NCBI GenBank assembly: GCA_964539135.1
Contig: CAZIFG010000004.1
Span: 43,250-107,249, forward strand
Source of the DNA: an uncultured Rickettsiales bacterium
GTDB taxonomy: Bacteria; Margulisbacteria; Marinamargulisbacteria; GCA-2716485; CAZIFG01
DNA length: 64,000 nt
Reading direction: 5' to 3'
Positions 1 to 64,000 of this stretch are shown here, piece by piece. Position numbers and translations under genes: made by a program. How positions within the stretch are numbered: position 1 is the first letter of the stretch; every line of letters begins with the position of its first letter. Below the pieces are notes generated by a model. That model did not search any database. It had not been told where the DNA came from and worked only from the letters and a program-made list of their open reading frames with translations.

Positions 1-701
1 TTCAAGGGGATAACACCAGACATCACAGCCTTACCCACAATACATCCGGTAATACCCTCGGAATAATGCCCACTTAAACGCTGGATATCTTCAAGCGAAG
101 AAACCCCACCCGACGCAATAATGGGATGGTGTGTGTGGCGTGTAAGCTCTAAAAGACCTTCAAAGTTAGGGCCTTCCATCATGCCATCCTTTTCAATGTG
201 TGTACAAATAATAGATTCCAATGGCCAAGCCGACAGCTCTTGGAGCAGTGTGTTTAAAGGAATCGTGCTTTTTTCAGTCCAGCCATGAATGGCGATTTGA
301 TTGTCTTTAAGGTCTAGCCCCGCAATGATGCGACCTGGAAAATGATGGACGATGTCTTTTGCAGTTTCAAAGGATTGAACCAAAAGAGAGCCTAAGACTA
401 AATAATCCAGACCCAAATCAAAAAGAGATTTAGCGGTTTCAATCGATCGAATGCCGCCACCAAGCTCAAGCGTGCATGACGTGGTTTTTCGGATAGCTTT
501 AATAGCGGTTTCATTAACAAGAAGCCCAGATTTAGCCCCATTTAAATCAACAAGATGAATGCGTTTGGCGCCGTGGGATTCATAGTTTTGGGCGAGGTTT
601 TCAGGTGTAAACTCAAAGTGAGTGACCTGATCGTAATCCCCTTGTGTGAGACGGACTACCTGTCCATCGAGTAAATCAATAGCTGGAATTATAGTAAACA
701 T
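1..701 (-). CDS. hisA: Phosphoribosylformimino-5-aminoimidazole carboxamide ribotide isomerase HisA. Partial: the C-terminus runs off the left window edge.
   Basis: Not in the ORF track because no stop lies in the window. Reverse translation from the ATG at 699-701 gives MFTIIPAIDLLDGQVVRLTQGDY...ELGGGIRS...IIASGGVSSLEDI...GCIVGKAV, a typical HisA (beta/alpha)8 barrel. It overlaps the hisS stop by 13 nt. Confidence 0.85.
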   Translation of the reverse strand, partial: MFTIIPAIDLLDGQVVRLTQGDYDQVTHFEFTPENLAQNYESHGAKRIHLVDLNGAKSGLLVNETAIKAIRKTTSCTLELGGGIRSIETAKSLFDLGLDYLVLGSLLVQSFETAKDIVHHFPGRIIAGLDLKDNQIAIHGWTEKSTIPLNTLLQELSAWPLESIICTHIEKDGMMEGPNFEGLLELTRHTHHPIIASGGVSSLEDIQRLSGHYSEGITGCIVGKAVMSGVIPL

Positions 702-1954
702 AGCTTCATTAAATAAGGGCGAAGGCGGGTCAGTTTAATATCCTCTTGTTCCCCTGTTTTCATGTTTTTTAAGCGAGCAATTTTAGACTCCGCTTCTTTT
801 TCACCAATGATAACCGTATACTGAGCGCCCACTCGATTTGCGTGTTTGAGGTGGGAACTAAGGTCTTCTTTAGTAAAGTTCATATCACAGCGAATACCAG
901 ACTGGCGCAATTGGTCCAAAAGAGAAAAACATAGGGGGCGTTGAGAAAATCCAATGGGGGCCAGGACAAACAGAGGCGACCGTTTTGTAAACGATTTTTG
1001 GAGTTTTTGAAGTAACATAACAGCACGTTCCATGCCAAAGGCAAAGCCAACAGCAGGGGTTTCTTTACCACCCAATTGGCCAATGAGGGAATCATAACGA
1101 CCTCCGCCACATACAGCGTTTTGAGCGCCCAATTCATCTGAAAGGATCTCAAAGGTCGTTTTGGTATAATAGTCCAAGCCCCTCACCAAACGAGGGTCTA
1201 CGGTAAATTTAATTTCTAAGATCTCTAAATACTCCAAGACAAAGTCAAAATGATCTTTGCATTCTCGACATAAAGACAGTCGGATATCGGGAAGCCCAGA
1301 GAAATAGGTATTACACGTGGTGTTTTTACAATCTAAAATCCGCAAAGGATTATGGTAAAAGCGGCGATTACAATCTTCGCAAAGGTGAGGCAAGCTTTTT
1401 TCAAGGAACTGTTTGAGTCGTTCTTCAATCACAGTTCGGCAAATTTTACAGCCCACGGAATTAATTTTAACCCGTAAATTTTTCAGGCCTAACTTATCAA
1501 AAAGACGAACACCCATGCCAATGACTTCCGCATCGGTGCAGGGATGCGCAGAGCCCAAATGTTCGACGCCAATTTGGTGAAACTGACGGTATCTACCCGC
1601 TTGAGGCCTTTCGTAGCGAAACATAGGACCCTTGTACCATAATTTTGTAGGGTAAGCGGGCGTCACCAATTGGTTTTGAATGGCAGCGCGTACAACGGGG
1701 GCTGTGCCTTCAGGTCGTAAGGTCAGCTGTCTATCCCCTTTATCGGTGAAGGTATACATCTCTTTAGACACAATATCTGTGTCATTGCCGAGTCCACGTG
1801 TAAACAGCTCTGTAGATTCAAATATAGGGGTTCGAATTTCTTGGTAATTATAGCCTTCAAAGAGATTGAGGGCTGTAGTTTCGATAAAATGCCAAATATC
1901 AATTTCATCCGGCAGAATATCGCGAGTACCGCGGGGTAGAGTATAATCTGTCAT
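689..1954 (-). CDS. hisS: Histidine--tRNA ligase
   Basis: 421 aa. Class II HisRS motifs present: PRGTRD, LRPEGTAPVVRA, GGGRYD. Confidence 0.95.
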   Translation of the reverse strand: MTDYTLPRGTRDILPDEIDIWHFIETTALNLFEGYNYQEIRTPIFESTELFTRGLGNDTDIVSKEMYTFTDKGDRQLTLRPEGTAPVVRAAIQNQLVTPAYPTKLWYKGPMFRYERPQAGRYRQFHQIGVEHLGSAHPCTDAEVIGMGVRLFDKLGLKNLRVKINSVGCKICRTVIEERLKQFLEKSLPHLCEDCNRRFYHNPLRILDCKNTTCNTYFSGLPDIRLSLCRECKDHFDFVLEYLEILEIKFTVDPRLVRGLDYYTKTTFEILSDELGAQNAVCGGGRYDSLIGQLGGKETPAVGFAFGMERAVMLLQKLQKSFTKRSPLFVLAPIGFSQRPLCFSLLDQLRQSGIRCDMNFTKEDLSSHLKHANRVGAQYTVIIGEKEAESKIARLKNMKTGEQEDIKLTRLRPYLMKLCLL

Positions 1955-2066
1955 AATAAAGAGTAGTTTAATCCAAATAGAGAGAGACTACAATGGGGTT
2001 AAACCGTAAAAAACCCATAAAAAAACAAATAAAATATGCTAAACTGGGATAAAAACGGAGTGTCCG

Positions 2067-3320
2067 ATGCGATTTTCTAAATTATATTGCCCCACCTTAA
2101 AAGAAACCCCTAGAGATGCGGAGGTGGTCAGTCATCAGCTCATGATGCGTGCAGGGTTGGTCAGAAAAGTGGCCTCGGGTGTTTATACCTTATTGCCTTT
2201 AGGTCAAAAAATCATTAAGAAATTTGAAGCCATTGTTCGAAATGAAATGAATAAGGCGGACGCTCAAGAAATTACAATGCCCATGGTTGTACCCTCCGAA
2301 CTTTGGAAAGAAAGTGGGCGGTGGGATAAATATGGTAAGGAACTGTTGAGGATAACAGACCGTCATGAACATGAATCATGTTTGGGGCCGACACACGAAG
2401 AAGTTGTAACAGATCTCATTCGTCATGAAGTAAAATCCTACAAACAATTGCCTTTAAATCTCTACCAAATTCAAACCAAGTTTAGAGATGAAATTCGACC
2501 TAGATTTGGACTCATGAGGGGTCGTGAATTCATCATGAAAGATGCCTATAGTTTTCACGCTACGGTAGAGGATTTAGAACGGGAATATCAGGTCATGATG
2601 AAAACCTATCATGCCATTTTTAAGGCCTGTGGGTTAAACGCCAAAAAAGTAGAAGCAGACAATGGCAGCATGGGAGGCAGTGGCTCTGCCGAGTTTATGA
2701 TCACCGCAGACACGGGTGAAGATGAGATTTTTTATTGTCAAACCTGTGATTTTGCCGCCAATTATGAGCTCTATGAAGGGAAAGATAAAACAGCAGTAGT
2801 CTGTCCCAATTGTAAGACGCGCTTACTGACTCAAAGAGGCATTGAAGTGGGGCATATTTTTAAATTGGGAACTAGATATTCAGAGTCGATGAATGCCCAG
2901 TTTACAGATGAAGCAGGACAAATACGACCCATGGAAATGGGCTGCTATGGTATAGGCATAGGCAGAACAGTGGCGGCCGCCATTGAGCAAAATCATGATG
3001 AGAAGGGCATTAAATGGCCTAAGGCATTGGCACCTTTTGACGCCGTGATTATCATCAGCACGCTCAAAGATCCGGATATAGTAAAGGCAGCAGAAATGCT
3101 TTATACTACCTGTAAATCTCACACGATCGATGTTCTATTAGATGATAGAGACAGCTCCTTAGGGGCTAAATTTAAAGATGCAGAACTGATAGGGATTCCC
3201 TATCAAATTGTGGTAGGCAAAACATGGAAAGAAACAAAGGCCTTTGAGCTTATCAATCGAGTGAATGGTGAAAAACATACAGTTAAGTTAGAGGAACTGA
3301 TGGGATGTTTGAGGACATAA
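2067..3320 (+). CDS. proS: Proline--tRNA ligase, short bacterial-type form lacking the INS editing domain
   Basis: 417 aa. Motif 2 is FRDEIRPRFGLMRGREFIMKDAYSFH and motif 3 is GCYGIGIGR. A C-terminal anticodon-binding domain is present. Only about 30 aa, with CxxC-X18-CxxC, lie where INS normally sits. Confidence 0.93.
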   Translation: MRFSKLYCPTLKETPRDAEVVSHQLMMRAGLVRKVASGVYTLLPLGQKIIKKFEAIVRNEMNKADAQEITMPMVVPSELWKESGRWDKYGKELLRITDRHEHESCLGPTHEEVVTDLIRHEVKSYKQLPLNLYQIQTKFRDEIRPRFGLMRGREFIMKDAYSFHATVEDLEREYQVMMKTYHAIFKACGLNAKKVEADNGSMGGSGSAEFMITADTGEDEIFYCQTCDFAANYELYEGKDKTAVVCPNCKTRLLTQRGIEVGHIFKLGTRYSESMNAQFTDEAGQIRPMEMGCYGIGIGRTVAAAIEQNHDEKGIKWPKALAPFDAVIIISTLKDPDIVKAAEMLYTTCKSHTIDVLLDDRDSSLGAKFKDAELIGIPYQIVVGKTWKETKAFELINRVNGEKHTVKLEELMGCLRT

Positions 3321-3321
3321 A

Positions 3322-4125
3322 ATGAGGAAGCTAGGGCAATCTAAAATCGGGGTTTTGGCGTGCGTTCTGCTATGCAGTATGACGCGGTTTTCCTATGGCA
3401 CGGTTGAAAAAGAATTTGTGCCTAAATCAATCATTCCAGATATTGAATTGTCTCGAAACATTGACCCTGTATTTGAATATGAGCACCGAGAAAAAGAAGA
3501 TGTGTTTAATAAATTAGATGATCCCCATTTTAACCCCAAAGAAGTAGCGCCTAAAAAAACGGCGGCGAAGTCGGGAGAATATGGGTTTAACAAAGACAAT
3601 TTTGATGAGAAGTTAGAGTTTAAAACCATTCTAAATTACATTAAGGACAAGTTTAAGAAAATCAACAATGAAGAAGCCGAAGAAATTTCAGAACATTTGG
3701 TCCAGTCTGGCAAGGAACATGAAATAGATCCAAAATTTGCAGCGGCATTGATCGCCAGAGAGTCGGCTTTTAATAAAAATGCGGTGAGCCGAACTGGCGC
3801 AAAAGGCTTAGGGCAAATTAAAGATTTTAATTTTAAAGGCTTAAAGATTGTAGATCCCTTTAATATTAAAGAAAACGTTGCGGGTACAACTCAATATATC
3901 AAAGAAATGATGACCAATTGGGAGTCTGTAAAACAGGATACAAAACCCCCTAAGGTGGAAATTGAAAGCGAATTGGATCGTGTGAAGCTAGCCTTAGCCT
4001 CCTATTTTAAAGGATTTGGTGCGGTGAAACGGGAAGGGATGGATCCTGCAAGTAATAAATATGCAGATGATATTTTAAAATATTATAACGACATTGCGTC
4101 ATACAAAGAAAAAAGCAGTCTTTAA
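3322..4125 (+). CDS. Secreted lytic transglycosylase (SLT domain)
   Basis: N-terminal signal-like hydrophobic segment. Catalytic region LIARESAFNKNAVSRTGAKGLGQI matches the E-S ... GLxQ pattern. Confidence 0.8.
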   Translation: MRKLGQSKIGVLACVLLCSMTRFSYGTVEKEFVPKSIIPDIELSRNIDPVFEYEHREKEDVFNKLDDPHFNPKEVAPKKTAAKSGEYGFNKDNFDEKLEFKTILNYIKDKFKKINNEEAEEISEHLVQSGKEHEIDPKFAAALIARESAFNKNAVSRTGAKGLGQIKDFNFKGLKIVDPFNIKENVAGTTQYIKEMMTNWESVKQDTKPPKVEIESELDRVKLALASYFKGFGAVKREGMDPASNKYADDILKYYNDIASYKEKSSL

Positions 4126-4232
4126 ACACAGATAAAAAAAGTAAATGACTCTTGCGGCATTTTTTGTTTGCCTGTAGACTGTACAGTCAAAATACATATG
4201 AGACTTATTGTATCTTATAAGGAGGCGTGACC

Positions 4233-5624
4233 ATGTCAGAAGGCACCAAGATAGGGGAATACAAAGAAAATGCTGAGTTTAACGCAGCAGTAACATTAAA
4301 ACCAGAGACAGAAGGACTCAAAGCAACAAAGTTGGGAGAGCTTTCTGAATTTGAAAAAGGACTTCAAGAAGAAGACAATAACCCTAAAGGTAATGCCAAC
4401 GAGAGACAGTCGAATGCAACGCCCCTTAAACTAGGGAAAGAGAAAAACGGGTCAGAAGATTTATCGTTTGAACAAGCCATGTCAGGGGGGCTTGCAGAAT
4501 TTGAAGAGGATGAAATTGTAGAAGGAACAGTCCGAAGCATTGAAAAAGGCGGCGTTCTAATTGACATCAATTACAAATCCGACGGGTTTATTCTCAATAG
4601 CGAACTTTTAGATGACGAGGTTCTAAAACCTGGCGATAAGGTAAAAGTTCTGATTGAAAAATTAGAAACAAAAGAAGGCTATACCATTCTATCCAGAAAA
4701 AAAGCCATTGTAGAAGAAGCGTGGAATGAGCTTGTAGAGTGCAACAGATCCAAACAAACAGTGGCCATTAAAGTGGTTGGAAAAGTTCAAGGTGGATTGG
4801 TATCCGTTTACAAAGGCATTAAAGGATTTATTCCGGCGTCTCAAGCCTTGAAAGCAGAGTCCGATAAATTAGATGATTTCCTAGGACAAACCCTTCAAGT
4901 GGCGGTTCTCCAAGTAGATAGACGCAGACGAAAAGTGATTTTTTCTCATAAAATTGCCCAAAGCAAATTAAGCCGGCAAAATGCAGAAAAAACATTGGAT
5001 TCATTAGAAATTGGCGAAACAAGAACGGGTAAAGTCACCAGCGTTAAAGATTTTGGGGTGTTTGTAGATATTGGGGGCCTTGAAGGATTGGTTCACATTT
5101 CAGAGTTGTCATGGTCCAGAGTGAATCATCCCTCTGAGTATGTATCGCCTGGGGATGAAGTCAAAGTCTTTATTTTAGGGATTGATAAAGAAAACTCTAA
5201 AATTTCATTGGGCATGAAACAGCTGGAAGCCGATCCTTGGGTGAATGTATCTAATAAATACAAAGTAGGTCAATTGATTGAAGGCGAGATTACCAGGACC
5301 GCTGCCTTTGGCGCCTTTATTAAAATTGAGCAAAATTTAGAGGGACTCATTCATATTTCTGAACTTGCCAATGAGCATGTTGAAAAAGTAGAAGATGTTG
5401 TGAAGCCCAAACAAATTGTAACCGCGAGAATTATTAAATTGATTCCTGAGGAGCAAAAAATTGGCTTAAGCTTAAAGAGCAAACCAGAAGAAAAAGTGGT
5501 AGAGGCTCAACCTGCGCCTAAAAAGAAGTCCAACAGCAACATTATTGCGGAAGTGGGCGAAGATTCAAAACCAAACGGGATTAATATCAATTTCACACAG
5601 GTAGAAAGCGTAACTGCCAATTAA
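4233..5624 (+). CDS. rpsA: 30S ribosomal protein S1 (four S1 domains, acidic N-terminal extension)
   Basis: Repeated S1 OB-fold motifs (G.V..i...G..vdig....GfiH.SE). I chose ATG 4233 over the track GTG 4227 because the AAGGAGG box at 4219-4225 is 7 nt upstream of the ATG. Confidence 0.9.
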   Translation: MSEGTKIGEYKENAEFNAAVTLKPETEGLKATKLGELSEFEKGLQEEDNNPKGNANERQSNATPLKLGKEKNGSEDLSFEQAMSGGLAEFEEDEIVEGTVRSIEKGGVLIDINYKSDGFILNSELLDDEVLKPGDKVKVLIEKLETKEGYTILSRKKAIVEEAWNELVECNRSKQTVAIKVVGKVQGGLVSVYKGIKGFIPASQALKAESDKLDDFLGQTLQVAVLQVDRRRRKVIFSHKIAQSKLSRQNAEKTLDSLEIGETRTGKVTSVKDFGVFVDIGGLEGLVHISELSWSRVNHPSEYVSPGDEVKVFILGIDKENSKISLGMKQLEADPWVNVSNKYKVGQLIEGEITRTAAFGAFIKIEQNLEGLIHISELANEHVEKVEDVVKPKQIVTARIIKLIPEEQKIGLSLKSKPEEKVVEAQPAPKKKSNSNIIAEVGEDSKPNGININFTQVESVTAN

Positions 5625-5639
5625 TTAAAGCGACACGAT

Positions 5640-6815
5640 ATGAATAAAAAGGGTTTTTTCGGGGAGTATGGGGGGCAATACGTCCCCGATACTCTTTTTC
5701 CCGCTTTAGAGCAGCTTGAACACGAATATAACGCCATTAAAAGTGATTCAGACTTTCAGTCTGAGTTAAATCTTCTTTTAAAAGACTATGTAGGCCGTCC
5801 CAGTCCCTTATATTTAGCAAAAAATTTATCTTCAGTTTGTGGGGCAAAAGTGTACCTCAAACGAGAAGATTTAAACCACACTGGGGCGCATAAAATCAAC
5901 AATACTTTGGGCCAAATTCTCCTGGCAAAGCGCATGGGGAAAACCCGCATTATCGCGGAAACAGGCGCCGGACAGCATGGGGTAGCCACTGCAACGGTTT
6001 GTGCCTTGATGCAACTGAAATGCGTCATTTTCATGGGCTCAGAAGACATCAAGCGTCAGGCCTTAAATGTGTATAGAATGCAGCTTTTAGGCGCAGAAGT
6101 AAGGTCTGTAACCTCAGGATCTCAAACCTTAAAAGATGCAACTACAGAAGCCATTCGAGATTGGATGAGCAGTGTCGAATCCACCCATTATATTATTGGG
6201 TCTGTTTTAGGGCCACATCCCTACCCCACACTTGTAAGGGATTTTCAACGCATAATCGGCGATGAGGCTAAGGCTCAAATTCTAGAAAAGGAAGGGCGTT
6301 TACCCACGCATGTCATCGCTTGTGTCGGCGGTGGATCCAATGCCATGGGCATTTTTTATCCTTTCGTAGACGATAAATCGGTGACGTTTATAGCGGCAGA
6401 AGCCGGGGGTATAAGTTTAAAGGCAGGCGAGCACGCGGCCAGTTTAACGAAAGGGCGTCCCGGTGTCTTACATGGGTCCATGAATTACCTCATTCAAGAC
6501 GATAAAGGGCAAGTGGGGCAAGTCCATTCGATTTCTGCAGGACTGGATTACCCAGGTGTTAGCCCAGAACTCAGCCATTGGAAAGATTTAAATCGTTTGG
6601 AAACAGAAGCCATTTCCGATCAAGATGCCTTTTTAGCCTGTAAATGGGTGGCCCAAACGGAAGGCATTATTCCGGCTTTAGAAACATCCCATGCCTTTGC
6701 GGCCCTCAAAAAGAGAGCGTGGAACACGGACGATATCATCATTGTAAATGTATCGGGCCGTGGGGATAAAGACATGGAAACCATTCGAAACAAGGAAAAC
6801 GAATGGGCATCTTAA
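5640..6815 (+). CDS. trpB: Tryptophan synthase beta chain
   Basis: [12 protein letters not shown]-lysine motif and GGGSNAMG. Confidence 0.95.
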
Positions 6816-7588
6816 CATTAGAGGCTGTTTTAAAGAAAGGCAATAACCTTATTCCGTATTATACCTTTGGGGACCCCAGTGTGGCGTCTACAGAAGCCAT
6901 CATTCGAGAAAGCATTCAGAATGGGGCCGATGTCATTGAATTGGGCATTCCCTTTTCAGATCCCATTGCCGATGGCCCTGTGATTCAGGCCTCTCATCAG
7001 AGAGCGCTTAATAGTGGAGAATCCGTTTCGCTGGCGGCCGCCTTAGCACTCGTCCAAAAAATAAAAGCAGCATTTCAAACCCCTTTGATCCTGATGTCCG
7101 ATGTTAACTTGGTGTATCAATTTGGCATCGATTCATTTTTTAAAGCGGCCAAAGAACATCAGTTAGATGGCATTATTATTCCGAATTTAAATGTAGAAGC
7201 AAGCGATGCCTATCAAAAGGCAGCAGCTGAAAACGACATTGCCTTGATTTTATTGGTATCGCCCTTGTGCCTAGAAACCCGCATGCAAAAAATTGTAAAG
7301 GCAAGCACAGGGTTTGTGTATTTAATGGGCTCTGTAGGAACCACAGGAGAACGGCATAGCGTGTCCAGTGCCTTGCCAGACTTAGCTCAAAAGATACGTG
7401 AAATCAAAGACATTCCGGTGGTCGTGGGTTTTGGCATCAGTCAACCCGATCAGTTAAAAGAAGTGTGTTCTTTCGCGAATGGCGGCATTGTGGGCAGCCA
7501 TTTGGTTAAAGAGGTGGCGACAGCACAAGGCAGTATTGCGGAACTTGCGGCCAAAATAGGGGCCAGAATCAAGGCCTTTAAGTCATGA
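6803..7588 (+). CDS. trpA: Tryptophan synthase alpha chain
   Basis: [22 protein letters not shown] motif. Overlaps trpB by 13 nt. Confidence 0.93.
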
Positions 7589-8223
7589 TTTCTTTAATTG
7601 TGACGGCCGCCGGAAAAGGCACGCGATTTGGAAACCCTGAAGGAAAACTCTTTGTCAGTTATAAGGGAAAGCCTCTATTGCAGCATACTCTAGAGGCCTT
7701 TAAAGACATCCCCGACATTTCGGAGTGCCTCATTACAGGATATGCAGGACAGATTCAGGCTATTCAAGATCTCTTAACGCAGATGCAATTGCCAATCCCT
7801 ACGCAGGTCATCGAAGGGGGAGAGTTGCGTGCCCAGTCTGTCCACAATGCAGTTAAACGCGCAACGCAGAATTGGGTACTTATTCATGATGGTGCGAGGC
7901 CCTTTGTGTCTGAACAGGTGATTCATAGGGTCTTAGCGGCTAAAGACACGGCAAAAGGGGTGATCCCCGGCATTCCAGAAACCGATACCATCAAATGGGT
8001 CAAAGACGGAGTTGTAGAGGCCAGTTTGGATCGCAGTCAGGTGATGCGTATTCAAACGCCTCAGCTATTTGAGACCGCCACGCTTTTAGCGGGGTATGAA
8101 ATAGACGGCTGGGAAGCCATGACAGATGAATCCATGAGTTTAGAAGAACTAGAAGTTCCTGTAAAAGTCGTCCTTGGAGACGCTAAAAACATCAAGGTTA
8201 CATACCCTGAAGATTTAACCTAA
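7585..8223 (+). CDS. ispD: 2-C-methyl-D-erythritol 4-phosphate cytidylyltransferase
   Basis: N-terminal VTAAGKGTRFG and IHDGARPF motifs. ATGA overlap with trpA. Confidence 0.9.
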   Translation: MISLIVTAAGKGTRFGNPEGKLFVSYKGKPLLQHTLEAFKDIPDISECLITGYAGQIQAIQDLLTQMQLPIPTQVIEGGELRAQSVHNAVKRATQNWVLIHDGARPFVSEQVIHRVLAAKDTAKGVIPGIPETDTIKWVKDGVVEASLDRSQVMRIQTPQLFETATLLAGYEIDGWEAMTDESMSLEELEVPVKVVLGDAKNIKVTYPEDLT

Positions 8224-8226
8224 TTT

Positions 8227-8367
8227 GGGACTGTTGTGAAATGCCCACGTTTGGATCATATGTAAGGTATTCCGAGTTCGAAAGCCCGGAGTTTATTGTA
8301 ATAAATGAGGACTTGAGGACGAGGATAACACAGCAGATGACCAAAATAGGCGTTTTGCAACAGTCCC
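8227..8367 (+). mobile_element. MITE-like palindromic element, copy 1 (141 bp)
   Basis: Termini are GGGACTGTTGTGAAATGCC ... GGCGTTTTGCAACAGTCCC. It is flanked by a perfect 5-bp direct repeat AATTT (8222-8226 and 8368-8372). It contains no ORF and starts 3 nt after the ispD stop. Confidence 0.8.
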
Positions 8368-8437
8368 AATTTAGGAAAGTAAGCGTTCAAAAATAACGAT
8401 ATTCCTCATAATCCCTCATAATAAGGACGGCTAAACC

Positions 8438-9022
8438 ATGTCATATCATAAAAAAATGATTGCAGCGAGAAAATCTACAAAATACAATGCCTTTATGACA
8501 ACTTTTTGTCAGGCCATAGGCATAAAAACAGAAAAGGCTAAAGGCGATTTGCATGACAATTTATCGATAGTGGTACAGATTATGCTAAAAGTACCGGAGT
8601 ACACAGGGGCTTCCGAGCGTGTCAAAAGATTATTAACGCCTGGGAATCTGGATGTCAGTCTGGAGTCAGAGCGCATTGATATGAAATGGCTGGCAGGAAG
8701 ATGGGTAAAACAGGATGGCATGAACTTAAAAAACGTATCGGATCATCTCCAAAATAATTTTGAAATTGTAATGTGGGCATTAGATCAAAATCCCAAAAGT
8801 TTTCAGTATGCATCTCAACGTTTGAGGGATTCAGGCAATGTAGCCAGTAAAGCCGTTCGTTTAGATGGCCTAAATTTAAAATGGGTGGGCGAATACTGTA
8901 AAAAAAGTGAGCACATTATTGTAGCGGCACTCCAGCAAAATCCAGAAAGTAAGGCCTTCATTTTAGAAGAGATGAAAAAAAATAAAACAGTTAAAGAGGC
9001 GCTAAAGAGGTTAATTAGTTAA
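8438..9022 (+). CDS. DUF4116-like repeat protein (orphan)
   Basis: Repeats of the pattern G.nLk.v...l....e.v..Al.qNp.sfqYAS (FQYASQRLRD..., AVRLDGLNLKWVG...IIVAALQQNPES). The 3' end overlaps the rpoN 3' end by 12 nt (convergent). Confidence 0.55.
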   Translation: MSYHKKMIAARKSTKYNAFMTTFCQAIGIKTEKAKGDLHDNLSIVVQIMLKVPEYTGASERVKRLLTPGNLDVSLESERIDMKWLAGRWVKQDGMNLKNVSDHLQNNFEIVMWALDQNPKSFQYASQRLRDSGNVASKAVRLDGLNLKWVGEYCKKSEHIIVAALQQNPESKAFILEEMKKNKTVKEALKRLIS

Positions 9023-10306
9023 AGCATGCTTTCTATACTTACACACTGTCCGTCTGGCAATGGGAATACCCAGGTCCTGAAGTTTTTGGGCGAGTTGGGC
9101 GTCACTATCCTGAGGAAATTGGGCTGCAAGTTCCTGAACATAACGGGTAAAAACAGCCTGGGTATGCCCAAAATAATTTCGAGGACATAAGGCACTGAGT
9201 GGCAAAACGCCAAAGGGCGTGCGAATATATTTGGCATGCACCAAACGCGAAATCGTAGAGGCTGAGACCTCCAGGTCAGCAGCGATGTCTTTCTGTAAAA
9301 GAGGCACTAAAAAATCGGGCCCTTTAGATAAAAACAAGGTCTGTTTAGCGGCCAAATAGTGGCCAAAGCGTTCCAATAAAGCCCCTCGTTTTTGAAGCGT
9401 TTCTATCCAAAGTTGAGCCTTATCCTGTTGAGCACGTAAAAAAGTGCGAGCGGCTTCATCCAAAGCGGGATCCTTCAGAATAGCCTCGTAATCGGAAGAC
9501 AGTTTAATCTGTGGGCCCTGAGACACTTCCAAACATCGAATTTTGGGCTGGTTGCCCTCAACATAAACCTCAAAAGAAGGCGTAATCGGTGTGGCGGTCG
9601 CAGCAGACGAAAAGGCAGCTCCGGGGTAAGGGGTCAGATTTTCTTTTAAATAGAGTAGGAGGCCCTCAACGGCTTCTTCAGATAAGCCATAATCTGATTC
9701 AAAAAGCGTAAAATTTTCAGCAGCCAAGGCCTCCAAATCATCTCGAACAACGTCTGTTAAGAGGGCTTTAAATTCAGGATCTTGATGCTCATGTCTGTCA
9801 ATTTGAAGCAAGAGACATTCTTTTAAGGTTCTAGCGCCTACCCCTTCAGGTTCCAAGCTTTGAACAATCGTTAAATAATCGCCAATCTTTCGAGGGGAAA
9901 TCTTAAATTTCTCGGCTAAAGCGTCTCGAATCGCAGGATAATCGGGTAAATAGCCTCTAGAGTCCAGATGCTCAATGAGGGTCGTGCAACAGGCATATGC
10001 AGTTGCCTCCAAAGAGAGGAGATTCAGTTGCGCCATTAAATGGTCATAAAGAGAGACCGTCTGCACGTCTTCAGCAAGCGCGGCAACATCTGCAGAAGAT
10101 GGGGATGAAGTTAAAGAAGCGGAAGAGAGTGTGGCAGGTAAAAACGGCCGCTCCAGTTCTAAAAAAACATTATCAGAAACAAGATCTTCGATGTCATGAA
10201 TCAATTGGCCATAGGGAAGCTGTAGGGTTTTGAGTGCCTGAATAAGCTTGGGGCTGAGCCGCTGTTTCAAAGAAAGGGTTTGTGTCGGGGTAAGGTGAAG
10301 GTTCAT
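9011..10306 (-). CDS. rpoN: RNA polymerase sigma-54 factor
   Basis: N-terminal region I (LKQRLSPKLIQALKTLQLP) and a C-terminal RpoN box, ARRTVCKYR. Confidence 0.9.
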   Translation of the reverse strand: MNLHLTPTQTLSLKQRLSPKLIQALKTLQLPYGQLIHDIEDLVSDNVFLELERPFLPATLSSASLTSSPSSADVAALAEDVQTVSLYDHLMAQLNLLSLEATAYACCTTLIEHLDSRGYLPDYPAIRDALAEKFKISPRKIGDYLTIVQSLEPEGVGARTLKECLLLQIDRHEHQDPEFKALLTDVVRDDLEALAAENFTLFESDYGLSEEAVEGLLLYLKENLTPYPGAAFSSAATATPITPSFEVYVEGNQPKIRCLEVSQGPQIKLSSDYEAILKDPALDEAARTFLRAQQDKAQLWIETLQKRGALLERFGHYLAAKQTLFLSKGPDFLVPLLQKDIAADLEVSASTISRLVHAKYIRTPFGVLPLSALCPRNYFGHTQAVFTRYVQELAAQFPQDSDAQLAQKLQDLGIPIARRTVCKYRKHALTN

Positions 10307-10311
10307 CCCAT

Positions 10312-11313
10312 TTAATCCGGAATGGCCAAATAAGGCGTAGCTGTAATGGTTTTGGGATCTGGACAGCGTCCCGCTTGGTAGGAAAAATAAGCCGCCGCAC
10401 CAATCATGCCAGCATTATCGGTACACAGAGACGCTGGGGCAACTGATAAGGCAATGCCGGTCGCAGCACATCGGTCTTGAAAGGCTTGAACCAAGGTTCG
10501 GTTGGCCGTGACACCACCACACAGAGATAGAGAGGAGATGTCGTAGTGTTCACAAGCCGAAAGGGCCTTGGCGGTGAGTGTATCAATAACAGCCGCCTGA
10601 AAGCTTGCCGCAAGATCTGCTATGGGAAGGGCATTAGGATCCAGCGCCTTAACCTGCTGAAGCACAGCCGTTTTAAGGCCTGAAAAGCTAAAATCCAGGC
10701 CTTTGCCTTTAAGGGCTCTCGGAAAATGAAAGGCCTTAGGATTTCCAGTCTGGGCCGCCCTCTCAATATGAGGCCCCCCTGGATATCCAAATCCCAAGAG
10801 TCGGGCCACTTTATCAAAGGCTTCACCGGCAGCATCGTCGCGGGTTTCGCTGAGAAGTTCAAAGGTCATAGGCGCTGGGATTTTGACAAGAGCGGTGTGG
10901 CCGCCAGAGGCAATGAGAGAAATAAAGGGGAAAGCGGGGGGTGTTTCGGTTAAAAAAAGCGCATAAATATGACCTTGCATATGATTGACCCCAATAAGGG
11001 GTACATTTAAAACAGTAGACAAGGTTTTGGCAACAGCAAGTCCAACCAACAAGGAACCTTCAAGTCCAGGTCCGTATGTAACGCCAATGGCATCTATATC
11101 TTGAAGAGTAATGCCGGCGTCTTTTAAAACATGATCCATCAAGTCATGGATGATTTCCGTATGCATGCGTGAGGCGAGTTCCGGAACGATGCCGCCATAT
11201 TCTGCATGGGTTTTAACTTGAGACGACAAAATGCTCGAAAGCAGGCGTATGCCATCTTCAACAATGGCAATTCCTGTATCATCGCAGGACGTTTCAATCG
11301 CTAAAATTTTCAT
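10312..11313 (-). CDS. tsaD: tRNA N6-adenosine threonylcarbamoyltransferase
   Basis: MKILAIETSCDDTGIAIV and GVNHMQGH motifs. I trimmed the start from the track value 11433 to ATG 11313. The 40-aa upstream extension has no homology signal and would overlap the topA promoter and start. Confidence 0.9.
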   Translation of the reverse strand: MKILAIETSCDDTGIAIVEDGIRLLSSILSSQVKTHAEYGGIVPELASRMHTEIIHDLMDHVLKDAGITLQDIDAIGVTYGPGLEGSLLVGLAVAKTLSTVLNVPLIGVNHMQGHIYALFLTETPPAFPFISLIASGGHTALVKIPAPMTFELLSETRDDAAGEAFDKVARLLGFGYPGGPHIERAAQTGNPKAFHFPRALKGKGLDFSFSGLKTAVLQQVKALDPNALPIADLAASFQAAVIDTLTAKALSACEHYDISSLSLCGGVTANRTLVQAFQDRCAATGIALSVAPASLCTDNAGMIGAAAYFSYQAGRCPDPKTITATPYLAIPD

Positions 11314-11328
11314 GGCACCAGTGTAGCA
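11313..11328 (+). promoter_or_regulatory. Sigma-54-like -24/-12 motif TGGCAC-N5-TAGCA
   Basis: TGGCACcagtgTAGCA has the GG and GC at consensus spacing, with one mismatch to TGGCAC-N5-TTGCA. It faces topA and abuts the tsaD start codon. Confidence 0.25.
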
Positions 11329-11348
11329 TTTTTTTTCGACGGGTTCTA

Positions 11349-11377
11349 TTGACAAGGATTCGAGCCGCTTGCATAAT
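11349..11377 (+). promoter_or_regulatory. Sigma-70-type promoter of topA (TTGACA-17-CATAAT)
   Basis: Perfect -35 TTGACA at 11349-11354, a 17-nt spacer, and -10 CATAAT at 11372-11377. The topA ATG is only 7 nt downstream and no SD is present. Confidence 0.5.
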
Positions 11378-11383
11378 ACGAAG

Positions 11384-13486
11384 ATGTCAAGATATTTAGT
11401 CATTGTAGAGTCACCTGCAAAGTGCAAAACCATCGAAAAGTTCTTAGGAAGCGACTATGAGTTAGCGGCCTCTTATGGTCACGTCAGAGATCTTCCACAG
11501 AAGAAAATAGGGGTAGACATTGCACACAATTTTGAACCCACGTATCAGGCCATGCCAGACAAAAAAAAGGTCCTCAAAGACCTCAAGGATAAATCCAAAA
11601 AAGCAGAGATTGTATACGTCGCAACTGACCCTGACCGAGAAGGGGAAGCCATTGCCTGGCACATTATTGAAGGCATTCAAATTCCCGAAGAAAAAGTAAA
11701 GCGCATTGTCTTCAATGAAATCACCAAAACAGCGGTTCAAAATGCCATTCAACATTCGCGATTATTGGACATTGATTTGGTCAATGCCCAACAAGCACGA
11801 CGAATTTTAGACCGACTCATTGGCTATAAATTAAGCCCAGTTTTAGCTAAGAAAATCAGAAAGGGCCTCAGTGCAGGACGTGTACAATCGGTAGCGGTGA
11901 AAATTATTTGTGATCGTGAGCGGGCCATTACGGCTTTTATTCCCGAAGAGTATTGGAATATAGATGTTACCTTTTCGAAAGAAGACAATCAAAAACAAAC
12001 CTTTCGCGCCCGTTTAGTTGGCGATGGGGAAGAAGACAGTAAAAAAACAGTCTCTAATGAAGCCGATGCCCTTAACATTAAATCGCATTTAGAAAAGGCC
12101 CGTTATGAGATTAAAAAAATAAAAAAATCCCAAGCCCGACGCAATCCGGCGGCGCCGTTTATCACCTCAACCTTGCAGCAAGAGGCGTCTCGAAAATTAG
12201 GCTGGACGGCGAAAAAAACCATGATGGTGGCCCAACAACTTTATGAAGGGGTAACTCTGAATGGCGAATCGACGGGACTTATTACCTACATGAGAACCGA
12301 TTCCATTCGTGTGTCGGATGAGGCCAAAAAGGCGGCTTCCGATTACATCAAAAAACAGTATGGTGCCAAATATTTAGGAGAAGAAAAGGCCGCAAAAAAA
12401 GAGAAAAAGAATGTCCAAGATGCTCACGAAGCCATTCGCCCCTCTTACATTGAATTTAGTCCCGCGGACATTTCAAAACAGCTCTCTGCAGATCATTTAA
12501 AGCTCTATAAATTGGTTTGGAACCGGTTTATGGCCTCGCAAATGAGTGCCTCTTTAAGTGATAGAACCCAGGTGAATGTCGAAGCCGTTTCAGGGGATCA
12601 AAGTTATTGGTTGCGCGCGACAGGATCTATTGTGATTTTTGATGGCTTTACAAAAGTGTATACAGAAGACAAAGATCATGAAGGCGACGAAGATGAAAAA
12701 GAAGGATTTTTACCGCCCTTAGAAGAAGGCGATAAGCTCAAAAAAGAGGCGGTAGAGGCCCTTCAAAAATTCACACAACCTCCGGCTCGATTTACAGAGG
12801 CCTCCTTGGTTAAGGAATTGGAATTGCAAGGCATAGGCAGACCGTCTACGTATGCGCCCACCATCTCTACGATTTTAGACCGAGGCTACGTCGAGAGAGA
12901 GGCCAAAGTCCTCAAGCCCACAGAGTTGGGCTTTTTAGTCATTGAAAAATTAGAAGCTTACTTTGATCAAATTGTGGACCTTGCGTTCACGGCCAATATG
13001 GAAACAAAGCTGGATGAAATAGCAGAAGGCAAGCATGCCTGGCAAGGGGTTTTGGGCGAATTCTACGATCCTTTTGCCAAAAAAATTGACATTGCCTACA
13101 AGGAAATGGAAAAAATAAACACCGACAAACCCACAGATGAAAAATGCGATAAGTGTGGCAGTGACATGGTTTTGAAGCAGGGCCGATTTGGGGCGTTTAT
13201 TGCCTGCTCCAATTTTCCTGAGTGTAAAACCACAAAGTCCGTGGTGCAATCCTTAGGAGTAAATTGTGCAAAATGTGGCAGTCCTTTAGTGATGAAAAAA
13301 AGTAAAAGAGGTAAGGTCTTTTATGGCTGTTCTGGATTCCCGAACTGTACTTACGCTGCCTGGGACAAGCCCATTGCGGAGCCCTGCCCCAAATGTAAGA
13401 AGCCATTTGTATTGGAAAAGGCAGCCAAAAAAGGGAATGCCTACAAATATTGTGACGACTGTCACTGGAAAGAAAGCGACGATTAA
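11384..13486 (+). CDS. topA: DNA topoisomerase I
   Basis: Toprim N-terminus LVIVESPAKCKTIEKFLG, active-site region TYMRTDS, and three C-terminal C4 zinc ribbons. I prefer ATG 11384 over the track TTG 11369. Confidence 0.92.
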   Translation: MSRYLVIVESPAKCKTIEKFLGSDYELAASYGHVRDLPQKKIGVDIAHNFEPTYQAMPDKKKVLKDLKDKSKKAEIVYVATDPDREGEAIAWHIIEGIQIPEEKVKRIVFNEITKTAVQNAIQHSRLLDIDLVNAQQARRILDRLIGYKLSPVLAKKIRKGLSAGRVQSVAVKIICDRERAITAFIPEEYWNIDVTFSKEDNQKQTFRARLVGDGEEDSKKTVSNEADALNIKSHLEKARYEIKKIKKSQARRNPAAPFITSTLQQEASRKLGWTAKKTMMVAQQLYEGVTLNGESTGLITYMRTDSIRVSDEAKKAASDYIKKQYGAKYLGEEKAAKKEKKNVQDAHEAIRPSYIEFSPADISKQLSADHLKLYKLVWNRFMASQMSASLSDRTQVNVEAVSGDQSYWLRATGSIVIFDGFTKVYTEDKDHEGDEDEKEGFLPPLEEGDKLKKEAVEALQKFTQPPARFTEASLVKELELQGIGRPSTYAPTISTILDRGYVEREAKVLKPTELGFLVIEKLEAYFDQIVDLAFTANMETKLDEIAEGKHAWQGVLGEFYDPFAKKIDIAYKEMEKINTDKPTDEKCDKCGSDMVLKQGRFGAFIACSNFPECKTTKSVVQSLGVNCAKCGSPLVMKKSKRGKVFYGCSGFPNCTYAAWDKPIAEPCPKCKKPFVLEKAAKKGNAYKYCDDCHWKESDD

Positions 13487-14325
13487 TGCACACCCTTCAG
13501 ACGCTGGCAGACTATCAGGCCGCAAGAGCGACTTTAAAGGGAAAAATTGGCTTGGTCCCAACAATGGGGGCCTTGCATGCGGGGCATCTGTCTTTAATTG
13601 AGGCGGCGAAAAAAGACTGCGACCATGTGGTTGTGAGTCTATTTATCAATCCCTTACAATTTGGACCTACAGAAGACTTTAATCGGTATCCAAGAACCCT
13701 AGAATCGGATCAAGACTTATGCGAAAGCGCGGGGGTAACACTATTATTTGCGCCGACAAGAGAGGGTTTATATCCTGAAGGCGAGGCGCATGCAACAAAA
13801 GTATGGATTCCAGAGTTGGGAAAACGGTATTGTGGGGTCACGCGGCCTGTTTTTTTTGAAGGGGTTTTGAGTGTGGTATTGCGTTTATTGAATGCACTCC
13901 GTCCCCATTTTGCTTATTTTGGGGAAAAAGATTTTCAGCAATTGGTTCTGATTCAAAAAATGGCAAGAGACCTGTTTTTAGATCTTAAAATTATTGGCTG
14001 CCCCATTGTGAGAGAACCCAGTGGCCTAGCGATGAGTTCCAGAAACAAGTATCTGACAGACTCAGAAAAAGAAGAGGCAGCTATAATTTATAAGGCATTG
14101 TCCATCGCAAAAAAAAGTGTCGAAGGTGGCAAAAGAGATTGGTCCAAAATTAAAGCCGAGATTGTAGCCTATCTACATCAACATAGCGGTATTCAAGTAG
14201 ATTACTGTGACTGTGTTGATAGTCAGAGTTTAGACGCATTGGAAACAGTAAAGCCAGGCGCCCGGGTTTTATTTGCAGGTGTTTTAAATCAAACGCGATT
14301 GATTGATAACCTGGCACTGTCTTAG
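13486..14325 (+). CDS. panC: Pantoate--beta-alanine ligase
   Basis: PTMGALHAGHLSLI and FINPLQFGP motifs. Confidence 0.93.
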   Translation: MHTLQTLADYQAARATLKGKIGLVPTMGALHAGHLSLIEAAKKDCDHVVVSLFINPLQFGPTEDFNRYPRTLESDQDLCESAGVTLLFAPTREGLYPEGEAHATKVWIPELGKRYCGVTRPVFFEGVLSVVLRLLNALRPHFAYFGEKDFQQLVLIQKMARDLFLDLKIIGCPIVREPSGLAMSSRNKYLTDSEKEEAAIIYKALSIAKKSVEGGKRDWSKIKAEIVAYLHQHSGIQVDYCDCVDSQSLDALETVKPGARVLFAGVLNQTRLIDNLALS

Positions 14326-14432
14326 TAAAAGCCCCAATGCCAACGACCCTTCGACTACGCTCAGGGTTCGGATTAGAATTTAATAGGTAGCCTGGCACTA
14401 TTGAAAGGAATGAAGCATTTAATATTCGAGGC

Positions 14433-14489
14433 GAAAAAAGATCGGAGCCAGCGACCGCTTCTGGTGAACGACTGAGCGGCTCTTTTTTC
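14433..14489. terminator. Candidate bidirectional intrinsic terminator between convergent panC and mutL
   Basis: A6 tract at 14434-14439, stem GAGCC(a)GC at 14445-14452 pairing with GCGGCTC at 14476-14482, then a T6 tract at 14483-14488. The loop is large, so the call is only moderate. Confidence 0.35.
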
Positions 14490-14539
14490 ACCACAGAATA
14501 TTCAATGCTGAATGCATTCCAAATGCAAATTGAATTGCC

Positions 14540-16384
14540 TCAACTTCGTAAAAACAATTTCTCTAGTCGATTTTGATCCAGTTTAATATACAGGGGCCGG
14601 CCGTGTGGACAGGTATAGTTAGCAGGTGAAGCCATCAAATCTTGTACCAATCGTTTAACCTCTAAAGGATGTAATTTTTTACCAGCCTTAATGGCAGCTT
14701 TGCAGGCTTTGAGTTGAAGGACTTCTTTTTGTTGAAGCGTCATGTCGGCAATGGAATCAGGGAATTCTTGAAGTTGATGTAAAATCCCGGTCACCAAAAT
14801 CGTAATATTGCTATCTGAAAAGGCATACGGAATTTCACGAACCGCAATTTTGCCAGGACCAAAGGGGTCAATAACAAACTGAAGAGATTCCAAATACGCC
14901 TGATGATGCTCAAAAACCTGAATGAGATCCGGCGTCAGTTCAATAATTTCAGACAAAAGCAGCGGCTGCCTATCTGATTGGGTGCCAAAGCTGTCCTTAA
15001 TTTTTTCATATAAAATACGCTCATGAACGGCATGTTGATCCATCAGGTAAAGCGCGTCCTGTCCCTGAATGACAATATACGTATCAAAAAGTTGAAAATG
15101 CGTAAAATCAGTGCGCGGTGGCGTGAGCTGTGTGGGCGTAAATAGTTGTGCGGCAATGGCAATATCTTGAGCACGAGGTTCGGGGGTTAGTGGTGTCGAA
15201 ATGGGTTCCAAGTTAGAAAAGGAAGTCGAAAAATGCGGGATATTGTCGGCATCCATTTTTGGGGTGTAAGTCTGAGGGATGACATCCTCAATAGGCGAGG
15301 CATTAAAGGCAAAAGACTCAAAAGTAGGGGGAGAGAATACAGGCGGACTTTGTGGCGAAACATCATGAAGCGGATATAAAACAGGCGCCAAAGAGGTATT
15401 GGATTGAAGACTCAGAGAAATGGCTTTGGGCAGGGCATTGTATAAAAACCCAGGGTTTAAAAATTTAACATCTAATTTTTGGGGATGAATATTCACATCT
15501 ACCAGTTCTGAATCCAGTGTGATATCCAAAACCGCCAAAGGAAAACGTCGGTGAGGAATCAGATCTTTAAAGCTATCTTGAAGGGCCTTATAAAGCGAAG
15601 GGCTTTTTACCAAACGCCGATTTACAGTCACAATTTGTTTGGTTTTATTGCCAAAGGTAAATTGGGGATCTGTAATATAGCCCTTGAACCGAACACTCGC
15701 CACATCGGTATCGACTCGAACCAAGTGGTCTTTCAGGGCTTTGCCATAAAAATGAACCAAAAGTGCGCGGGCATCGGAAATGCCTTTGGAGTTGATAATA
15801 TCTTGACCCTCATGAGACAAAACAAAATCAATATGGGGCAAAGAAACCGCAAACTGCATGACACTATCACTGATATAAGACAGTTCAGTCGATGCAGATT
15901 TTAAGAATTTTTGACGCACCGGAATATCGTCGAATAAGTCTTGAATATCCATGACGGTACCCAGTGAGCCAGAAGATAAAGTCGGCGTTCCAATATCGCC
16001 TTTGTAGGCCCGAATCTGATAGCAATCCGCACCCTCTTGTTTAGAGGTAATCGTCAATTTGGCAACATGAGAAATACTGGCAAGCGCTTCGCCTCTAAAC
16101 CCAAAAGTAGGCGTGTGATATAGATCTTCTAAAACGGTAATTTTAGAGGTGGTATGTTGAAGCGGCGCAAGCGGCAAGTCTTCAGGCGAAAGGCCTCGAC
16201 CATTGTCTATCACTTTAATCCGGCGCTTACCGCCATCTTCAAGCACAATAGAAATCTGAGTGGCCCCGGCATCCAAGGCATTTTCAATCAGTTCTTTAAC
16301 GATAGACGCCGGCCTGTCGATGACTTCGCCTGCCGCAATTTGGGTAATGGTAACCGGATCCAGTTGTTTAATAATAGAGGACAT
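14540..16384 (-). CDS. mutL: DNA mismatch repair protein MutL
   Basis: GHKL N-terminus IAAGEVIDRPASIVKELIENALDAG. I trimmed the start to ATG 16384 (MSSIIKQL...), 10 codons inside the track ORF. Confidence 0.9.
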   Translation of the reverse strand: MSSIIKQLDPVTITQIAAGEVIDRPASIVKELIENALDAGATQISIVLEDGGKRRIKVIDNGRGLSPEDLPLAPLQHTTSKITVLEDLYHTPTFGFRGEALASISHVAKLTITSKQEGADCYQIRAYKGDIGTPTLSSGSLGTVMDIQDLFDDIPVRQKFLKSASTELSYISDSVMQFAVSLPHIDFVLSHEGQDIINSKGISDARALLVHFYGKALKDHLVRVDTDVASVRFKGYITDPQFTFGNKTKQIVTVNRRLVKSPSLYKALQDSFKDLIPHRRFPLAVLDITLDSELVDVNIHPQKLDVKFLNPGFLYNALPKAISLSLQSNTSLAPVLYPLHDVSPQSPPVFSPPTFESFAFNASPIEDVIPQTYTPKMDADNIPHFSTSFSNLEPISTPLTPEPRAQDIAIAAQLFTPTQLTPPRTDFTHFQLFDTYIVIQGQDALYLMDQHAVHERILYEKIKDSFGTQSDRQPLLLSEIIELTPDLIQVFEHHQAYLESLQFVIDPFGPGKIAVREIPYAFSDSNITILVTGILHQLQEFPDSIADMTLQQKEVLQLKACKAAIKAGKKLHPLEVKRLVQDLMASPANYTCPHGRPLYIKLDQNRLEKLFLRS

Positions 16385-16517
16385 AATCAAGGAGAATAGC
16401 AGAAAAAAAGACAAGATACTACTGTACGAAAATCAAAAGTAAAAGACTTTGAATAGAAATGAAAAATATGATAGTTTAATTTAAATTCACCTCTATATTT
16501 AGAGAAGGAAAATTGAA

Positions 16518-16871
16518 ATGAAGTATAAAATAATGCCTGTGTCGGCAGCATTCGAAATGTCCCTAGAAGAGCCCGTAAGTCCTATGTCTGTATTTCCAGC
16601 TGTGCTGACAGCATTATTTGGGGTTACAGATTTCGAGGCCTTAAAAACACCTGAGTTTACAGGAAAAATTACAGAGTTTAAAACAGCGAAGTGTGCTACA
16701 GAAAAAAGAAATGTGATTCATGTCATCATGGCAGCTGGATTAAGCAAAACAGAGCAAATAGAAGCCTTACAAGCTGTTTTAGCGGCCAATAAAGGAACAC
16801 CAGCTATTCAATCTGCTGCTAAAGCCCATGGAGATTGTACCAGCGCCAAGGCCTGTAGAATCGGGAGGTGA
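16518..16871 (+). CDS. Hypothetical protein (117 aa), overlaps the next ORF by 44 nt
   Basis: ORF only, with no recognisable motif. GAAGGAAAA lies upstream of the ATG. Confidence 0.35.
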   Translation: MKYKIMPVSAAFEMSLEEPVSPMSVFPAVLTALFGVTDFEALKTPEFTGKITEFKTAKCATEKRNVIHVIMAAGLSKTEQIEALQAVLAANKGTPAIQSAAKAHGDCTSAKACRIGR

Positions 16872-19233
16872 AGACTATAGCGAGGATGAAGACTCCGAAG
16901 CGGAAGAAAGTGAGGGGCCATCGGGTTTAGAGTTTGTCATGAAAAACGGGGGTGTCTTAGCCACGTTGATAGGAATGTCCTACTTAGGTCAAGAGGTCAC
17001 TTCTCAGGATCTTCCTAGGATGAGACAGACAATGAAAGAACTTGCAGGACACTGGGACCTTTTTAAAAGAGCACCAGTGTATCGCTATATAAGCGTAGAA
17101 TTAGTGGATAAACGAAAAGTTCAGACGACGGGAATCCCATATAAAAAAGAGAATCTCGATAAAAGACCTACGGTAACCGTGGCGGATATAACCTCTCTTC
17201 TAGAGGTTGAGTGTCAAGGGGTGGGATCTCAAGAAAGTCGCCCACAGTTAGCAGCTGAAATTGTTAGAAATCTGAGGCGATTAGATGTTTTAGATATCTA
17301 TGGCAACATAGACCCCAAAAAATTAGAAGAAAATTTACCCTATGTCGAACACACACGATTAGTTCCAAATGAGCATAATTCGGTTAAAAAGCGTCAACAA
17401 ATGGAAGAATCAGGCGGGTGGTTTTCGGGAAGCAAAGGTGCGGATTGTCATACCGCAAAAACCTTTTATTATCTAACAAAAGGCGTAGAAGGGATTACAG
17501 AAACAAATCAAGAAACAGTAGAAAAAAAATTGATTGAATTTTTAAATCAAAAGATGGAAACTTACAGAGTAAAAAAAGCAGTTGTTACCCCTGAAGGGCT
17601 TCAGTACAAAACAAGTCGAGAAAGTAGCAATGTTCAAGCCGCCAGAGGAGATGACCGCCTTCTAGCTTTTTTACAACAAGAAAACGCCTTAAATGGGGGC
17701 GAAAAAGGAGCAGATAATGATACAGTTCTGCATCTGAGTACCCGCGTCAGAAATACCCGAGCTGCCGCACTATTCATACAAAGAAATCCAGAACTTCTGG
17801 GAGCTGAAAACGACAAAGGGGAAAGGCCTATCGATTTTATTTTTGAATCCGGATTAGAAGCCTTATATACCTTAACAGGCGCCCATCTCTCGACAATAAA
17901 GTTAAATAAAGAGGGAATATCTCCTGTTTATTTTGCCATAGGGACGTACTTGGAGCTAGCCTCTCGATTATTTTACGAAGGACATGACAAGATTCCCTCT
18001 GACATAAAAGAAAAACTGGAAGGGCCTATTCGCTATTATTTTCAACACATGCCAAAAATGGGACATATCCCACTTTCTGCGCTTGTAGACCCTAAATGGC
18101 TACAAATGGATACGGTAGTGGAACAGAACACCACTGGCCATCATCCTTATCACCCTATGGCCTGGGGATATACTGGCCTAATGATGCACAAATGGGAAAA
18201 AGGTAAGGATGAACCTATTCATAGGGTATGTATTGTATTTGAACATGAAAAAAGAGTGGTTTTAGGCCTAGTGAAGATGCTTCTAGATGCCAAAGATGTG
18301 ATTTATTTTCAAGATGCAGGCTCATTGCAGATCATAGGTCTATTGTATGCCATTCATCATGAGGCTTTCGAATTACTGTTACCCGCACTTGAACAAAGAG
18401 ACAGCCTGGCTCTAGACATGTTAAGAGGGGCCCAAAATTATGGACAATTTGAATGCCTGGAAAGGGTGTTAGAAAAAAGAGGTGGATTGGCAGGGTTGGT
18501 TGAAAGAGAGCCCCAACGTGTGGCAGAAATTTTGGTTAAAACAATAGAGGGGAATGCCTTCGGAAAAACAGATTTTTTTATCAGAAACAGCGGTCTTTTT
18601 ATCAATTGCCTGTCTCAAAAAGATAAAGAAGGGGTGCCTTATGTATTTAAATGGGTGACACAAGCAGACGAAAGCACCTTAGAAACCTTTAAATCCTATG
18701 TAAGAGCGGCAAGCTACCTCCAAACAGAAGCGGGAGACTCTTTAGGGCTGTATTTAGTCAAAAGGCATAAAGATAGAGAAGCAGATTTAGAGGTGTTAAA
18801 GAAAAAGTGGCCTGCATTAAGGAGCTACTTAAAATGGGCAGCGCCAAATCAAAAAGGAGAGTCTTTATGGACTTGCGTTTTAGGTGAAATGAAATCTAAA
18901 TGGAAATTAGAAGCATTCTTTTCAAGCGTCATCGGAACAGCCGAGGAACTCCAAAGCCTGGCCGATCAGCTCCTTCATCACAGTGATGGATTAAAAGAAG
19001 AAAAAATGAAGGAACTCTGGGATCTGTTACTTCAAAAAGGATTGGATCTAAACCAAACGGTAGCGGGCAAAACAGTCGTGGATAGAGCGTTGGAACAAAG
19101 AGATATCAGAACCATCAACCTACATGCAAAAATCATAAAATGGTTAAGGGATGAGAAAGGCGGTTGCGTAGCATATTACAGCACACCAGAAGCGAGAGCG
19201 GCACTTCTTCCCAATTATAGGGATATTTTTTGA
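16828..19233 (+). CDS. Large orphan protein with an acidic N-terminus and an ankyrin-like repeat segment
   Basis: 801-aa ORF. The segment DTVLHLSTRVRNTRAAALFIQRNPELLGAENDKGERPIDF resembles the ANK consensus (TpLHlA...lL...ga..n..d..G.tPl). The true start is uncertain. Confidence 0.6.
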   Translation: MEIVPAPRPVESGGEDYSEDEDSEAEESEGPSGLEFVMKNGGVLATLIGMSYLGQEVTSQDLPRMRQTMKELAGHWDLFKRAPVYRYISVELVDKRKVQTTGIPYKKENLDKRPTVTVADITSLLEVECQGVGSQESRPQLAAEIVRNLRRLDVLDIYGNIDPKKLEENLPYVEHTRLVPNEHNSVKKRQQMEESGGWFSGSKGADCHTAKTFYYLTKGVEGITETNQETVEKKLIEFLNQKMETYRVKKAVVTPEGLQYKTSRESSNVQAARGDDRLLAFLQQENALNGGEKGADNDTVLHLSTRVRNTRAAALFIQRNPELLGAENDKGERPIDFIFESGLEALYTLTGAHLSTIKLNKEGISPVYFAIGTYLELASRLFYEGHDKIPSDIKEKLEGPIRYYFQHMPKMGHIPLSALVDPKWLQMDTVVEQNTTGHHPYHPMAWGYTGLMMHKWEKGKDEPIHRVCIVFEHEKRVVLGLVKMLLDAKDVIYFQDAGSLQIIGLLYAIHHEAFELLLPALEQRDSLALDMLRGAQNYGQFECLERVLEKRGGLAGLVEREPQRVAEILVKTIEGNAFGKTDFFIRNSGLFINCLSQKDKEGVPYVFKWVTQADESTLETFKSYVRAASYLQTEAGDSLGLYLVKRHKDREADLEVLKKKWPALRSYLKWAAPNQKGESLWTCVLGEMKSKWKLEAFFSSVIGTAEELQSLADQLLHHSDGLKEEKMKELWDLLLQKGLDLNQTVAGKTVVDRALEQRDIRTINLHAKIIKWLRDEKGGCVAYYSTPEARAALLPNYRDIF

Positions 19234-19283
19234 ATTAAAAACCAGCAGATGAAGAAAGTGCTCAGGTTTGGTATACTGGCCGG

Positions 19284-20441
19284 ATGAAGAAAACCATTTT
19301 CATTTCCACCGCCGAAATTTCAGCCGATCAATATGGGGCCCAGCTTGCGCAAGCCTTATGGGCCTTAGATCCAGAGCTGAATCTTGTGGGATTAGGCAGC
19401 GTCCACATGAAGGAAGTAGGGGTCACGCTGATTGATGACATTGTCACCACCAGCTCTGTGGGTTTGGTGGAGGCCGTTCGGTTTTTACCCGTTACCTTAT
19501 CGACCATTGAAAAAATAAAACGCTATTTAAAGCAAAACCCGCCCGATGTATTTTTGGCCATGGATGCTCAAGGGTTTCACATGCGTTTATTGCCGGCCGT
19601 GAAAAAAATGGGCATTAAAACAGCCTATTTTATAGCCCCTCAAGAATGGCATTGGGGCACGAAAAAAGGCGGCCAACGTGTGATCGATGTGGTGGATCAA
19701 ATTTTCACCATCTTCAAAGAAGAAAGCAAATTTTATGAAGCCCTGGGTAAGAACGTCACTTTTGTAGGTCATCCTCTCTGTGATTTTAAACCGCATATTA
19801 TACCTAAACCCGATTTTTTTAAGACCTTTGGTTTTGACGAAAAAGAGCCTCTGGTGGGCATTTTTCCAGGGTCCAGATATCAAGAAATAGAACGGGTATG
19901 TCCGCTTTTATTAAAAGCAGCCAAAGAAATTCGGAAGGTCTTGCCTAAGGTTCAGTTTGGACTTTCAGTGGCAGATCCTCGATACGAAGCCCGCATCTCA
20001 GAGCTGATAGCAGAAATTGGGGTGCCCTATGTCAAATTAATGGATATCACGCATTCTAAAACCTTGATGAAGCATGCTCGTGTGAATATTACCTCTTCAG
20101 GAACGGTAACCTTAGAGCAGGCCCTTTTAGGCACACCGGCGGTGGCGACTTACAAATTGCATCCCCTGACCTATTTTATTGGGAGAACCATTTTGGCGAT
20201 GAGAACCAAAAATATTACATGGATCAGCTTGCCCAATATTTTAGAAAAAAAGGAAATTTGTAAGGAATTTGTGCAACGTAAGGCGAAATATGAAGGGATT
20301 GCAGCGGCAACCTTAGAACTCTTAACCAACGAGAAAGAGCATGCCCGCATTTGTGCGGAGTTGGAAATCTTAAAGAAAAATTTAGGCGAGCCAGGCGTCA
20401 TTAAACGTGTTGCAGAAGGCTTGCTTACCATGATGGAGTAA
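19284..20441 (+). CDS. lpxB: Lipid-A-disaccharide synthase
   Basis: 385 aa. GT19-type N-terminus FISTAEISADQYGAQL, and SGTVTLEQALLGTP. Confidence 0.88.
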   Translation: MKKTIFISTAEISADQYGAQLAQALWALDPELNLVGLGSVHMKEVGVTLIDDIVTTSSVGLVEAVRFLPVTLSTIEKIKRYLKQNPPDVFLAMDAQGFHMRLLPAVKKMGIKTAYFIAPQEWHWGTKKGGQRVIDVVDQIFTIFKEESKFYEALGKNVTFVGHPLCDFKPHIIPKPDFFKTFGFDEKEPLVGIFPGSRYQEIERVCPLLLKAAKEIRKVLPKVQFGLSVADPRYEARISELIAEIGVPYVKLMDITHSKTLMKHARVNITSSGTVTLEQALLGTPAVATYKLHPLTYFIGRTILAMRTKNITWISLPNILEKKEICKEFVQRKAKYEGIAAATLELLTNEKEHARICAELEILKKNLGEPGVIKRVAEGLLTMME

Positions 20442-20444
20442 ACG

Positions 20445-21767
20445 ATGTTGGAATCACTATTGATTAAAAATGTAAACATGGTCTTGCCAAATGGCGTGTT
20501 TGAGGGCGACTTAAAAGTAGAAAAGGGTATTATTACAGAAATTGGCCCCTCGCTTTCAGGATCTGTCGAAAAAACAATCGATGAAAAAGGCTTGGTGCTG
20601 ATGCCCGGTTGTATTGATCCCCATGTTCATTTTAGAGATCCAGGGGTTATTGAAAAAGAAGATTTATACACCGGAAGTTGTGCCGCAGCCGCAGGAGGCA
20701 TTACAAGCTTTTTTGAGATGCCCAATACCAAACCCTCAACGACAAGTTGTGCCTTAATGGCCGAGAAAAAGAAAATAGCCGCCGAAAAATCCATCGTGAA
20801 TTATAATTTTTTTATTGGAGCCACACCAGATAACTTAGACGAGCTTAAGGTCATTGAAAATGTACCAGGCATTAAAATTTATGTGGGCTCCTCAACGGGG
20901 TCCTTGTTGGTGAATGAACAGGACGCGTTAGAGTCTATTTTCAAAAACACCACTCACCTCATTGCGGTTCACGCAGAGGACGAGGCCACGGTTCTTGAGA
21001 ATAAAGAGCGGTATAAAAACAGCACAGACGTGGCCGATTTTATTAAAATCAGAACCGTAGAAGCCGCCTTAAAATGCACCAAACGGGTTGTTGAGTTGGC
21101 ACAACGTCATAAACACCGCTTACATATTTGCCATTTAACAACCGCAGAAGAAGCCTTGTTTTTAAAAGACAAAATAGGCAGTCTCGTTACGACAGAAGTC
21201 TGTCCGCAGCATTTGTTTTTGTGGGCACCCGACATTTACACCCAAATGGGAACCTTGGCACAAATTAATCCGCCCATCCGAGAAAAATACCATGCAGAGG
21301 GGCTGTGGACGGCCTTAAAATCGGGTTTAATTTCTATGGTGGTGACAGATCACGCGCCTCATTTATTAGAAGAAAAGCTGCAAGTCTTTGGAAAAGCGCC
21401 TTCGGGAATGCCAGGCATCGAAACGTCATTAGCCTTGATGCTCAATCAAGTGAATAAAGGGGCGTGTACGCTTGAAAATGTTGCTCAGTGGATGTCAAAA
21501 GCGCCGGCAGATGTTTTTAGGATTCAAAACAAAGGGCAGCTTAAAGTAGGGTTCGATGCGGATATGGTCCTGGTAGACATGAAGAAAAAAGCCCGTGTAG
21601 AAGGTAAAAAATTTAAAAGTAAGGCCAAGTGGAGTGCCTTTGAAGGTATGAAACTTCAAGGATGGCCGCTCATGACCCTTGTAAATGGCCAAATGGTATA
21701 TCGAGAAGGCGATATTTTGGATGCCATTAAAGGCAAAGAAGTGCAGATTCAATCATATCCACGCTAG
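20445..21767 (+). CDS. pyrC: Dihydroorotase (amidohydrolase superfamily)
   Basis: CIDPHVHFRDPG metal-binding motif and DHAPH near the C-terminus. Confidence 0.82.
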   Translation: MLESLLIKNVNMVLPNGVFEGDLKVEKGIITEIGPSLSGSVEKTIDEKGLVLMPGCIDPHVHFRDPGVIEKEDLYTGSCAAAAGGITSFFEMPNTKPSTTSCALMAEKKKIAAEKSIVNYNFFIGATPDNLDELKVIENVPGIKIYVGSSTGSLLVNEQDALESIFKNTTHLIAVHAEDEATVLENKERYKNSTDVADFIKIRTVEAALKCTKRVVELAQRHKHRLHICHLTTAEEALFLKDKIGSLVTTEVCPQHLFLWAPDIYTQMGTLAQINPPIREKYHAEGLWTALKSGLISMVVTDHAPHLLEEKLQVFGKAPSGMPGIETSLALMLNQVNKGACTLENVAQWMSKAPADVFRIQNKGQLKVGFDADMVLVDMKKKARVEGKKFKSKAKWSAFEGMKLQGWPLMTLVNGQMVYREGDILDAIKGKEVQIQSYPR

Positions 21768-22039
21768 GGGGATAACGTATTGTGTTCTCTTAATAAATCA
21801 TATTTAAATTTAATCGAAGCCGAGACTTGAAAGAGAAAGGGTTTTTGGCTAAAGTGAAAGTGTTTAATTCCACAATATTATATGCATTTGCAGCAGCGGC
21901 AGCCGCCCCTTTTCCTAATGATGACGCGTTATTAACAAAATTATAGCCTAAACACGACTGGAACAGTTGGAAGATTATGCTGAAGATTAGTATTTATTTT
22001 TCATGAAATTTTATTTATTTTTTTACGATGATAAAAGGT

Positions 22040-22176
22040 GGGGCTGTTGCGAAATGCCTACGTTTGGATCATATGAAAGGCATTCCGAGTCCGAAAGCTC
22101 TTATATATCATAAATGAGGACTTGAGGACGAGGATAACACAGCAGATGGCCAAAATAGGCATTTCGCAACAGTCCC
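22040..22176 (+). mobile_element. MITE-like palindromic element, copy 2 (137 bp)
   Basis: GGGGCTGTTGCGAAATGCCTA ... TAGGCATTTCGCAACAGTCCC gives 21 bp of TIR, perfect except for one position. The right half is nearly identical to copy 1. The track ORF 22108..22473(-) is read-through of this repeat. Confidence 0.8.
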
Positions 22177-22240
22177 AAAATAGCAATGGGATGCGGTTTT
22201 AGATAGTATCATTCTGCAGAATCTTAGGAGCGCCTTATTT

Positions 22241-24589
22241 ATGAATATTACGCGAAAAGTAATTTCGCTTCGCAGTCGTAGTCGCCGTAGAAAAAAATCT
22301 AAGCAGCAGTCTTCTTTAGCAAATCGCAGTTGGAACGCACTTAGATGGGCCCTAAAAGGTGTTATACTCACAAGTCTTGGGGTCATTGTGGGGGGGAGCG
22401 GGAGTGGCGTGCCTAGAAAATTTGGTGAAAATTCATTCCCACAATGTAATCCCCTCGCAGTGTTGCCCGACAATTATCGCATGCCTTTGCCTCTCATGGA
22501 TATAGAGTTGCCTGCGGATTCACGCTATATTACTTACGCCAATATGGATGTATTTCACGGGAGTGTTTATGCCCATACAGGTTGCCCCAAATATGGGGTT
22601 TACGTCTTTCAAAACGTCGGTTCTTTTTATGGATCCTTTTATGAAAATACCAAATTGAAAGAGGGCACCATGTTTTTTTTGAACGGAGAGGTCTTTAAAG
22701 GCACCTTTCATGAAAGTACAGGCGATAAAAAAGAAGGCACTGTAACCTACGCGGATGGCACATCAAAAACCGGATCCTTCGAGGCCTATACCAATGTATT
22801 TACACCATACCAATCATACAAAGTTAAGGCAGCTATAGTTGGATTGTTAGGGGGTGCGTTTGCGATCTATAAATATGGGCGCATGCTCAATTTGGCTCGT
22901 GTATTAGATCCCATTCGAGAGTGGCAGAAAAGACGAATGCAAGCCCAACAGAAACGCACTGTTGAAACTGAACAAGGAAAATTGGACAGAAAAGTGGAAA
23001 GATATAAAGAAAAACTGAATCTAACGCTTCAGGAAGGACTTCAAGATTTTGGTATTGCTTTAAATAATCAGGGGGTACTGGAATGGCCTCATCCTCAAAA
23101 CGGATTTATCATACTCCACTACCAAGGAAGTCCTGTTTTTGTGACTGAAAAAGCGAGAGCTTACATACAGGAGAGGATTCAAACCTATAGAAGAAACTGT
23201 ATAAAGGCTATTGATAGTGTTTCCATTACACCTCAAGAGACGCGTTGTCTTGGTATAGAAGCGAAATTTAAATCTGCACTTGAAAAACTGCTTCAGGATA
23301 AAGACGTCCTATTAAAGAAAGCTAGAGAAAGAGTCAGAGCTCTGAATGTTCATGACCTGTTTAAGGTTCAAGGTCTCTCTATGCATTTCGTGCAAGAAAC
23401 AGCACGGATGAATCTGAGGGCCACTAAAACCCCCATCAACTATGATGGGGTTTTCGTTTCAACCCTAGCGCTACTGAAGTCAAAACTGCCTAAAGGTCAC
23501 GGGATGTCCCCTATTAAAGCGGCCTTTAACGGTATTTATGGGGCGGATGCTATCCAGACGCTGCTTGAGGCTCAGCTTACCGCTGAAGAAACACTGCAAA
23601 CTGCTCGAGATAATTTAGACCATCTACTCCATGTATTAAACACCTCTGTGGAGACCCCTTTAGGCGGAGACCTTCCCGCTCTTACCTTACAAGTCCATGA
23701 GGCAAATGCCGTATTTCTGACAGAAAAAAACAATTACGACGAGATTTGCAACAGATTAAACGAGTCTCAGCGCCAGGCTTTGAAGTTGATCTCGACGCTA
23801 AGCCTACAGGATCTTGACCGTTTAGAAAGTGAGTCCACTCACGATGCCATTGCATTTCTACGCGAAAATTTTACATTCGCTGAACATAGAAGAATAAAAA
23901 TAGGAGATGCTGCATCGGGCGCTGGTCATGGCACTTCCGATTCTGTTGAAGATCCTGGAACACCCTGTTCTCCTAGATTTAGTTTGAGTGCCTCAGAACC
24001 GGTGACGCTAAGGGATCTCTGTTTTTCAATGTCAGATCATCTTAATGCCAGCGGTTTTGTATTTGTACCGTTCGTGCCAGGTGCGCGTAGTGATATCAAC
24101 GCTTTAATGTCGTGTCACTTTGGATTTTTTGCGCTGGCCTTAAGACTTACGCCTAATCTAATGGGGATTATTCAACAGAGACAGACCGCAAAGTTACAGC
24201 ATGAATCGTCGTTTTTTTTATATCACGCACATGGCGATAGATCTACTTTTTTACAGGGAAAAAAACATCGGGAATTAACGACTGCTGGATATCCAGAAGA
24301 TCTATTGAGAACCCCCCTGAATCTCTCTATTTCCTCATTTATCCATGAAGGCTTAGCACGAATTAATGCCTTTGCTATCGACAAAAGTCTGGAGCCTATA
24401 GACTTACCCCCTGAGAAACTGCACTTAATGGGGGATTACATTCAGCGTCATGGAAGAGAGATTCAAGCGCGATCTGGAGGCTCTCACTCTAAATGGGTAG
24501 CGCCTTTCGCATGGCCTCTCGATGTGAGTTCGGAGCGAGACCTAAAAAGTATTTATATAGGATTGTTTATATTCATGCGTTGTCGATAA
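22241..24589 (+). CDS. Large orphan membrane-anchored protein with MORN-like repeats
   Basis: 782 aa. It has a basic N-terminus (RSRSRRRKKSK) and a TM segment. The repeats fit Y/F-x-G-x-F...G (GVYVFQNVGSFYGSFYEN..EGTMFFLNGEVFKGTFHES..EGTVTYADGTSKTGSFE). A long coiled-coil-like region follows. Confidence 0.6.
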   Translation: MNITRKVISLRSRSRRRKKSKQQSSLANRSWNALRWALKGVILTSLGVIVGGSGSGVPRKFGENSFPQCNPLAVLPDNYRMPLPLMDIELPADSRYITYANMDVFHGSVYAHTGCPKYGVYVFQNVGSFYGSFYENTKLKEGTMFFLNGEVFKGTFHESTGDKKEGTVTYADGTSKTGSFEAYTNVFTPYQSYKVKAAIVGLLGGAFAIYKYGRMLNLARVLDPIREWQKRRMQAQQKRTVETEQGKLDRKVERYKEKLNLTLQEGLQDFGIALNNQGVLEWPHPQNGFIILHYQGSPVFVTEKARAYIQERIQTYRRNCIKAIDSVSITPQETRCLGIEAKFKSALEKLLQDKDVLLKKARERVRALNVHDLFKVQGLSMHFVQETARMNLRATKTPINYDGVFVSTLALLKSKLPKGHGMSPIKAAFNGIYGADAIQTLLEAQLTAEETLQTARDNLDHLLHVLNTSVETPLGGDLPALTLQVHEANAVFLTEKNNYDEICNRLNESQRQALKLISTLSLQDLDRLESESTHDAIAFLRENFTFAEHRRIKIGDAASGAGHGTSDSVEDPGTPCSPRFSLSASEPVTLRDLCFSMSDHLNASGFVFVPFVPGARSDINALMSCHFGFFALALRLTPNLMGIIQQRQTAKLQHESSFFLYHAHGDRSTFLQGKKHRELTTAGYPEDLLRTPLNLSISSFIHEGLARINAFAIDKSLEPIDLPPEKLHLMGDYIQRHGREIQARSGGSHSKWVAPFAWPLDVSSERDLKSIYIGLFIFMRCR

Positions 24590-24641
24590 ATATTCTTTTG
24601 CCCATATAGTCAGTGAATTCTGGCTATGTTAAAATAAAAAT

Positions 24642-25559
24642 ATGACCGAACAAACACAAACGCGACGCTCTAAGACACTTCCAGATCCCAAACTCAGAAT
24701 CCCAGATTGGTTTAAGCAATCGGTTGGAAAACGAAAAGCCACCGAAAATCTCTCTAAAATGTTGGAAACAACGGTGCCCAACACCATTTGCCAAGAAGCC
24801 AAATGTCCCAATCGGTCAGACTGTTTTAATAAAGGCATCATGACCTTTATGGTTATGGGGACAATTTGTACCCGAAATTGTGCCTTTTGCTCGGTATCTC
24901 ACGGAAAACCCTTGCCCCCGAGTTTAAAAGATTTAGACGATATTTTAAACGCCATTGAAAAAGTGAAGCTTAAATTTGTTGTGCTCACGTCTCCCAATAG
25001 AGACGATTTACCCGACGGAGGTGCCAGCCATTATGCAGCCTTGGTCAGAGGCATTCGTGCCGAGCATCCAAATTTAAAAGTAGAAGTACTCATTCCCGAT
25101 TTTCAGGGCAATCAAGAGTCCCTTCAGAAAGTAGTAGACGCAAGGCCGGATGTGATCAATCACAATATGGAAACCGTGCCGTCTTTATATACCATTGCCC
25201 GTCGTGGCAGCTTATTTAAGCGATCCCTAGAGGTGTTATCCAGCGTTAAAGAAATGGATCCCAGCATTCTCACAAAGTCAGGGGTAATGGTAGGGCTTGG
25301 CGAATCGTGGGCGGAACTCTTAGAGACCTTTAAAACCATTCAAACCGCAGGTGTGGACATCTTAACCATTGGCCAGTATTTAAAGCCAGATAAAGATAAT
25401 TTGAACGTGCAAAAATACTATACACCCGAAGAATTCGATCAGTTAAGAGAAGCCGCTTTAAGCTATGGCTACAAATATGTATTTTCAGGCCCGCTTGTGC
25501 GGAGCTCTTACCTTGCAGAACATGTATTTAATGATACACTGGAACGAATCACACATTAA
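24642..25559 (+). CDS. lipA: Lipoyl synthase
   Basis: Radical-SAM motif CTRNCAFCSV plus the N-terminal auxiliary cluster motif CQEAKCPNRSDC. Confidence 0.93.
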   Translation: MTEQTQTRRSKTLPDPKLRIPDWFKQSVGKRKATENLSKMLETTVPNTICQEAKCPNRSDCFNKGIMTFMVMGTICTRNCAFCSVSHGKPLPPSLKDLDDILNAIEKVKLKFVVLTSPNRDDLPDGGASHYAALVRGIRAEHPNLKVEVLIPDFQGNQESLQKVVDARPDVINHNMETVPSLYTIARRGSLFKRSLEVLSSVKEMDPSILTKSGVMVGLGESWAELLETFKTIQTAGVDILTIGQYLKPDKDNLNVQKYYTPEEFDQLREAALSYGYKYVFSGPLVRSSYLAEHVFNDTLERITH

Positions 25560-25581
25560 TATTAAAAGTTGAGGGGAAAGT

Positions 25582-26163
25582 ATGAACACAAATATCCTGA
25601 TATTAGCGATAATTTCCTATCTTTGTGGGACTATTCCCTTTGGACTTTTTTTCTCAAAAATAAAGGGCATTGATTTAAGATCTCAAGGGTCTGGCAATAT
25701 TGGGGCGACCAATGTTTGGCGCGTCATGGGGTGGAAGTATGGAGCGGTTGTATTTTTTTTAGATGCCTTTAAAGGAGCAGTGCCAACAGCCTTATCTCTC
25801 AGCATGTCAGAGTATCCCTATATTCATATTTTAATTGGGATTTTGGCCATTGTGGGGCATTCTCTACCTGTTTTTACAAAATTTAAGGGAGGGAAAGGGG
25901 TAGCGACAGCGGTAGGGGTCATTTTTGCTTTGGCACCCAACGTCGCACTGATTCTTTTAGGATTTGGGTTGACCATGATCATGCTGACACGTTATGTAGC
26001 GCCTGTGAGCATTTTGTGCGCCCTATTGGCCCCTATTTTATTTAAACTCTTGGATTATCCCAACGAGTATACGGTGGTCATGATGATTGTGGCCATTTTT
26101 GTCATTTTTAGACACAAAGATAATATTAAACGGATGATCCATGGAACTGAAAACAAGATCTAA
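25582..26163 (+). CDS. plsY: Glycerol-3-phosphate acyltransferase PlsY
   Basis: GSGNIGATNVWR and FKGGKGVAT motifs. Polytopic membrane protein. Confidence 0.9.
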   Translation: MNTNILILAIISYLCGTIPFGLFFSKIKGIDLRSQGSGNIGATNVWRVMGWKYGAVVFFLDAFKGAVPTALSLSMSEYPYIHILIGILAIVGHSLPVFTKFKGGKGVATAVGVIFALAPNVALILLGFGLTMIMLTRYVAPVSILCALLAPILFKLLDYPNEYTVVMMIVAIFVIFRHKDNIKRMIHGTENKI

Positions 26164-27136
26164 AATAGGGATCATTGGGGCAGGAGCCTGGCCCACAACA
26201 GTGGCGCTTTTATTAATAGAAAACGGACATGAGGTCACGCAATGGGTGCATAGAGCTTCTCTGTTATCCGAAATGACAGAAAAAGGAAGTCATGAAAAAG
26301 CCTTGCCGGGTATTCCTATTCCTCAAACACTTCAGGTGTCTTTAGATATACATGCGATAGCAGTGTCATGCGACGCCCTTATCATTGGGTTACCCTCAGC
26401 GCATTTATCGGCCTTGGACGCTATAGGCCATACACTCAAAAGTAAGCCGGTATTAAGTATCACAAAAGGGCTAGGGCCGGGCTTTAAACGGGCATCTTTA
26501 ATCATAAAAGAAAAATTAGGGGCCCAGAGTGTGTCTATTTTATCAGGGCCTAACTTAGCGAAAGAAATTGCAGCAAAAAAGCCAGCGGCCTCGGTTGTTG
26601 CTAGTGAGAGAGACGCCGAAGGCCTATTTTGGCAGACCTGTTTAAGCAGTGCTCGATTTAGAGTGTACCGTACCTCTGATACCATAGGCGTGGAACTGGG
26701 TGGGATTTTAAAAAATGTAGTGGCTATTGGTGCCGGCATTTCAGATGGATTGGAGTTAGGGACCAATGCCAAAGCGGCATTAGTGACCCGGGGATTAAAA
26801 GAATTAATGGGCTTTGCCCTCCAAGAAGGGGCTCAAAAAGAAAGTTTAGAAGGATTGTCTGGAATAGGAGATTTAATGGCAACCTGTCACTCAGATCAAA
26901 GTCGAAATTACAGACTTGGGAAATTATTGGGGCAGGGAAAAAACCTGGATGAAAGTGTAGAAGAAATTCAATCAGCCATTGAAGGGATGAATACAACGCA
27001 AGAGTTGTATCATCGGGCACAAGAAAAAGGTATAGAGATGCCGATTACACAAAGTATATTTGAGGTTGTTTATAACAAAAAAAATCCAAGAGCGGTGATA
27101 AATGCGCTCATGGAGCGGAGCTTGAAAAAAGAATGA
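26141..27136 (+). CDS. gpsA: NAD(P)H-dependent glycerol-3-phosphate dehydrogenase
   Basis: IGIIGAGAWPT Rossmann motif, LKNVVAIGAGISDG and SRNYRLG. Confidence 0.9.
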   Translation: MELKTRSKIGIIGAGAWPTTVALLLIENGHEVTQWVHRASLLSEMTEKGSHEKALPGIPIPQTLQVSLDIHAIAVSCDALIIGLPSAHLSALDAIGHTLKSKPVLSITKGLGPGFKRASLIIKEKLGAQSVSILSGPNLAKEIAAKKPAASVVASERDAEGLFWQTCLSSARFRVYRTSDTIGVELGGILKNVVAIGAGISDGLELGTNAKAALVTRGLKELMGFALQEGAQKESLEGLSGIGDLMATCHSDQSRNYRLGKLLGQGKNLDESVEEIQSAIEGMNTTQELYHRAQEKGIEMPITQSIFEVVYNKKNPRAVINALMERSLKKE

Positions 27137-28575
27137 AAGCCAATAAGGGGTTTTTTATCAGCTTAAGGATAATCAGTGATGTCATTCTGATTCCCATTGC
27201 CATTATTGTGGCGTATTCCTTAAAATTCAAACTGCCTATTTTTTTAGATTCGGTTCTATCCATCAATTTACTCATCATTAACCCGAATGCGCAAGTGGAA
27301 CCCTACCTGGCAGGGTTATTTTATATTACACTGATTTGGATCATTTCTTACGCGGTATCAGGGGTCTATCGCATTCAAAAAGGGGTGATGCCTGAAATAG
27401 ACGAAACACTTAGGTTAATCAAAGGCAGCGGTCTAGCGGCCATTTTAATCATGGCGGGGACCTTTCTTTATCCCTTTATTCCAGGGTCTCGATTTGTCAT
27501 TTTATACAGTGCGATTTTGGCCATAGGCTTCTGCGGTCTTGTTCGGATTTTTTTATACCGTTTAGAGCGAAAGCGCTTGCTTCAAGGAAAAGGATCTTTA
27601 CGTGCCATTATTATTGGGGTCGATCATATTGGGCAAGATCTGGCTGAAAAAATGGTGGTCTTTCCCTTTTTACGCTTCAATTATCGGGGCCATATCGACA
27701 GTGAGGTACCAGAGAAAATTCATTATCATCTGCAGAAAAATATAAAAATTTTAGGACATAAAGACGACACACTAAAGCTCTTAAAGCAGCGCCGACCAGA
27801 TGCTGTTTTTATCACCAAATATTTAGACGATACCCTCTATGTAAAAGAAATTGTGGAGTGGTGTGAATCCAAAAAAATCCAGGTGTATCGCTTGTCTGCC
27901 GTTTCCAATTTTATGAGTTCCGTTATGGCCATCACAGATTTGGATGGGCTTCCCTTTATTGAGCAAAAGGAAATAGAAGCAGATACAGGAATGATCAAAA
28001 TTAAAGAAGGCATAGACAGTGTTCTGAGTATCTTTCTCCTTCTGATTTTAAGTCCCGTATTGGGCTGTATTGCAGCGATGATCAAGTTCAGTTCCCCAGA
28101 GGGACCTGTTTTTTATTGTCAAGAAAGAGTAGGGTTTAAAGGCCGGCCATTTAAGATGATTAAATTTAGAACCATGATTCCAGATGCCGAAAAAAATGGC
28201 CCTCAGTACGTGAACGAATCGGAGGAAAATCGATACATTTCCTGTGGGAAGTGGTTGCGAAAATATTCTTTAGATGAATTGCCTCAGCTTTTGAATGTCA
28301 TTCGTGGGGAAATGAGTTTAGTCGGGCCACGGCCAGAGCGGCCTCAATTTGTCAAAAGCTACGAAGAAAGTATCCCCTATTTTGCCTATAGGCATGAAGT
28401 CAAAGGCGGATTAACAGGGTGGGCGCAAGTGAATGGGCGCTCTGTATTAACACGGCGGCCTGAACATAAATTAAGTTATGATTTATACTATGTGAAAAAT
28501 ATGTCCTTGGGATTGGATTTAAAAATTATACTCAAGACAATTACAATGGTGTTACGTGGTGAAGAAGCCTATTAG
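27133..28575 (+). CDS. Polyprenyl-phosphate sugar phosphotransferase (WbaP/exopolysaccharide initiating transferase family)
   Basis: N-terminal TM bundle. The C-terminal bacterial sugar transferase domain contains KFRTM...LDELPQLLNVIRGEMSLVGPRP. Confidence 0.85.
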   Translation: MKANKGFFISLRIISDVILIPIAIIVAYSLKFKLPIFLDSVLSINLLIINPNAQVEPYLAGLFYITLIWIISYAVSGVYRIQKGVMPEIDETLRLIKGSGLAAILIMAGTFLYPFIPGSRFVILYSAILAIGFCGLVRIFLYRLERKRLLQGKGSLRAIIIGVDHIGQDLAEKMVVFPFLRFNYRGHIDSEVPEKIHYHLQKNIKILGHKDDTLKLLKQRRPDAVFITKYLDDTLYVKEIVEWCESKKIQVYRLSAVSNFMSSVMAITDLDGLPFIEQKEIEADTGMIKIKEGIDSVLSIFLLLILSPVLGCIAAMIKFSSPEGPVFYCQERVGFKGRPFKMIKFRTMIPDAEKNGPQYVNESEENRYISCGKWLRKYSLDELPQLLNVIRGEMSLVGPRPERPQFVKSYEESIPYFAYRHEVKGGLTGWAQVNGRSVLTRRPEHKLSYDLYYVKNMSLGLDLKIILKTITMVLRGEEAY

Positions 28576-29089
28576 TATTGTATACGGGGGGACCTTCCAT
28601 CCTTTTCATGAGGGGCATCTCTGGGTTTTAAAACAGCTGGACTTACAAGCAGCGCATCGTATTCTGGTGATGCCTAATCGCTATTCGCCACACAAAGGCA
28701 GTCAAACGGAAGCCTTTGGGCGCGAAAAAATAGCTGACATACACCAGGCCTTACAAGGACATGCATTTCAAACGCCTATAGAAGTCAGTGATATCGAAGT
28801 CAAACGAGAAGGGCCTTCATACACCTTAGAGACCATTCAGATACTTAAAAAAGAGTATCCCAATGAGACCTGGCATTTGGCCATGGGGGCAGATGCCTTT
28901 TTAGAATTTCACACCTGGCAGGGGCATGAAGAGATTATGACTCAGGTTGAGTTTATGATTTTAACGCGACCTGGTGTAGGTCCAGAACAGGTAGAAAAAC
29001 AAATTGAGGCGCTGAAGTTAAGCGGGCGTGTCCTGTTTATAAAAGGAGAAGGGATAGACATCAGTTCGTCGGCCTTGAGAATCCTATGA
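28556..29089 (+). CDS. nadD: Nicotinate-nucleotide adenylyltransferase
   Basis: GGTFHPFHEGH (HxGH) and ISSSALR motifs. GTG start. Confidence 0.85.
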   Translation: MVKKPISIVYGGTFHPFHEGHLWVLKQLDLQAAHRILVMPNRYSPHKGSQTEAFGREKIADIHQALQGHAFQTPIEVSDIEVKREGPSYTLETIQILKKEYPNETWHLAMGADAFLEFHTWQGHEEIMTQVEFMILTRPGVGPEQVEKQIEALKLSGRVLFIKGEGIDISSSALRIL

Positions 29090-29634
29090 TTATTGGACTT
29101 ACAGGGCGTGCCGGGTCTGGAAAAACAGAAGCGCAAAATATTATTGCAGCTGAATTTGATGTGGAGGTTCTAGATTTAGATGCCATAGGGCATGTCCTTT
29201 TGAAGGAAGAAGCCATCAATCAAAGTCTGATAGCCGTTTTTGGAGACACTATTTTGACAGATGGGAACATAGATAGAAAAAAATTAGGCAAGCAGGTCTT
29301 TGAAGATGCGGCAGCTTTAAGTCTTTTAAATGCCGTCATACATCCCCAAATCACAGAGTACGTACGCCTGAAGTTAAGAAACCAAAGCAAAACGGTTATC
29401 ATTGTAGGGGCCTTATTAAAAGAACTTCAGTTAGAAGGAGAGTGTGATAAGATCCTTGTGATTGATGCAGACGATGCCGATATTTTGAGGCATAGACCAG
29501 AGTTAAGTCTCATTTTAAAGCATCAACGCACGAGGGCTGAGTATCAACAGCATGCAGATATCGTGATTTTAAACACTTTTTCCTCTCAATATAAAGAAAA
29601 AATTAAATGCATTTTAAATAAAATAATATTATAA
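29086..29634 (+). CDS. coaE: Dephospho-CoA kinase
   Basis: IGLTGRAGSGKT P-loop. Typical length of 182 aa. Confidence 0.85.
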   Translation: MIIGLTGRAGSGKTEAQNIIAAEFDVEVLDLDAIGHVLLKEEAINQSLIAVFGDTILTDGNIDRKKLGKQVFEDAAALSLLNAVIHPQITEYVRLKLRNQSKTVIIVGALLKELQLEGECDKILVIDADDADILRHRPELSLILKHQRTRAEYQQHADIVILNTFSSQYKEKIKCILNKIIL

Positions 29635-29686
29635 AATTGAATTAATTATTATACCATCTCTCTATTCCACTCAAAAAAGGTTTTTT

Positions 29687-30737
29687 ATGTTAAAAATAAT
29701 TTCATTAGACAGGTCAATGATTCAAAAAATCGTTATTTTTTCAGCTCGGGAGCATTTTTTACAAGGAAATGAAGGCGGGGTTTTCCCAGAACGAGAGTAC
29801 CCTCAGTCTCTAACACATCTGCTGCATTCTAGAATATCTTGCGATATCATATATCCTAAAGAAGCGGTATCGTCAGAGCATGAAAAACTATTGGAGTATA
29901 TGAGAAAGGCATCTTCGGAATATAGAGAGGTCAATAAAGCCATGATAGGGGAGGGCATTCAATTAAGTGTAAGCCTAAGAGATGGAATGGGGTTCGAAAT
30001 CATAGCAGAAACAGACATAAAACAAGGCAGTTTTTTAGGCATATACGCAGGAGAATATACCCTGATAATATATCAAAAAGATGTTCTACATTTACTCTGT
30101 TTGAATCAATGGTCTATGAATGGAAAGCAATGCACTTTAAGTGAGATTGGTATAAATATGGCTTTAACAACATTAAAACCCATTCTGGAAGAAAGGGATC
30201 TAAAAGTATTAGAGGAAAACCATTTAAGAAACAAAAATAATTTGATAAATAATTATACAAGACCCTATGCCTTTCAGGTAGAGCTTCAGAAAGATGCGGA
30301 TAAAATAAAAAAAAATAGAGAGATATATATTAAAAATAGATATGGCAGGTATCAAATCTATAGCCCTCATCATAGATGCAGTGCATAATGGAAATTGGAC
30401 TCGACATATGAATCACGCAGAAACAGAGGCAGAAGAAACAGAGGCAGAAGAAACAGTGGAACAAAGAAATTGTATATATAAAGGACAGCCTGTCCCTGTT
30501 TTTTTTGCCAAAAGAGACATAAAAGCGGGAGAAGCCCTAAGATTCACATATGCAAACTCGGTGACTGAAGAAATGCTTCGGCGAGAATCAGAACAATTAG
30601 AATTGGATTTAATCAAAGGCTTAAAAAATACAGAAATAAGCAATGAGATTCAAAAAATATATGAAAAAAAATTAGCCCAATCTATTATCAATGTAGAGCT
30701 ATTTGAGTATGATAAAACCCACTTAGACCAAATTTAG
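29687..30737 (+). pseudogene. SET-domain protein gene split into two ORFs (29687..30388 and 30342..30737) by a frameshift at an A9 tract
   Basis: ORF1 carries the N-terminal SET region GMGFEIIAETDIKQGSFLGIYAGEY. ORF2 carries the C-terminal SET region IDAVHNGNWTRHMNHA ... AKRDIKAGEALRFTY. Deleting one A from the A9 run at 30307-30315 joins the two frames. Confidence 0.6.
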
Positions 30738-30738
30738 G

Positions 30739-32169
30739 CTAGTTTTTTTTGGGAAAGACAAATTGAATAAAATCCAAAATGGGGCCAGAAAGAAAGGTTG
30801 TTGTGAGCGCCATGAGTACCATCATAGTAAACATGGTAGGAGATAAGACTCCTAAATCATAGCCAATATTAAGGACAACCAACTCTACCAAGCCTCTGGC
30901 GTTCATGAGAGCACCTAAAGAGAGAGCGTCTGACCATTTAAGTCCAACAAGCCGTGCAACAATCCCACAGCCGCCTAGTTTTCCCAAAATAGCAACGGTA
31001 ATAACAGCCGCCGTCATAATCCAAAGGCTACTATGATTAAGCGTGTCAATTTGGGTTCTAAGGCCACTAAAGGCAAAAAAGATAGGTAAAAACATCAACA
31101 AACTAACATCTTCTACTTTTTCAGTGAGTGCTGTTTTAAAGCGTATGCTTTGAGGCATCACAACGCCAGCTAAAAAAGCCCCAAAGAGGGCATGAATGCC
31201 GATAATATCGGATAAATAAGCAGAAACGAGCATGGTAAAAAAAGAAACAGCTACAATCCCTTTATTGGGATGATCAGATTCCAATTGATTTAAGCAGGCT
31301 TTTCGAATGAGAGGCCGAACCAAGTACAGCATCACGCCCACAAAAATAAATGAGAGAAAAATAGTAAAGAGAGCACTGCCAATGCCACCTGCTTTAACAA
31401 TAGCAATGACGCATGCCAATAAACACCAGGCCACAACATCATCAGCAGCAGCACAGGTAATAGCAATAGTGCCTAAGGACGTATTTTTAAGACCGCGTTC
31501 TTGGATAATACGAGCCAGAACAGGAAATGCCGTGATGCTCATAGCCACACCGATAAAAAGGGCAAAAGACATAAAGGGGACTCCAGACGGAGCGCAGCTG
31601 GGATAAAGATAATACGCTAGAAGAACACCCAGTGTAAGTGGTACCAAAATACCCGCCTGACTGACAATAAAAGCTTGATGCATTTTATTTTTAAGCTTTG
31701 TGACATCCAGTTCCATACCAATAATAAACATAAATAAAACCAATCCAATTTGACTTAAAAATTGAAGATTAATTAAAGATTCGGGCGGAAATAAAAAATG
31801 AAAAACTTGAGGAAAAAAGAGTCCCAACAAAGAAGGTCCTAATGCAATACCTGCCAAAATTTCACCAATAACAGAGGGTTGTCCTAGTTTTTTAGCCACA
31901 GTGCCAAACAAACGGGCAATGAGTAGAATAACCATCGTTTGTAAAAGCAAAAGGCTAAAGGGGTGCTGAATATTATGAGAAAATTGTTCAACAATTTTAG
32001 AGACGGATCCTAAGGCCATAGGCTCTGTATCGACGCTGGTAGCGGTAACAGAAACCGATGCTTGAGAGAGATTTTGAAGACTCAATAGACTCCCTTTTTT
32101 AATAATATAAAAAAGGGCATAAATAGAGGAAATGAGCATTAAAAAATAAGCAACAAAGGTTTTTTTCAT
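30739..32169 (-). CDS. Cation:proton antiporter (CPA2/Kef-type Na+/H+ exchanger family)
   Basis: Polytopic membrane protein of about 12 TM helices with typical Na_H_exchanger sequence character. The start is taken at MKKTFVAYF, codon 14 of the track ORF that ends at 32208, so it is uncertain. Confidence 0.75.
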   Translation of the reverse strand: MKKTFVAYFLMLISSIYALFYIIKKGSLLSLQNLSQASVSVTATSVDTEPMALGSVSKIVEQFSHNIQHPFSLLLLQTMVILLIARLFGTVAKKLGQPSVIGEILAGIALGPSLLGLFFPQVFHFLFPPESLINLQFLSQIGLVLFMFIIGMELDVTKLKNKMHQAFIVSQAGILVPLTLGVLLAYYLYPSCAPSGVPFMSFALFIGVAMSITAFPVLARIIQERGLKNTSLGTIAITCAAADDVVAWCLLACVIAIVKAGGIGSALFTIFLSFIFVGVMLYLVRPLIRKACLNQLESDHPNKGIVAVSFFTMLVSAYLSDIIGIHALFGAFLAGVVMPQSIRFKTALTEKVEDVSLLMFLPIFFAFSGLRTQIDTLNHSSLWIMTAAVITVAILGKLGGCGIVARLVGLKWSDALSLGALMNARGLVELVVLNIGYDLGVLSPTMFTMMVLMALTTTFLSGPILDFIQFVFPKKN

Positions 32170-32253
32170 GTCGGAATAATAGTAGCACAGAGTAGAAAAT
32201 TGAAGCAAGATGCTCTATCCATAGAGACATCAAAATAAGACGTATAAATAAAG

Positions 32254-33900
<1,647 letters not shown>

Positions 33901-34485
33901 CTAGGCAATGGATATTAATGAATAAAAGCGTCCAGCCGCAGCGCCTTCCTTTCGATATGAAAAATAAAGGTCATTATTACACACTGTGCAGGCTCGAGCG
34001 GCATAGAAAGCGGTATCCGAAAGTGATAAAACGGCATGAAGCTGAGCCAGATTTTGAGAAAAAAGATCATAATGGGTGTGTGTTTTGGCATCAATTTCAT
34101 AATGAGCCGCACAAATACAAGGTCCAAACCAGACCTGATACCCTTCTTTTGTGCCCAGTCTATGCGTCATGGCCATGAGTGTTTTACGCAAAATATGACG
34201 TTCGGTTCCTTTTCGACCTGCATGAATGGCAGCAAGAGTGTGTGTGGTTGGGTGTGCAATTAAAATGGGTAAACAATCCGCTGTCTTAACAGACAAAATG
34301 GTGTTGGGGCATTGTGTAATCAGCGCATCGGTGTCTGGAATAAGCGTCGTCGCAATATCTGTTGCCCAGTGAATATGATCAGAATGAGTTTGATCCATGC
34401 GAATGAGGATATAATCGGGGGCCTGAGCAGCGGCAAGGTCCTCCAGTGTGTCATTACGAGTACCAAAACGAACCCTAATAGGCAC
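33901..34485 (-). CDS. pgeF: Peptidoglycan editing factor PgeF / YfiH (DUF152, laccase-domain) family
   Basis: HSDHIHW, TADCLPI and HAGRKGT motifs. I propose GTG 34485 as the start because AAGGAGG lies 6 nt upstream. The track start 34611 would overlap dprA by 137 nt. Confidence 0.7.
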   Translation of the reverse strand: MPIRVRFGTRNDTLEDLAAAQAPDYILIRMDQTHSDHIHWATDIATTLIPDTDALITQCPNTILSVKTADCLPILIAHPTTHTLAAIHAGRKGTERHILRKTLMAMTHRLGTKEGYQVWFGPCICAAHYEIDAKTHTHYDLFSQNLAQLHAVLSLSDTAFYAARACTVCNNDLYFSYRKEGAAAGRFYSLISIA

Positions 34486-35653
34486 AAGCGGCCTCCTTTT
34501 TCTGATAGTGCTGTCCGGATTGGCGTACAACCAGACCTTTAAGTTCCATAAAGGTGAGATATTGGAGCACTTCTTGCAAGGAAAGTCCGGTTTGAAGCAC
34601 AAGATCATCAATCCCTAAAGGATGATTTCCCATACAACTTAAGAGTTGAAATTCTGGACCTGAAAGGGACGGCTCTATAGAAGGGCCTTCGTCTTGAATA
34701 GAAGCAACAGGGAGGGGCGCCGGCGCGTGGGTGGGCAATACCAAGGGGGACGTAGGGAGCTGCGCTAAAATATCAGAAAGGTGTGTGGCACAGGTTGCGC
34801 CATCTTGAATAAGCGCATGAACACCTTGAGACGCGGCATCAAAAATAGAGCCCGGGACGGCAAAGACTTCTTTATTTTGATCTAAAGCCAATTGCGCTGT
34901 AATGAGAGCGCCACTTTTCAGACCGCCTTCTGTGACTAAAACACCTAAGCTTAGCCCGCTCACCAATCGATTGCGTTGTGGAAAATGCAGGGGTTTAGGC
35001 CCTGTTCCTAAAGGATATTCAGAGAGGAGAAGTCCCTGTTCGGCAATACGAGCAGAAAGTGCTTTATTTTCAGCCGGATAAACCTGATCGATCCCGGTTC
35101 CAATCACCGCAATAGTGCCATATCCAGCATCCAGAGCAATGCGATGGGCGATAGCATCGACACCCTTAGCAAGGCCAGAGACGAGAGTAAAATACATGAG
35201 GAGCTGATGGCTAAAATATTCAGTGACAGATTGACCATAAGAGGTCATGTCTCGAGGGCCAACAATCGCAAAAAGGGGCGTATCTAAAAGCGATAACTGT
35301 CCCCGATAAAACAGCAAGAGAGGGGGATCTGAAAGTTCTAAAAAGGGCGCGGGATAAGCATCATCTTCTAGTGTTAACAGCCCAATTCCCTCTGAGGCAC
35401 AGCGGGCTAAAATAGAGGCCGCATCAAAGGTGGTATTAAGATGACTCAAGGTACTTTGGCCCTTAGGCGTTGCCGCTAATCTTGGGAGCAATGTGGGGAA
35501 GGCCTCTAAAAAATCAGATTCTGTGGGGTATTGAGTAAAGAGTTCAAAAGCAAGGACAGGTTTATAGTAAAAAAGCGTATTAAGTCTAAGAAAATAAGCC
35601 GTGTTATCCATAAGTTTGTGTGACATACCTTTTAGTGATGAGATCAAGTTCAA
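34475..35653 (-). CDS. dprA: DNA processing protein DprA (Smf)
   Basis: GLAKGVDAIAHR and FPQRNRLVSGLS motifs, plus a C-terminal winged-helix-like tail. Alternative in-frame ATG starts at 35626 and 35611 would shorten the overlap with dxr. Confidence 0.85.
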   Translation of the reverse strand: MNLISSLKGMSHKLMDNTAYFLRLNTLFYYKPVLAFELFTQYPTESDFLEAFPTLLPRLAATPKGQSTLSHLNTTFDAASILARCASEGIGLLTLEDDAYPAPFLELSDPPLLLFYRGQLSLLDTPLFAIVGPRDMTSYGQSVTEYFSHQLLMYFTLVSGLAKGVDAIAHRIALDAGYGTIAVIGTGIDQVYPAENKALSARIAEQGLLLSEYPLGTGPKPLHFPQRNRLVSGLSLGVLVTEGGLKSGALITAQLALDQNKEVFAVPGSIFDAASQGVHALIQDGATCATHLSDILAQLPTSPLVLPTHAPAPLPVASIQDEGPSIEPSLSGPEFQLLSCMGNHPLGIDDLVLQTGLSLQEVLQYLTFMELKGLVVRQSGQHYQKKEAACAY

Positions 35654-36767
35654 GAATATCTTCTAAGGTATAGTTTGTCAATGGAGAATATTTCGATGTT
35701 GTAGCTTCCACAATCTTAAAAATATCCAAAAATGAAATTTTTTCAGCTAAAAAGAGGCCAACAGCCGCTTCGTTGGCAGCATTCATGACCGCAGAAAGAG
35801 AGGACCCTAATTTCCCAATATCAAAGGCAAGTTTTAAGAGGGGAAATTTTTGAAAATCAGGTTTAAAAAATTCAATAGCGCCCATTTCAAAAAGATCGGG
35901 ACGTGGCCATGGAAAGGGTAATTTATCGGGATAAAACAAGGCATATTGAATAGGAAAACGCATGTCTGGGGGACCCATTTGCGCCAAATAAGTGCCATCT
36001 ACAAAATCAACGACACTATGAACAAGACTGGGCGGATGAATAGCGACGTCCAATTTTTCATAGGGGATATTAAACAGATGGTGGGCTTCAATAACTTCCA
36101 GACCTTTATTCATCATGGTGGCAGAATCAATCGAAATTTTAGCGCCCATAGACCAATTGGGGTGAGCAAGGGCATTGGCACGTGTAATGGAGGCAAATTC
36201 GGCAAGCGGTTTTTTAAAAAAGGGGCCGCCTGAAGCCGTTAAAATAAGACGTTGAATTTGAGCCGGGTCTTCCTGAATGCCTGCCAAGCATTGTTTAAGA
36301 GCCGCATGTTCAGAGTCTACGGGAATAATAGGAACCTTCTTTTTTCGCGCTAAGTCCATAATCAAGTCCCCAGCAGAAACTAAAACCTCTTTACACGCAA
36401 GGGCAATGGGAATGCCTTTGTCGATGGCGCGATAGGTAGGCTTTAAGGAAGCGGTACCCACAATGGCAACCAAAAGGAGATCTACAGTGCTTGTCGCCAG
36501 TGTGCAAAGCCCGTCATCCCCCCAAAAAAGGTCAATCTGAAGATGATGACTTTGAATAAAGGCGTGAAGTTCTGCAAGATCAGACTCATGGCGAATACAA
36601 GCCACTTGAGGTTTATAGGTTAAAAGTTGGTGTTTAAAAAGAGTAAGGTTAGACCCGGCACTAAGGCCAACAATAGAAAAAGCGCCTGGGAAGGCATCGA
36701 CGACCTGCAAGGCTTGAACCCCTATAGAACCTGTAGACCCTAAAATGGAAAGTTTTCGAGGACTCAT
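35604..36767 (-). CDS. dxr: 1-deoxy-D-xylulose 5-phosphate reductoisomerase
   Basis: LGSTGSIGVQAL NADPH motif and PVDSEHAA. Confidence 0.93.
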   Translation of the reverse strand: MSPRKLSILGSTGSIGVQALQVVDAFPGAFSIVGLSAGSNLTLFKHQLLTYKPQVACIRHESDLAELHAFIQSHHLQIDLFWGDDGLCTLATSTVDLLLVAIVGTASLKPTYRAIDKGIPIALACKEVLVSAGDLIMDLARKKKVPIIPVDSEHAALKQCLAGIQEDPAQIQRLILTASGGPFFKKPLAEFASITRANALAHPNWSMGAKISIDSATMMNKGLEVIEAHHLFNIPYEKLDVAIHPPSLVHSVVDFVDGTYLAQMGPPDMRFPIQYALFYPDKLPFPWPRPDLFEMGAIEFFKPDFQKFPLLKLAFDIGKLGSSLSAVMNAANEAAVGLFLAEKISFLDIFKIVEATTSKYSPLTNYTLEDILELDLITKRYVTQTYG

Positions 36768-37537
36768 CGAATCAAGAAGAAATAAAGGGGTAAAACAAAT
36801 TGAAAGCTATCAATACGATCATAAATGCCGCCATGACCGGGTAAAATAGAGCCAGAATCTTTGACATTAAAATGGCGTTTAACCAAGGATTCATGGATAT
36901 CCCCTCCAAGAGCAGCTAGGGTAATCACAAGAGAAAGGAAGAGACGATGAGGAATGGAGTAGTGAAGAAAATGACCAAAGATCAAGGCAATGCACATCCC
37001 AAATAGAATCCCACCAAGAAGACCCTCACGTGTTTTTTTGGGGCTAATGGGGGTTAATAAATGGCGACCAAAAAACTTACCTGCAAAGTAAGCGCCGGTG
37101 TCACTGGCCCAAATAATACCACACAGAAACAGGCAATGATAAAGACCAAGGTCGATATCTCTTAGAAAATACAAAAAAGGAATGCAGGCCGTAACCCAAA
37201 GGATTACTTTTAAAAAGGAAACAAAGGGGTGAGGCGCTAAAAAAAGGCGTTTAAGGTACAATTCAGAAAGGCCCCAAACACACATTAAAACGGGCAGAAT
37301 AAAAATAGAAAGGCTACTGGTAACACGGTAAAAATATAGGCTTAAAACAAAAAGAAGGGTGTTTAAAACGCTGGCTAAAACGAGGTAGGGTTTGGGAAGT
37401 GCGTAGAGTCGGCAAAGTTCGAAAGTTAAAAGGACGGAAATCGTGCCCAAAAAAAGAAAAAAGGGAACTTTACCAAAAATAATAACAAAAAGACCAAGTC
37501 CAAGAAGTGAAAATCCGGTAATGATACGGGATTTCAC
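36764..37537 (-). CDS. cdsA: Phosphatidate cytidylyltransferase
   Basis: C-terminal signature SLVKRHFNVKDSGSILPGHGGIYDRIDS. Confidence 0.88.
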   Translation of the reverse strand: MKSRIITGFSLLGLGLFVIIFGKVPFFLFLGTISVLLTFELCRLYALPKPYLVLASVLNTLLFVLSLYFYRVTSSLSIFILPVLMCVWGLSELYLKRLFLAPHPFVSFLKVILWVTACIPFLYFLRDIDLGLYHCLFLCGIIWASDTGAYFAGKFFGRHLLTPISPKKTREGLLGGILFGMCIALIFGHFLHYSIPHRLFLSLVITLAALGGDIHESLVKRHFNVKDSGSILPGHGGIYDRIDSFQFVLPLYFFLIR

Positions 37538-38274
37538 TTAAGGCCTCCAAAGCGACGATCTCGATGTTGAAATTGGTGTAAAATAGACACAAAGTCAGAT
37601 TTTCCAAAATCAGGCCATAAAGTATCAATAAAAAAGAGTTCCGCATAAGAGAGTTGCCACAACATAAAGTTACTCAGTCTATGATCGCCACCTGTTCGAA
37701 TTAAAAGATCGGGGTCTGGAATGCCTGCGGTGTAGAGATGTTTTTCGATTTCAGCTTCCGTAAATGTGTGACACTGAGACATAGCATGCGCCAGTTCTCT
37801 GCGGCCGCCATAGTTAATCATTAAATTTAATTGGAGTGTCGTGCAATGCGCGGTTTCTGTCTCCGAGTTTTTAAGACCGGCGGCAAGAGAAGGCGAAAAT
37901 TGAGACCAATCTCCCAAAGAGCGAACGCGGACACCATTGGACAATAGGGCAGGGAGTTCCAGCGTCGTCATGTCTTCAATTAAAGACATTAAAAAATCCA
38001 CTTCTTCTTGAGGGCGACTCCAATTTTCAGTAGAAAAGGTATAAACCGACAAATAATGAACATTATAATCGGCACAAAGCCCAATGGTTCGACGCAAGGT
38101 TTCAGCCCCTCGAACGTGACCTTCTGTGCGTTTAAGACCTCTTTCTTTTGCCCATCGTCCATTTCCATCCATAATCACAGCAATGTGTTTTGGAATGCGC
38201 TCTGGATCCAGATCATCCTGTTTGCATAGTGTTTCAAGGGGGGTTTGACGCTCAAGAAGTCCTGTAATCGTCAT
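37534..38274 (-). CDS. uppS: Undecaprenyl diphosphate synthase
   Basis: HIAVIMDGNGRWA and RTGGDHRLSNFMLWQ. Confidence 0.92.
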   Translation of the reverse strand: MTITGLLERQTPLETLCKQDDLDPERIPKHIAVIMDGNGRWAKERGLKRTEGHVRGAETLRRTIGLCADYNVHYLSVYTFSTENWSRPQEEVDFLMSLIEDMTTLELPALLSNGVRVRSLGDWSQFSPSLAAGLKNSETETAHCTTLQLNLMINYGGRRELAHAMSQCHTFTEAEIEKHLYTAGIPDPDLLIRTGGDHRLSNFMLWQLSYAELFFIDTLWPDFGKSDFVSILHQFQHRDRRFGGLK

Positions 38275-38277
38275 GGC

Positions 38278-38820
38278 TTAAACAGTCAAAATTTCTTTTT
38301 CTTTTTTAAGAACCAATTCGTCTATTTTTTTAGAGAAAGATTCTGTAGAGGCCTGAACCTCTTCCTGCATTTTTTTAGACTCATCTTCTGTCAGTTCTTT
38401 TGCTTTTTCACTGACTTTGATTTTATCAATAGCATCCCGACGAACATTGCGTAGCGCCACTTTACCTTCTTCAGCGTAAGCATGAAGGACTTTGACCAAT
38501 TCTTTACGGCGTTCTTCGGTAAGTTCCGGTAAACGGATCCGAATCATACCCCCATCTGTATTGGGATTAAGTCCCAGTTGAGAGGTTTGAATGGCCTTTT
38601 CAATGCTTTTAATGGCACCTTGATCAAAGACATTCAAGACAAGCGTTGTGGCTTCAGGCGCAGAAACAGACGCCAATTGCTGAAGCGGAACTTTAGATCC
38701 ATAATACTCGACAACAACGCCGCTCAACATATCGGGATTGGCGCGATTGGTTCTTAACGTGGCAATATGCAGTTTAAAAGAGTCCACGGTTTTTTGCATT
38801 TTTTCATTGAGTTCGCTCAT
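38278..38820 (-). CDS. frr: Ribosome recycling factor
   Basis: 180 aa. Typical RRF sequence: [18 protein letters not shown] ... [16 protein letters not shown]. Confidence 0.93.
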
Positions 38821-39539
38821 TTCTGATCTCCAATATAAGTACCCACTTTTTCTTGTAAAAGGGCCTTTTGAATATTACCTTCTTTCGAGAGGTTAAACAC
38901 CACAATCGGAATATTATTTTCCTGGCTTAAGGTTAGTGCCGTCGTATCCATAACGTGTAAATTTCGAGTTAATACATCTTGATAAGTTAAGGACTCAAAA
39001 AACTGAGCATCGGCATGTTTCATGGGGTCTTTATCATAGACGCCATCTACCTTAGTGGCTTTAAAAATAACATCTGCCTTAATTTCAGCGGCACGCAAGG
39101 CAGCCGTCGTATCGGTTGTAAAATAGGGATTTCCGGTACCGCCTGCAAAAATCACAATACGACCTTTTTCCATATGGCGAATAGATCGTTGCAAAATAAA
39201 GGTTTCGGCAACTTCTCGAACATGAAGCGCGCTTTGAACCCGAGAGGGGACATCCACGCGGCTAAGGGCATCCTGAAGAGCCAAGGCATTCATAATCGTT
39301 GCAAGCATGCCTGTGTAGTCAGCAGTCACTCTATCCATGCCATTTTCAGAAGCAGAAAGCCCCCTAAAAATATTGCCACCGCCGATTACAATGGCCAAAT
39401 CGATACCCAATTGATAAGCCGATTTAATTTCATTGGCTAAAAACAAAAGAAAATGAGGGTCTATCCCATAGTCTCTTTCGCCTTTAAAAGCTTCTCCACT
39501 GAGTTTAAGTAAAACGCGTTTATATTTAATTCGTGTCAT
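38817..39539 (-). CDS. pyrH: UMP kinase
   Basis: [11 protein letters not shown] and [21 protein letters not shown]. Confidence 0.93.
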
Positions 39540-39581
39540 AATGGCGATATTCTATCAGCTTAAAAATAGAATAACAATAAT

Positions 39582-40571
39582 GAGACTGTTGCGACATGCC
39601 TACGTTTGGATCAGACAGATGGCTTTGGAATGAGATGTTGGTAGGCCTTTTGAACCAGCATAAAGACATATGCATCTCCTCCTTTATCAGGATGGTGTTG
39701 AAGCATTAATGCTTTGTAGGCACGTTTAATCGTATTGACAGAGGCGGTGGAAGGAAGGCTGAGAATACGAAAGGCTTTTGCATCAGTCATTTCTGGTGGA
39801 TCCAATGGAGACATAAATTCGGAGACAAAAGGAAGGGCAGAGGGAACGCCATAATGAGTGATGCCAAGTGTGACAAGATCAGGAGCAGCTGTGCGTGTCG
39901 CCTTATAATGCCAGGATAAATCACGTGGCGGCGTAAATTCATGAACCCCATAAGCACGGTCAACACCTTTGCGAACGATAGGATCTATAATAGACTTGGT
40001 TAAAAAGACAAAAGAAACCAACATAAAGGTAAGAAAGAGCGTTTCCGGGGTAGCCTCATGGAGGGCATGGCCGAGGTAGGCAATAAACACGGCAACTTTA
40101 AAGGCCGGATGTGTTGGGGGGGGTGCTGAAGGCGAGGTAAGGGCATCAATATCTGTTCTAAGTGTGGGGCGACTGGATAACACATAGGCAGAAGACGATA
40201 AAAAAATCTGCTTTAAGGCAGAGAGTCGATCTGTAAAAATACGAACTTCATAAGGGGGGATCCCGCCTTTATAGTGAGACAGCATCTTAAGGTGCCGAGA
40301 AAAACTATCAAATAAAGCATCACATTTGAAGTCCTTATAAGTTAGTTTTGCCCGTTCAGTAAGATCCTTCAAAGTCGGGGTTCTATTTCCCCCTTCCAGC
40401 ATAAAAAAGGAAAGCAAGGTTGAAATATAAAGCTTTTCAAGCTCAGAATAGGATTTAGATTCACAAACAGGGGCTAAAGAAAGGACTTTAAACATAATCG
40501 GCTCCTAGAAAGTTTCGTTATTCTTATTTGGGTTATCGAGATTTGGAATAAAATAATTTCACAACAGTCTC
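39582..40571 (+). mobile_element. 990-bp composite version of the repeat family. Matching TIR ends enclose one passenger ORF (the J-domain protein).
   Basis: The left end at 39582-39614 is GAGACTGTTGCGACATGCCTACGTTTGGATCAG. The right end at 40540-40571 is ...GGAATAAAATAATTTCACAACAGTCTC. Both tips carry the same variant, GAGAC/GTCTC. The flanking 5-mers are ATAAT and ATATT. Confidence 0.65.
39611..40495 (-). CDS. Orphan membrane protein with a C-terminal J domain (DnaJ-like, HPD motif)
   Basis: C-terminus FRILSLPSTASVNTIKRAYKALMLQHHPDKGGDAYVFMLVQKAYQHL. There is a central hydrophobic segment, and AGGAG lies 6 nt upstream of the ATG. The stop codon lies in the left repeat end. Confidence 0.65.
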   Translation of the reverse strand: MFKVLSLAPVCESKSYSELEKLYISTLLSFFMLEGGNRTPTLKDLTERAKLTYKDFKCDALFDSFSRHLKMLSHYKGGIPPYEVRIFTDRLSALKQIFLSSSAYVLSSRPTLRTDIDALTSPSAPPPTHPAFKVAVFIAYLGHALHEATPETLFLTFMLVSFVFLTKSIIDPIVRKGVDRAYGVHEFTPPRDLSWHYKATRTAAPDLVTLGITHYGVPSALPFVSEFMSPLDPPEMTDAKAFRILSLPSTASVNTIKRAYKALMLQHHPDKGGDAYVFMLVQKAYQHLIPKPSV

Positions 40572-40574
40572 ATA

Positions 40575-40603
40575 TTGGTGATACGTCGTATTTATGGCAT
40601 AAT
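40575..40603 (+). promoter_or_regulatory. Candidate promoter of rseP (TTGGTG-17-CATAAT)
   Basis: -35 at 40575-40580 and -10 at 40598-40603. The rseP ATG (40613) is 9 nt after the -10 and has no SD. The -35 begins 3 nt after the repeat end. Confidence 0.4.
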
Positions 40604-40612
40604 AAAACCACT

Positions 40613-41692
40613 ATGTTAATAATCATCACCATTATCGCCTTAGGGCTTGTTATATTTATTCATGAATTGGGCCATCTATGGGCGGCAAAAGCCTGTGGTA
40701 TTGGCGTCCATGAGTTCAGTATTGGAATGGGACCTAAGGTCTTAGGCAAAAGAATAAACGGAACAGACTATAATTTAAGACTATTGCCCTTCGGGGGATT
40801 TGTGAAATTGGCGGGCTTAGATGAAGACAAAGAGGCACCTCCTATTGCGGATCACCTAAATTACAGAAAGAAGCCACTCTACAAACGCTTTATCGTCATT
40901 GTGGCCGGATCTGTTATGAATATTATCCTGGGTTATGTTCTGTTTACGGGCGTGTCTTTTGGAATGGGGATTCCGGAACCGACAGGAATCATTGAACATG
41001 TGGTCAACAATACACCAGCTGCTCAGGTGGGCCTAAAAGAAGGCGATGAAATTATAAAGGTAGATGCTAAACCCTTGGCCAAAGAAAATTTAGTGAAGGT
41101 GATCCAGCGCACAAAAGGCAAAGAAATGAATTTAACCATCAAACGAGACAATAAAATCTTTGACGTTAAAATTACACCTGAAAAAAAATCAGAGAAAAAG
41201 TGGATTTTAGGGCTGATGTTAAAAATTAACCATCAAAAAATCCCCCTTTTGGAGGCCTGTGTTCAAGGCGGAGTCCAAACCTTAGATCAAATTAAAATGA
41301 TGCTCGTGAGCGTCAAACTATTGGTGACAGGACAGGTTTCCGTCTCTCAAATGACAGGGCCTGTAGGCATTGTTCAATTTGCATCGTCTCAATTGGACAG
41401 TGGATTCTTTAGATTTTTAAACGTCATGGCCTTAATTACCTTGAGTTTAGGGATTATGAATTTACTTCCCTTTCCCGTATTAGATGGTGGGCACTTGATG
41501 TTTTTACTCCTTGAGGGACTAAGAGGAAAACCCCTGTCAGAACGGGTAGAGCTTTGGATTGCCAATATTGGCGCGGGGCTTTTAATTACATTGATGGCCT
41601 TTATTATTTTAAATGATGTTATAAAATGGAAAGAAAGAGGCGAGTTATTCAAACGCTTTCAATCAAGTATAATAAAAGAGAAAGGGAAGTAG
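40613..41692 (+). CDS. rseP: RIP zinc metalloprotease RseP (site-2 protease, M50)
   Basis: HELGHLWAAK, a PDZ domain, and NLLPFPVLDGGH. Confidence 0.9.
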   Translation: MLIIITIIALGLVIFIHELGHLWAAKACGIGVHEFSIGMGPKVLGKRINGTDYNLRLLPFGGFVKLAGLDEDKEAPPIADHLNYRKKPLYKRFIVIVAGSVMNIILGYVLFTGVSFGMGIPEPTGIIEHVVNNTPAAQVGLKEGDEIIKVDAKPLAKENLVKVIQRTKGKEMNLTIKRDNKIFDVKITPEKKSEKKWILGLMLKINHQKIPLLEACVQGGVQTLDQIKMMLVSVKLLVTGQVSVSQMTGPVGIVQFASSQLDSGFFRFLNVMALITLSLGIMNLLPFPVLDGGHLMFLLLEGLRGKPLSERVELWIANIGAGLLITLMAFIILNDVIKWKERGELFKRFQSSIIKEKGK

Positions 41693-41706
41693 GGTGTTAG
41701 GCACGC

Positions 41707-42387
41707 ATGATTAAGATTAAGCGATTAGGAAAAAAGTATCCCAACGGACTCATTGCCCTAGAAGATATCAATTTAACCATCCAAAACAATGAATTTGTCT
41801 ATTTAGTAGGCGCATCTGGAGCAGGGAAATCGACTCTCTTACGCATGATTTTTAGAGCAGAATATCCCAGTAGTGGGGAGATTTTTATTGATAATTTTAA
41901 CTTATCTAAAATTAATGAATCCCAAGTACCAATTTTAAGACGCAGTATCGGTGTGGTATTCCAAGATTTTAAATTATTACCGAAACGAACCGTGTATGAA
42001 AATGTAGCCTTTGCGCTTCGTTTTTTAAACTATTCTCGCAATCGTATTCGAAAGCAAGTGGGCCAAGTATTAGAATTAGTGGGCTTACATGAAAAAATGA
42101 ATCAATATCCCTCTCAGCTTTCAGGGGGAGAACAACAACGCATTTGCATTGCAAGAGCCATTGTAAATAATCCCCCCATATTACTTGCAGATGAGCCTAC
42201 TGGAAGTTTGGATCCAGATACGTCATGGGAAATCATGCAGCTCTTAAGTAAAATCAACAGTCGAAAAACAACCGTTGTGGTTGCGACGCATAATAAAGGG
42301 ATTGTAGATGATATTCGAAAACGCGTGGTTGCATTGGAAAAAGGACGCATTGTTAGAGATGAACAATTGGGGGCCTATGACGGGTAA
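41707..42387 (+). CDS. ftsE: Cell division ATP-binding protein FtsE
   Basis: Walker A GASGAGKST, ABC signature LSGGEQQR, Walker B ILLADEPTG. Confidence 0.9.
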   Translation: MIKIKRLGKKYPNGLIALEDINLTIQNNEFVYLVGASGAGKSTLLRMIFRAEYPSSGEIFIDNFNLSKINESQVPILRRSIGVVFQDFKLLPKRTVYENVAFALRFLNYSRNRIRKQVGQVLELVGLHEKMNQYPSQLSGGEQQRICIARAIVNNPPILLADEPTGSLDPDTSWEIMQLLSKINSRKTTVVVATHNKGIVDDIRKRVVALEKGRIVRDEQLGAYDG

Positions 42388-42390
42388 AAG

Positions 42391-43278
42391 ATGTTAAATA
42401 AGTTATCCTTTTTTATATCGGAAGCCTTTATTGGAATGAGACGGTCTGCGTTGATGATGTTCATTGCGATTGGGACTATTTCAGTGTCACTGGTTATTTT
42501 TGGTGTTTTTCTATTGATCAATGCTAACTTATCGAATTTGGGTAATTTTGTGACCGCAAAATTAGAAATCCGAGCCTTTTTACAATCTGATATTTCGGAT
42601 GCGGAACGCATGCGATTTAAAACCATTTTAGAACAAATGCCCTATGTCAAAACAGTGGTCTTTGTAGACAAAAACGAGGCCTGGAAAAATTTTCGAACCA
42701 ACTATCCCAATTTAGAGCTTGCAGAAATTGTCACAGATAATCCCTTACCCGATGCCTTTAAAATTGTATTAAGTGACAACAAACATATTACAGAGCTTGC
42801 AGGAAAAATAAAAAGTTACAATACCTATGTAGAAGATGTTGTTTATGGAGGAAGCATAGCGGAACGCATGTCAAATTTTTCAAGGTTGGTACGCATTGCA
42901 GGATTTATTTTGGTGATTTTTTTAACACTCGCAACCTTATTTATCATTGTAAATACCATTAGACTGACCGTGTTAAATCGAGAAGATGAGATTGCGATCA
43001 TGAAACTAGTAGGCGCAACAAATGCCTTTATTAGTGGGCCTTTTATTATTGAAGGGCTTTTAATTGGATTATCAGGGTCTTTAATAGCCTCTGGGGTTTT
43101 AAAATATTTTTATGGTGTTTTTGCCAGCCATTTTCAGACAAAGATGCCTTATTTTCCCATTGTATTTGATCCTTGGGCTTTAAATAAAATCTATTTATCT
43201 ATTATTGCCTTAGGTATTTTTCTGGGAATTTTAGGGGCTTATATTTCAATTTCAAAAATATTAAAACGAACAATTTAA
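42391..43278 (+). CDS. ftsX: Cell division permease FtsX
   Basis: Adjacent to ftsE. It has one TM, a periplasmic domain, and three C-terminal TM helices (FtsX-like permease fold). Confidence 0.85.
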   Translation: MLNKLSFFISEAFIGMRRSALMMFIAIGTISVSLVIFGVFLLINANLSNLGNFVTAKLEIRAFLQSDISDAERMRFKTILEQMPYVKTVVFVDKNEAWKNFRTNYPNLELAEIVTDNPLPDAFKIVLSDNKHITELAGKIKSYNTYVEDVVYGGSIAERMSNFSRLVRIAGFILVIFLTLATLFIIVNTIRLTVLNREDEIAIMKLVGATNAFISGPFIIEGLLIGLSGSLIASGVLKYFYGVFASHFQTKMPYFPIVFDPWALNKIYLSIIALGIFLGILGAYISISKILKRTI

Positions 43279-43294
43279 AGGAGTATCAATTCAG

Positions 43295-44719
43295 ATGATC
43301 AGATTTTTAAGAGAAAAACAGGGCATGATTGTATGGGGCATTATCATCTTTTTTGTGGCAACCATGTTCACGGGCAGTTTTTTCATGTCCGATCATTTTA
43401 ATAGCAACACCTCTGAAACAGAAAGCCCCAAAGAGTCTGACGTTGCATGGGTGGGATCGACACCTTTAGATCCGCTTTTATTTAACCGAAATATCCAGGC
43501 TATTTTCAGATCTGTGACAACGCGAATGGATCCAGAAGCGCAAGAAAGTTTGATTTACCAAGCCTTTACAGAAACGGTAAAACAAATGATTTTTTTAAAT
43601 ATGGCAAAAGAAAAAGACATAGAGGTCAGTCGGTCAGAGCGAGAAGCTGGGATAGAGCAGTATGTTATGCTTGAAAATGTAAGAGACAAAGAGGCCTTAA
43701 AAGAAAAGTACAAAAAAAACAATTACGATTATGATAAATTAATCGATATTATTAATCAGCAAATTTTAATGGAAAAAGCCAAAAGAGAGCTTTTAAAAGA
43801 TGTAACCGTAACAAATGAAGATGTGGATAATTTTTATACAGAAGTGGATGTTCAACATATTCTGATCAAAGTAAGCCCAACCGATAAGGCATCAGAGAAA
43901 GAAAAGGTCGCCACCCAAATTTATAAGGAGCTGCAAAGCAAAAAACTTAATTTTGAAGCGGCTGTTGCCAAATATTCAGAAGATACGCCCACCCTTGAAA
44001 AGAAAGGGAGTTTAGGTAAAATCCGTTTGGGGCAAACACTGCCGGAATTTGATGCGGCTGTATTCAGTTTAAAACCAGGCGAAATATCGAAGCCCATCAA
44101 AACCTTATTTGGGTATCACATTGTCAAATTAAATTCAAAACAAGAATTAAAACGACCCATTGATTTTGATTATGAAAAAGAGAAACCCAAATTACTGGAG
44201 TTCAGACAAACCAGAACCTTAGAATTGGCGATTGTGAATGCGCTTCAATTTAATCCTATTAAAATTAATGATCCTATTTTAGCAGCGGCAGATGCCAAAG
44301 CAAAAGGAAATTGGGCAAGTGCGGAGGCCAATTATCAGCTCCAAATTTCAAAACGAGCTTATGATCCGGTTGCCAATTTTATGTTGGGTAATTTGTATGT
44401 CAAAGCCGGTGAAGTGGATAAGGGCATTGCGGAGTATGAGAAAGCCAAAGTAAAAATTGCATTGGTTGAGAATAAAGAATTTCCAGATTTATTTATTGCC
44501 TGGGGGAAGGCCTGCAAATCCAAAGGAGACACGGGCCTTGCGTTAGAATTATATAAAACAGCCTTGACTCAATCTTTAAAGGTTGAAAGTCTGCTCCTCA
44601 TTTTAAAAGAAGAATTTACAAGCTTAAAAGCAGGAAAAGAATTGGCGACTGTGACTCAAGCCTTAGCTCAAATTCAGGTCGAGAAAGACGCCGCTCAACA
44701 AGCGGCAGGACAGCAGTAA
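43295..44719 (+). CDS. Membrane-anchored peptidyl-prolyl isomerase (parvulin type, PpiD/SurA-like) with C-terminal TPR-like repeats
   Basis: N-terminal TM. The parvulin domain runs VQHILIKV ... FGYHIVKL. Confidence 0.75.
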   Translation: MIRFLREKQGMIVWGIIIFFVATMFTGSFFMSDHFNSNTSETESPKESDVAWVGSTPLDPLLFNRNIQAIFRSVTTRMDPEAQESLIYQAFTETVKQMIFLNMAKEKDIEVSRSEREAGIEQYVMLENVRDKEALKEKYKKNNYDYDKLIDIINQQILMEKAKRELLKDVTVTNEDVDNFYTEVDVQHILIKVSPTDKASEKEKVATQIYKELQSKKLNFEAAVAKYSEDTPTLEKKGSLGKIRLGQTLPEFDAAVFSLKPGEISKPIKTLFGYHIVKLNSKQELKRPIDFDYEKEKPKLLEFRQTRTLELAIVNALQFNPIKINDPILAAADAKAKGNWASAEANYQLQISKRAYDPVANFMLGNLYVKAGEVDKGIAEYEKAKVKIALVENKEFPDLFIAWGKACKSKGDTGLALELYKTALTQSLKVESLLLILKEEFTSLKAGKELATVTQALAQIQVEKDAAQQAAGQQ

Positions 44720-44748
44720 AAGGACCCTGATCGCGAGCCCTTATTTTT

Positions 44749-45684
44749 TTAGGCTGCGGTAATCTTTTTTAAAACCTCAGATAACTTAAGGGTATCTGTG
44801 GCATGTTGTTTGACCATATGGTGGGAAGGTGCGTATTTTTTTTGAAAAAAGGATTTCCCCCATTTTTTATGGTGAGCTAAAAAAAAGACATAATAATGAA
44901 CACTCATAGAATTTTGAGTAAGCTGGTGTGCAAGAGAATGAGAGAGATCTAAGACCGCTTCTTTTTGACTCAAAGGAGCGGGTTTTAAAAGAAGGGCATC
45001 CATGCCAGACAGTAGGTCCTGAAACTGGGAAATAGAAGCGGATAAAATAATGGTTTTAGCCGTATCAATGAGGTGAGTTAAACATTCGAGTTGAATCGCG
45101 AATAGGGCCTCAACAGTTGATTTCCACGCGGGTAATCTAAACAGAGTTTGAATTGCATGGGTATTCGATGTTAGAATCAAGGTCAGTCCAATAATCGCAT
45201 ATTGCCGGTGTTCCAGGGGATCTTGAAGCTTGAGGCTCTCTTTTAAAGCTTGCATCAAGAGGAGAGATAAATCAGGCGGATTGGGATATTTACAGGCGCC
45301 CACAAGGATCAGTAAAATATCGCGCTTTTTAGATAGATTAGAGGTAGTCGTATAAATTTTGATGAAATTTTTAAGTGTAGACAGTGCTTTTTGACTGAGA
45401 ACGGTAGGGGTTAGCTGTCTCTCTAGGCGTTTAAGTCCATCTTCATTAAAATTAGAGGGGATGTGGTGTGCAGGGTCTGGAAGATCGTCAATGGAAACAA
45501 GCGGAACAGATTCAATAAAAGAGGGAATGCCAACAGAATCATACGGGGGTAGAGACGCATCAGATTCTACCTGATCCAGTGCAGAGTGAATACGTTTACC
45601 AAATTCTTCCTTTGATTTTTTCTGTTTCTGATCCCTTTTTCGGGAATTGAGACGATAAATATCGCCTGAAATGCCGGATACCAT
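44749..45684 (-). CDS. Orphan hypothetical protein (311 aa, helical-repeat-like)
   Basis: ORF with a strong SD (GAAGGAGG, 5 nt upstream of the ATG). It begins 18 nt from repeat copy 4. No recognisable motif. Confidence 0.5.
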   Translation of the reverse strand: MVSGISGDIYRLNSRKRDQKQKKSKEEFGKRIHSALDQVESDASLPPYDSVGIPSFIESVPLVSIDDLPDPAHHIPSNFNEDGLKRLERQLTPTVLSQKALSTLKNFIKIYTTTSNLSKKRDILLILVGACKYPNPPDLSLLLMQALKESLKLQDPLEHRQYAIIGLTLILTSNTHAIQTLFRLPAWKSTVEALFAIQLECLTHLIDTAKTIILSASISQFQDLLSGMDALLLKPAPLSQKEAVLDLSHSLAHQLTQNSMSVHYYVFFLAHHKKWGKSFFQKKYAPSHHMVKQHATDTLKLSEVLKKITAA

Positions 45685-45701
45685 AGGACCTCCTTCATTA
45701 T

Positions 45702-45843
45702 GGGACTGTTGCTAAACGCCTATTTTGGCCATCTGCGGTGTTATCCTCGTCCTCAAGTCCTCATTTATGATATATAAATTCAGGGCTTTCGGACTAGCAC
45801 TGCCTTGCAGCTGATCCAAACGTATGAATTTCCCAACAGTCCC
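45702..45843 (-). mobile_element. MITE-like palindromic element, copy 4 (142 bp, inverted orientation)
   Basis: The reverse complement aligns over its full length to copies 1, 2 and 5. The flanking 5-mers are ATTAT and ATCAT. Confidence 0.8.
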
Positions 45844-45915
45844 ATCATACTAAACATGGAATATGTTAAGTAGTTACGCTTTAACTGTACATCAGGAAGA
45901 GAGAGGAGTCAAAAA

Positions 45916-46269
45916 TTAAGCCGAAAAAAGATCACAAATCAACTCATGGCCTTGAGTGGCAGAAATGAGAACCGCATCAAATCGACAGGCATAGTCATGC
46001 AATGAAAAGTGATAAATGTAGTGCTCAGCGGTTTGAATGAGTCGTTGTTTTTGACGTAAAATTTGTTCAAGAGGATGTACCCATGTTGGATTGTCATAAG
46101 CTTTAACTTCAACAAAGACAAGAACACCTTCAGGATCTATCATGATCAAATCTATTTCACCAAAACGGGATCTAAAGTTTTGATCTCGAAGATGATATCC
46201 CTTTTGAATCAAAAAAGAGAGTGCTAAGGATTCGCCTTTAAATCCTTTTTCTCGAGCCCGACGCCCCAT
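45916..46269 (-). CDS. yraN: YraN family endonuclease (UPF0102)
   Basis: GEIDLIMIDPEGVLVFVEVKA motif. 117 aa. Confidence 0.8.
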   Translation of the reverse strand: MGRRAREKGFKGESLALSFLIQKGYHLRDQNFRSRFGEIDLIMIDPEGVLVFVEVKAYDNPTWVHPLEQILRQKQRLIQTAEHYIYHFSLHDYACRFDAVLISATQGHELICDLFSA

Positions 46270-46859
46270 TAAAAAAGAACCTGTTGCCGGTGTAAATTAA
46301 AACTTTTTCGGTGAATCGGAGAAACCCCGGACGCATGAAGGGCCTCATAGTGCTTGCGCGTCCCATAGCCTTTATGAATGGAAAATCCATACTCTGGATA
46401 GAGTCGATCGCAGGCCATCATAATCTTATCTCGTGTGACTTTGGCAATAATAGAAGCTGCTGAGATCTCAGCAATGTGTTGGTCGCCTTTAACAAAGGCT
46501 TTACAGGGGATATCCATGGCCAGAGGCACTTTATTTCCATCGATAAAGGCACGATCGGCTTGAGGATGAAGTCTGAGAATCGCCAACTTCATGGCACGAA
46601 GCGTCGCATTTAAGATATTAATCTGGTCAATGATGCGCGCACTGGAACTGGCAATAGTAATGCAGGCATCTGAATGGATAAGTTGGGTATAAAGGGCCTC
46701 TCTTTGTTGAGATGAAAGTTGCTTAGAATCCATTAAATCCAATTTGCGACTTCGGGGACCTAAAACAACTGCAGCGGCAATGACAGGCCCGGCAAGAGCA
46801 CCTCTTCCAGCTTCATCAACACCGGCTGTACGAAGATTATAGGCGTTTTTATAACTCAC
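46269..46859 (-). CDS. rnhB: Ribonuclease HII
   Basis: GVDEAGRGALAGPV and DSKQLS motifs. Confidence 0.92.
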   Translation of the reverse strand: MSYKNAYNLRTAGVDEAGRGALAGPVIAAAVVLGPRSRKLDLMDSKQLSSQQREALYTQLIHSDACITIASSSARIIDQINILNATLRAMKLAILRLHPQADRAFIDGNKVPLAMDIPCKAFVKGDQHIAEISAASIIAKVTRDKIMMACDRLYPEYGFSIHKGYGTRKHYEALHASGVSPIHRKSFNLHRQQVLF

Positions 46860-46883
46860 AGAAGGAGAAAAAATAGGCCTTAG

Positions 46884-48122
46884 TTAGCCTGGTTTTTTAA
46901 CAATAAGAACAGCATTATGCCCACCAAATCCAAAGGAGTTAGACATGGCATAAGAAATAGACTTAGAAACGGCCTTATTCGGCGTATAATTTAAGTCGCA
47001 ATCCACATCTGGTACTTCTTGATTAATAGTAGGAGGAACAATACCATTTTCGATGGCCTTAACGGAGGCAATAAGTTCGATAGCGCCAGCAGCACCTAAA
47101 AGATGGCCAGTCATAGACTTAGTCGAACTCACAGAAACAGTGTAAGCATGCGCTCCAAAAACGCTTTTAATGGCTGCCGTTTCATTTTTATCATTCAATT
47201 TGGTAGAGGTACCATGTGCATTGATATAATCAATAGATTCTGGGCCAATACCTGCCTGACGCAGTGCCATTTTCATCGCACGTGCCGCACCTTCTCCTTC
47301 AGGAGCCGGGGCGGTAATGTGATAGGCATCCCCACTTGCGCCAAAACCAACAACTTCAGCATAAATAGTAGCGCCTCGCTTTTTAGCGTGTTCAAACTCT
47401 TCTAGGACAACAACGCCAGAACCATCCGCCATCACAAACCCACTCCGATTCCCATCAAAGGGGCGAGAGGCAGTGGTAGGGGAGTCATTTTCACCACATA
47501 AAGACCGTGCTGCACAAAAACTGGCCAAACCCAGAGGTGTAATGGCAGATTCCGCACCGCCGGCAATCATGGCAACAGCATCCCCGCGTTTGATACACAT
47601 ATAGGCATTGCCAATACTGTTCGCAGAAGAGGAGCAGGCGGTGACCGAACAAGAGTTAGGTCCTTTAGCGCCTAACATCATGGACACCATCCCTGATGCC
47701 ATATCTGCAATCATCATAGGAACAGTAAAAGGACTGATTTTACTAGGCCCCTTTTCTTTTAAGACAACGGCCATTTCTTCAAGGATTTCAATGCCACCAA
47801 TACCAGATCCAATCTCAACGCCAATGGAATCAGCTTCAGCGGCGATATTAAGCCCTGAATGCTTAACAGCCTCTGTAGCCGCCGCAATGGCGTATAGAAT
47901 AAATTTACTGGTTCGTCTGGCTTCTTTTTTATCGACGTAAAGGCAAGGGTCAAAGTCTTTAATCTGCCCCCCAATACGGGTCGGGTAATCGGAGGTATCA
48001 AACCCTTCAAGATAGGCAATACCAGAATCTCCTTTAACAAGGCGATCCCAATAAGTATTAACATTATTTGCGAGGGGGTTAATAGTTCCCATTCCTGTGA
48101 TAACGACACGTAAGTTGGACAT
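46884..48122 (-). CDS. fabF: 3-oxoacyl-ACP synthase II
   Basis: Active-site region SVTACSSS, plus the HGTST and GHLLGAAG motifs. Confidence 0.93.
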   Translation of the reverse strand: MSNLRVVITGMGTINPLANNVNTYWDRLVKGDSGIAYLEGFDTSDYPTRIGGQIKDFDPCLYVDKKEARRTSKFILYAIAAATEAVKHSGLNIAAEADSIGVEIGSGIGGIEILEEMAVVLKEKGPSKISPFTVPMMIADMASGMVSMMLGAKGPNSCSVTACSSSANSIGNAYMCIKRGDAVAMIAGGAESAITPLGLASFCAARSLCGENDSPTTASRPFDGNRSGFVMADGSGVVVLEEFEHAKKRGATIYAEVVGFGASGDAYHITAPAPEGEGAARAMKMALRQAGIGPESIDYINAHGTSTKLNDKNETAAIKSVFGAHAYTVSVSSTKSMTGHLLGAAGAIELIASVKAIENGIVPPTINQEVPDVDCDLNYTPNKAVSKSISYAMSNSFGFGGHNAVLIVKKPG

Positions 48123-48150
48123 GATTGAATCCTTTCTATTTAACAGTTTT

Positions 48151-48402
48151 TTAAGCGTTTACTTTACTCAAAATATAATCGACTGTTTTTTGAACAGTGG
48201 TTAATTTTTCAGCTTCTTCATCGGCAATTTCAGTTGAAAACTCTTCTTCTAAAGCCATAACAAGCTCTACAGTATCCAAAGAATCCGCGCCCAAATCATC
48301 GGTAAAAGATGCGGTCATAGACACTTCATCTTCTGATACGCCCAATTGTTCTACAATGACGGATCTGACCTTTTGATATACTTCTTGTTCTGTTAATGAC
48401 AT
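48151..48402 (-). CDS. acpP: Acyl carrier protein
   Basis: [20 protein letters not shown] phosphopantetheine attachment site. Confidence 0.95.
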
Positions 48403-48453
48403 ATAATGCCTCCTTTAAATTAAGTTGATAACCCATCAACCTTGCTTATAATA

Positions 48454-49200
48454 TTACATCTGCAACCCGCCATCAACCGCAAGAACTTGTCCGGTGATGT
48501 AATTCGAGTGGTCAGAGGCCAAAAAAACAACCAAATCAGCCACATCATTTGCTTTTCCGAGTCGTTTTAATGGAACGCTGTCTATTATAGACGCCAAATA
48601 TTCTTCAGGTAAAGACTGAATCATATCTGTTTCAATAAAACCGGGCGCAATTACGTTACAAGTAATGCCTTTACTGCCAATTTCTTTGGCAATGGATTTC
48701 GAAAATCCAATCATTCCGGCTTTAGAGGCGGCATAGTTGGCTTGGCCGGGGTTGCCAATAATACCCACAACAGACGAGATATTAATAATCTTTCCGGCCT
48801 TCTTTTTAAGCATAGGACGCATGACGGCTTTTGTCGTATAAAAAACAGAATCCAAATTGGTTCGTAAAACAGCATCCCAATCGGATTCACTCATGCGTAG
48901 TAAGAGGGTATCTTTGGTAATGCCAGCATTATTGACCAAAATATCGATAGCGCCAAACTGCTCCAGTGTTTTGGAGACAAGCGCTTGAACACTTTCAGAA
49001 TTTGAAACATCGGCTTGAAGACCCAGACAGGGGCTGCCAAATTGCTCAGAAAGAAGGCTTGCAACTCTATCGCAGGCTTCTTGTGTAGTAGCGCTAAGAA
49101 CGACAGTAGCACCTGCTGCGGCAAGGGCTGTAGAAATGGCAAGTCCAATCCCCCGTGTTCCGCCTGTAACAAGCGCTATTTTTCCTGATAATGAAATCAT
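48454..49200 (-). CDS. fabG: 3-oxoacyl-ACP reductase
   Basis: SDR motifs VTGGTRGIG, NNAG and YAASKAG. Confidence 0.93.
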   Translation of the reverse strand: MISLSGKIALVTGGTRGIGLAISTALAAAGATVVLSATTQEACDRVASLLSEQFGSPCLGLQADVSNSESVQALVSKTLEQFGAIDILVNNAGITKDTLLLRMSESDWDAVLRTNLDSVFYTTKAVMRPMLKKKAGKIINISSVVGIIGNPGQANYAASKAGMIGFSKSIAKEIGSKGITCNVIAPGFIETDMIQSLPEEYLASIIDSVPLKRLGKANDVADLVVFLASDHSNYITGQVLAVDGGLQM

Positions 49201-49215
49201 TGTTTTCCTCCTAAT

Positions 49216-50142
49216 CTATTGATGAATAGCCTGAAGTGTTTCTTTTGCAGATTCAAGCGAACTCACGTTGTAACAGGGTTGGGTCAATCCCATTTTTTTA
49301 TAAAGACCACTTAAGACACGTCCCGGGCCGCATTCAATAAAACAATCCACGTGTTGAGATAAAAACTGAAGGGTTTCTATCCATCGGACAGGTGAAATGA
49401 CTTGCTCGGAAATATTGTGTTTTAAAATAGCTGCATTGGATTCTGAGGAAGCGGTTCGATTTAATACGATAGGGGAACTCGCATCCTGAAATGAAAGGGG
49501 GGCGGTTGCCTCAGATAAAGCAAGCGATGCAGACTGCATCAATGGTGAATGAAAGGCCCCACTAACTGGCAAAGGAATGACTTTACCACCAGCAGATTTC
49601 AAGGCTTCATAAGCAGGTTGCAGACCCGATTGATCTCCTGAAATGACAATTTGGCCAGGACAGTTCAAATTGGCAATGACAACGGGAGCCGACTTAAAAG
49701 GTTCAATGGCGGCTGAAATTTGCTCAGGGGATAATCCCATAATCGCGGCCATTCCAGACTTTTCGCTAGGATAAGAAGCGGCCATGGCGGCGCCTCGTTT
49801 TGAAATTAAAGAAAGAGTGGTTTCAAAATCAAGAACCCCGGCCGCATAATAAGCGGTTAATTCTCCTAAACTATGACCGGCAACATAATCAGGTTGAAGA
49901 CCTTCTTTTTTAAGATATTCAAAAAGGCAGGCCGAAACAGCGAAAATACCAGGTTGGGCATTTTCGGTTTGGGTGAGTACCTCTTGAGGGCCTTCGAAAC
50001 ATAGAGTAGATAATGCCTTCCCTGTGAGTGCATCACAGCGATCTAGCATGATTTTAGAGTCAGAATCCTCTGTATAAAGGTCCAGGCCCATTCCTACTTT
50101 TTGAGACCCTTGACCCGGAAAAAGAAAGGCAATTTTTGTCAT
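49216..50142 (-). CDS. fabD: Malonyl-CoA-ACP transacylase
   Basis: FPGQGSQ and GHSLGE motifs. I chose the start at 50142 because it forms an ATGA overlap with the fabH stop and GGAG lies 7 nt upstream. The track start is 50154. Confidence 0.92.
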   Translation of the reverse strand: MTKIAFLFPGQGSQKVGMGLDLYTEDSDSKIMLDRCDALTGKALSTLCFEGPQEVLTQTENAQPGIFAVSACLFEYLKKEGLQPDYVAGHSLGELTAYYAAGVLDFETTLSLISKRGAAMAASYPSEKSGMAAIMGLSPEQISAAIEPFKSAPVVIANLNCPGQIVISGDQSGLQPAYEALKSAGGKVIPLPVSGAFHSPLMQSASLALSEATAPLSFQDASSPIVLNRTASSESNAAILKHNISEQVISPVRWIETLQFLSQHVDCFIECGPGRVLSGLYKKMGLTQPCYNVSSLESAKETLQAIHQ

Positions 50143-51092
50143 TTTAAACTCCATTTAATTAAATTTGCGCCCCAAGTAAAGCCCGCGCCAAAACCGACAA
50201 GAACCAAAATATCATGTTGCTGGAGTTTTCCAGATTCATAGGCTTCTGTCAGCATAATAGGAATAGAGGCAGCAGATGTATTGCCGCAGCGGTCCAGATT
50301 GGTCAGTACCTGAGCTGGATCCAGCTCAAGCTGCTCATGAATATAGTTAATAATTCTGAGATTGGCCTGATGTGGGATGATATAGCGAATATCCTTGGGG
50401 GTTAGATTGGCCTGACTCAAAAGAGATAAAATAGCAGGGGTAATGCGCTTAACGGCTGATTTAAAAACCGCAGGCCCATTCATTTTAATGTGACCTTCTT
50501 CAATTTTAAGGATTTGGGCATCGCTACCATCTGAAAAAAGGGCAGATGACAGAATGCCGGCGCCGTCGGAGACAGCACCTAAAATAACAGCACCAGCACC
50601 ATCCCCAAACAAGATACAGGTACCACGATCCGTCCAATCCACAACGGTACTTAAGCTATCAGCGCCAATCACCAGGGCTGTTTTTGAAAACCCCGTGAGC
50701 AAATGTTGATGGGCAATATTAAGCGCGTAATTAAATCCAGTACAGGCCGCCGAAACATCAAAAGCCGGAACCTGTCGTGCCCCAAGCGCCTCCTGAACCA
50801 AGCAGGCAACGGAGGGAAAACCGCCATAATCAGGGGTAGATGTAGCAACAATAATAAGGTCAATGTCCAAAGCTGAAAGGCCAGATCGTTCTAAGGCGAC
50901 GCGAGCGGCGCGTGTGGCAAGGGTAGATGTAGACTCCCCCTCTGAAATAATACGCCGACTTCGAATGCCTGTGCGCTCTACAATCCAGGCGTCAGAGGTA
51001 TCAATCCCCCGTGACACAAGGTCATGGTTTGTAATTTCGGTATGAGGAAGAGCCGAACCGCATCCTAAAATGCCATAAGAAGTGGCGTTCAT
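50139..51092 (-). CDS. fabH: 3-oxoacyl-ACP synthase III
   Basis: AACTGF active-site Cys, HQAN and GFGAGFTWG motifs. Confidence 0.92.
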   Translation of the reverse strand: MNATSYGILGCGSALPHTEITNHDLVSRGIDTSDAWIVERTGIRSRRIISEGESTSTLATRAARVALERSGLSALDIDLIIVATSTPDYGGFPSVACLVQEALGARQVPAFDVSAACTGFNYALNIAHQHLLTGFSKTALVIGADSLSTVVDWTDRGTCILFGDGAGAVILGAVSDGAGILSSALFSDGSDAQILKIEEGHIKMNGPAVFKSAVKRITPAILSLLSQANLTPKDIRYIIPHQANLRIINYIHEQLELDPAQVLTNLDRCGNTSAASIPIMLTEAYESGKLQQHDILVLVGFGAGFTWGANLIKWSLK

Positions 51093-52156
51093 GATACGGA
51101 CTCAGAAGGAGGGGGTTCAGCCGTATTATCATGATCGGCATTATGCGTAAAGGCATCATATTCGGCGTCGATAGCAGTCTGTATTTTACCCACTATGTTT
51201 TGTTCAACGCCTACAATGGCAATGCGAATGGCATTTTGAATCGCAAGAGGGCCAGCACTACCATGCGCGACAACACTCATACCATTTAAACCTAACAGGT
51301 AGCCACCGCCATGTTCATCGGGATCAAATTTCTTTTTAAAGCGTTTAAAGGCAGGACGAAGAAAAAGAAGACCTAAAAGGGATAATAAAGAGCCACTTTT
51401 GGCTTCTTTCTTAAAGAAATTAACAAAAAGACGAGAAATGCCCTCTCCAAATTTAAGAATATTATTACCCACAAAGCCATCACAAACCACAACATCGGCA
51501 TCTCCATTTGTAATTTCACGGCCTTCAATATATCCAATAAAATTCAAATTCAAGCTCTCTAAAAGCGGAAATGTTTCCTGAGTGAGTTGATTGCCCTTGT
51601 CTTTTTCCTCTCCAATATTCAGAAGACCCACACGTGGGGTGTTAACACCCAAAATAGCTTTAGAAAAGTGATTCCCCATAATGGCAAACTGAACCAAGTG
51701 ACGGGGTTTACAATCCACACTGGAACCCATATCGAGCATGACAAAGGGATTTTGAGCAGAAGGGAGAATACAGGCAAGACCCGGTCTTTCAACATGCGTA
51801 AGTCGACCCAGGGTAAATAAAGAGGTGGTCATAACAGCACCTGTATTTCCAGCAGAAACAAAGGCATCTGCTTCTTTAGAATTCACAAGTTCAAGACCCA
51901 CACGAAGGGAAGAGTCTTTTTTCTTACGATAAGATTGAGAAGGCGACTCCGCCATTCCCACAACTTCTGTCGCATGTTTAATGCACAGACGGGGAGAAAG
52001 CGAGGCCCCATTAAGTTTAAGTTGGTCTAAAATAATAGACTCAGGACCAACCAAAGTGACTTTAACATCAAACATGGAAATCGCTAATAGGGCCCCTTTC
52101 ACTGTTGCTTCTGGAGCAAAGTCCCCACCCATAGCGTCTAAGACGATATGGATCAA
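51089..52156 (-). CDS. plsX: Phosphate acyltransferase PlsX
   Basis: DAMGGDFAP N-terminal motif. Position between rpmF and fabH. Confidence 0.92.
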   Translation of the reverse strand: MIHIVLDAMGGDFAPEATVKGALLAISMFDVKVTLVGPESIILDQLKLNGASLSPRLCIKHATEVVGMAESPSQSYRKKKDSSLRVGLELVNSKEADAFVSAGNTGAVMTTSLFTLGRLTHVERPGLACILPSAQNPFVMLDMGSSVDCKPRHLVQFAIMGNHFSKAILGVNTPRVGLLNIGEEKDKGNQLTQETFPLLESLNLNFIGYIEGREITNGDADVVVCDGFVGNNILKFGEGISRLFVNFFKKEAKSGSLLSLLGLLFLRPAFKRFKKKFDPDEHGGGYLLGLNGMSVVAHGSAGPLAIQNAIRIAIVGVEQNIVGKIQTAIDAEYDAFTHNADHDNTAEPPPSESVS

Positions 52157-52157
52157 T

Positions 52158-52361
52158 TTACACTTCCTCTTTTTGAGTTTCCTTTGTTTTTACTTTAAGA
52201 ACAGCTTTTCCTTTGTAAGTCCCACATTCTGGGCAGGCATTATGCATCAGAATTTGAGCTGCACAATGAGGGCAGGCTGTTAAATTGGGAAGTTCCGCTT
52301 TCCAACACGCACGCTTAATTCTTTTTTTAGATTTAGATCGTTTTTTCTTTGGTACTGGCAT
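52158..52361 (-). CDS. rpmF: 50S ribosomal protein L32
   Basis: MPVPKKKRSKSKKR N-terminus and a CPHC...CPEC zinc ribbon. Confidence 0.9.
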   Translation of the reverse strand: MPVPKKKRSKSKKRIKRACWKAELPNLTACPHCAAQILMHNACPECGTYKGKAVLKVKTKETQKEEV

Positions 52362-52422
52362 TGCATTAATTCCTTAATGTTAGTGTTATTAAATATGAGT
52401 TCATACCTAATACGAATGGATA

Positions 52423-52451
52423 ATACTATAAAAGTATTAAGATCTTGTCAA
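52423..52451 (-). promoter_or_regulatory. Candidate promoter of the rpmF-plsX-fab operon (TTGACA-17-TAGTAT)
   Basis: On the minus strand, TTGACA at 52451-52446, a 17-nt spacer, then TAGTAT at 52428-52423. This is about 60 nt upstream of the rpmF ATG. Confidence 0.4.
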
Positions 52452-52453
52452 TA

Positions 52454-53731
52454 TTAAGGACGGTCTTCAAAATCCTGATTAGAGAGTAGGGACAATACTT
52501 TTTGAGCTTTAACTTTGTGAATGGTTGCCACAATTTTAATGGTTTCGCCATAGTCTACAGATAAAACATGTCCATGGGTATGTAATAAGTTAAAAATATC
52601 CATACGATTGTAAGGGATAAAAAAGGTTTCAGTCAGTTTAAAGGGGGCAAGTAGACTATCCACTGCGGTTAAAAAAGGAAGCAGATTTGTATCATTTAAG
52701 GCTGAAAAAGTCAGTTGGGGTTGATAATGCTCCAGTTCTTTTAAGCGAGTATTGGGTTTGGCAACCAGGTCCCATTTATTAAACAGATACAGTTGCGGTT
52801 TTGTATCCGCATGAAGGGTGTGAATGAGATCTAAAGAGGTTTGAATAACTCCATCCAGATAAGGATGGGAGGTATCAATGACATGGATTAAAAAGTCGGC
52901 CTGACTCACTTCTTCAAGGGTAGAGTGGAAGGAATCTACCAGATGATGGGGTAATTTTTGAATAAATCCCACCGTGTCAGAGATGAGCACACATTCATTG
53001 CTAGGCAGCATGAGTTGTCGGGTTGTGGGGTCCAGTGTGGCAAAGAGTTTATCTTCTGCAAGCACTTTGGCATCTGTCAGTCTATTCATTAATGTAGATT
53101 TTCCCGAATTGGTATAGCCAATAATAGCACCACTAAGAGGCGGAAATTTATCCCGACTGGCGTGACGAAGTTGCCGTTGTTCTCTAACTTTATGAAGCTT
53201 TTCTTTTAAATGCGTAAGGCGTTTTCGAATTTGACGTTTATCCACCTCAAGTTGGGTTTCACCGGGCCCCCTAGCGCCAACACCACTACCTTGGCGAGAT
53301 AAATGAGTCCAGAGTCGAGTGAGTCGGGGGAGGAGATAGGTAAGCTGGGCCTGTTCAACTTGGAGTTGGGCTTCATAGGTTTTGGCACGACTGGCAAAAA
53401 TATCTAAAATTAAACTGGTGCGATCAATAACTTGAATTTGAAGTAATTTTTCCATGCATTTTTGTTGGTTAGGGGAGAGTTCATCATCACAAATGACAAG
53501 GGTAATGCCGTTTTCGGTGCAGAGTGTTTTAAGTTCAAGAAGTTTGCCTTCTCCTAAATAATATTTAGGATGAGCATAGGGGCGTGCTTGTTGAATGCGA
53601 TCTACAACATCCAGCCCTGCAGTTTTAGCCAATTCGCTGAGTTCTTGAAGCGAATCTTCAGCGGACCAAATGCCTTCTTTTTCCTGGAGTCGAATACCAA
53701 TAACAACAGATTTTGTGCGTTCTATAGACAT
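52454..53731 (-). CDS. hflX: GTPase HflX
   Basis: HflX N-terminal domain, G1 motif GYTNSGKST, and DTVGF. Confidence 0.9.
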   Translation of the reverse strand: MSIERTKSVVIGIRLQEKEGIWSAEDSLQELSELAKTAGLDVVDRIQQARPYAHPKYYLGEGKLLELKTLCTENGITLVICDDELSPNQQKCMEKLLQIQVIDRTSLILDIFASRAKTYEAQLQVEQAQLTYLLPRLTRLWTHLSRQGSGVGARGPGETQLEVDKRQIRKRLTHLKEKLHKVREQRQLRHASRDKFPPLSGAIIGYTNSGKSTLMNRLTDAKVLAEDKLFATLDPTTRQLMLPSNECVLISDTVGFIQKLPHHLVDSFHSTLEEVSQADFLIHVIDTSHPYLDGVIQTSLDLIHTLHADTKPQLYLFNKWDLVAKPNTRLKELEHYQPQLTFSALNDTNLLPFLTAVDSLLAPFKLTETFFIPYNRMDIFNLLHTHGHVLSVDYGETIKIVATIHKVKAQKVLSLLSNQDFEDRP

Positions 53732-54765
53732 TAAATAGAATTGAAAAGTTGAAGCGCAACAGGATCTTGAGGGTTTTTTTCAAGAATAGACGTGAGAATG
53801 CGCTTAGCCTGATCTTTTTGACCTGATTTAATGAGGCTATCCAAATAATAACTCAAGATATCCTGTTGTCCATCAAAATGAGAGAGTAAATTCTCATAGG
53901 TTTTGGCAGCCAATGCATAGTCGTGATTTTTGTAGTAAAGACCCGCAAGGGCTTTCACTAAGGTTCCATCTGTAGGTGTAAATTCACTGGCGCGTTGAAC
54001 GGCCTGAATAGAAAGGGTCACCTGGCCGGTAGATTCATAAAGGCGTGCCAGTCCCAACTCTAATTTTTGAAGTTCAAAGGGGTTGACACCGAGATATTTT
54101 ATATTGGGAGAGGTATTGTCAAATTCGCCTTGCTTTAAAATTTGAATAGCATCTTGGATCTTATTTTGGCGCTGATAAATATCGGCCATATTGTAATACA
54201 CATCAATCATGCGGGGATCATAACTAATGGCAGTCTTATAATAATTTAAAGCCTCATCAAATTTACCGGTTTGATGCAAGTGTAGCGCATAATTAGACTG
54301 AAACAGAGGATTAAAACGATCTTTGATGGCAGCATTTTTAACATGCTGTTCCACAAGAGGTCCATATTGGGCATTATGCTGAGGACTCAGTGCCGCAATG
54401 AGTCGATAAACAACGGCCAAGCGGTTTTCATACCAAGGAGAGAGCCGATCGAGGACAATCATATGCTTATAAAGCGCAACGCACTTATTATAGTAAACCA
54501 TTTTAGCGGGAATCGTGGTTTCAAGCTGCGCTTGAGCTTCATAAGCAGTTCCCAGCTGAACCATATATTGGGTTTCCCAGGGCGCATAAACAATGGACTT
54601 TTCAAGGTCTTCAATTGCAAATTGGTTGCGCCGCGTAGATTGAAAGAAAAAACCATCTCGATAATAGCGTTCTGCCAAAAAAGGTTTATAACTTTCCCAT
54701 AGCGCATAAAGGGAAAGAAGAATAAGGACTGTAATATAGATAGTAGATCGTTGCGAGAGTTTCAT
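53731..54765 (-). CDS. TPR repeat protein with an N-terminal membrane anchor
   Basis: Multiple 34-aa TPR-like repeats (A..yY..a..ydP....yyN.A..Y). It directly follows the O-antigen-ligase-like gene. Confidence 0.7.
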   Translation of the reverse strand: MKLSQRSTIYITVLILLSLYALWESYKPFLAERYYRDGFFFQSTRRNQFAIEDLEKSIVYAPWETQYMVQLGTAYEAQAQLETTIPAKMVYYNKCVALYKHMIVLDRLSPWYENRLAVVYRLIAALSPQHNAQYGPLVEQHVKNAAIKDRFNPLFQSNYALHLHQTGKFDEALNYYKTAISYDPRMIDVYYNMADIYQRQNKIQDAIQILKQGEFDNTSPNIKYLGVNPFELQKLELGLARLYESTGQVTLSIQAVQRASEFTPTDGTLVKALAGLYYKNHDYALAAKTYENLLSHFDGQQDILSYYLDSLIKSGQKDQAKRILTSILEKNPQDPVALQLFNSI

Positions 54766-54767
54766 GA

Positions 54768-57227
54768 TTATTTACCCTCCGGTAGGGTGTGAAAGTCTTC
54801 ACTGTTGACAATGGCCAAGCTCATTCCCATTAAAAAATAAAAAATAACGGCCGTTGCGACAACGCTAAAGTTGAACATAAGCTGCGCCAATTGAATAAAA
54901 CATCCAGAAATACAGGCCATAGAAAAAAGCATATAAGGAGAGTGTCTATAGGTATATATTTTTTTAAGTGTGATATAAAGCCATGTGAACAAGAGATAGA
55001 CATAGAAAATAAGAAACCCAATAACCCCACGTGTTGCAAGTGTATTCAAATATTCATTATGAAGACGATCCGGGGTTAAATGATGGCCCCCCTCTAAAAT
55101 ACCATAAATGGGTTCGCGATAAAGCGGGTAGATGAATTTGATGGTATCCTGTCCGGAGCCAAAAAAGATATAGTCTTTAATCCAAGGAATAGAGGTACGC
55201 CACATCGAAAGACGCGCGTTGTTTTCCATATTATTACCAGCGCTTTCAATATCATAAGCCCCTGTTTTTTGTTTGATGTTCTGAGCAACACGCAGCGCAT
55301 CCGCATCCACAGAATCAACAGCAGATGCAGACTGTGTGCTCAGAAAAAGAGAGGTGATGATAATGAAAACAAACGCCAAGATCCCAGATCCAATGACATA
55401 TTGAACATTGCGACGATGGGCAGAAAACTGAAATTGAATACTAACTGCATAAAAGAGCGTAAAAAGACCAATAATACTCAAAGTAGTCACAATAGAAAGA
55501 GGAGATAAGACATGGGTAATACTGTTTCTGATTTCACCAAAAAACAAGGGGGCTGTGGGGACAACAGCCGTTACCCCTAACATTAAAATGAAGGAAAAAG
55601 ACCAGATATCAAAGCGGTCTTGAAAACTCTGTCTCGCAAACAGAACCAGTAAAATCATCAAAGAAAAATAAATTAAGGAGTCTTGAGCCGAAACACTGGC
55701 AAATTGAACAAGGCTGAACCCGACAACCAAAGCAAGTCGGATAAAAATAGGAACTGCAGATTGAAATCGATACAGCAATAAAGCCATGATGCCAATCACG
55801 CAAAGTTTAGAAATAAGAACAAAAGAGGCGGGTAAAAAGGCGGGGATACCAAATAAGAGAAGTCCAAAAAGAGCGATAATAAAAGAACTACTGATAAAGC
55901 GTGGAAGTAGAGACTGTCCATGATCCTGGCCATGATGAAAAAAAATCCAAGAAAGGCAGAGGACCAATAAGGTGGAAAAAGTAGCCACTCCCATAAAAAA
56001 AGATTCCTGGTGAATTCTAAATGAAAAAGCAAGAATAAAAACGCCCGTAACCATGAGGGTCAAAATGGCATCTAAGATAAACTGCTTAAAGCTTTTGGTA
56101 TTAAATAAATCTAAAAGATAAAAATATAAGACGGGCATGCCGATACCAAAACCAACAAAAGTTGCCCGTGAAAAGCTAGCAAGCTGAGCATAAAAAATAG
56201 TTAAAGAGCCAATAAATAAGGCTCTTATGAGGACAGAACGCCAGGAAGGAAGTGCGGAGAAAATAAAAAAGAAAAGCATGCTTGTGGCCAGAAGTGCCCA
56301 TTGGAGGCGGTCAAAACTGACCATATCAAAGGTTAAAATCAAAAAAAGAAAGGCAGAGAAACAAATAAACGGAAGTTTTTGTTTAAAAGAAGAAAGTTGA
56401 GTCTGAACCATAGGTAACCATCCGGTAAGCCAAGAGAGAATCAAGATAACTAGGGCTTGTAGAAAAGAGGGCGTGAAAAAATCATCAAAGGCAAAAGAAC
56501 CAACAAGAAGAATACTGCAAGCCAGAAGCCCCATATATAAAAAACGATGTTGAGAGGTAAGAAGAGGGGTGTGCTTTTGAGGCAAACGATTCAAATAAAA
56601 AAGCAGAGAAATGCTAATAGGTAAAGACATGGCCATATAGGCGCAATAGTGAACGGGGTTATTGATACAGGCGAAGACACGAGCTGTGGCGTCTACGCTC
56701 CAATTCATATAGTCAAAGCCTAAACTTTGAAAAACACCATAAATAGAGGAAAAGAAGGTGGCCACAAGCGTAGCGCCAATAATCCAGAAGAATTGTTTTT
56801 TGGTGGTCACGAGTTTGGCAATCATAACCATAATCATGATGTAATTAAAAACGGTAACAATACCTTCCCAACGGTCATAGGATCCAATAAGAGAGAGCCG
56901 CATATCTTCAGAGAGAAAAAAAGTAATCAAATTTGTGATGCACCACAAAATAAGGGGGATTTCGACGCCTATTTTTTTCCATGAGAACCATCGGTTCGTA
57001 TAAACATCAGGCCCGGTTTCAAGGGCATTATTATCAACTTGAAGACGGTAACGAATAAACCAAGCGACATAGGTAACGAGGATAGAGACCCTCATCACAA
57101 GCATTTTGTTGACTTCAAACACAGACCGGGTATAAGAGGTAAATACCAGGGGAATGCCCATCATCAAGAAAATAAAGCAGAACGTAAAAATGGAATCAAA
57201 TGTAAGCTTATTTTTTAGTGTAAACAT
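54768..57227 (-). CDS. Large polytopic membrane protein, O-antigen ligase/polymerase (Wzy_C) family
   Basis: More than 20 predicted TM helices. The region near the C-terminus, DRLHNEYLNTLATRGVIGFLIF, is typical of the O-antigen ligase domain. Confidence 0.65.
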   Translation of the reverse strand: MFTLKNKLTFDSIFTFCFIFLMMGIPLVFTSYTRSVFEVNKMLVMRVSILVTYVAWFIRYRLQVDNNALETGPDVYTNRWFSWKKIGVEIPLILWCITNLITFFLSEDMRLSLIGSYDRWEGIVTVFNYIMIMVMIAKLVTTKKQFFWIIGATLVATFFSSIYGVFQSLGFDYMNWSVDATARVFACINNPVHYCAYMAMSLPISISLLFYLNRLPQKHTPLLTSQHRFLYMGLLACSILLVGSFAFDDFFTPSFLQALVILILSWLTGWLPMVQTQLSSFKQKLPFICFSAFLFLILTFDMVSFDRLQWALLATSMLFFFIFSALPSWRSVLIRALFIGSLTIFYAQLASFSRATFVGFGIGMPVLYFYLLDLFNTKSFKQFILDAILTLMVTGVFILAFSFRIHQESFFMGVATFSTLLVLCLSWIFFHHGQDHGQSLLPRFISSSFIIALFGLLLFGIPAFLPASFVLISKLCVIGIMALLLYRFQSAVPIFIRLALVVGFSLVQFASVSAQDSLIYFSLMILLVLFARQSFQDRFDIWSFSFILMLGVTAVVPTAPLFFGEIRNSITHVLSPLSIVTTLSIIGLFTLFYAVSIQFQFSAHRRNVQYVIGSGILAFVFIIITSLFLSTQSASAVDSVDADALRVAQNIKQKTGAYDIESAGNNMENNARLSMWRTSIPWIKDYIFFGSGQDTIKFIYPLYREPIYGILEGGHHLTPDRLHNEYLNTLATRGVIGFLIFYVYLLFTWLYITLKKIYTYRHSPYMLFSMACISGCFIQLAQLMFNFSVVATAVIFYFLMGMSLAIVNSEDFHTLPEGK

Positions 57228-57281
57228 AATGAAATTATACTACCATAACAGGAAGTAGAATCAAATCATTTTTTGAATCTG

Positions 57282-57938
57282 CTAATAATAATTTTCACCA
57301 ATTCGAATAACCGGTCTGTTGTTGTCTTTTCGCCATTGATTGGAATCTCTGAGGGAATAAACACAGCCACAATATTCTTGCTGATAAAAATGTTCCCGTT
57401 TAGAAATTTCATACATGCGAGCAGATCCACCATTTTTGCGCCAATTATAGGTCCAATAGGTCAAGGGGGGGTAGTGAGCGGCTGCACGGAGCCCAGATTC
57501 ATTAATTTGGTTCATATCTTTCCATCTGGAAATCCCCAAACTACTGGTGAAGGTTAAGAAACCATGTTCATGAGCATAAAGTGCCGTGCGTTCAAATCGC
57601 ATATCAAAGCAGGCGGTGCAGCGTTCCCCTCTTTCGGGACTCCACTCCAAGCCTTTGGTACGTTCGAACCAGGTATCTGTATCATAATCGGCATCAATAA
57701 AGGGGATATGATGTTGAGCCGCAAAACGCTTATTTTCTTCTTTTCGAAGTTCATATTCCTTAAGAGGATGAATATTGGGGTTATAAAAAAAGATCGTATA
57801 GGGGATAGACGCAGCGGTCATCGATTCCATGAGTTCGCCACTGCAAGGGGCGCAGCAAGAATGCAGTAAGACAGGTGCATTGTCATGAGGTGCGGTGAGT
57901 GTATTGACCTTAGATCTTGATTTTGAATTCATTTTCAT
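57282..57938 (-). CDS. queH: Epoxyqueuosine reductase QueH (DUF208)
   Basis: [11 protein letters not shown] motif, plus conserved Cys residues (CTAC, YCGC) later in the protein. Confidence 0.8.
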
Positions 57939-57988
57939 GCATACAGTGTATCTAAAGAACGGGAGATTCTACAAGAGGTAAGGGTATC

Positions 57989-58552
57989 TTAATTATAAAA
58001 AAGGCTTTGAGGAATTCTAACTTTAACATAAACGTCATAGTTATTGTAGGCCTCGAAATGAGGGGTAATTTGAATGCCCAATTGAACATTATAGTCTTTT
58101 AAAAGGCCTAAGAAACCCAATCCTGATACATGATCGGACTCAAAGGATTTTTCAAGCTGTTCAAAAAACAACGTTTCAATATCGCTTCTTTCTTTAAGAA
58201 CCTGAACAAATTGAGACAGATTGAATGCATTTTTTTCTTGGGTAGTATTAACCGTTTCAATTAAGATATCGCCATGATCGAGAACAATAGAAAGGGTGAC
58301 GAGTCGATTTTGATCAATAGAATATTTGATGGCATTTTCTAAAAGCTCATTGGCAATGGTGGATAAAATATTTCGGGCCTGATCATTTTGGGCATAAGGG
58401 TGGCTGTCGTCCTGAGATAAGAAATCAGACAGCGTACTGCATTGAGACCAATCTTTCATCAGCTCTAAGGGGAGTATAAAATTTTTACTGACGCTATTTT
58501 CAGCAAGAATCTCATTTTTTTCATATAAACCGTAACGCGTTTCAGTCGGCAT
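57989..58552 (-). CDS. Small orphan protein with a GHKL (HATPase_c) N-box-like motif, possibly an anti-sigma/SpoIIAB-like regulator
   Basis: ANELLENAIKYS resembles the N-box ExxxNAxKY/H. A glycine-rich segment SGLGFLGL follows. No clear DxGxG motif. Confidence 0.4.
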   Translation of the reverse strand: MPTETRYGLYEKNEILAENSVSKNFILPLELMKDWSQCSTLSDFLSQDDSHPYAQNDQARNILSTIANELLENAIKYSIDQNRLVTLSIVLDHGDILIETVNTTQEKNAFNLSQFVQVLKERSDIETLFFEQLEKSFESDHVSGLGFLGLLKDYNVQLGIQITPHFEAYNNYDVYVKVRIPQSLFYN

Positions 58553-58626
58553 AAAAACCTCCGCAAAGTATTAATAAGGAGAGTACCCACAAAAGAAATG
58601 GATTAAACCTGGGATTCAGGCCCTCT

Positions 58627-58760
58627 GGGACTGTTGCGAAAGTCCTATGTTTGGATCAGCTGCAAGGCATTCCGAGTTCAAAAGGCCTTATATATCATAA
58701 ATAAGGTAAGGACGAGGATAACACAGCAGATGGCCAAAATAGGCGTTTCACAACAGTCCC
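58627..58760 (+). mobile_element. MITE-like palindromic element, copy 5 (134 bp)
   Basis: Full-length alignment to the other copies, with a 6-7 nt internal deletion. The flanking 5-mers are CCTCT and CCTTT. Its right end contains the last codons and the stop of rarA. Confidence 0.8.
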
Positions 58761-60031
58761 CCTTTATTTTTGAGAGATCTGTAATAGTCCAAGCGCTTTA
58801 AAATACTGGCTTCGTAGCCACGATTAGAGGGGGTATAAAAAGAAGGGCATCCAGGCGCATACACTTGGTCACAAATGGCATGCTCATAATCATGAGGATA
58901 GAGGTAAGGGGCAGACGAAAGTGCTTCTGCAGATAACGGTCTATGGGAATCTCGAAGATACTCGGGCATAGAATAAGGTGTGGTTTTAACATACTGAAGT
59001 GCCTGATTAATGGCCACATAGGCGGCATTGCTTTTGGGCGCCGCAGCAAAATAAGTGGTGACCTGGCTAAGCGGGATGCGAATTTCAGGCATGCCTACAA
59101 AGCGGGCGGTTTCAAGAAGTGCGCTGGCAAGCACTAAGGCATGAGGATCAGCATTGCCAATATCTTCGGAAGCAAAAATAAGAAGGCGCCGGACAATAAA
59201 AAGGGGATCTTCACCCTGATGCAGCAATTGCGCTAAAAAATAAAGCGCAGCATCGGGATCCGAACCCCGCATGCTTTTAATATAAGCCGAAATTAAATCA
59301 TAATGGTCATCATCGCGAAGGCCTTGACCTGTTTGTAAGGGGAGTGTATTGAGATAGTCCACAGATAAAGTGGTGTCTGTGCTCGAAAGATGGGCCAGTT
59401 CGATGATGTTAAGTAGAGACCGCGCATCACCCTGCGCATGAGAAACACACCAGTCTATAGCCTCTTGTGAAAGCGTGAGTCCCAAGTTTTGGGTTGCTTT
59501 TTGAGTGAGGGTTTCCAGATCTTCTTTTTGAAGCGGATGAAGTTCAAAAATATGGCAGCGCGAAATGAGACCTGAAATCACAGAAAAAAAAGGATTTTCA
59601 GTCGTGGCCCCAATAAGAGTTAAGAGACCAGATTCGACGCTGGGCAACAGAACGTCTTGTTGTGTTTTGGTGAAGCGGTGAATTTCATCAATAAAAAGAA
59701 GGGAGCTTTGCCCCAGGCTGGCATGATGTGTGGCTTCAATCTGTATTTTTTTTAAATCCGATATACTACCCGTGACGGCATTTAGGGCCACAAAATGGGA
59801 CTGTGTGCTGATAGAGAGCAATCGGGCAAGAGACGTTTTACCGCATCCAGGGCGTCCCCAAAGAATCATAGATAAAAGCTGTTTGCGTTCTATCATACGG
59901 CGAATCGGGCCCTTAGGGCCTAAAAGATGCTGCTGACCGACGTAATCCTCCAGTTTAGAAGGACTGAGCCTATACGCAAGTGGCGATGGCTTTTGAGTCT
60001 GAAACAAAGAGGGCGTATCGTGAAAAGACAC
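58748..60031 (-). CDS. rarA: Replication-associated recombination protein A (RarA/MgsA)
   Basis: AAA+ Walker A GRPGCGKTS, Walker B LFIDEIHRF, and a MgsA C-terminal domain. Confidence 0.9.
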   Translation of the reverse strand: MSFHDTPSLFQTQKPSPLAYRLSPSKLEDYVGQQHLLGPKGPIRRMIERKQLLSMILWGRPGCGKTSLARLLSISTQSHFVALNAVTGSISDLKKIQIEATHHASLGQSSLLFIDEIHRFTKTQQDVLLPSVESGLLTLIGATTENPFFSVISGLISRCHIFELHPLQKEDLETLTQKATQNLGLTLSQEAIDWCVSHAQGDARSLLNIIELAHLSSTDTTLSVDYLNTLPLQTGQGLRDDDHYDLISAYIKSMRGSDPDAALYFLAQLLHQGEDPLFIVRRLLIFASEDIGNADPHALVLASALLETARFVGMPEIRIPLSQVTTYFAAAPKSNAAYVAINQALQYVKTTPYSMPEYLRDSHRPLSAEALSSAPYLYPHDYEHAICDQVYAPGCPSFYTPSNRGYEASILKRLDYYRSLKNKGGLL

Positions 60032-60040
60032 AAAAAAAGA

Positions 60041-60322
60041 CTAAGATAACAGTTGTAAAAGTAAGTGTTTTATAAACCCTAAGACTAAAAAAGCCAAAAG
60101 AGGCGAAAGATCAATGCCGATCTTAGACACCGGAATAATATTGCGAAAAGGCTCTAAAATGGGGTCTGTAAATCGGTATAAAAGAGAAATGATCTTATGA
60201 GAGGGATCATGAGGGATCCAACTTAATAAAATACGTATCATCAATGAAACGTAAACAATTTCAAAGAAAATATCCACCAATTTGTACAAATATAAATTTA
60301 TCATAGTAGTATCAGTATACAC
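60041..60322 (-). CDS. yggT: YggT family membrane protein
   Basis: 93 aa with two TM helices, R.lLSWiP...P..r...P-type sequence, and a position next to proC. The start may be the internal M at 60304. Confidence 0.65.
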   Translation of the reverse strand: MYTDTTMINLYLYKLVDIFFEIVYVSLMIRILLSWIPHDPSHKIISLLYRFTDPILEPFRNIIPVSKIGIDLSPLLAFLVLGFIKHLLLQLLS

Positions 60323-60325
60323 CTA

Positions 60326-61129
60326 TTAATCAGGATGCGACAATTCTTTAGATCGTAAAATAGCGGCTTGAACCACAGCCTGAATGTGATCACTGAGATG
60401 GCGTTCCTGAAAAACAGCAGCACCAGCCGCGGTTGTGCCATTGGGAGAGGTGATGGCCCGGATAAGATCGGGAATGGCGTGAGGATCTTTTTTGAGGGAT
60501 TGGCCGGCACCTAAAAGCGTTTGAGCCACAAAAAAACGGGCCGTATCAGCAGAAAGACCATGCTGAATGCCAATGGCAATCATGGCATCGGCAATGGCAT
60601 AGAGAAAAGCGGGGCCGCTGCCGCTTAATCCTGTGACAGCGTCCATAACAGAATCGTCAATTTCCATACACTCACCTACGGATAAAAAAAAGTCACGAAC
60701 AAAGGTCAGTTGAGAGGGTGTTACATTTTTTTGAGCCGCAATAGCCGTCATGCCAACCCCATAATGAACAGGGGTATTGGGCATTGCTCGAACGATAGGA
60801 ATGTCTGCCCCTAAAGTCGACGAAAGGACAGAAAGGGGCGTGCCTGCCAAAAGCGAGATAATACAGGCTTTGGATGTGAGATGCGGTTTCAGAGCTTCAG
60901 CAGCAGCATGAAGCTGTTGAGGTTTCACGGCAAGGACAATAAACGCACAGGAAGCGAGATCAACGGGACGACATTCTGTAATCCCATACTGAGATTCAAT
61001 GTCAGGAGAGGGGGATGTTTTTCGAGAAAACAAAACAGTTTCAGGTGAAATAAACGCGCGAGAAAGCGCTCCCTGAAGGAGGGCCTTAGCCATATTTCCA
61101 AAGCCTAGAAAGCCAAGTGTCGGAGCCAT
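60326..61129 (-). CDS. proC: Pyrroline-5-carboxylate reductase
   Basis: LGFLGFGNMAKAL Rossmann motif and SPNGTTAAG near the C-terminus. Confidence 0.9.
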   Translation of the reverse strand: MAPTLGFLGFGNMAKALLQGALSRAFISPETVLFSRKTSPSPDIESQYGITECRPVDLASCAFIVLAVKPQQLHAAAEALKPHLTSKACIISLLAGTPLSVLSSTLGADIPIVRAMPNTPVHYGVGMTAIAAQKNVTPSQLTFVRDFFLSVGECMEIDDSVMDAVTGLSGSGPAFLYAIADAMIAIGIQHGLSADTARFFVAQTLLGAGQSLKKDPHAIPDLIRAITSPNGTTAAGAAVFQERHLSDHIQAVVQAAILRSKELSHPD

Positions 61130-61132
61130 AGA

Positions 61133-61744
61133 CTAATAAATAAGTGGGAGATGCGGATCTCCCACAAAAACAGGGGATAAAATAGGATCTACAGTTGGTA
61201 GAAACGAGAGTTGTGGAAAAGAAAGCCAACGCAAGAGTGGCGAAGAAAGTGGTGAGAGTCGTTTAGATTCGTAGAGGCTAATCTGAGCGTTATACGCCAT
61301 AACAGCCACACTTAAAAAGGTATAGTTCTGATTTAAAACTTTGAGCATAGGCTGAAGTTCTGGCGCGGTTTGGATGCCACTATCTTGATGAATTTGGGCA
61401 TAAAGAGCGGCATAGCGTTCAATAAAATAAGGAAGACGCTTATCATAAGGTCCAGATTTGAATTCAGTGGAGAGGGCATTGATTTGAGAAATGAGGAAGG
61501 GTCTCTGGATAGTGGCCCCTTGAAGAAGGGTTGAAAATTGTTTAAAGGTCCCATAGTGTTGGTAGACCATGTCATCCACCGTTACAAGACTGACTTGAGC
61601 ACCCTCTTGGAGCTGAGAGGCGGTGTTTTTAAGAGACAAAATACTGCAAAAGATAAAAAAAAGCATAAAAAAAACAAGATACCGAACCCACTTAAGGAGT
61701 TTTTGTTTTCGATCTTCAGAAAGGGTATGTAAAAATAAGCCCAT
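61133..61744 (-). CDS. Hypothetical membrane-anchored protein
   Basis: ORF with one N-terminal TM segment. No motif recognised. Confidence 0.4.
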   Translation of the reverse strand: MGLFLHTLSEDRKQKLLKWVRYLVFFMLFFIFCSILSLKNTASQLQEGAQVSLVTVDDMVYQHYGTFKQFSTLLQGATIQRPFLISQINALSTEFKSGPYDKRLPYFIERYAALYAQIHQDSGIQTAPELQPMLKVLNQNYTFLSVAVMAYNAQISLYESKRLSPLSSPLLRWLSFPQLSFLPTVDPILSPVFVGDPHLPLIY

Positions 61745-61796
61745 GATCGTTAATCATACTTGAATTTTGATACTTTGAGTAGACCGATAAAATCAA

Positions 61797-61826
61797 TTGA
61801 AAAAAACATACAGACTATGTCATAAT
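61797..61826 (+). promoter_or_regulatory. Candidate promoter of tRNA-His (TTGAAA-18-CATAAT)
   Basis: -35 at 61797-61802 and -10 at 61821-61826. The tRNA 5' end is 12 nt downstream of the -10. Confidence 0.4.
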
Positions 61827-61838
61827 AGAAGCCCTTCT

Positions 61839-61915
61839 GGTGAACGTAGCTCAGTTGGCAGAGCCCCGGATTGTGGTTCCGGTTGTCGTGGGTTCGAGCC
61901 CCATCGTTCACCCCA
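61839..61915 (+). tRNA. tRNA-His (anticodon GUG) with encoded G-1 and 3' CCA
   Basis: Manual cloverleaf fold. Acceptor stem GTGAACG/CGTTCAC. G-1 (61839) lies opposite discriminator C73. D arm AGCTCAGTTGGCAGAGC. Anticodon stem CCGGA/TCCGG with loop TTGTGGT. T arm GTGGGTTCGAGCCCCAT. CCA is encoded. Confidence 0.9.
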
Positions 61916-61967
61916 ACACATGAAATTTCCATTACACAAAAAAAAGATATAGCCTATACTAGTAGTC

Positions 61968-63209
61968 ATGATGATTCCAATTTTATTACTCTCAAATGCA
62001 GCGCTTTTTCTCATACTGATTGTCTTACAGATAAAAAATTCAGCCCATTCCAAAACGGGGCTTTATGACATGTTAGAAAAAGGACAAGAACGACAGGATA
62101 AACTCATTCGAGATGAAATGGCTCGAATGAAGGCCTATACAGAAACCCAGTTGAAGTCAAATCGAGAAGAGCTATCCAATGGACTGTCGGCATTGTCCTT
62201 GTCTTTAATCAAGCAATTAACGGATGTGTCTGCGCATCAGGCAAGTTATGTTGAAAAGTTAAAAGACGGGGTGGAGAAAAAATTAACACTGATTCAAAAC
62301 GACAACAACACCAAACTAGAATCCATGAGACAGACGGTAGATGAAAAACTGCATGCCACGCTTGAAAAGCGCTTGGGAGATTCCTTTCAATTGGTCAGTA
62401 ATAGATTGGAAGAAGTGCATAAAGGCTTGGGCGAAATGCAGGGCTTGGCCTTAGGCGTTGGTGACTTGAAACGGGTCTTAACCAACGTTAAAACCCGAGG
62501 CGTATGGGGAGAAGTTCAATTGCAAATGCTTTTGGATCAAATCTTAACCTCAGATCAATATGCTAAAAATGTTAAAACAAAGAAAAATGCCTCAGAGTAT
62601 GTTGAATTTGCCTTAAAATTACCCGGTAAAGACAGTGCCAAAACAGATCCGATGTGGTTACCCATTGATTCTAAGTTTCCCCAAGATGCCTATGAAAATC
62701 TGTTAAAAGCCGAGGAATCTGGCAGTAAAGAGCTCATCGAACAAATGGGAAAACAGTTGGAAACCCGATTAAAAGGGGCTGCAAAAGATATTTTTACCAA
62801 ATATGTGAATCCGCCTGACACAACAGATTTTGCCATTCTATTTGTACCTGTAGAGGGGCTATATGCAGAGATATTAAGACGACCCGGTTTACAGGAATTT
62901 TGTCAAACAGAGTATCGGGTACTGGTAGCAGGGCCTACAAATATTGCGGCACTCTTAAACTGTTTACAAATGGGATTCAGAACCTTAGCCATTGAAAAAA
63001 GAACCAGTGAAGTCTGGTCTTTACTCAGTACAGTCAAAGGAGAATTCGGTAAATTTGGGGATCTTTTGGAAAAAACACATGATAAATTGCAAACAGCGTC
63101 AAGAAGTTTAGAAGATGCCACACGAAAATCAAGAACAATAGAGCGAAAATTGGGCCATGTACAAGGCATCGGTGAGCCTGAAACAAGCACTACAGTCTTG
63201 ATAGAGTAA
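61968..63209 (+). CDS. rmuC: DNA recombination protein RmuC
   Basis: N-terminal TM, a long coiled coil, and a C-terminal RmuC nuclease-like domain (FAILFVPVEGLYAE...VLVAGPTN). Confidence 0.85.
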   Translation: MMIPILLLSNAALFLILIVLQIKNSAHSKTGLYDMLEKGQERQDKLIRDEMARMKAYTETQLKSNREELSNGLSALSLSLIKQLTDVSAHQASYVEKLKDGVEKKLTLIQNDNNTKLESMRQTVDEKLHATLEKRLGDSFQLVSNRLEEVHKGLGEMQGLALGVGDLKRVLTNVKTRGVWGEVQLQMLLDQILTSDQYAKNVKTKKNASEYVEFALKLPGKDSAKTDPMWLPIDSKFPQDAYENLLKAEESGSKELIEQMGKQLETRLKGAAKDIFTKYVNPPDTTDFAILFVPVEGLYAEILRRPGLQEFCQTEYRVLVAGPTNIAALLNCLQMGFRTLAIEKRTSEVWSLLSTVKGEFGKFGDLLEKTHDKLQTASRSLEDATRKSRTIERKLGHVQGIGEPETSTTVLIE

Positions 63210-63235
63210 AGGGCTCGAGGTATAGTGAAGTCACG

Positions 63236-64000
63236 ATGAAACCCTTTGGAAACGTATGTACGGCAATGGTGACCCCTTTTAATGCAAATAATGAGATCGA
63301 TCTCAGTGTGGCAACAGCGTTGGTTGGGACCTTAAAAGCAAAGGGAACAGATACCATCGTCCTATCTGGAACAACAGGAGAATCCCCCACATTAACGCAT
63401 TCGGAAGAATTTACGCTGTATCAAAAAATTGTAAAGGATCATAAAGGCACTGTGAATATTATGGCTGGAACGGGATCCAATTCCACACAGACGGCGATTC
63501 AATCCACACAAGAAGCAGAAGCCTGTGGGGTAGATAGTATTTTGCAAGTGGTACCGTATTATAACAAGCCCTCACAAGCGGGCATGATTGCTCATTTTTC
63601 AGCCATTGCCGAGTCCACCTCCTTGCCCATTATGTTGTATAACATTCCTGGAAGAACAGGGGTAAACATGCAGCCTGAAACCGTAAAAACACTCTCTAAA
63701 ATTAAAAATATTGTGGCGATAAAAGAAGCTTCAGGGGATGTGGAGCAGGTGAGAAAAATTCGGGAACTGACAGATCCTGATTTTGCGATTTATTCTGGGG
63801 ACGATGCGCTGACCTTATCGTTTATGGAAGCTGGGGCTGTGGGTGTCGTATCTGTAGCCTCTCATATTGTAGGATCTGAAATTCAAGAGATGATTCGGGC
63901 ATTTGATGCCGGAAAAAAAGAGGATGCCTATGCGATTCATACGCGCCTATTGGAATTATTTTCTGTATTATTTATCACCTCAAATCCAAGTCCTGTGAAG
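63236..64000 (+). CDS. dapA: 4-hydroxy-tetrahydrodipicolinate synthase. Partial: the C-terminus runs off the right window edge.
   Basis: Not in the ORF track because no stop lies in the window. Translation from ATG 63236 gives MKPFGNVCTAMVTPF...LSGTTGESPTL...VVPYYNKP...MLYNIPGRTG, typical of DapA. Confidence 0.9.
   Translation, partial: MKPFGNVCTAMVTPFNANNEIDLSVATALVGTLKAKGTDTIVLSGTTGESPTLTHSEEFTLYQKIVKDHKGTVNIMAGTGSNSTQTAIQSTQEAEACGVDSILQVVPYYNKPSQAGMIAHFSAIAESTSLPIMLYNIPGRTGVNMQPETVKTLSKIKNIVAIKEASGDVEQVRKIRELTDPDFAIYSGDDALTLSFMEAGAVGVVSVASHIVGSEIQEMIRAFDAGKKEDAYAIHTRLLELFSVLFITSNPSPVK

What the first reader, a model, noticed from the sequence alone, without database searches (positions are those of the whole stretch)
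8227..8367. Unannotated family of ~135-142 bp terminal-inverted-repeat elements with 5-bp flanking duplications (Tn3-derived MITE hypothesis)
Five loci share the same ends, consensus GGGACTGTTGCGAAATGCCTA ... TAGGCATTTCGCAACAGTCCC. About 21 bp of the inverted repeat is near-perfect, and it extends imperfectly to about 32 bp. The loci are 8227-8367 (+), 22040-22176 (+), 45702-45843 (-), 58627-58760 (+), and a split copy at 39582-39614 / 40540-40571. None contains an ORF and all lie in intergenic DNA or at gene 3' ends. The 5 nt on each side form direct repeats: AATTT/AATTT (perfect), ATTAT/ATCAT, CCTCT/CCTTT and ATAAT/ATATT (4 of 5), and AAGGT/AAAAT (3 of 5). Long TIRs that begin with GGG, combined with 5-bp AT-rich target duplications, are the hallmark of Tn3-family ends, and non-autonomous Tn3-derived miniature elements (TIMEs) are known. 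That assignment is inference, since no transposase gene is in this window. Two subfamilies are visible in the left half: ...GGATCATATG(A/T)AAGG versus ...GGATCAGCTGCAAGG.
Basis: partly seen in the sequence, partly recalled or inferred. Interest (0 to 1): 0.65.

Follow-up and report, generated by a model that had tools for sequence, protein, structure and literature searches.

The report
IS5-type miniature transposons, not Tn3
The repeats are real miniature "jumping gene" remnants (MITEs) with 5-bp target duplications, but their ends match those of IS5-family insertion sequences, not Tn3 transposons, so this is an ordinary kind of element in an uncultivated bacterium.

Summary
The window contains four 134-142 bp copies, 84-90% identical to each other, and one 990-bp unit. 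All are bounded by GGGACTGTTGCGAAA-type inverted ends (9 matches to the 21-mer against 0 expected). Exactly 5 bp is duplicated at the flanks: 20 of 25 positions match against about 6.5 expected, and no other length works.

The Tn3 assignment does not hold. The ends share 4 of 16 bases with the Tn3 repeat. They share 13-16 of 16 with the ends of 1.2-1.4 kb insertion sequences found in metagenomes, which encode 320-331 aa IS5-family DDE transposases. The same end sequence, GAGACTGTTGCA, is published for ISPg4 (IS5 family) and MITEPgRS of Porphyromonas gingivalis.

A scan of JGI metagenomes with the end sequence found 36 further short elements of 100-232 bp. Of these, 25 have perfect 5-bp duplications. 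Two full-length relatives also show perfect 5-bp duplications.

No transposase lies in the window or in the roughly 9 kb of flanking DNA recovered. The rest of the host genome could not be reached, so the cognate element in this organism remains inferred. There is no Rfam match and no compensatory base-pair change.

The 990-bp unit carries an orphan J-domain gene between matching ends and may be a mobilised cassette.

Verdict: a new member of a known kind, of low to moderate interest.

The parts
8227..8367 (+). MITE copy 1, 141 bp. Flanking 5-bp duplication AATTT at 8222-8226 and 8368-8372 (5 of 5). The left duplicate overlaps the ispD stop codon.
22040..22176 (+). MITE copy 2, 137 bp. Flanks are AAGGT at 22035-22039 and AAAAT at 22177-22181 (3 of 5). 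It lies 65 nt upstream of the 782-aa ORF at 22241-24589.
45702..45843 (-). MITE copy 3, 142 bp. Flanks are ATTAT at 45697-45701 and ATCAT at 45844-45848 (4 of 5). It lies 17 nt upstream of the start codon of the 311-aa gene (44749-45684, minus strand), just before that gene's AAGGAGG ribosome-binding site, and downstream of the UPF0102 (yraN-like) gene.
58627..58760 (+). MITE copy 4, 134 bp. Flanks are CCTCT at 58622-58626 and CCTTT at 58761-58765 (4 of 5). Its right end supplies the last codons and the stop codon of rarA (58748-60031, minus strand). The insertion replaced the reconstructed C-terminus PESQV with GLL.
39582..40571 (.). 990-bp unit bounded by inverted ends of the same type, GAGACTGTTGCGACAT... 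and ...ATTTCACAACAGTCTC. Both ends carry the same G-to-A change at position 2. Flanks are ATAAT at 39577-39581 and ATATT at 40572-40576 (4 of 5). The left roughly 45 nt are homologous to the left end of the MITE; only about 16 nt (imperfectly up to about 30) of the right end are. It is a candidate non-autonomous cassette carrying a passenger gene.
   Evidence: (I20)
39611..40495 (-). 294-aa ORF filling the 990-bp unit. It has a C-terminal J domain with an HPD motif (Pfam DnaJ, E = 3.5e-10) and a hydrophobic middle region. Outside the J domain it has no homologue among 5.8 billion proteins apart from itself. It shows no similarity to the IS5-type transposase. Its stop codon lies within the left-end homology of the unit.

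Best explanation
These are non-autonomous DNA transposons (MITEs) derived from, and moved in trans by, an insertion sequence of the IS5 family. That IS belongs to a clade on the IS5/IS1182 border with 320-331 aa DDE transposases.

Proposed mechanism. The transposase binds the 20-30 bp terminal inverted repeats (GGGACTGTTGCGAAAYGCC...). It then excises or copies the element and inserts it at a 5-bp staggered cut. Repair of the staggered cut leaves the 5-bp duplication.

History in this genome. The four 134-142 bp copies are old. They differ from each other by 10-16%, and their duplications have decayed to a similar degree. They are fixed in every sampled strain. They sit in tolerated positions: intergenic DNA or the last few codons of a gene. 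The 990-bp unit is most simply one insertion of the same element type whose interior is a passenger gene.

Shown: the repeats, the 5-bp duplications, the multi-copy nature, and the association of this end sequence with IS5-type transposases elsewhere.

Inferred: that such a transposase is or was present in this host, and that it moved these copies.
For: 1. The ends are far beyond chance: 9 matches against 0 expected.

2. The duplication is exactly 5 bp. Twenty of 25 flank positions match; the null mean is 6.5 and 0 of 20,000 random placements reached 20. All other lengths and offsets are at background.

3. Seven ends of short-read (Logan) contigs, from four sequencing runs, fall inside copies. 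This is the usual behaviour of a multi-copy repeat.

4. A scan of JGI metagenomes with the 19-nt end pattern gave 50 loci. Thirty-one of them hold 36 short paired elements of 100-232 bp. At k = 5, 87% of flank positions match, against 25-40% at other k, and 25 of 36 duplications are perfect. The interiors are unrelated to the window's copies; only the terminal 19-32 nt are shared. That pattern fits a protein-binding end.

5. The same ends bound full-length insertion sequences.
- L137 141-1378 is 1238 bp with ends GGGACTGTTGCGAAAC. Its right end matches the window MITE's right end at all 16 of the first 16 bases (19 of 21). It encodes a 331-aa protein with DUF772 + DDE_Tnp_1, scoring 146 bits against the NCBIfam IS5_4 cut-off of 140.
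- Its homologues number 1871 at E <= 1e-30, named 'IS5 family transposase' by the sources that name them. In every case examined they are flanked by G[GA][GC]NCTGTTGCGAAA.
- All 19 sampled homologues hit the IS5_4 and IS1182 models.

6. Two full-length relatives in longer contigs have perfect 5-bp duplications: L143 with TACTA and L168 with ATATT.

7. Published IS5-family ends are of the same type: ISPg4 GAGACTGTTGCA/CGCAACAGTCTC, MITEPgRS GAGACTGTTGCA, and ISNme1 (PMC4596501).
Against: - No transposase gene or remnant lies in the 64-kb window or in about 9 kb of extension (tblastn; profile search). The rest of the host genome could not be searched, so the cognate IS in this organism is not shown.
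- Several full-length IS contigs show no matching duplication (L137 1 of 5, L161 2 of 5, L160 3 of 5, and most P0072/P0085 contigs). These are 1.2-5 kb metagenome contigs of a multi-copy IS. Contigs that share a left flank have different right flanks, which suggests chimeric assembly, but this is an excuse and not a proof.
- From my memory of the ISfinder table, the classical IS5 group makes 4-bp duplications, so 5 bp is atypical for that group.
- The GG...CTGTT...AAA motif is also the hallmark of IS6-family ends (PMC7986276). The IS26 end shares 12 of 16 bases. End similarity alone is therefore not family-specific.
- No presence/absence polymorphism was seen among strains that are 99.75-100% identical.
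Confidence: 0.8

Rival explanations
1. Tn3-derived miniature elements (TIMEs), moved by a roughly 1000-aa Tn3-family transposase.
For: The 5-bp, mostly AT-rich duplications and ends that begin with GGG are both typical of the Tn3 family. TIMEs make 5-6 bp duplications (PMC4133298).
Against: The ends share 4 of 16 and 5 of 21 bases with the Tn3 repeat. The conserved repeat is about 21 nt and does not end in the inner ...TAAG block of Tn3-type 38-bp repeats (block recalled from memory). Every full-length element found with these ends is 1.2-1.4 kb and has a single IS5-type gene. None has a Tn3 transposase or a resolvase inside the element. TIMEs are about 262 bp and usually single-copy. This family has 5 elements in 64 kb.
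Confidence: 0.03
2. MITEs derived from an IS6/IS26-family element, whose ends also read GG..CTGTTGCAAA.
For: The IS26 end shares 12 of 16 bases. The IS6 family review notes conserved GG tips with cTGTt and caaa, and lists two IS6 MITEs (PMC7986276).
Against: IS6-family elements make 8-bp duplications. Here k = 8 is at background and k = 5 is sharp, both in the window and in 36 metagenome elements. No IS6-type transposase was found next to these ends, whereas IS5-type ones were, repeatedly.
Confidence: 0.03
3. A genuine MITE whose mobilising transposase belongs to some other family, or to an undescribed one. On this reading the resemblance to IS5-clade ends is convergence or end capture.
For: The partner in the host genome is unseen. 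The end motif is shared by at least two transposase families. Gut-metagenome contigs carry the same ends around deleted genes that resemble the longer IS5_1/ISNCY_1 models.
Against: Identity to the L137 right end extends beyond the shared motif (16 of 16 and 19 of 21, then TA(A)TTTT). The 5-bp duplication also matches two full-length members of the IS5 clade.
Confidence: 0.1
4. A conserved structured RNA or palindromic regulatory element (REP- or terminator-like) that is not mobile.
For: Each copy folds into a single rod-like hairpin of -50 to -65 kcal/mol, with z-scores of -4.8 to -10. The strand corresponding to the '+' orientation of the element folds better than its complement.
Against: There is no Rfam match. 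Among 46 predicted pairs, none shows a compensatory change, and the covariation term is unfavourable. No terminator-like or promoter-like site lies inside copy 3. The flanking 5-bp duplications and the unrelated genomic contexts are signatures of insertion. Relatives share only the termini and not the interior. Orientation relative to transcription is 3 to 1, which is not significant.
Confidence: 0.03

Closest known systems
ISPg4 (IS5 family) and MITEPgRS/MITE464 of Porphyromonas gingivalis (PMC4596501; PMC2575886)
   Same: The terminal repeat GAGACTGTTGCA / CGCAACAGTCTC is the same sequence type. It equals the first 11 nt of the 990-bp unit's left end and 10 of the first 12 nt of the window MITE consensus. 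The relationship is also the same: short non-coding elements share their ends with an IS5-family IS and occur at about 10-20 copies per genome.
   Different: The interior sequence is unrelated. MITEPgRS carries internal tandem repeats, which are absent here. The host is an uncultivated lineage, not Bacteroidota. The duplication length of ISPg4 was not found in the papers read. The relationship between the ISPg4 transposase and the L137 clade was not tested.
ISNme1 and ATR elements of Neisseria meningitidis, and IS5-derived MITEs in general
   Same: Short AT-rich elements whose ends (GAGACCTTTGCAAAA) match an IS5-family IS that has been proposed as their parent on the basis of the ends (PMC4596501).
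   Different: The end sequence differs at several positions, and there is no interior similarity.
[quoted passage not shown]
   Same: Non-autonomous, 5-6 bp AT-rich duplications, a hairpin-forming transcript, and the ability to form larger units that carry passenger genes (TIME-RES, TIME-COMP).
   Different: TIMEs have 38-bp Tn3-type repeats, are about 262 bp, are mostly single-copy and occur in Pseudomonas. The ends here are unrelated (4 of 16) and are associated with IS5-type transposases.
Mobile insertion cassettes (MICs, e.g. MIC231 of Bacillus cereus; from memory). Relevant to the 990-bp unit only.
   Same: IS-type inverted ends and a target duplication enclosing a passenger gene, with no transposase.
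   Different: Mobilisation of the 990-bp unit has not been shown. Only one copy is known, and its right end retains only about 16 nt of the repeat.
IS6/IS26 family ends (PMC7986276)
   Same: GG tips, CTGTT and (C)AAA blocks; 12 of 16 identity to the IS26 end.
   Different: IS6 elements make 8-bp duplications and use a different transposase that works through cointegrates. Here the duplication is 5 bp.

Membership tests
Bacterial MITE (generic) | Short (about 50-1000 bp), no transposase gene | tested here: met
   The copies are 134-142 bp. They contain no ORF of 60 aa or more and no transposase similarity.
Bacterial MITE (generic) | Terminal inverted repeats | tested here: met
   21 nt near-perfect, extending imperfectly to about 36 nt.
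Bacterial MITE (generic) | Target-site duplication of fixed length | tested here: met
   5 bp, with 20 of 25 positions matching and no random placement in 20,000 reaching that. In 36 related elements, 25 duplications are perfect.
Bacterial MITE (generic) | Multiple dispersed copies | tested here: met
   Five elements in 64 kb in unrelated contexts. Short-read contigs break inside copies. The genome-wide count could not be obtained.
Bacterial MITE (generic) | Empty sites in related genomes, or insertion polymorphism | tested here: inconclusive
   All available strains are 99.75-100% identical and carry the copies. The nearest other relative has 52% RarA identity.
IS5-family-derived MITE | [quoted passage not shown] | tested here: met
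   13-16 of the first 16 nt are identical to the left ends of six different ISs and to most of their right ends (11-12 of 16 for the L143 and L160 right ends). Their genes have DUF772 + DDE_Tnp_1 and hit NCBIfam IS5_4. The published ISPg4 end is of the same type.
IS5-family-derived MITE | Cognate autonomous IS present in the same genome | not testable with these tools
   None lies in the window or in about 9 kb of extension. The host genome is absent from the searchable collections, and look-ups are limited to proteins encoded in the window.
IS5-family-derived MITE | Same duplication length as the autonomous IS | tested here: inconclusive
   Perfect 5-bp duplications flank L143 (TACTA) and L168 (ATATT), and L153 shows 4 of 5. 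Other full-length copies are unmatched in short contigs that may be chimeric.
IS5-family-derived MITE | 4-bp duplication, as in the classical IS5 group (ISfinder table, from memory) | tested here: not met
   k = 4 is at background and k = 5 is sharp. This argues for a clade distinct from E. coli IS5, whose transposase is below 35% identical.
TIME / Tn3-family derivative | About 38-bp terminal repeats homologous to Tn3-family repeats | tested here: not met
   4 of 16, 5 of 21 and 7 of 30 identity to the Tn3 repeat (Tn3 sequence from memory). The definition comes from PMC4133298.
TIME / Tn3-family derivative | 5-bp (5-6 bp) target duplication | tested here: met
TIME / Tn3-family derivative | Autonomous partner with a Tn3-family transposase | tested here: not met
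   All full-length elements recovered with these ends carry one IS5-type gene and are 1.2-1.4 kb. The host genome itself could not be tested.
IS6/IS26-family derivative | 8-bp target duplication | tested here: not met
   k = 8 gives 15 of 40 in the window and 27% in the metagenome elements, which is background. The family feature comes from PMC7986276.
Curated structured RNA family | Rfam match, or covariation that supports a fold | tested here: not met
   Only a tRNA reaches an Rfam threshold in the window. None of 46 pairs shows a compensatory change.

The most novel reading that the evidence does not exclude
Two linked readings go beyond 'just another MITE'.

(a) The ends GGGACTGTTGCGAAA plus a strict 5-bp duplication may define an uncurated subgroup on the IS5/IS1182 border. 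Its transposases are at most about 43% identical to anything in the plasmid collection. It would have spawned many independent MITE lineages (100-232 bp) across uncultivated bacteria with GC contents of 32-67%.

(b) The 990-bp unit at 39582-40571 may be a cassette of this system that mobilised an orphan membrane J-domain gene. That would be a passenger-carrying non-autonomous element in a host lineage with no close sequenced relatives.
Probability: 0.3. Interest if true: 0.4.

Novelty: new member of a known kind. Interest (0 to 1): 0.25.

Why it matters
- Annotation. About 1.5 kb (2.4%) of this window is unannotated transposon-derived DNA. It has already reshaped gene ends, giving rarA a new C-terminus and stop codon. 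One copy sits 17 nt upstream of a start codon. The copies also break short-read assemblies of this organism.
- Classification. It shows that 'GGG ends plus 5-bp duplication' is not diagnostic of Tn3. An IS5-type clade gives the same signature, and the GG/CTGTT/AAA end motif is shared with IS6.
- Follow-up. If the 5-bp IS5 subgroup and its MITE radiation prove to be uncurated, the end pattern is a cheap probe for finding them in metagenomes.
- Overall. None of this opens a major question. MITEs derived from IS5-family elements are well known.

Tried and rejected
- Rfam scan of the whole window: only a tRNA.
- Right-end 27-nt pattern against the species-representative genomes and against JGI metagenomes: 0 hits each, so the host genome is in neither collection. 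The 19-nt end pattern against viral contigs also gave 0 hits.
- RarA-based search for relatives, hoping for empty sites: the best match is 52% identical, too distant.
- Search with a profile of MITE-encoded peptides, hoping that gene callers had called ORFs on other copies: nothing.
- Homologues of the 294-aa ORF: only itself and generic J domains. Cluster look-up gave no names. It shows no similarity to the transposase. The single-sequence AlphaFold model was unusable (mean pLDDT 38.6), so no fold search was run.
- Walking outwards from the window. The left side gained about 6.8 kb (L085). This holds only a weak end-like CACAACAGTCCC at L085 14821-14832, which the MITE profile did not detect. 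The right side gained about 2.1 kb (L089). The last ORF of the window was not on record.
- Strain polymorphism: none.
- Profile search for transposase remnants in the window: none.
- Literature search for the end sequence as a text string: only unrelated primer hits. Search for the run accessions: nothing.
- Plasmid collection, searched by protein. The nearest match is a Candidatus Bandiella IS at 43% identity, with ends GGGAGTGTTGCAAGA and unclear flanks (TTTGT/TGTTT). All other matches are below 35% identity.
- Integron attC site: considered and rejected. The core motifs do not fit, there is no array, and the duplications argue against it.
- Promoter and terminator scan around copy 3: nothing inside the element.

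Full report
**1. The observation**

- The 21-mer GGGACTGTTGCGAAATGCCTA, allowing up to 3 mismatches, occurs nine times. Dinucleotide-preserving shuffles give none.
- The 10-nt core, allowing up to 1 mismatch, recovers ten termini arranged as five inverted pairs. The only other hits are four obvious chance matches.
- Four pairs enclose 134-142 bp: 8227-8367 (+), 22040-22176 (+), 45702-45843 (-) and 58627-58760 (+). These align over their whole length at 84-90% pairwise identity.
- An nhmmer profile of the four copies scores them at E = 1e-42 to 1e-47 and finds no further copy in the window.
- The inverted repeat is near-perfect for 21 nt. It continues imperfectly, with two 1-nt indels, to about 36 nt.
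- The fifth pair, 39582 and 40571, encloses 990 bp.

**2. The flanking duplication**

The five flank pairs are exactly as reported. I compared the last k bases on the left with the first k bases on the right.

- At k = 5, 20 of 25 positions match. No other k from 2 to 10 stands out.
- Sliding the right flank by 1 to 4 nt in either direction drops the count to 2-10.
- In 20,000 random placements the mean was 6.5, and none reached 20.

The T before GGG and the A after CCC belong to the duplicated 5-mer. They are not part of the repeat. The copy at 58627, with flanks CCTCT/CCTTT, shows this because it ends ...CCC|C.

The imperfect duplications (5 mismatches in 25 position pairs) fit the 10-16% divergence between copies. 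These are old insertions.

**3. Evidence of multiple copies beyond the window**

The organism is known only from metagenomes. Contigs 99.75-100% identical to the window come from ENA ERZ3430527 and from Logan runs SRR7369911, SRR7369912, SRR7369924 and SRR17828886.

Seven ends of short-read Logan contigs, from four runs, fall inside MITE copies, at window positions 8298, 45742/45743, 58673 and 58732. That is the expected behaviour of a repeat with many genomic copies.

No strain lacks a copy at any site I could examine, so no empty site was obtained.

**4. What the ends belong to**

The host genome is not in the searchable genome or JGI collections. I therefore scanned JGI metagenomes with the end pattern itself, GGGACTGTTGYGAAAYGCC.

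- The scan returned fifty loci.
- Thirty-one of them contain 36 short elements (100-232 bp) with an inverted partner end.
- In those 36 elements, 87% of flank positions match at k = 5, against 25-40% at every other k. Twenty-five duplications are perfect. A few sites were seen twice, in different samples.
- The interiors are unrelated to the window's copies. Only the terminal 19-32 nt are shared.

This describes a superfamily of MITEs defined by a common transposase-binding end and a 5-bp stagger. It is present in contigs with GC contents of 32% to 67%.

One locus gave a full-length element. L137 141-1378 is 1238 bp.

- Its ends are GGGACTGTTGCGAAAC... and ...GGGCGTTTCGCAACAGTCCC.
- Its right end matches the window MITE's right end at all 16 of the first 16 bases, 19 of 21, and then continues TA(A)TTTT.
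- Its single gene encodes 331 aa with DUF772 + DDE_Tnp_1.
- That protein scores 146 bits on NCBIfam IS5_4, whose cut-off is 140.

The protein has 1871 homologues at E <= 1e-30. Those that are named are called 'IS5 family transposase'. All 19 that I sampled hit the IS5_4 and IS1182 models, and the DDE residues are invariant.

I fetched contigs for five of the homologues. Every one is bounded by the same type of end:

- GGCGCTGTTGCGAAAC (1363 bp)
- GGGTCTGTTGCGAAATG (1243 bp)
- GAGCCTGTTGCGAAATAGCC (found for two homologues)
- GAGACTGTTGCGAAAT

.

Identity to the window MITE over the first 16 nt:

| End compared | Matches of 16 |
|---|---|
| IS5-clade left ends and most right ends | 13-16 |
| L143 and L160 right ends | 11-12 |
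| IS26 end | 12 |
| E. coli IS5 end | 6 |
| Tn3 repeat | 4 |

The IS26, E. coli IS5 and Tn3 sequences were taken from memory.

The literature agrees. Table 2 of Klein et al. 2015 lists ISPg4 (IS5 family) with ends GAGACTGTTGCA/CGCAACAGTCTC. It lists the P. gingivalis MITEPgRS with GAGACTGTTGCA (PMC4596501).

**5. Duplication length of the autonomous relatives**

- L143, from an 18-kb contig, has a perfect TACTA on both sides of a 1239-bp IS.
- L168 is a more distant relative in a viral contig, with a transposase 41% identical and ends GAGAGTGTTGAAAT. It has a perfect ATATT.
- L153 has 4 of 5.
- Other full-length copies show no match (L137, L160, L161 and most P0072/P0085 contigs).

The unmatched copies are on 1.2-5 kb contigs of a multi-copy IS. 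Contigs that share a left flank carry different right flanks, so assembly chimeras are likely. I count this criterion as compatible but not settled.

**6. Why not Tn3, IS6 or an RNA**

*Tn3/TIME.* TIMEs are defined by 38-bp repeats homologous to Tn3-family repeats. They are about 262 bp and usually single-copy (PMC4133298). The repeats here are unrelated to Tn3's. Every autonomous relative is a small one-gene IS.

*IS6.* The IS6 family shares the GG/CTGTT/AAA motif but makes 8-bp duplications (PMC7986276). Here k = 8 is at background.

*Structured RNA.* Each copy folds into one long hairpin of -50 to -65 kcal/mol, with z-scores of -4.8 to -10. Any full-length palindrome does this. Against an RNA reading:
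- There is no Rfam match.
- None of 46 predicted pairs shows a compensatory change.
- There is no promoter-like or terminator-like site inside the copy I scanned.
- The duplications are insertion scars.

**7. The 990-bp unit**

- Its left 45 nt are homologous to the MITE's left end (nhmmer E = 9e-6).
- Its right end retains about 16 nt, with 14 of 16 matching.
- I estimate the chance of such an inverted 16-mer within 2 kb of an orphan left end at about 5e-4.
- Both ends carry the same G-to-A change at position 2, and the flanks match at 4 of 5.

The unit is almost filled by a 294-aa ORF on the minus strand.
- It has a C-terminal J domain (Pfam DnaJ, E = 3.5e-10, HPD motif present).
- It has a hydrophobic centre.
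- Outside the J domain it has no homologue among 5.8 billion proteins.
- It is not a transposase.
- Its GC content (43.7%) is close to that of the window (42.1%).

The simplest reading is a single insertion of a non-autonomous element that carries a passenger gene, comparable to a mobile insertion cassette. Two independent, decayed MITE ends around a resident gene cannot be excluded. I put the cassette reading at about 0.5.

**8. Effects on the host**

- Copy 1 inserted at the ispD stop codon. The duplicated AATTT includes the last two bases of TAA.
- Copy 4 inserted five codons before the end of rarA. It replaced ...PESQV with ...GLL and provides the stop codon.
- Copy 3 lies 17 nt upstream of the start codon of a 311-aa orphan gene, just before its AAGGAGG site.
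- Copy 2 lies 65 nt upstream of a 782-aa ORF.

All four positions are ones that selection tolerates. No regulatory role is shown.

**9. Verdict**

The family assignment changes from Tn3 to an IS5-family clade that makes 5-bp duplications.

This is a new member, in an unsequenced lineage, of a well-known kind of element. The main open point is the cognate transposase in this genome, which could not be reached with the tools.

Two points have modest novelty and are left open. One is whether the 5-bp IS5/IS1182-border clade and its MITE radiation are already curated in ISfinder. The other is whether the J-domain unit is a mobilised cassette.

Noticed in passing
window 39611-40495 (-): Orphan 294-aa protein with a C-terminal J domain (HPD motif), a proline-rich linker and two hydrophobic helices. 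It has no homologue outside the J domain among 5.8 billion proteins. It sits between pyrH and rseP, inside transposon-like ends. The AlphaFold single-sequence model was unusable (pLDDT 38.6).
   Followed up: partly
window 58748-58765 and 8221-8226: MITE insertions altered the ends of genes. The last residues and stop codon of rarA are MITE-encoded (reconstructed ancestral tail PESQV, now GLL). The ispD stop codon overlaps the duplicated 5-mer.
   Followed up: yes
L085 14739-14832 (about 6.4 kb beyond the left edge of the window, just after a PEPCK gene): A weak, degenerate end-like sequence (...CTATCACAACAGTCCC, with GGGCCTACTGTATAG about 90 nt upstream). It may be a decayed shorter relative. 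The MITE profile did not detect it.
   Followed up: partly
L097 4612-7718; L100 3442-4526; L115; L118 11944-12906 (gut and other metagenome contigs, GC 36-38%): The same end (GGGACTGTTGTGAAATGCCCAATAATTACGCAACGAGTTG) precedes an internally deleted IS5-like gene whose N-terminal and C-terminal parts are fused. The gene resembles the longer IS5_1/ISNCY_1 models. In L097 it is followed by an AAA-ATPase-like gene and a second end-like sequence in direct, not inverted, orientation.
   Followed up: partly
L104 1692-3279; L098; L109; L125: Some metagenome contigs carry two or three different-sized MITEs of this end type within 2-5 kb (for example 142, 121 and 181 bp in L104). This suggests very high densities in some uncultivated genomes.
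   Followed up: no
window 1-64000: GC skew is positive in almost every 4-kb bin (one bin at 48-52 kb is slightly negative), and AT skew is positive throughout, although genes lie on both strands. The window probably lies within one replichore.
   Followed up: no
whole window / host: The host has no close sequenced relative. The best RarA match in 185,579 species genomes is 52% identical ('MAG: bacterium Bpl_23'). Many of the next hits are Planctomycetota, Verrucomicrobiota, Kiritimatiellia or Victivallales, which hints at the PVC group. The window also encodes a DUF4116 protein (8438-9022) and an slr1658-family protein (57989-58552). An ARM-repeat protein lies just outside the window (L085 9534-11954).
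   Followed up: partly
L159 (Candidatus Bandiella woodruffii plasmid NZ_CP110821.1, locus about 1441-2650): This is the nearest transposase in the plasmid collection (43% identity, split into two ORFs). It sits in an IS with ends GGGAGTGTTGCAAGATGG / GGGAGCGTTGAAAGAT and flanks TTTGT/TGTTT, so its duplication length is unclear.
   Followed up: partly
End motif in general: The GG-CTGTTGC-AAA end motif is shared between this IS5-type clade and the IS6/IS26 family (12 of 16 with IS26), although the transposases and duplication lengths differ. Whether this reflects common ancestry of the ends or convergence was not examined.
   Followed up: no

What the first reader, a model, noticed from the sequence alone, without database searches (positions are those of the whole stretch)
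30293..30345. SET-domain gene interrupted at an A9 homopolymer: phase variation, transcriptional slippage, decay or sequencing error
Frame 1 reads ...YAFQVELQKDADKIKKNREIY... and terminates at 30388. The next frame is open from 30309 and continues ...KIDMAGIKSIALIIDAVHNGNWTRHMNHA...AGEALRFTY. That stretch is the C-terminal half of a SET domain, whose N-terminal half (GMGFEIIAETDIKQGSFLGIYAGEY) lies in frame 1. Removing one A from the A9 run at 30307-30315 fuses the two into one ~349-aa SET protein. Runs of nine or more A are known sites of slipped-strand mispairing, giving phase-variable ON/OFF genes. They are also known sites of RNA polymerase slippage that rescues frameshifted genes in AT-rich symbionts.
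Basis: partly seen in the sequence, partly recalled or inferred. Interest (0 to 1): 0.55.

Follow-up and report, generated by a model that had tools for sequence, protein, structure and literature searches.

The report
SET gene split by one extra A
A gene for a SET-domain protein methyltransferase in an uncultured marine-type bacterium is split in two by one extra A in a run of A's; the break is real and most likely a recent ordinary inactivation.

Summary
An A9 run at 30307-30315 separates ORF-A (29687-30388, 233 aa) from the next frame (open from 30309, ends 30737). Removing one A gives a 349-aa protein with a complete Pfam SET domain (41.8 bits, profile 1-104/105). It is collinear across the junction with an intact 311-aa paralogue found in the same samples.

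The frameshift is not an assembly artefact. Four further assemblies (three Logan runs and one ENA metagenome, the latter with 3 SNPs elsewhere) all read A9. In addition, 74 of 86 A/T runs of 7 or more lie in unbroken ORFs.

A/T runs in this window stop sharply at 8: 61 of length 7, 24 of length 8, 1 of length 9, none longer. About 16 runs of 9 or more were expected. The only A9 is the frameshift site, which points to one A inserted into an ancestral A8.

No intact allele, no orthologue, no tract-length variation and no recoding signals were found. The organism is a Margulisbacteria relative with 42% GC and otherwise intact genes, not an AT-rich decaying symbiont.

Best reading: a young frameshift pseudogene of a redundant accessory gene. 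Some RNA-polymerase slippage (A8 or A11 transcripts) may leak full-length product. Programmed slippage or phase variation remain possible but unsupported. Interest is low.

The parts
29687..30737 (+). Whole disrupted SET-domain gene. With A8 it would encode 349 aa: a conserved N-terminal region (about residues 1-90), a SET domain (residues 102-288) and a C-terminal helical tail.
   Evidence: Pfam SET 41.8 bits, full profile. (collinear with intact paralogue P0003, 30-34% identity). (single-stretch profile match to EHMT2/SUV39 SET domains).
29687..30388 (+). ORF-A as encoded (233 aa, = P0001). It carries the N-terminal region and the SET N-half with the GxG (GMG 100-102), YxG (YAG 120-122) and YAF (194-196) motifs. 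A 23-residue out-of-frame tail follows the run, ending at TAA 30386-30388.
   Evidence: After the run the coding score in this frame falls to -0.25, while the +1 frame scores +0.18.
30307..30315 (+). A9 homopolymer, the frameshift site. It is the only A/T run longer than 8 in the 64-kb window.
   Evidence: A9 is identical in L001-L003 and L016-L019.
30309..30737 (+). ORF-B frame: the SET C-half (IDA 229-231, RHMNHA 239-244, GEALRFTY 281-288) plus the C-terminal tail. The frame opens after TAA 30306-30308. The first ATG is at 30342 (131 aa, = P0002).
   Evidence: SET 30 bits, profile 48-104; coding score 0.35 against a genome mean of 0.37.
30419..30456 (+). Perfect 15-bp in-frame tandem repeat (2.5 copies, ETEAE-ETEAE-ET) directly after the NH motif of the SET domain. 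The paralogue has a 6-residue gap here.

Best explanation
One extra A was inserted by replication slippage into an ancestral A8 tract. This tract sits inside a lineage-specific SET-domain (protein lysine methyltransferase-type) gene of an uncultured Margulisbacteria-related bacterium.

The insertion is a real, fixed feature of this strain's genome. It separates the cofactor-binding N-half of the SET domain (ORF-A) from the NH motif and catalytic-tyrosine C-half (ORF-B), so the encoded 233-aa product cannot be an active methyltransferase. The gene is most likely a very young pseudogene of a dispensable copy, because an intact paralogue exists.

A9 is at the length where bacterial RNA polymerases begin to slip. 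A small fraction of transcripts with A8 or A11 would still give full-length protein, but as an incidental leak rather than a designed mechanism.

- **Shown:** the anatomy, the reality of A9, the absence of any intact allele, and the avoidance of runs of 9 or more.
- **Inferred:** the direction of the mutation (A8 to A9), loss of function, and leaky rescue.
For: **One gene, one lesion**
- The fused product has a full-length Pfam SET hit whose score and span match the intact paralogue almost exactly: 41.8 bits over residues 102-288, against 44.1 bits over 104-284.
- It aligns collinearly to P0003 across the junction without loss of material.
- All four SET motifs are retained.
- Coding potential switches frame at the run.
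- The crossing point is confined to 30309-30385 by the stops in the two frames.

**Real, not an artefact**
- A9 is identical in three Logan assemblies (SRR7369924, SRR7369912, SRR17828886) and in ENA ERZ3430527 NODE_605.
- The ENA contig differs by 3 SNPs elsewhere, so it is not a copy of the same consensus.
- 74 of 86 A/T runs of 7 or more sit in unbroken ORFs.
- All neighbouring housekeeping genes are intact.

**A8 ancestral**
- A/T run counts are 151, 61, 24, 1, 0 for lengths 6, 7, 8, 9 and 10 or more.
- About 16 runs of 9 or more were expected and 1 was seen (Poisson P about 2e-6).
- The same cut-off at 8 appears in the paralogue contig L004.
- A8 is a tolerated length and restores the frame.

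**Dispensable**
- An intact paralogue occurs in the same samples, with similar coverage (7.4x against 6.1x in the contig names) and tetranucleotide correlation r = 0.87.
- The gene is compositionally atypical: GC 0.33-0.36 against 0.40-0.45 in the flanks.

**No sign of design**
- No RNA structure flanks the run.
- No intact 349-aa allele exists among about 15 billion proteins.
- No orthologue was found with which to test conservation.
Against: - Both halves are otherwise free of stops and keep every catalytic motif. That is also what a gene still used through slippage or phase switching would look like.
- The A9 state is shared by two slightly different consensus sequences, so it is not brand new.
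- In a genome that purges runs of 9 or more, a persisting A9 could be read as retained on purpose.
- Only consensus sequences were examined.
- The structure prediction failed (pLDDT 37), so fold integrity of the fused protein rests on sequence profiles only.
Confidence: 0.58

Rival explanations
1. Slippage-dependent expression. The frameshifted A9 is maintained, and RNA polymerase slippage yields two products: a truncated 233-aa (or 210-aa) protein and a full-length 349/350-aa SET enzyme. This would resemble Shigella mxiE/spa13 or Citrobacter tssM1.
For: - A9 is at the length where A/T-run slippage becomes appreciable, and slippage frequency rises exponentially with run length (PMC5574713).
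- tssM1 needs the same direction of correction (deletion of one A or addition of two). It reaches about 20% at A11 (PMC4256274).
- A8 and A11 both give full-length product here.
- Both halves are otherwise pristine.
- It is the only run of 9 or more in a genome that avoids them.
- The state is shared by two slightly different consensus sequences.
Against: - Single-base insertions dominate at A/T runs, and deletions are rarely associated with such runs (PMC5574713). Here +1 A gives an immediate stop (210 aa), so the productive events are the rarer ones.
- No stimulatory hairpin was found.
- The intact paralogue has no comparable tract at the equivalent site.
- No orthologue exists to show conservation.
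Confidence: 0.13
2. Phase variation. The tract is a contingency locus that switches the SET protein ON (A8/A11) and OFF (A9/A10) by reversible slipped-strand mispairing during replication.
For: - The homopolymer lies inside the coding sequence of an accessory protein.
- A single-step change restores the frame.
- The tract is the longest in the window.
Against: - Every assembly that carries the neighbouring coaE gene has the OFF state. That is 6 contigs read, of which 4 were inspected, from at least 4 samples.
- No ON allele was found anywhere.
- Contigs run through the tract without breaking.
- A9 is short for a contingency tract.
- mutL is present and intact.
- No other candidate tract occurs in 74 kb of this genome.
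Confidence: 0.12
3. Sequencing or assembly artefact. The true tract is A8 and the gene is intact.
For: - Coverage is low (about 6x in the ENA contig name).
- Homopolymers are classic error sites.
- A8 is the common tract length in this genome.
Against: - The same A9 appears in five assemblies made by different pipelines from different runs.
- 24 A8/T8 tracts and 61 runs of 7 do not disrupt genes.
- No alternative contig with A8 exists in the collections.
Confidence: 0.07
4. Programmed +1 (or -2) ribosomal frameshifting on the AAA_AAA run fuses the two frames.
For: Lys-tRNA can re-pair on AAA in the +1 frame, and frameshifting on A runs is known (PMC5009743).
Against: - There is no slow or stop codon in the A site after the run; the next codons are AAU AGA.
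- There is no upstream SD-like stimulator and no downstream structure.
- The classic A_AAA_AAA -1 shift leads straight to TAG at 30316-30318.
Confidence: 0.03

Closest known systems
Frameshift pseudogenes at homopolymer tracts (ordinary slipped-strand indels in bacterial genomes)
   Same: A single-base length change in an A run splits an otherwise intact ORF. An intact paralogue remains and there are no further lesions.
   Different: Here the host genome otherwise shows a hard ceiling of 8 on A/T runs. The lesion therefore created the only slippage-prone tract in 64 kb.
Transcriptional-slippage genes: Citrobacter rodentium tssM1 (A11), Shigella mxiE/spa13/spa33/mxiA, Thermus dnaX (the last from my own knowledge)
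   Same: A poly-A tract of 9 or more lies inside the coding sequence. The downstream domain is encoded in the +1 frame, and restoration needs -1 or +2 A, as in tssM1 (PMC4256274).
   Different: There is no experimental or comparative evidence of use. The tract is at the minimum length, no orthologues conserve it, and the most frequent slippage event (+1 A) gives a stop.
Poly(A)-tract rescue of frameshifted genes in Buchnera/Blochmannia (Tamas et al. 2008, from my own knowledge; context in PMC3017870 and PMC5574713)
   Same: A frameshift at a poly-A tract that RNA polymerase infidelity could partly correct.
   Different: Those genomes are 26-30% GC, rich in long A tracts and carry many such lesions. 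This window is 42% GC, has one tract of 9 or more and one broken gene.
Bacterial SET-domain proteins (Chlamydia NUE, Legionella RomA/LegAS4 and similar; from my own knowledge)
   Same: A Pfam SET domain with GxG, YxG, NH and catalytic-Tyr motifs. The nearest distant relatives in genomes are in Simkaniaceae/Chlamydiia MAGs.
   Different: Identity to those is only about 30-38% over the C-terminal 60-80 residues, with no synteny. The protein belongs to a two-member orphan family with its own N-terminal region and a 100-residue SET-I insert. Its substrate is unknown, and the paralogue is coupled to a histidine kinase rather than to secretion genes.

Membership tests
SET-domain methyltransferase (Pfam PF00856) | Profile score above the curated threshold over the whole domain | tested here: met
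   The fused protein scores 41.8 bits against a cut-off of 22.4, over profile 1-104/105. As encoded, only ORF-B passes (30 bits, C-half), and ORF-A has no hit.
SET-domain methyltransferase (Pfam PF00856) | Conserved motifs GxG, YxG, (R)xxNH and ELxF/Y-x-Y with the catalytic Tyr | tested here: met
   G102, Y120/G122, N242/H243 and G281...Y288 are invariant in alignment A2. The motifs are split between the two ORFs.
SET-domain methyltransferase (Pfam PF00856) | Pseudoknot beta-fold | tested here: inconclusive
   The AlphaFold2 model has pLDDT 37 and is unusable. No fold search was run.
SET-domain methyltransferase (Pfam PF00856) | Lysine methyltransferase activity | not testable with these tools
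   Needs biochemistry.
Phase-variable contingency locus | Hypermutable simple repeat in the coding region or promoter | tested here: met
   A9 lies in the coding sequence, although it is at the short end for such tracts.
Phase-variable contingency locus | Tract-length polymorphism with both ON and OFF alleles among samples or reads | tested here: not met
   All five sequences are A9. No ON protein exists in the collections. No A7-A11 variant was found in JGI metagenomes. Read-level data were not available.
Programmed transcriptional slippage gene | A/T run of about 9 or more at the frame junction | tested here: met
   A9 lies at 30307-30315. The frame junction is confined to 30309-30385.
Programmed transcriptional slippage gene | Frameshifted arrangement conserved among homologues | tested here: not met
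   The only homologue, P0003, is a single intact ORF without a tract at the equivalent site. No orthologues were found.
Programmed transcriptional slippage gene | Heterogeneous transcripts and trans-frame protein | not testable with these tools
   Needs RNA and protein data.
Endosymbiont poly(A) rescue (Buchnera/Blochmannia type) | AT-rich reduced genome with many long A tracts and multiple frameshifted genes | tested here: not met
   GC is 42%. One run of 9 or more occurs in 64 kb where about 16 were expected. All other genes examined are intact.
Programmed +1 ribosomal frameshift (prfB type) | Slippery P-site codon followed by a slow or stop A-site codon, with an upstream SD-like stimulator | tested here: not met
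   The sequence reads AAA AAA AAU AGA. There is no stop or SD-like element and no structure.
Frameshift pseudogene | Reading frame broken relative to an intact homologue, with catalytic motifs separated | tested here: met
Frameshift pseudogene | No functional product or no selection on the sequence | not testable with these tools
   No orthologues are available for dN/dS and there are no expression data. The absence of further lesions means the pseudogene, if it is one, is young.

The most novel reading that the evidence does not exclude
In a Margulisbacteria lineage that otherwise purges every A/T run longer than 8, this single A9 is kept on purpose. It would act as a transcriptional-slippage (or phase) switch that sets the ratio of a truncated N-terminal protein to a full-length SET methyltransferase. 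That would be a recoded regulator in a phylum where no recoding has been described.
Probability: 0.12. Interest if true: 0.5.

Novelty: new member of a known kind. Interest (0 to 1): 0.22.

Why it matters
The main practical point concerns annotation. The two 'hypothetical proteins' in the databases (233 aa and 131 aa) are halves of one SET-domain gene and should be annotated as a frameshifted gene.

Two side points have modest value.

- The sharp ceiling of 8 on A/T runs is a clean example of selection against slippage-prone tracts in an uncultured lineage. It also gives a simple argument for polarising homopolymer indels.
- The tiny two-member SET family, with one copy coupled to a histidine kinase, is a lead on bacterial, possibly non-histone, SET function.

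If slippage-dependent expression were shown, this would add a recoding case in a little-studied phylum. Nothing here requires that.

Tried and rejected
- **Orthologue and allele search.** I used the word-indexed search twice, an exhaustive HMMER search of 1.84 billion representatives, GTDB genomes and JGI metagenomes by peptide and by DNA pattern with A7-A11. These returned only the two ORFs themselves, one 30%-identical paralogue and distant SET domains. No population or comparative test was therefore possible.
- **Chlamydial origin.** GC content and the Simkaniaceae SET hits suggested it, but I rejected it. There is no synteny. Frr and a 10-gene block match a Marinamargulisbacteria single-cell genome instead.
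- **Identity with 'Ca. Ruthmannia eludens'**, the Margulisbacteria symbiont of Trichoplax H2. I rejected this too. Its GC is 37.2%. Its coaE, pyrG, frr, plsY and mutL carry widely separated gene numbers (343, 399, 784, 1036, 244), whereas they are neighbours here.
- **Structure prediction.** With a 5-sequence alignment it gave pLDDT 37, so no fold search was attempted.
- **Stimulatory RNA structures** beside the run: none found.
- **Shine-Dalgarno test** for independent initiation of ORF-B: uninformative, because only 8 of 41 genes here have a strong SD.
- **Paper search** for the run accessions: no hits, so the sample type is unknown.
- **Plasmid search:** no match.

Full report
**Observation**

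The stretch 30307-30315 is exactly A9, flanked by T on both sides. ORF-A (29687-30388, 233 aa) ends at TAA 30386-30388. The +1 frame has TAA at 30306-30308 and is then open from 30309 to the stop at 30735-30737, with its first ATG at 30342 (131 aa). Any event joining the two frames must therefore lie between 30309 and 30385, and the A9 is the only long homopolymer in that interval.

Modelling different tract lengths gives these products:

| Tract | Product |
|---|---|
| A7 | 209 aa |
| A8 | 349 aa |
| A9 | 233 aa |
| A10 | 210 aa (TAG directly after the run) |
| A11 | 350 aa |

**The two ORFs are one SET gene**

- The A8 product matches Pfam SET (PF00856) over the whole profile (1-104/105, residues 102-288, 41.8 bits, E 1.6e-10). 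ORF-B alone matches only the C-terminal half (30 bits), and ORF-A alone matches nothing.
- An exhaustive HMMER search of 1.84 billion representative proteins found the two ORFs themselves (P0001, P0002) and one real relative, P0003. P0003 is 311 aa and intact, and aligns in one stretch to residues 5-305 of the fused protein (E 4e-23).
- BLASTP and MAFFT show 30-34% identity and collinearity straight through the junction, with no missing block.
- P0003 has the same architecture: SET at 104-284, 44.1 bits.
- In a five-sequence alignment the classical SET positions are invariant: G102 (GxG), Y120/G122, Y194/F196, D230/A231, N242/H243, G281 and Y288. The first three groups lie in ORF-A and the rest in ORF-B.
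- A profile of that alignment hits the SET domains of EHMT2, SUV39H2, DIM-5 and others in one stretch (E 3e-27). One member of the alignment is itself SUV39-like and helps that score.
- A log-odds codon score built from 52 ORFs of the window is positive for ORF-A up to the run (0.18) and for ORF-B after it (0.35, against a genome mean of 0.37). In the 69 nt after the run the ORF-A frame turns negative (-0.25) and the ORF-B frame is positive.

Neither encoded polypeptide can be an active SET enzyme on its own.

**Is the A9 real?**

- Exact look-ups of the 233-aa product and of the neighbouring CoaE protein returned contigs from three Logan assemblies (SRR7369924, SRR7369912, SRR17828886) and one ENA metagenome assembly (ERZ3430527, NODE_605, coverage 6.1 in its name). 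All carry the 233 + 131 aa split.
- The Logan contigs are 100% identical to the window over 3.4-5.7 kb, including the A9.
- The ENA contig has three substitutions, all in the sugar-transferase gene (two non-synonymous), no gap, and the same A9. It is therefore an independent consensus.
- 74 of the 86 A/T runs of 7 or more lie inside long unbroken ORFs.
- The roughly 60 genes of the window, including topA, mutL, lpxB, pyrC, lipA, plsY, gpsA, nadD, coaE, pyrG, dprA, dxr, cdsA, uppS, frr and pyrH, look intact.

A systematic homopolymer error is thus excluded and a one-off error is unlikely. I could not inspect reads.

**The run-length spectrum**

| A/T run length | Count in window |
|---|---|
| 5 | 308 |
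| 6 | 151 |
| 7 | 61 |
| 8 | 24 |
| 9 | 1 |
| 10 or more | 0 |

The step ratio is a steady 0.4 up to length 8. That predicts about 9.6 runs of 9 and about 16 runs of 9 or more, yet only one is seen (Poisson P about 7e-4 and 2e-6 respectively).

The paralogue contig L004 shows the same pattern: 12 runs of 7, 9 runs of 8, and none longer. This matches the known depletion of slippage-prone runs in coding sequence; E. coli has a single AAA_AAA_AAA in its coding sequence (PMC5009743).

The one exception in this window is the frameshift site. A8 is a common, tolerated length that restores the frame. The most economical history is therefore an A8 tract that gained one A.

**Organism and context**

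- The window is 42% GC.
- The ribosome recycling factor has its best named relatives in Candidatus Marinamargulisbacteria single-cell genomes (62% identity).
- A block of ten genes (ftsX-ftsE-rseP / pyrH-frr-uppS-cdsA-dxr-dprA-pgeF) is syntenic with SAG GCA_003265925.1 at 35-69% amino-acid identity. The organism is probably a Margulisbacteria relative.
- It is not 'Ca. Ruthmannia eludens' of Trichoplax H2. That genome has 37.2% GC and a different gene order.
- The distant SET hits in Simkaniaceae, Chlamydiia and Aerophobetes MAGs cover only the C-terminal 60-80 residues and are not syntenic.
- The SET gene sits between coaE and a convergent Na+/H+ exchanger. It is compositionally distinct: GC 0.33-0.36 against 0.40-0.45 on both sides.
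- The paralogue occurs in the same samples, at similar coverage, with tetranucleotide correlation 0.87 to the window. The within-window control is 0.93-0.95 and unrelated loci give 0.60-0.70. It is probably from the same genome.

**Mechanism**

I looked for signs that the frameshift is used.

- No RNA structure flanks the run (z = +0.9 upstream, +0.5 downstream).
- There is no slow or stop codon and no SD-like element of the kind that drives +1 ribosomal frameshifting.
- The -1 frame ends immediately at TAG.
- SD usage is too weak in this genome to judge independent initiation of ORF-B.
- No tract-length difference exists among assemblies, and no 349/350-aa allele exists in the protein collections. 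No DNA match with A7-A11 was found in JGI metagenomes.

Published data bear on how much rescue slippage could provide. Insertions at A/T runs rise exponentially with run length, single-base insertions dominate, and deletions are rarely associated with such runs (PMC5574713). Here +1 A gives a stop, so only the rarer -1 or +2 events are productive. The same direction of correction does work at about 20% in Citrobacter tssM1, but there the tract is A11 (PMC4256274). Some full-length protein is therefore physically plausible, probably at a low level.

**Verdict**

The finding is a real single-base frameshift in a lineage-specific SET-domain gene.

| Reading | Probability |
|---|---|
| Recent A8-to-A9 insertion producing a young pseudogene of a redundant copy, with incidental leaky rescue at most | about 0.58 |
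| Maintained slippage-dependent expression | about 0.13 |
| Phase variation | about 0.12 |
| Artefact | about 0.07 |
| Ribosomal frameshifting | about 0.03 |

The remaining probability (about 0.07) is left to readings I did not formulate. Discriminating among the listed readings needs read-level, RNA-level or protein-level data, or orthologues, none of which were obtainable here. This is an ordinary kind of event. The run-length ceiling and the small SET family are the only mildly interesting by-products.

Noticed in passing
whole window; also L004:1-10112: A/T homopolymers stop abruptly at length 8. The window has 61 runs of 7, 24 runs of 8, 1 run of 9 and none longer. L004 has 12 runs of 7, 9 runs of 8 and none longer. 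About 16 runs of 9 or more were expected in the window. This looks like strong selection against slippage-prone tracts.
   Followed up: partly
window 30419-30456: A perfect 15-bp tandem repeat (2.5 copies, encoding ETEAE-ETEAE-ET) lies directly after the NH motif of the SET domain. The paralogue has a 6-residue gap there. This is a second, in-frame slipped-strand event in the same gene.
   Followed up: partly
window 29250-30750: GC drops to 0.33-0.36 exactly over the SET gene, against 0.40-0.45 on both sides. The gene may have been acquired horizontally or may be evolving differently from its housekeeping neighbours.
   Followed up: no
L004:3660-6046: The intact paralogue (311 aa) overlaps the stop of a 484-aa HisKA/HATPase_c histidine kinase by 4 bp. 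It lies next to a terpene synthase and a response regulator. This hints that the SET family acts in bacterial signalling rather than on host histones.
   Followed up: no
window 40116-40123: A G8 run (C8 on the coding strand) lies inside an intact DnaJ-domain gene (39611-40495, minus strand). It is the longest G/C run in the window.
   Followed up: no
window 16518-19233 and 22241-24589: Two large ORFs (801 aa and 782 aa) have no Pfam or NCBIfam match. The 801-aa ORF is preceded by a 117-aa ORF that overlaps it by 44 nt in another frame, with no homopolymer at the overlap. This may be an overlapping gene pair or a second split gene.
   Followed up: partly
window 28082, 28104, 28524: The ENA assembly ERZ3430527 differs from the window by three substitutions in 5.5 kb. 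All three are in the sugar-transferase gene (I317N, a synonymous change at G324, and K464N).
   Followed up: partly
window 33901-43278 vs L015: There is ten-gene synteny (pgeF-dprA-dxr-cdsA-uppS-frr-pyrH / rseP-ftsE-ftsX) with a Marinamargulisbacteria single-cell genome at 35-69% amino-acid identity. The window genome was not among the GTDB species representatives matched by the SET patterns.
   Followed up: partly

Follow-up and report, generated by a model that had tools for sequence, protein, structure and literature searches.

A 990-bp element with MITE-family ends between pyrH and rseP, probably a transposase-less cassette with a J-domain protein gene as its passenger

The divergently transcribed genes pyrH and rseP are separated in this genome by a segment of 990 bp, which holds a single gene and whose two ends resemble the ends of a short repeat family. 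The locus raises the question whether this segment is one element that was inserted together with its gene, and what kind of protein the gene encodes. In the window, i.e. the whole 64,000-nucleotide stretch of DNA that was analysed, the segment (hereafter the long element) lies exactly at the pyrH/rseP divergent junction. This position had been given in an initial annotation and was confirmed by the matches of the two neighbouring genes to TIGR02075 and TIGR00054. The features of the locus, in positions of the window, are as follows.

38817-39539, minus strand: pyrH (TIGR02075, 322 bits)
39549..39577, minus strand: promoter-like site of the pyrH operon (TTGTTA, 17 nt, TG-TAGAAT), adjoining the left tip on its outside, intact
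39577..39581, no strand: left copy of the target-site duplication, ATAAT, 4/5 identical to ATATT
39582-40571: long element, 990 bp, bounded by TIRs and containing one gene (direct reading of the window)
39582..39627, plus strand: left end, a TIR of ~33 bp with subterminal MITE-homologous sequence, 80% to the family reference
40556..40571, plus strand: right tip ATTTCACAACAGTCTC, ~16 nt recognisable as family (15-mer scan and end alignment)
40572..40576, no strand: right copy of the target-site duplication, ATATT (flank comparison)
40613-41692, plus strand: rseP (TIGR00054, 303 bits)

The long element starts with GAGACTGTTGCGACATGCCTACGTTTGGATCAG at 39582-39614 and ends with ...TTTCACAACAGTCTC at 40571. 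The left 33 bp had been assigned to the repeat family, and comparison with an nhmmer profile built from all four short copies bore this out: the left end matched profile positions 3-44 (E=7e-6), the homology runs over 46 bp, and 34-36 of 46 positions were identical to each of the short copies. The assignment of ~32 bp to the family at the right end was overstated. The last 16 nt agreed with the family at 12-14 of 16 positions, and the next 15 nt inward at 6/15, which is the chance level. Since the likeness to the family is restricted to the last 16 nt, the right end measures ~16 nt. Six matches to a 15-mer of this right tip, at most one mismatch being allowed, were counted in the window. All of them lie at element tips and 100 shuffles gave none (0 occurrences expected), so the likeness of the tip to the family does not come from chance.

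At position 2, the tips of the long element both carry A/T (GAGAC/GTCTC); in the short copies, G/C stands there in each of the eight tips. The co-variation of the two tips, already noticed in the initial annotation, was thus found again, and none of the short copies has this variant. By a rough estimate, such a symmetric change would arise independently at mirrored positions with a chance of ~5%. The interior of the long element is unrelated to the interiors of the short copies, and the profile search detected no remnants of their inner arms inside it. A MITE in the strict sense is shorter than ~300 bp, non-coding and has an interior in common with the other copies. With its 990 bp, its ORF of 294 aa and its unrelated interior, the long element is therefore a derivative of the MITE family and not a strict MITE.

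The family, one of foldback MITEs local to this genome, is represented in the window by four short copies of ~140 bp (134-142 bp), about one per 15 kb, all of them intergenic. They are listed here with the long element and their flanking 5-mers.

8227..8367, plus strand: short copy M1, 141 bp, flanks AATTT/AATTT
22040..22176, plus strand: short copy M2, 137 bp, flanks AAGGT/AAAAT
39582-40571: long element, flanks ATAAT/ATATT
45702..45843, minus strand: short copy M3, 142 bp, flanks ATGAT/ATAAT
58627..58760, plus strand: short copy M4, 134 bp, flanks CCTCT/CCTTT

The four short copies share 84-90% pairwise identity. Each of them folds as a near full-length hairpin (z = -4.3 to -7.0; 0/200 shuffles as good), and a scan at the Rfam gathering thresholds matched the repeat to no known RNA family. 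When the left and right flanks of the five elements were compared over 5 nt, 20 of 25 positions agreed, whereas the agreement at the other lengths tested (2 to 10 nt) was 27-50%. Random pairs of 5-mers gave a mean of 6.5 matches and AT-rich pairs a mean of 7.7; a value of 20/25 was reached in 0 of 200,000 random and 0 of 100,000 AT-rich null trials (P<1e-5). The confinement of the agreement to a length of five indicates that the MITE family transposes with a 5-bp duplication. Tips of the IS3 type (TG...CA), which would include the flanking T and A, were considered and rejected: the duplication signal exists only if the elements start at GGGAC. The flanks of the long element, ATAAT and ATATT, were those reported before, as a direct reading showed. 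They agree at 4/5 positions, so that this duplication is slightly decayed, as in most other copies; taken alone, an agreement of 4/5 would have a chance of roughly 3-6% in AT-rich DNA.

The distribution of the repeat was followed in several collections. Neither the end motif CTGTTGNGANANNNNNANGTTTGGATCA, in an exact-pattern scan, nor a probe from the conserved interior, GGACGAGGATAACACNGCAGATG, matched any of 185,579 species genomes, a collection in which the source genome is not included, and the end motif had no match in viral contigs either. The one metagenome match to CTGTTGNGANANNNNNANGTTTGGATCA (L004) was rejected as a chance match: the organism is GC-rich, and the match is located inside a regulator/TPR reading frame that continues without a break. 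This same sequence matched the MITE profile with E=4e-5, and profile matches of ~40 nt therefore need context before they can be trusted. A comparison of a short copy with plasmids (BLAST in distant mode, E up to 10) gave no match, no further copies were found in the 6.8 kb beyond the left edge of the window, and a limited full-text search of the literature returned nothing on MITEs in Margulisbacteria. For annotation the repeat is a warning, as it breaks short-read assemblies and occurs in promoter spacers and at gene ends.

The arrangement of the locus before the insertion was approached through related genomes. The closest database relatives, judged by RseP, share 48% identity, and those bearing names belong to Candidatus Margulisiibacteriota or Marinamargulisbacteria. 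Five contigs (L006-L010), representing three relatives, were compared. In these the gene order dprA-dxr-cdsA-uppS-frr-pyrH / rseP-ftsE-ftsX-surA is conserved, and the pyrH-rseP spacer measures 80 bp and is without any gene. In the window this spacer measures 1073 bp; if the 990 bp and one copy of the duplication are subtracted, 78 bp remain. A search of the relatives' contigs, including the MITE profile, found neither the J-domain gene (hereafter J gene) nor the repeat sequence. The initial annotation had proposed a look for pyrH-rseP junctions free of the insert, and the 80-bp spacer of these distant relatives is such a junction. It had also named a J gene standing without TIRs at this locus in relatives as the observation that would speak against its proposal; in those relatives that conserve the gene order, the J gene is missing. 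Its second such observation, a derivation of the two ends from two truncated copies, was likewise decided in favour of the proposal, to the extent that the data allowed this check. At 48% RseP identity, this 'empty site' is ancestral in a broad sense only.

The block TATTCTATCAG next to pyrH reads as an extended -10 element, TGnTAGAAT, on the pyrH strand, and it is conserved in the spacers of the relatives L006, L008 and L010. Judged by these promoter-like motifs, the insertion point lies directly upstream of the predicted -35 box of pyrH, and the putative promoter was spared. From this position it follows that both operons would have kept their promoters.

The copy number of the cassette was assessed by means of its protein. 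The protein, identical or with two substitutions, was encoded on contigs of ERZ3430527, SRR7369924, SRR7369911 and SRR17828886. These contigs of four samples derive from near-identical strains and carried the gene always at this locus, and a search of about 15 billion proteins found no second cassette locus. Over 12,382 positions, 14 differences were counted in the most divergent strain. Of these, two fall in the cargo gene, which is 99.8% conserved across the four samples, and both are non-synonymous (D206A and F162L). An empty-site allele was not seen in the four samples. The insertion is fixed in all four sampled populations, and it is probably old and immobile now. The roughly 71 kb of this genome that were read revealed no transposase, and the ORF inside the long element matched no transposase family in Pfam, NCBIfam, PHROG or PADLOC, nor any phage or defence family. 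One of the criteria for a mobile insertion cassette (MIC) is its presence at two or more sites, and in this respect the long element departs from the type, as a single copy is known.

Three lines of evidence independent of each other, the duplication, the comparison with the empty site and the tip variant common to both ends, together indicate that the 990 bp are one element. A 5-bp duplication at the outer tips is predicted by a single insertion and is not predicted by two independent fragments. We infer mobility as a unit from this footprint, given that neither a transposase, nor a second copy, nor an empty-site allele was found. The 990 bp are probably a non-autonomous element of the MIC type, whose ends are those of the MITE family and which carries a single passenger gene and lacks a transposase, and the sequence is consistent with one insertion like those of MICs or of the TIME-RES element. 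The comparison with MICs that had been drawn before thus gained support from the duplication, from the spacer of the relatives and from the lack of a transposase domain. The insertion may have proceeded as follows. A transposase supplied in trans would have recognised both GAGAC tips and inserted the 990-bp unit once. The staggered cut would have been of 5 bp, a signature like that of the Tn3 family, and the target would have been the ancestral spacer, ~78 bp long, from which the operons of pyrH and rseP diverge. The cut directly upstream of the -35 box of pyrH would have left each operon its promoter.

In the main rival reading, which is possible if rather unlikely, the cassette was formed by capture in situ and has at no time moved as one piece. 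A short copy would then have inserted with its duplication, and its interior would later have been replaced or interrupted by ~900 bp with the J gene, either by illegitimate recombination or by a nested insertion followed by a deletion. Such a course predicts tips, a duplication and a spacer arithmetic like those of a unit insertion. It agrees with the single copy of the cassette in all data searched and with a codon usage that is fully host-like, as expected for DNA of the same genome, and the wear of the right end to 16 nt is what a messy rearrangement might leave. However, capture in situ takes two events rather than one, and it must place a complete gene with its Shine-Dalgarno sequence precisely between two kept tips. 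The tip variant, unseen in the short copies, is slightly better explained by a distinct cassette lineage, although a variant short copy could also bear GAGAC tips. Moreover, cassettes of like design are known to transpose (PMC4133298).

Insertion as one unit being the preferred reading, the passenger itself has to be considered. The features of the cargo gene and of its product are as follows.

39611..40495, minus strand: cargo gene for a membrane J-domain protein of 294 aa (ORF call and codon usage)
40502..40506, minus strand: Shine-Dalgarno sequence AGGAG, 6 nt 5' of the ATG and within the element (ctcct on the plus strand)
39791..40495, minus strand: orphan N-terminal part of 235 aa (phmmer, Pfam, PHROG)
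39986..40042, minus strand: predicted transmembrane segment, aa 152-170, TLFLTFMLVSFVFLTKSII (Kyte-Doolittle 2.01)
39626..39787, minus strand: J domain with HPD motif, aa 237-290 (PF00226 and Tim14 match)

The single minus-strand ORF of 294 aa described earlier was recovered at 39611-40495, and its stop codon does lie in the left TIR: the TGA occupies positions 30-32 of the left repeat, and the last five codons together with the TGA are in repeat-derived DNA. For codon usage, the reading frame scored 0.255 bits/codon and the two alternative frames -0.36 and -0.97. When the orphan N-terminal part was taken alone, the values were 0.281 in frame and -0.30 and -1.00 in the alternative frames. The codon usage of the cargo gene stands at the 42nd percentile among 52 host genes (0.265 +/- 0.073), and its GC content of 0.437 and GC3 of 0.369 resemble those of the host (0.424 and 0.383). 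A foreign origin of the cargo was considered on the basis of composition and rejected, as its GC, GC3 and codon usage are those typical of the host. No other ORF of at least 60 aa with a coding signal was found inside the element. These data indicate that the cargo is a real gene with its own Shine-Dalgarno sequence and host-like codon usage.

The protein combines a central hydrophobic segment with a C-terminal J domain, as had been read from the sequence. In a Kyte-Doolittle analysis (window 19) the mean peaked with 2.01 at aa 152-170, and a less hydrophobic stretch lies ahead of this segment at aa 131-146. Positive charges prevail in the residues that follow aa 152-170, so that the J domain would lie on the cytoplasmic side. 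The Pfam search for DnaJ (PF00226) that had been proposed gave E=3.5e-10 and 40.3 bits at aa 242-288, above the cutoff of 27.8. The HHPDKGG motif, with its HPD between helices II and III, is located at about aa 268-274 and aligns with HPDKGG of Tim14. Among solved structures the best match of the J domain was Tim14/Pam18 (2guz_A, E=1.6e-4), aligned through helix III. The best NCBIfam match was DjlA (NF006948), which covered the J region at aa 239-271 only and reached 29.6 bits against a cutoff of 162; a score so far under the cutoff shows that the cargo protein is not a DjlA orthologue. Matches to PHROG likewise concerned the J domain only, with families of unknown function. A sub-threshold Pfam match to OrgC (E=0.039, 14.8 bits against a cutoff of 27) and a methyltransferase match of 9.9 bits, the sole PADLOC row, were further recorded.

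The N-terminal 235 aa belong to no Pfam or PHROG family. An exhaustive phmmer search of 1.84 billion representatives returned the protein itself and one spurious match only. This sole non-self match (P0135) was rejected: it is a protein with a seven-fold PPC-domain repeat, and its score was inflated by the repeats. A word-indexed search of 5.8 billion clusters returned the protein itself and matches restricted to the J domain. An AlphaFold2 model built from the sequence with no alignment had a mean pLDDT of 38.6, and no structural inference was drawn from it. As judged from its sequence, the cargo protein appears to be an ordinary-looking type III J-domain protein that is membrane-anchored. 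The description of the cargo as a potential 'Hsp70 co-chaperone mimic' goes past this evidence, the protein being ordinary-looking for its type and encoded with host-like codons.

That the ORF is non-functional, i.e. a decaying or fortuitous frame in an old element of which the J-domain remnant alone is meaningful, is quite unlikely. The missing homologues of the N-terminal 235 aa, the unconfident structure model and the non-synonymous nature of both inter-strain SNPs would agree with it, as would a search upstream of the gene in which no sigma-70-like promoter was found. The survival of an open frame is only weakly improbable: a frame of 294 codons would stay open with a chance of 28% at 5% and of 9% at 10% neutral substitution, so that the intact frame is weak evidence of selection. 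Against a non-functional ORF, however, the coding signal is strong and frame-specific, the orphan part included, and AGGAG stands 6 nt from the ATG. The HPD motif is intact, the Pfam score lies over its cutoff, and the gene is 99.8% conserved in the four samples. Genes without homologues are also to be expected where the closest relatives of a lineage share only 48% RseP identity.

That two independent short copies flank a resident J gene and have lost their inner parts is highly improbable: the unequal length of the ends, with 46 bp of family sequence at the left tip against 16 nt at the right one, and the frequency of short copies, about one per 15 kb, would suit it, but the spacer of the relatives is geneless and removal from tip to tip with one duplication copy leaves 78 bp against 80 bp, the outer flanks agree at 4/5 positions as is not expected from separate insertions, the tip variant is common to both ends, and the profile detects no inner-arm remnants.

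For the J-domain protein carried by the single inserted element, a function can be proposed from its domains. The passenger gene would be translated from its own Shine-Dalgarno sequence, with its last five codons and stop borrowed from the left repeat. With its HPD loop, the J domain at the C-terminus would recruit DnaK and trigger the ATPase of DnaK at the membrane, and the lineage-specific N-terminal domain may choose the client or the location. No dnaK gene was present among the candidates checked in the window. A bolder reading, to which we attach very little probability, takes the long element as a MITE-derived cassette specialised in a J protein that commandeers DnaK for the element, with the GAGAC tips marking a separate cassette lineage. 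Examples of what the protein might then do are the assembly or disassembly of the transposition complex, or a rewiring of membrane proteostasis beside rseP. If true, the protein would be the first Hsp70 co-chaperone known to be carried by a transposon, and non-autonomous elements would have a new means of manipulating their host.

Elements that carry genes and lack a transposase are a known kind, of which the long element is a further case; the cargo of the long element is unusual for this kind yet ordinary-looking in itself. The current understanding of transposition and of chaperones is unchanged by it. Its interest lies in a very clean footprint, made up of the ends, the 5-bp duplication and the conserved empty site in relatives. 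The locus illustrates that the end of a repeat can supply the final codons and the stop of a gene, and the orphan membrane J-domain protein is a candidate lineage-specific adaptor of DnaK. The shuttling of genes by transposase-less cassettes, best known in Bacillus, Xanthomonas and Pseudomonas, would with this element extend to a poorly sampled lineage allied to Margulisbacteria.

The cargo protein resembles DjlA and the mitochondrial Tim14/Pam18 in that a membrane segment is followed by a C-terminal J domain with a loop of the HPDKGG type. It is, however, an orthologue of neither: its N-terminal 235 aa are unique, and its gene lies in a cassette with transposon ends. J-domain proteins encoded on mobile elements or phages, for example Rki of phage RB43, can engage the DnaK of the host. 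Unlike the phage proteins, the cargo protein shows no link to a phage, and the codon usage of its gene is that of the host. In a limited full-text search of the literature, no J-domain gene was found described as cargo of elements of this kind.

The inverted repeats of Tn3-type transposons are ~38 bp long, with a GGGG tip and an inner TAAG. The AT-rich 5-bp duplications of the present family (AATTT, ATAAT, ATGAT) fit the Tn3 family. In the repeats of the family, the tips are GGGAC or GAGAC, the imperfect repeat is ~33 bp long, and in its inner part ACGTTTGG is present and no TAAG was seen.

In MICs such as MIC231 of Bacillus cereus and those of Xanthomonas, a passenger lies between repeats of the IS or Tn type and a transposase is absent, and the same holds for the long element. 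The MICs of Xanthomonas have Tn3-type inverted repeats, carry TALE and other effector genes and are delimited by 5-bp duplications (PMC4337579). The cognate transposase of MICs is presumed to act in trans, whereas no autonomous parent is known for the long element. The cargo of MICs is an effector, resistance or peptidase gene, and that of the long element is a gene for a J-domain co-chaperone. Many MICs of Xanthomonas measure 3-19 kb, compared with 0.99 kb for the long element, which further differs in that its ends come from a MITE family, that it is single-copy and that it occurs in an uncultivated, Margulisbacteria-like lineage.

In Pseudomonas, TIME is a MITE derived from Tn3, and TIME-RES is its one-gene derivative of 1186 bp; AT-rich direct repeats of 5 bp are made by both (PMC4133298). 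TIME-RES bears a resolvase and a res site, and its transposition was caught experimentally (PMC4133298). Its cargo is thus related to transposition, whereas the cargo of the long element has no such link and its mobility is read from the footprint. In its design, this pair is even closer to the present case than the MICs are: in both, a multicopy MITE is accompanied by a one-gene derivative of ~1 kb that has the repeats and some subterminal sequence in common with it.

The two halves of the foldback MITE family are not equally conserved. Among the four short copies of 134-142 bp, M1 (8227-8367, +), M2 (22040-22176, +), M3 (45702-45843, -) and M4 (58627-58760, +), the right half shows 90-96% pairwise identity, whereas that of the left half is lower (76-85%). 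An inverted pair recovered by repeat comparison within the window (I1) reached 95%. In the long element, the 990-bp cassette carrying the gene of the membrane J-domain protein (39582-40571), 46 bp remain of the left, less conserved arm, but no more than 16 nt of the right one. Possible causes of the unequal constraint on the halves of the short copies are a promoter directed outward, a small RNA or a transposase-binding site in the subterminal region.

M1 starts 3 bp after the stop codon of ispD (8223), and the following genes neighbour M1, M3 and M4, respectively:

8438-9022, + strand, 194-aa protein with two DUF4116 repeats, directly downstream of M1
44749-45684, - strand, 311-aa ORF, start codon 18 bp from M3
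58748-60031, - strand, RarA/MgsA-like ATPase (Pfam MgsA_C)

A Pfam search with the 311-aa ORF found no family. The reading frame of the RarA/MgsA-like ATPase gene runs into the right tip of M4 (58748-58760) and takes its final three codons and its TGA stop codon from there, a stop donation of the same kind as that in the J-domain gene.

Two independent Logan assemblies of the same organism, L012 and L014, terminate within M1 (positions 1-72 of each, corresponding to 8227-8298 of the window). The MITE-family repeat interrupts short-read assemblies of the source organism, and its copy number in MAGs is therefore probably underestimated. L012 also covers another poorly characterised gene of the source lineage, just outside the left edge of the window:

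L012 9534-11954, 806-aa protein whose sole match, to armadillo repeats, is faint

The end-motif scan also matched a metagenome sequence, L004 (JGI Ga0210403_10041640), in which 41 nt (515-555) resemble the repeat's left arm (E=4e-5) almost as closely as the long element does. This match comes from an unrelated organism with GC-rich DNA, where it falls within a regulator/TPR gene, and was judged coincidental, because the reading frame is uninterrupted and the inverted partner is absent.

The block TATTCTATCAG adjoins pyrH (39549-39560) and reads TGnTAGAAT on the pyrH strand. It is kept at the DNA level in three contigs of distant relatives with the same pyrH-rseP gene order, L006, L008 and L010 (approximately 4929-4940), while RseP identity between the genomes is only 48%. 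TATTCTATCAG probably represents a promoter element under strong constraint, belonging to the pyrH-frr-uppS-cdsA-dxr operon.
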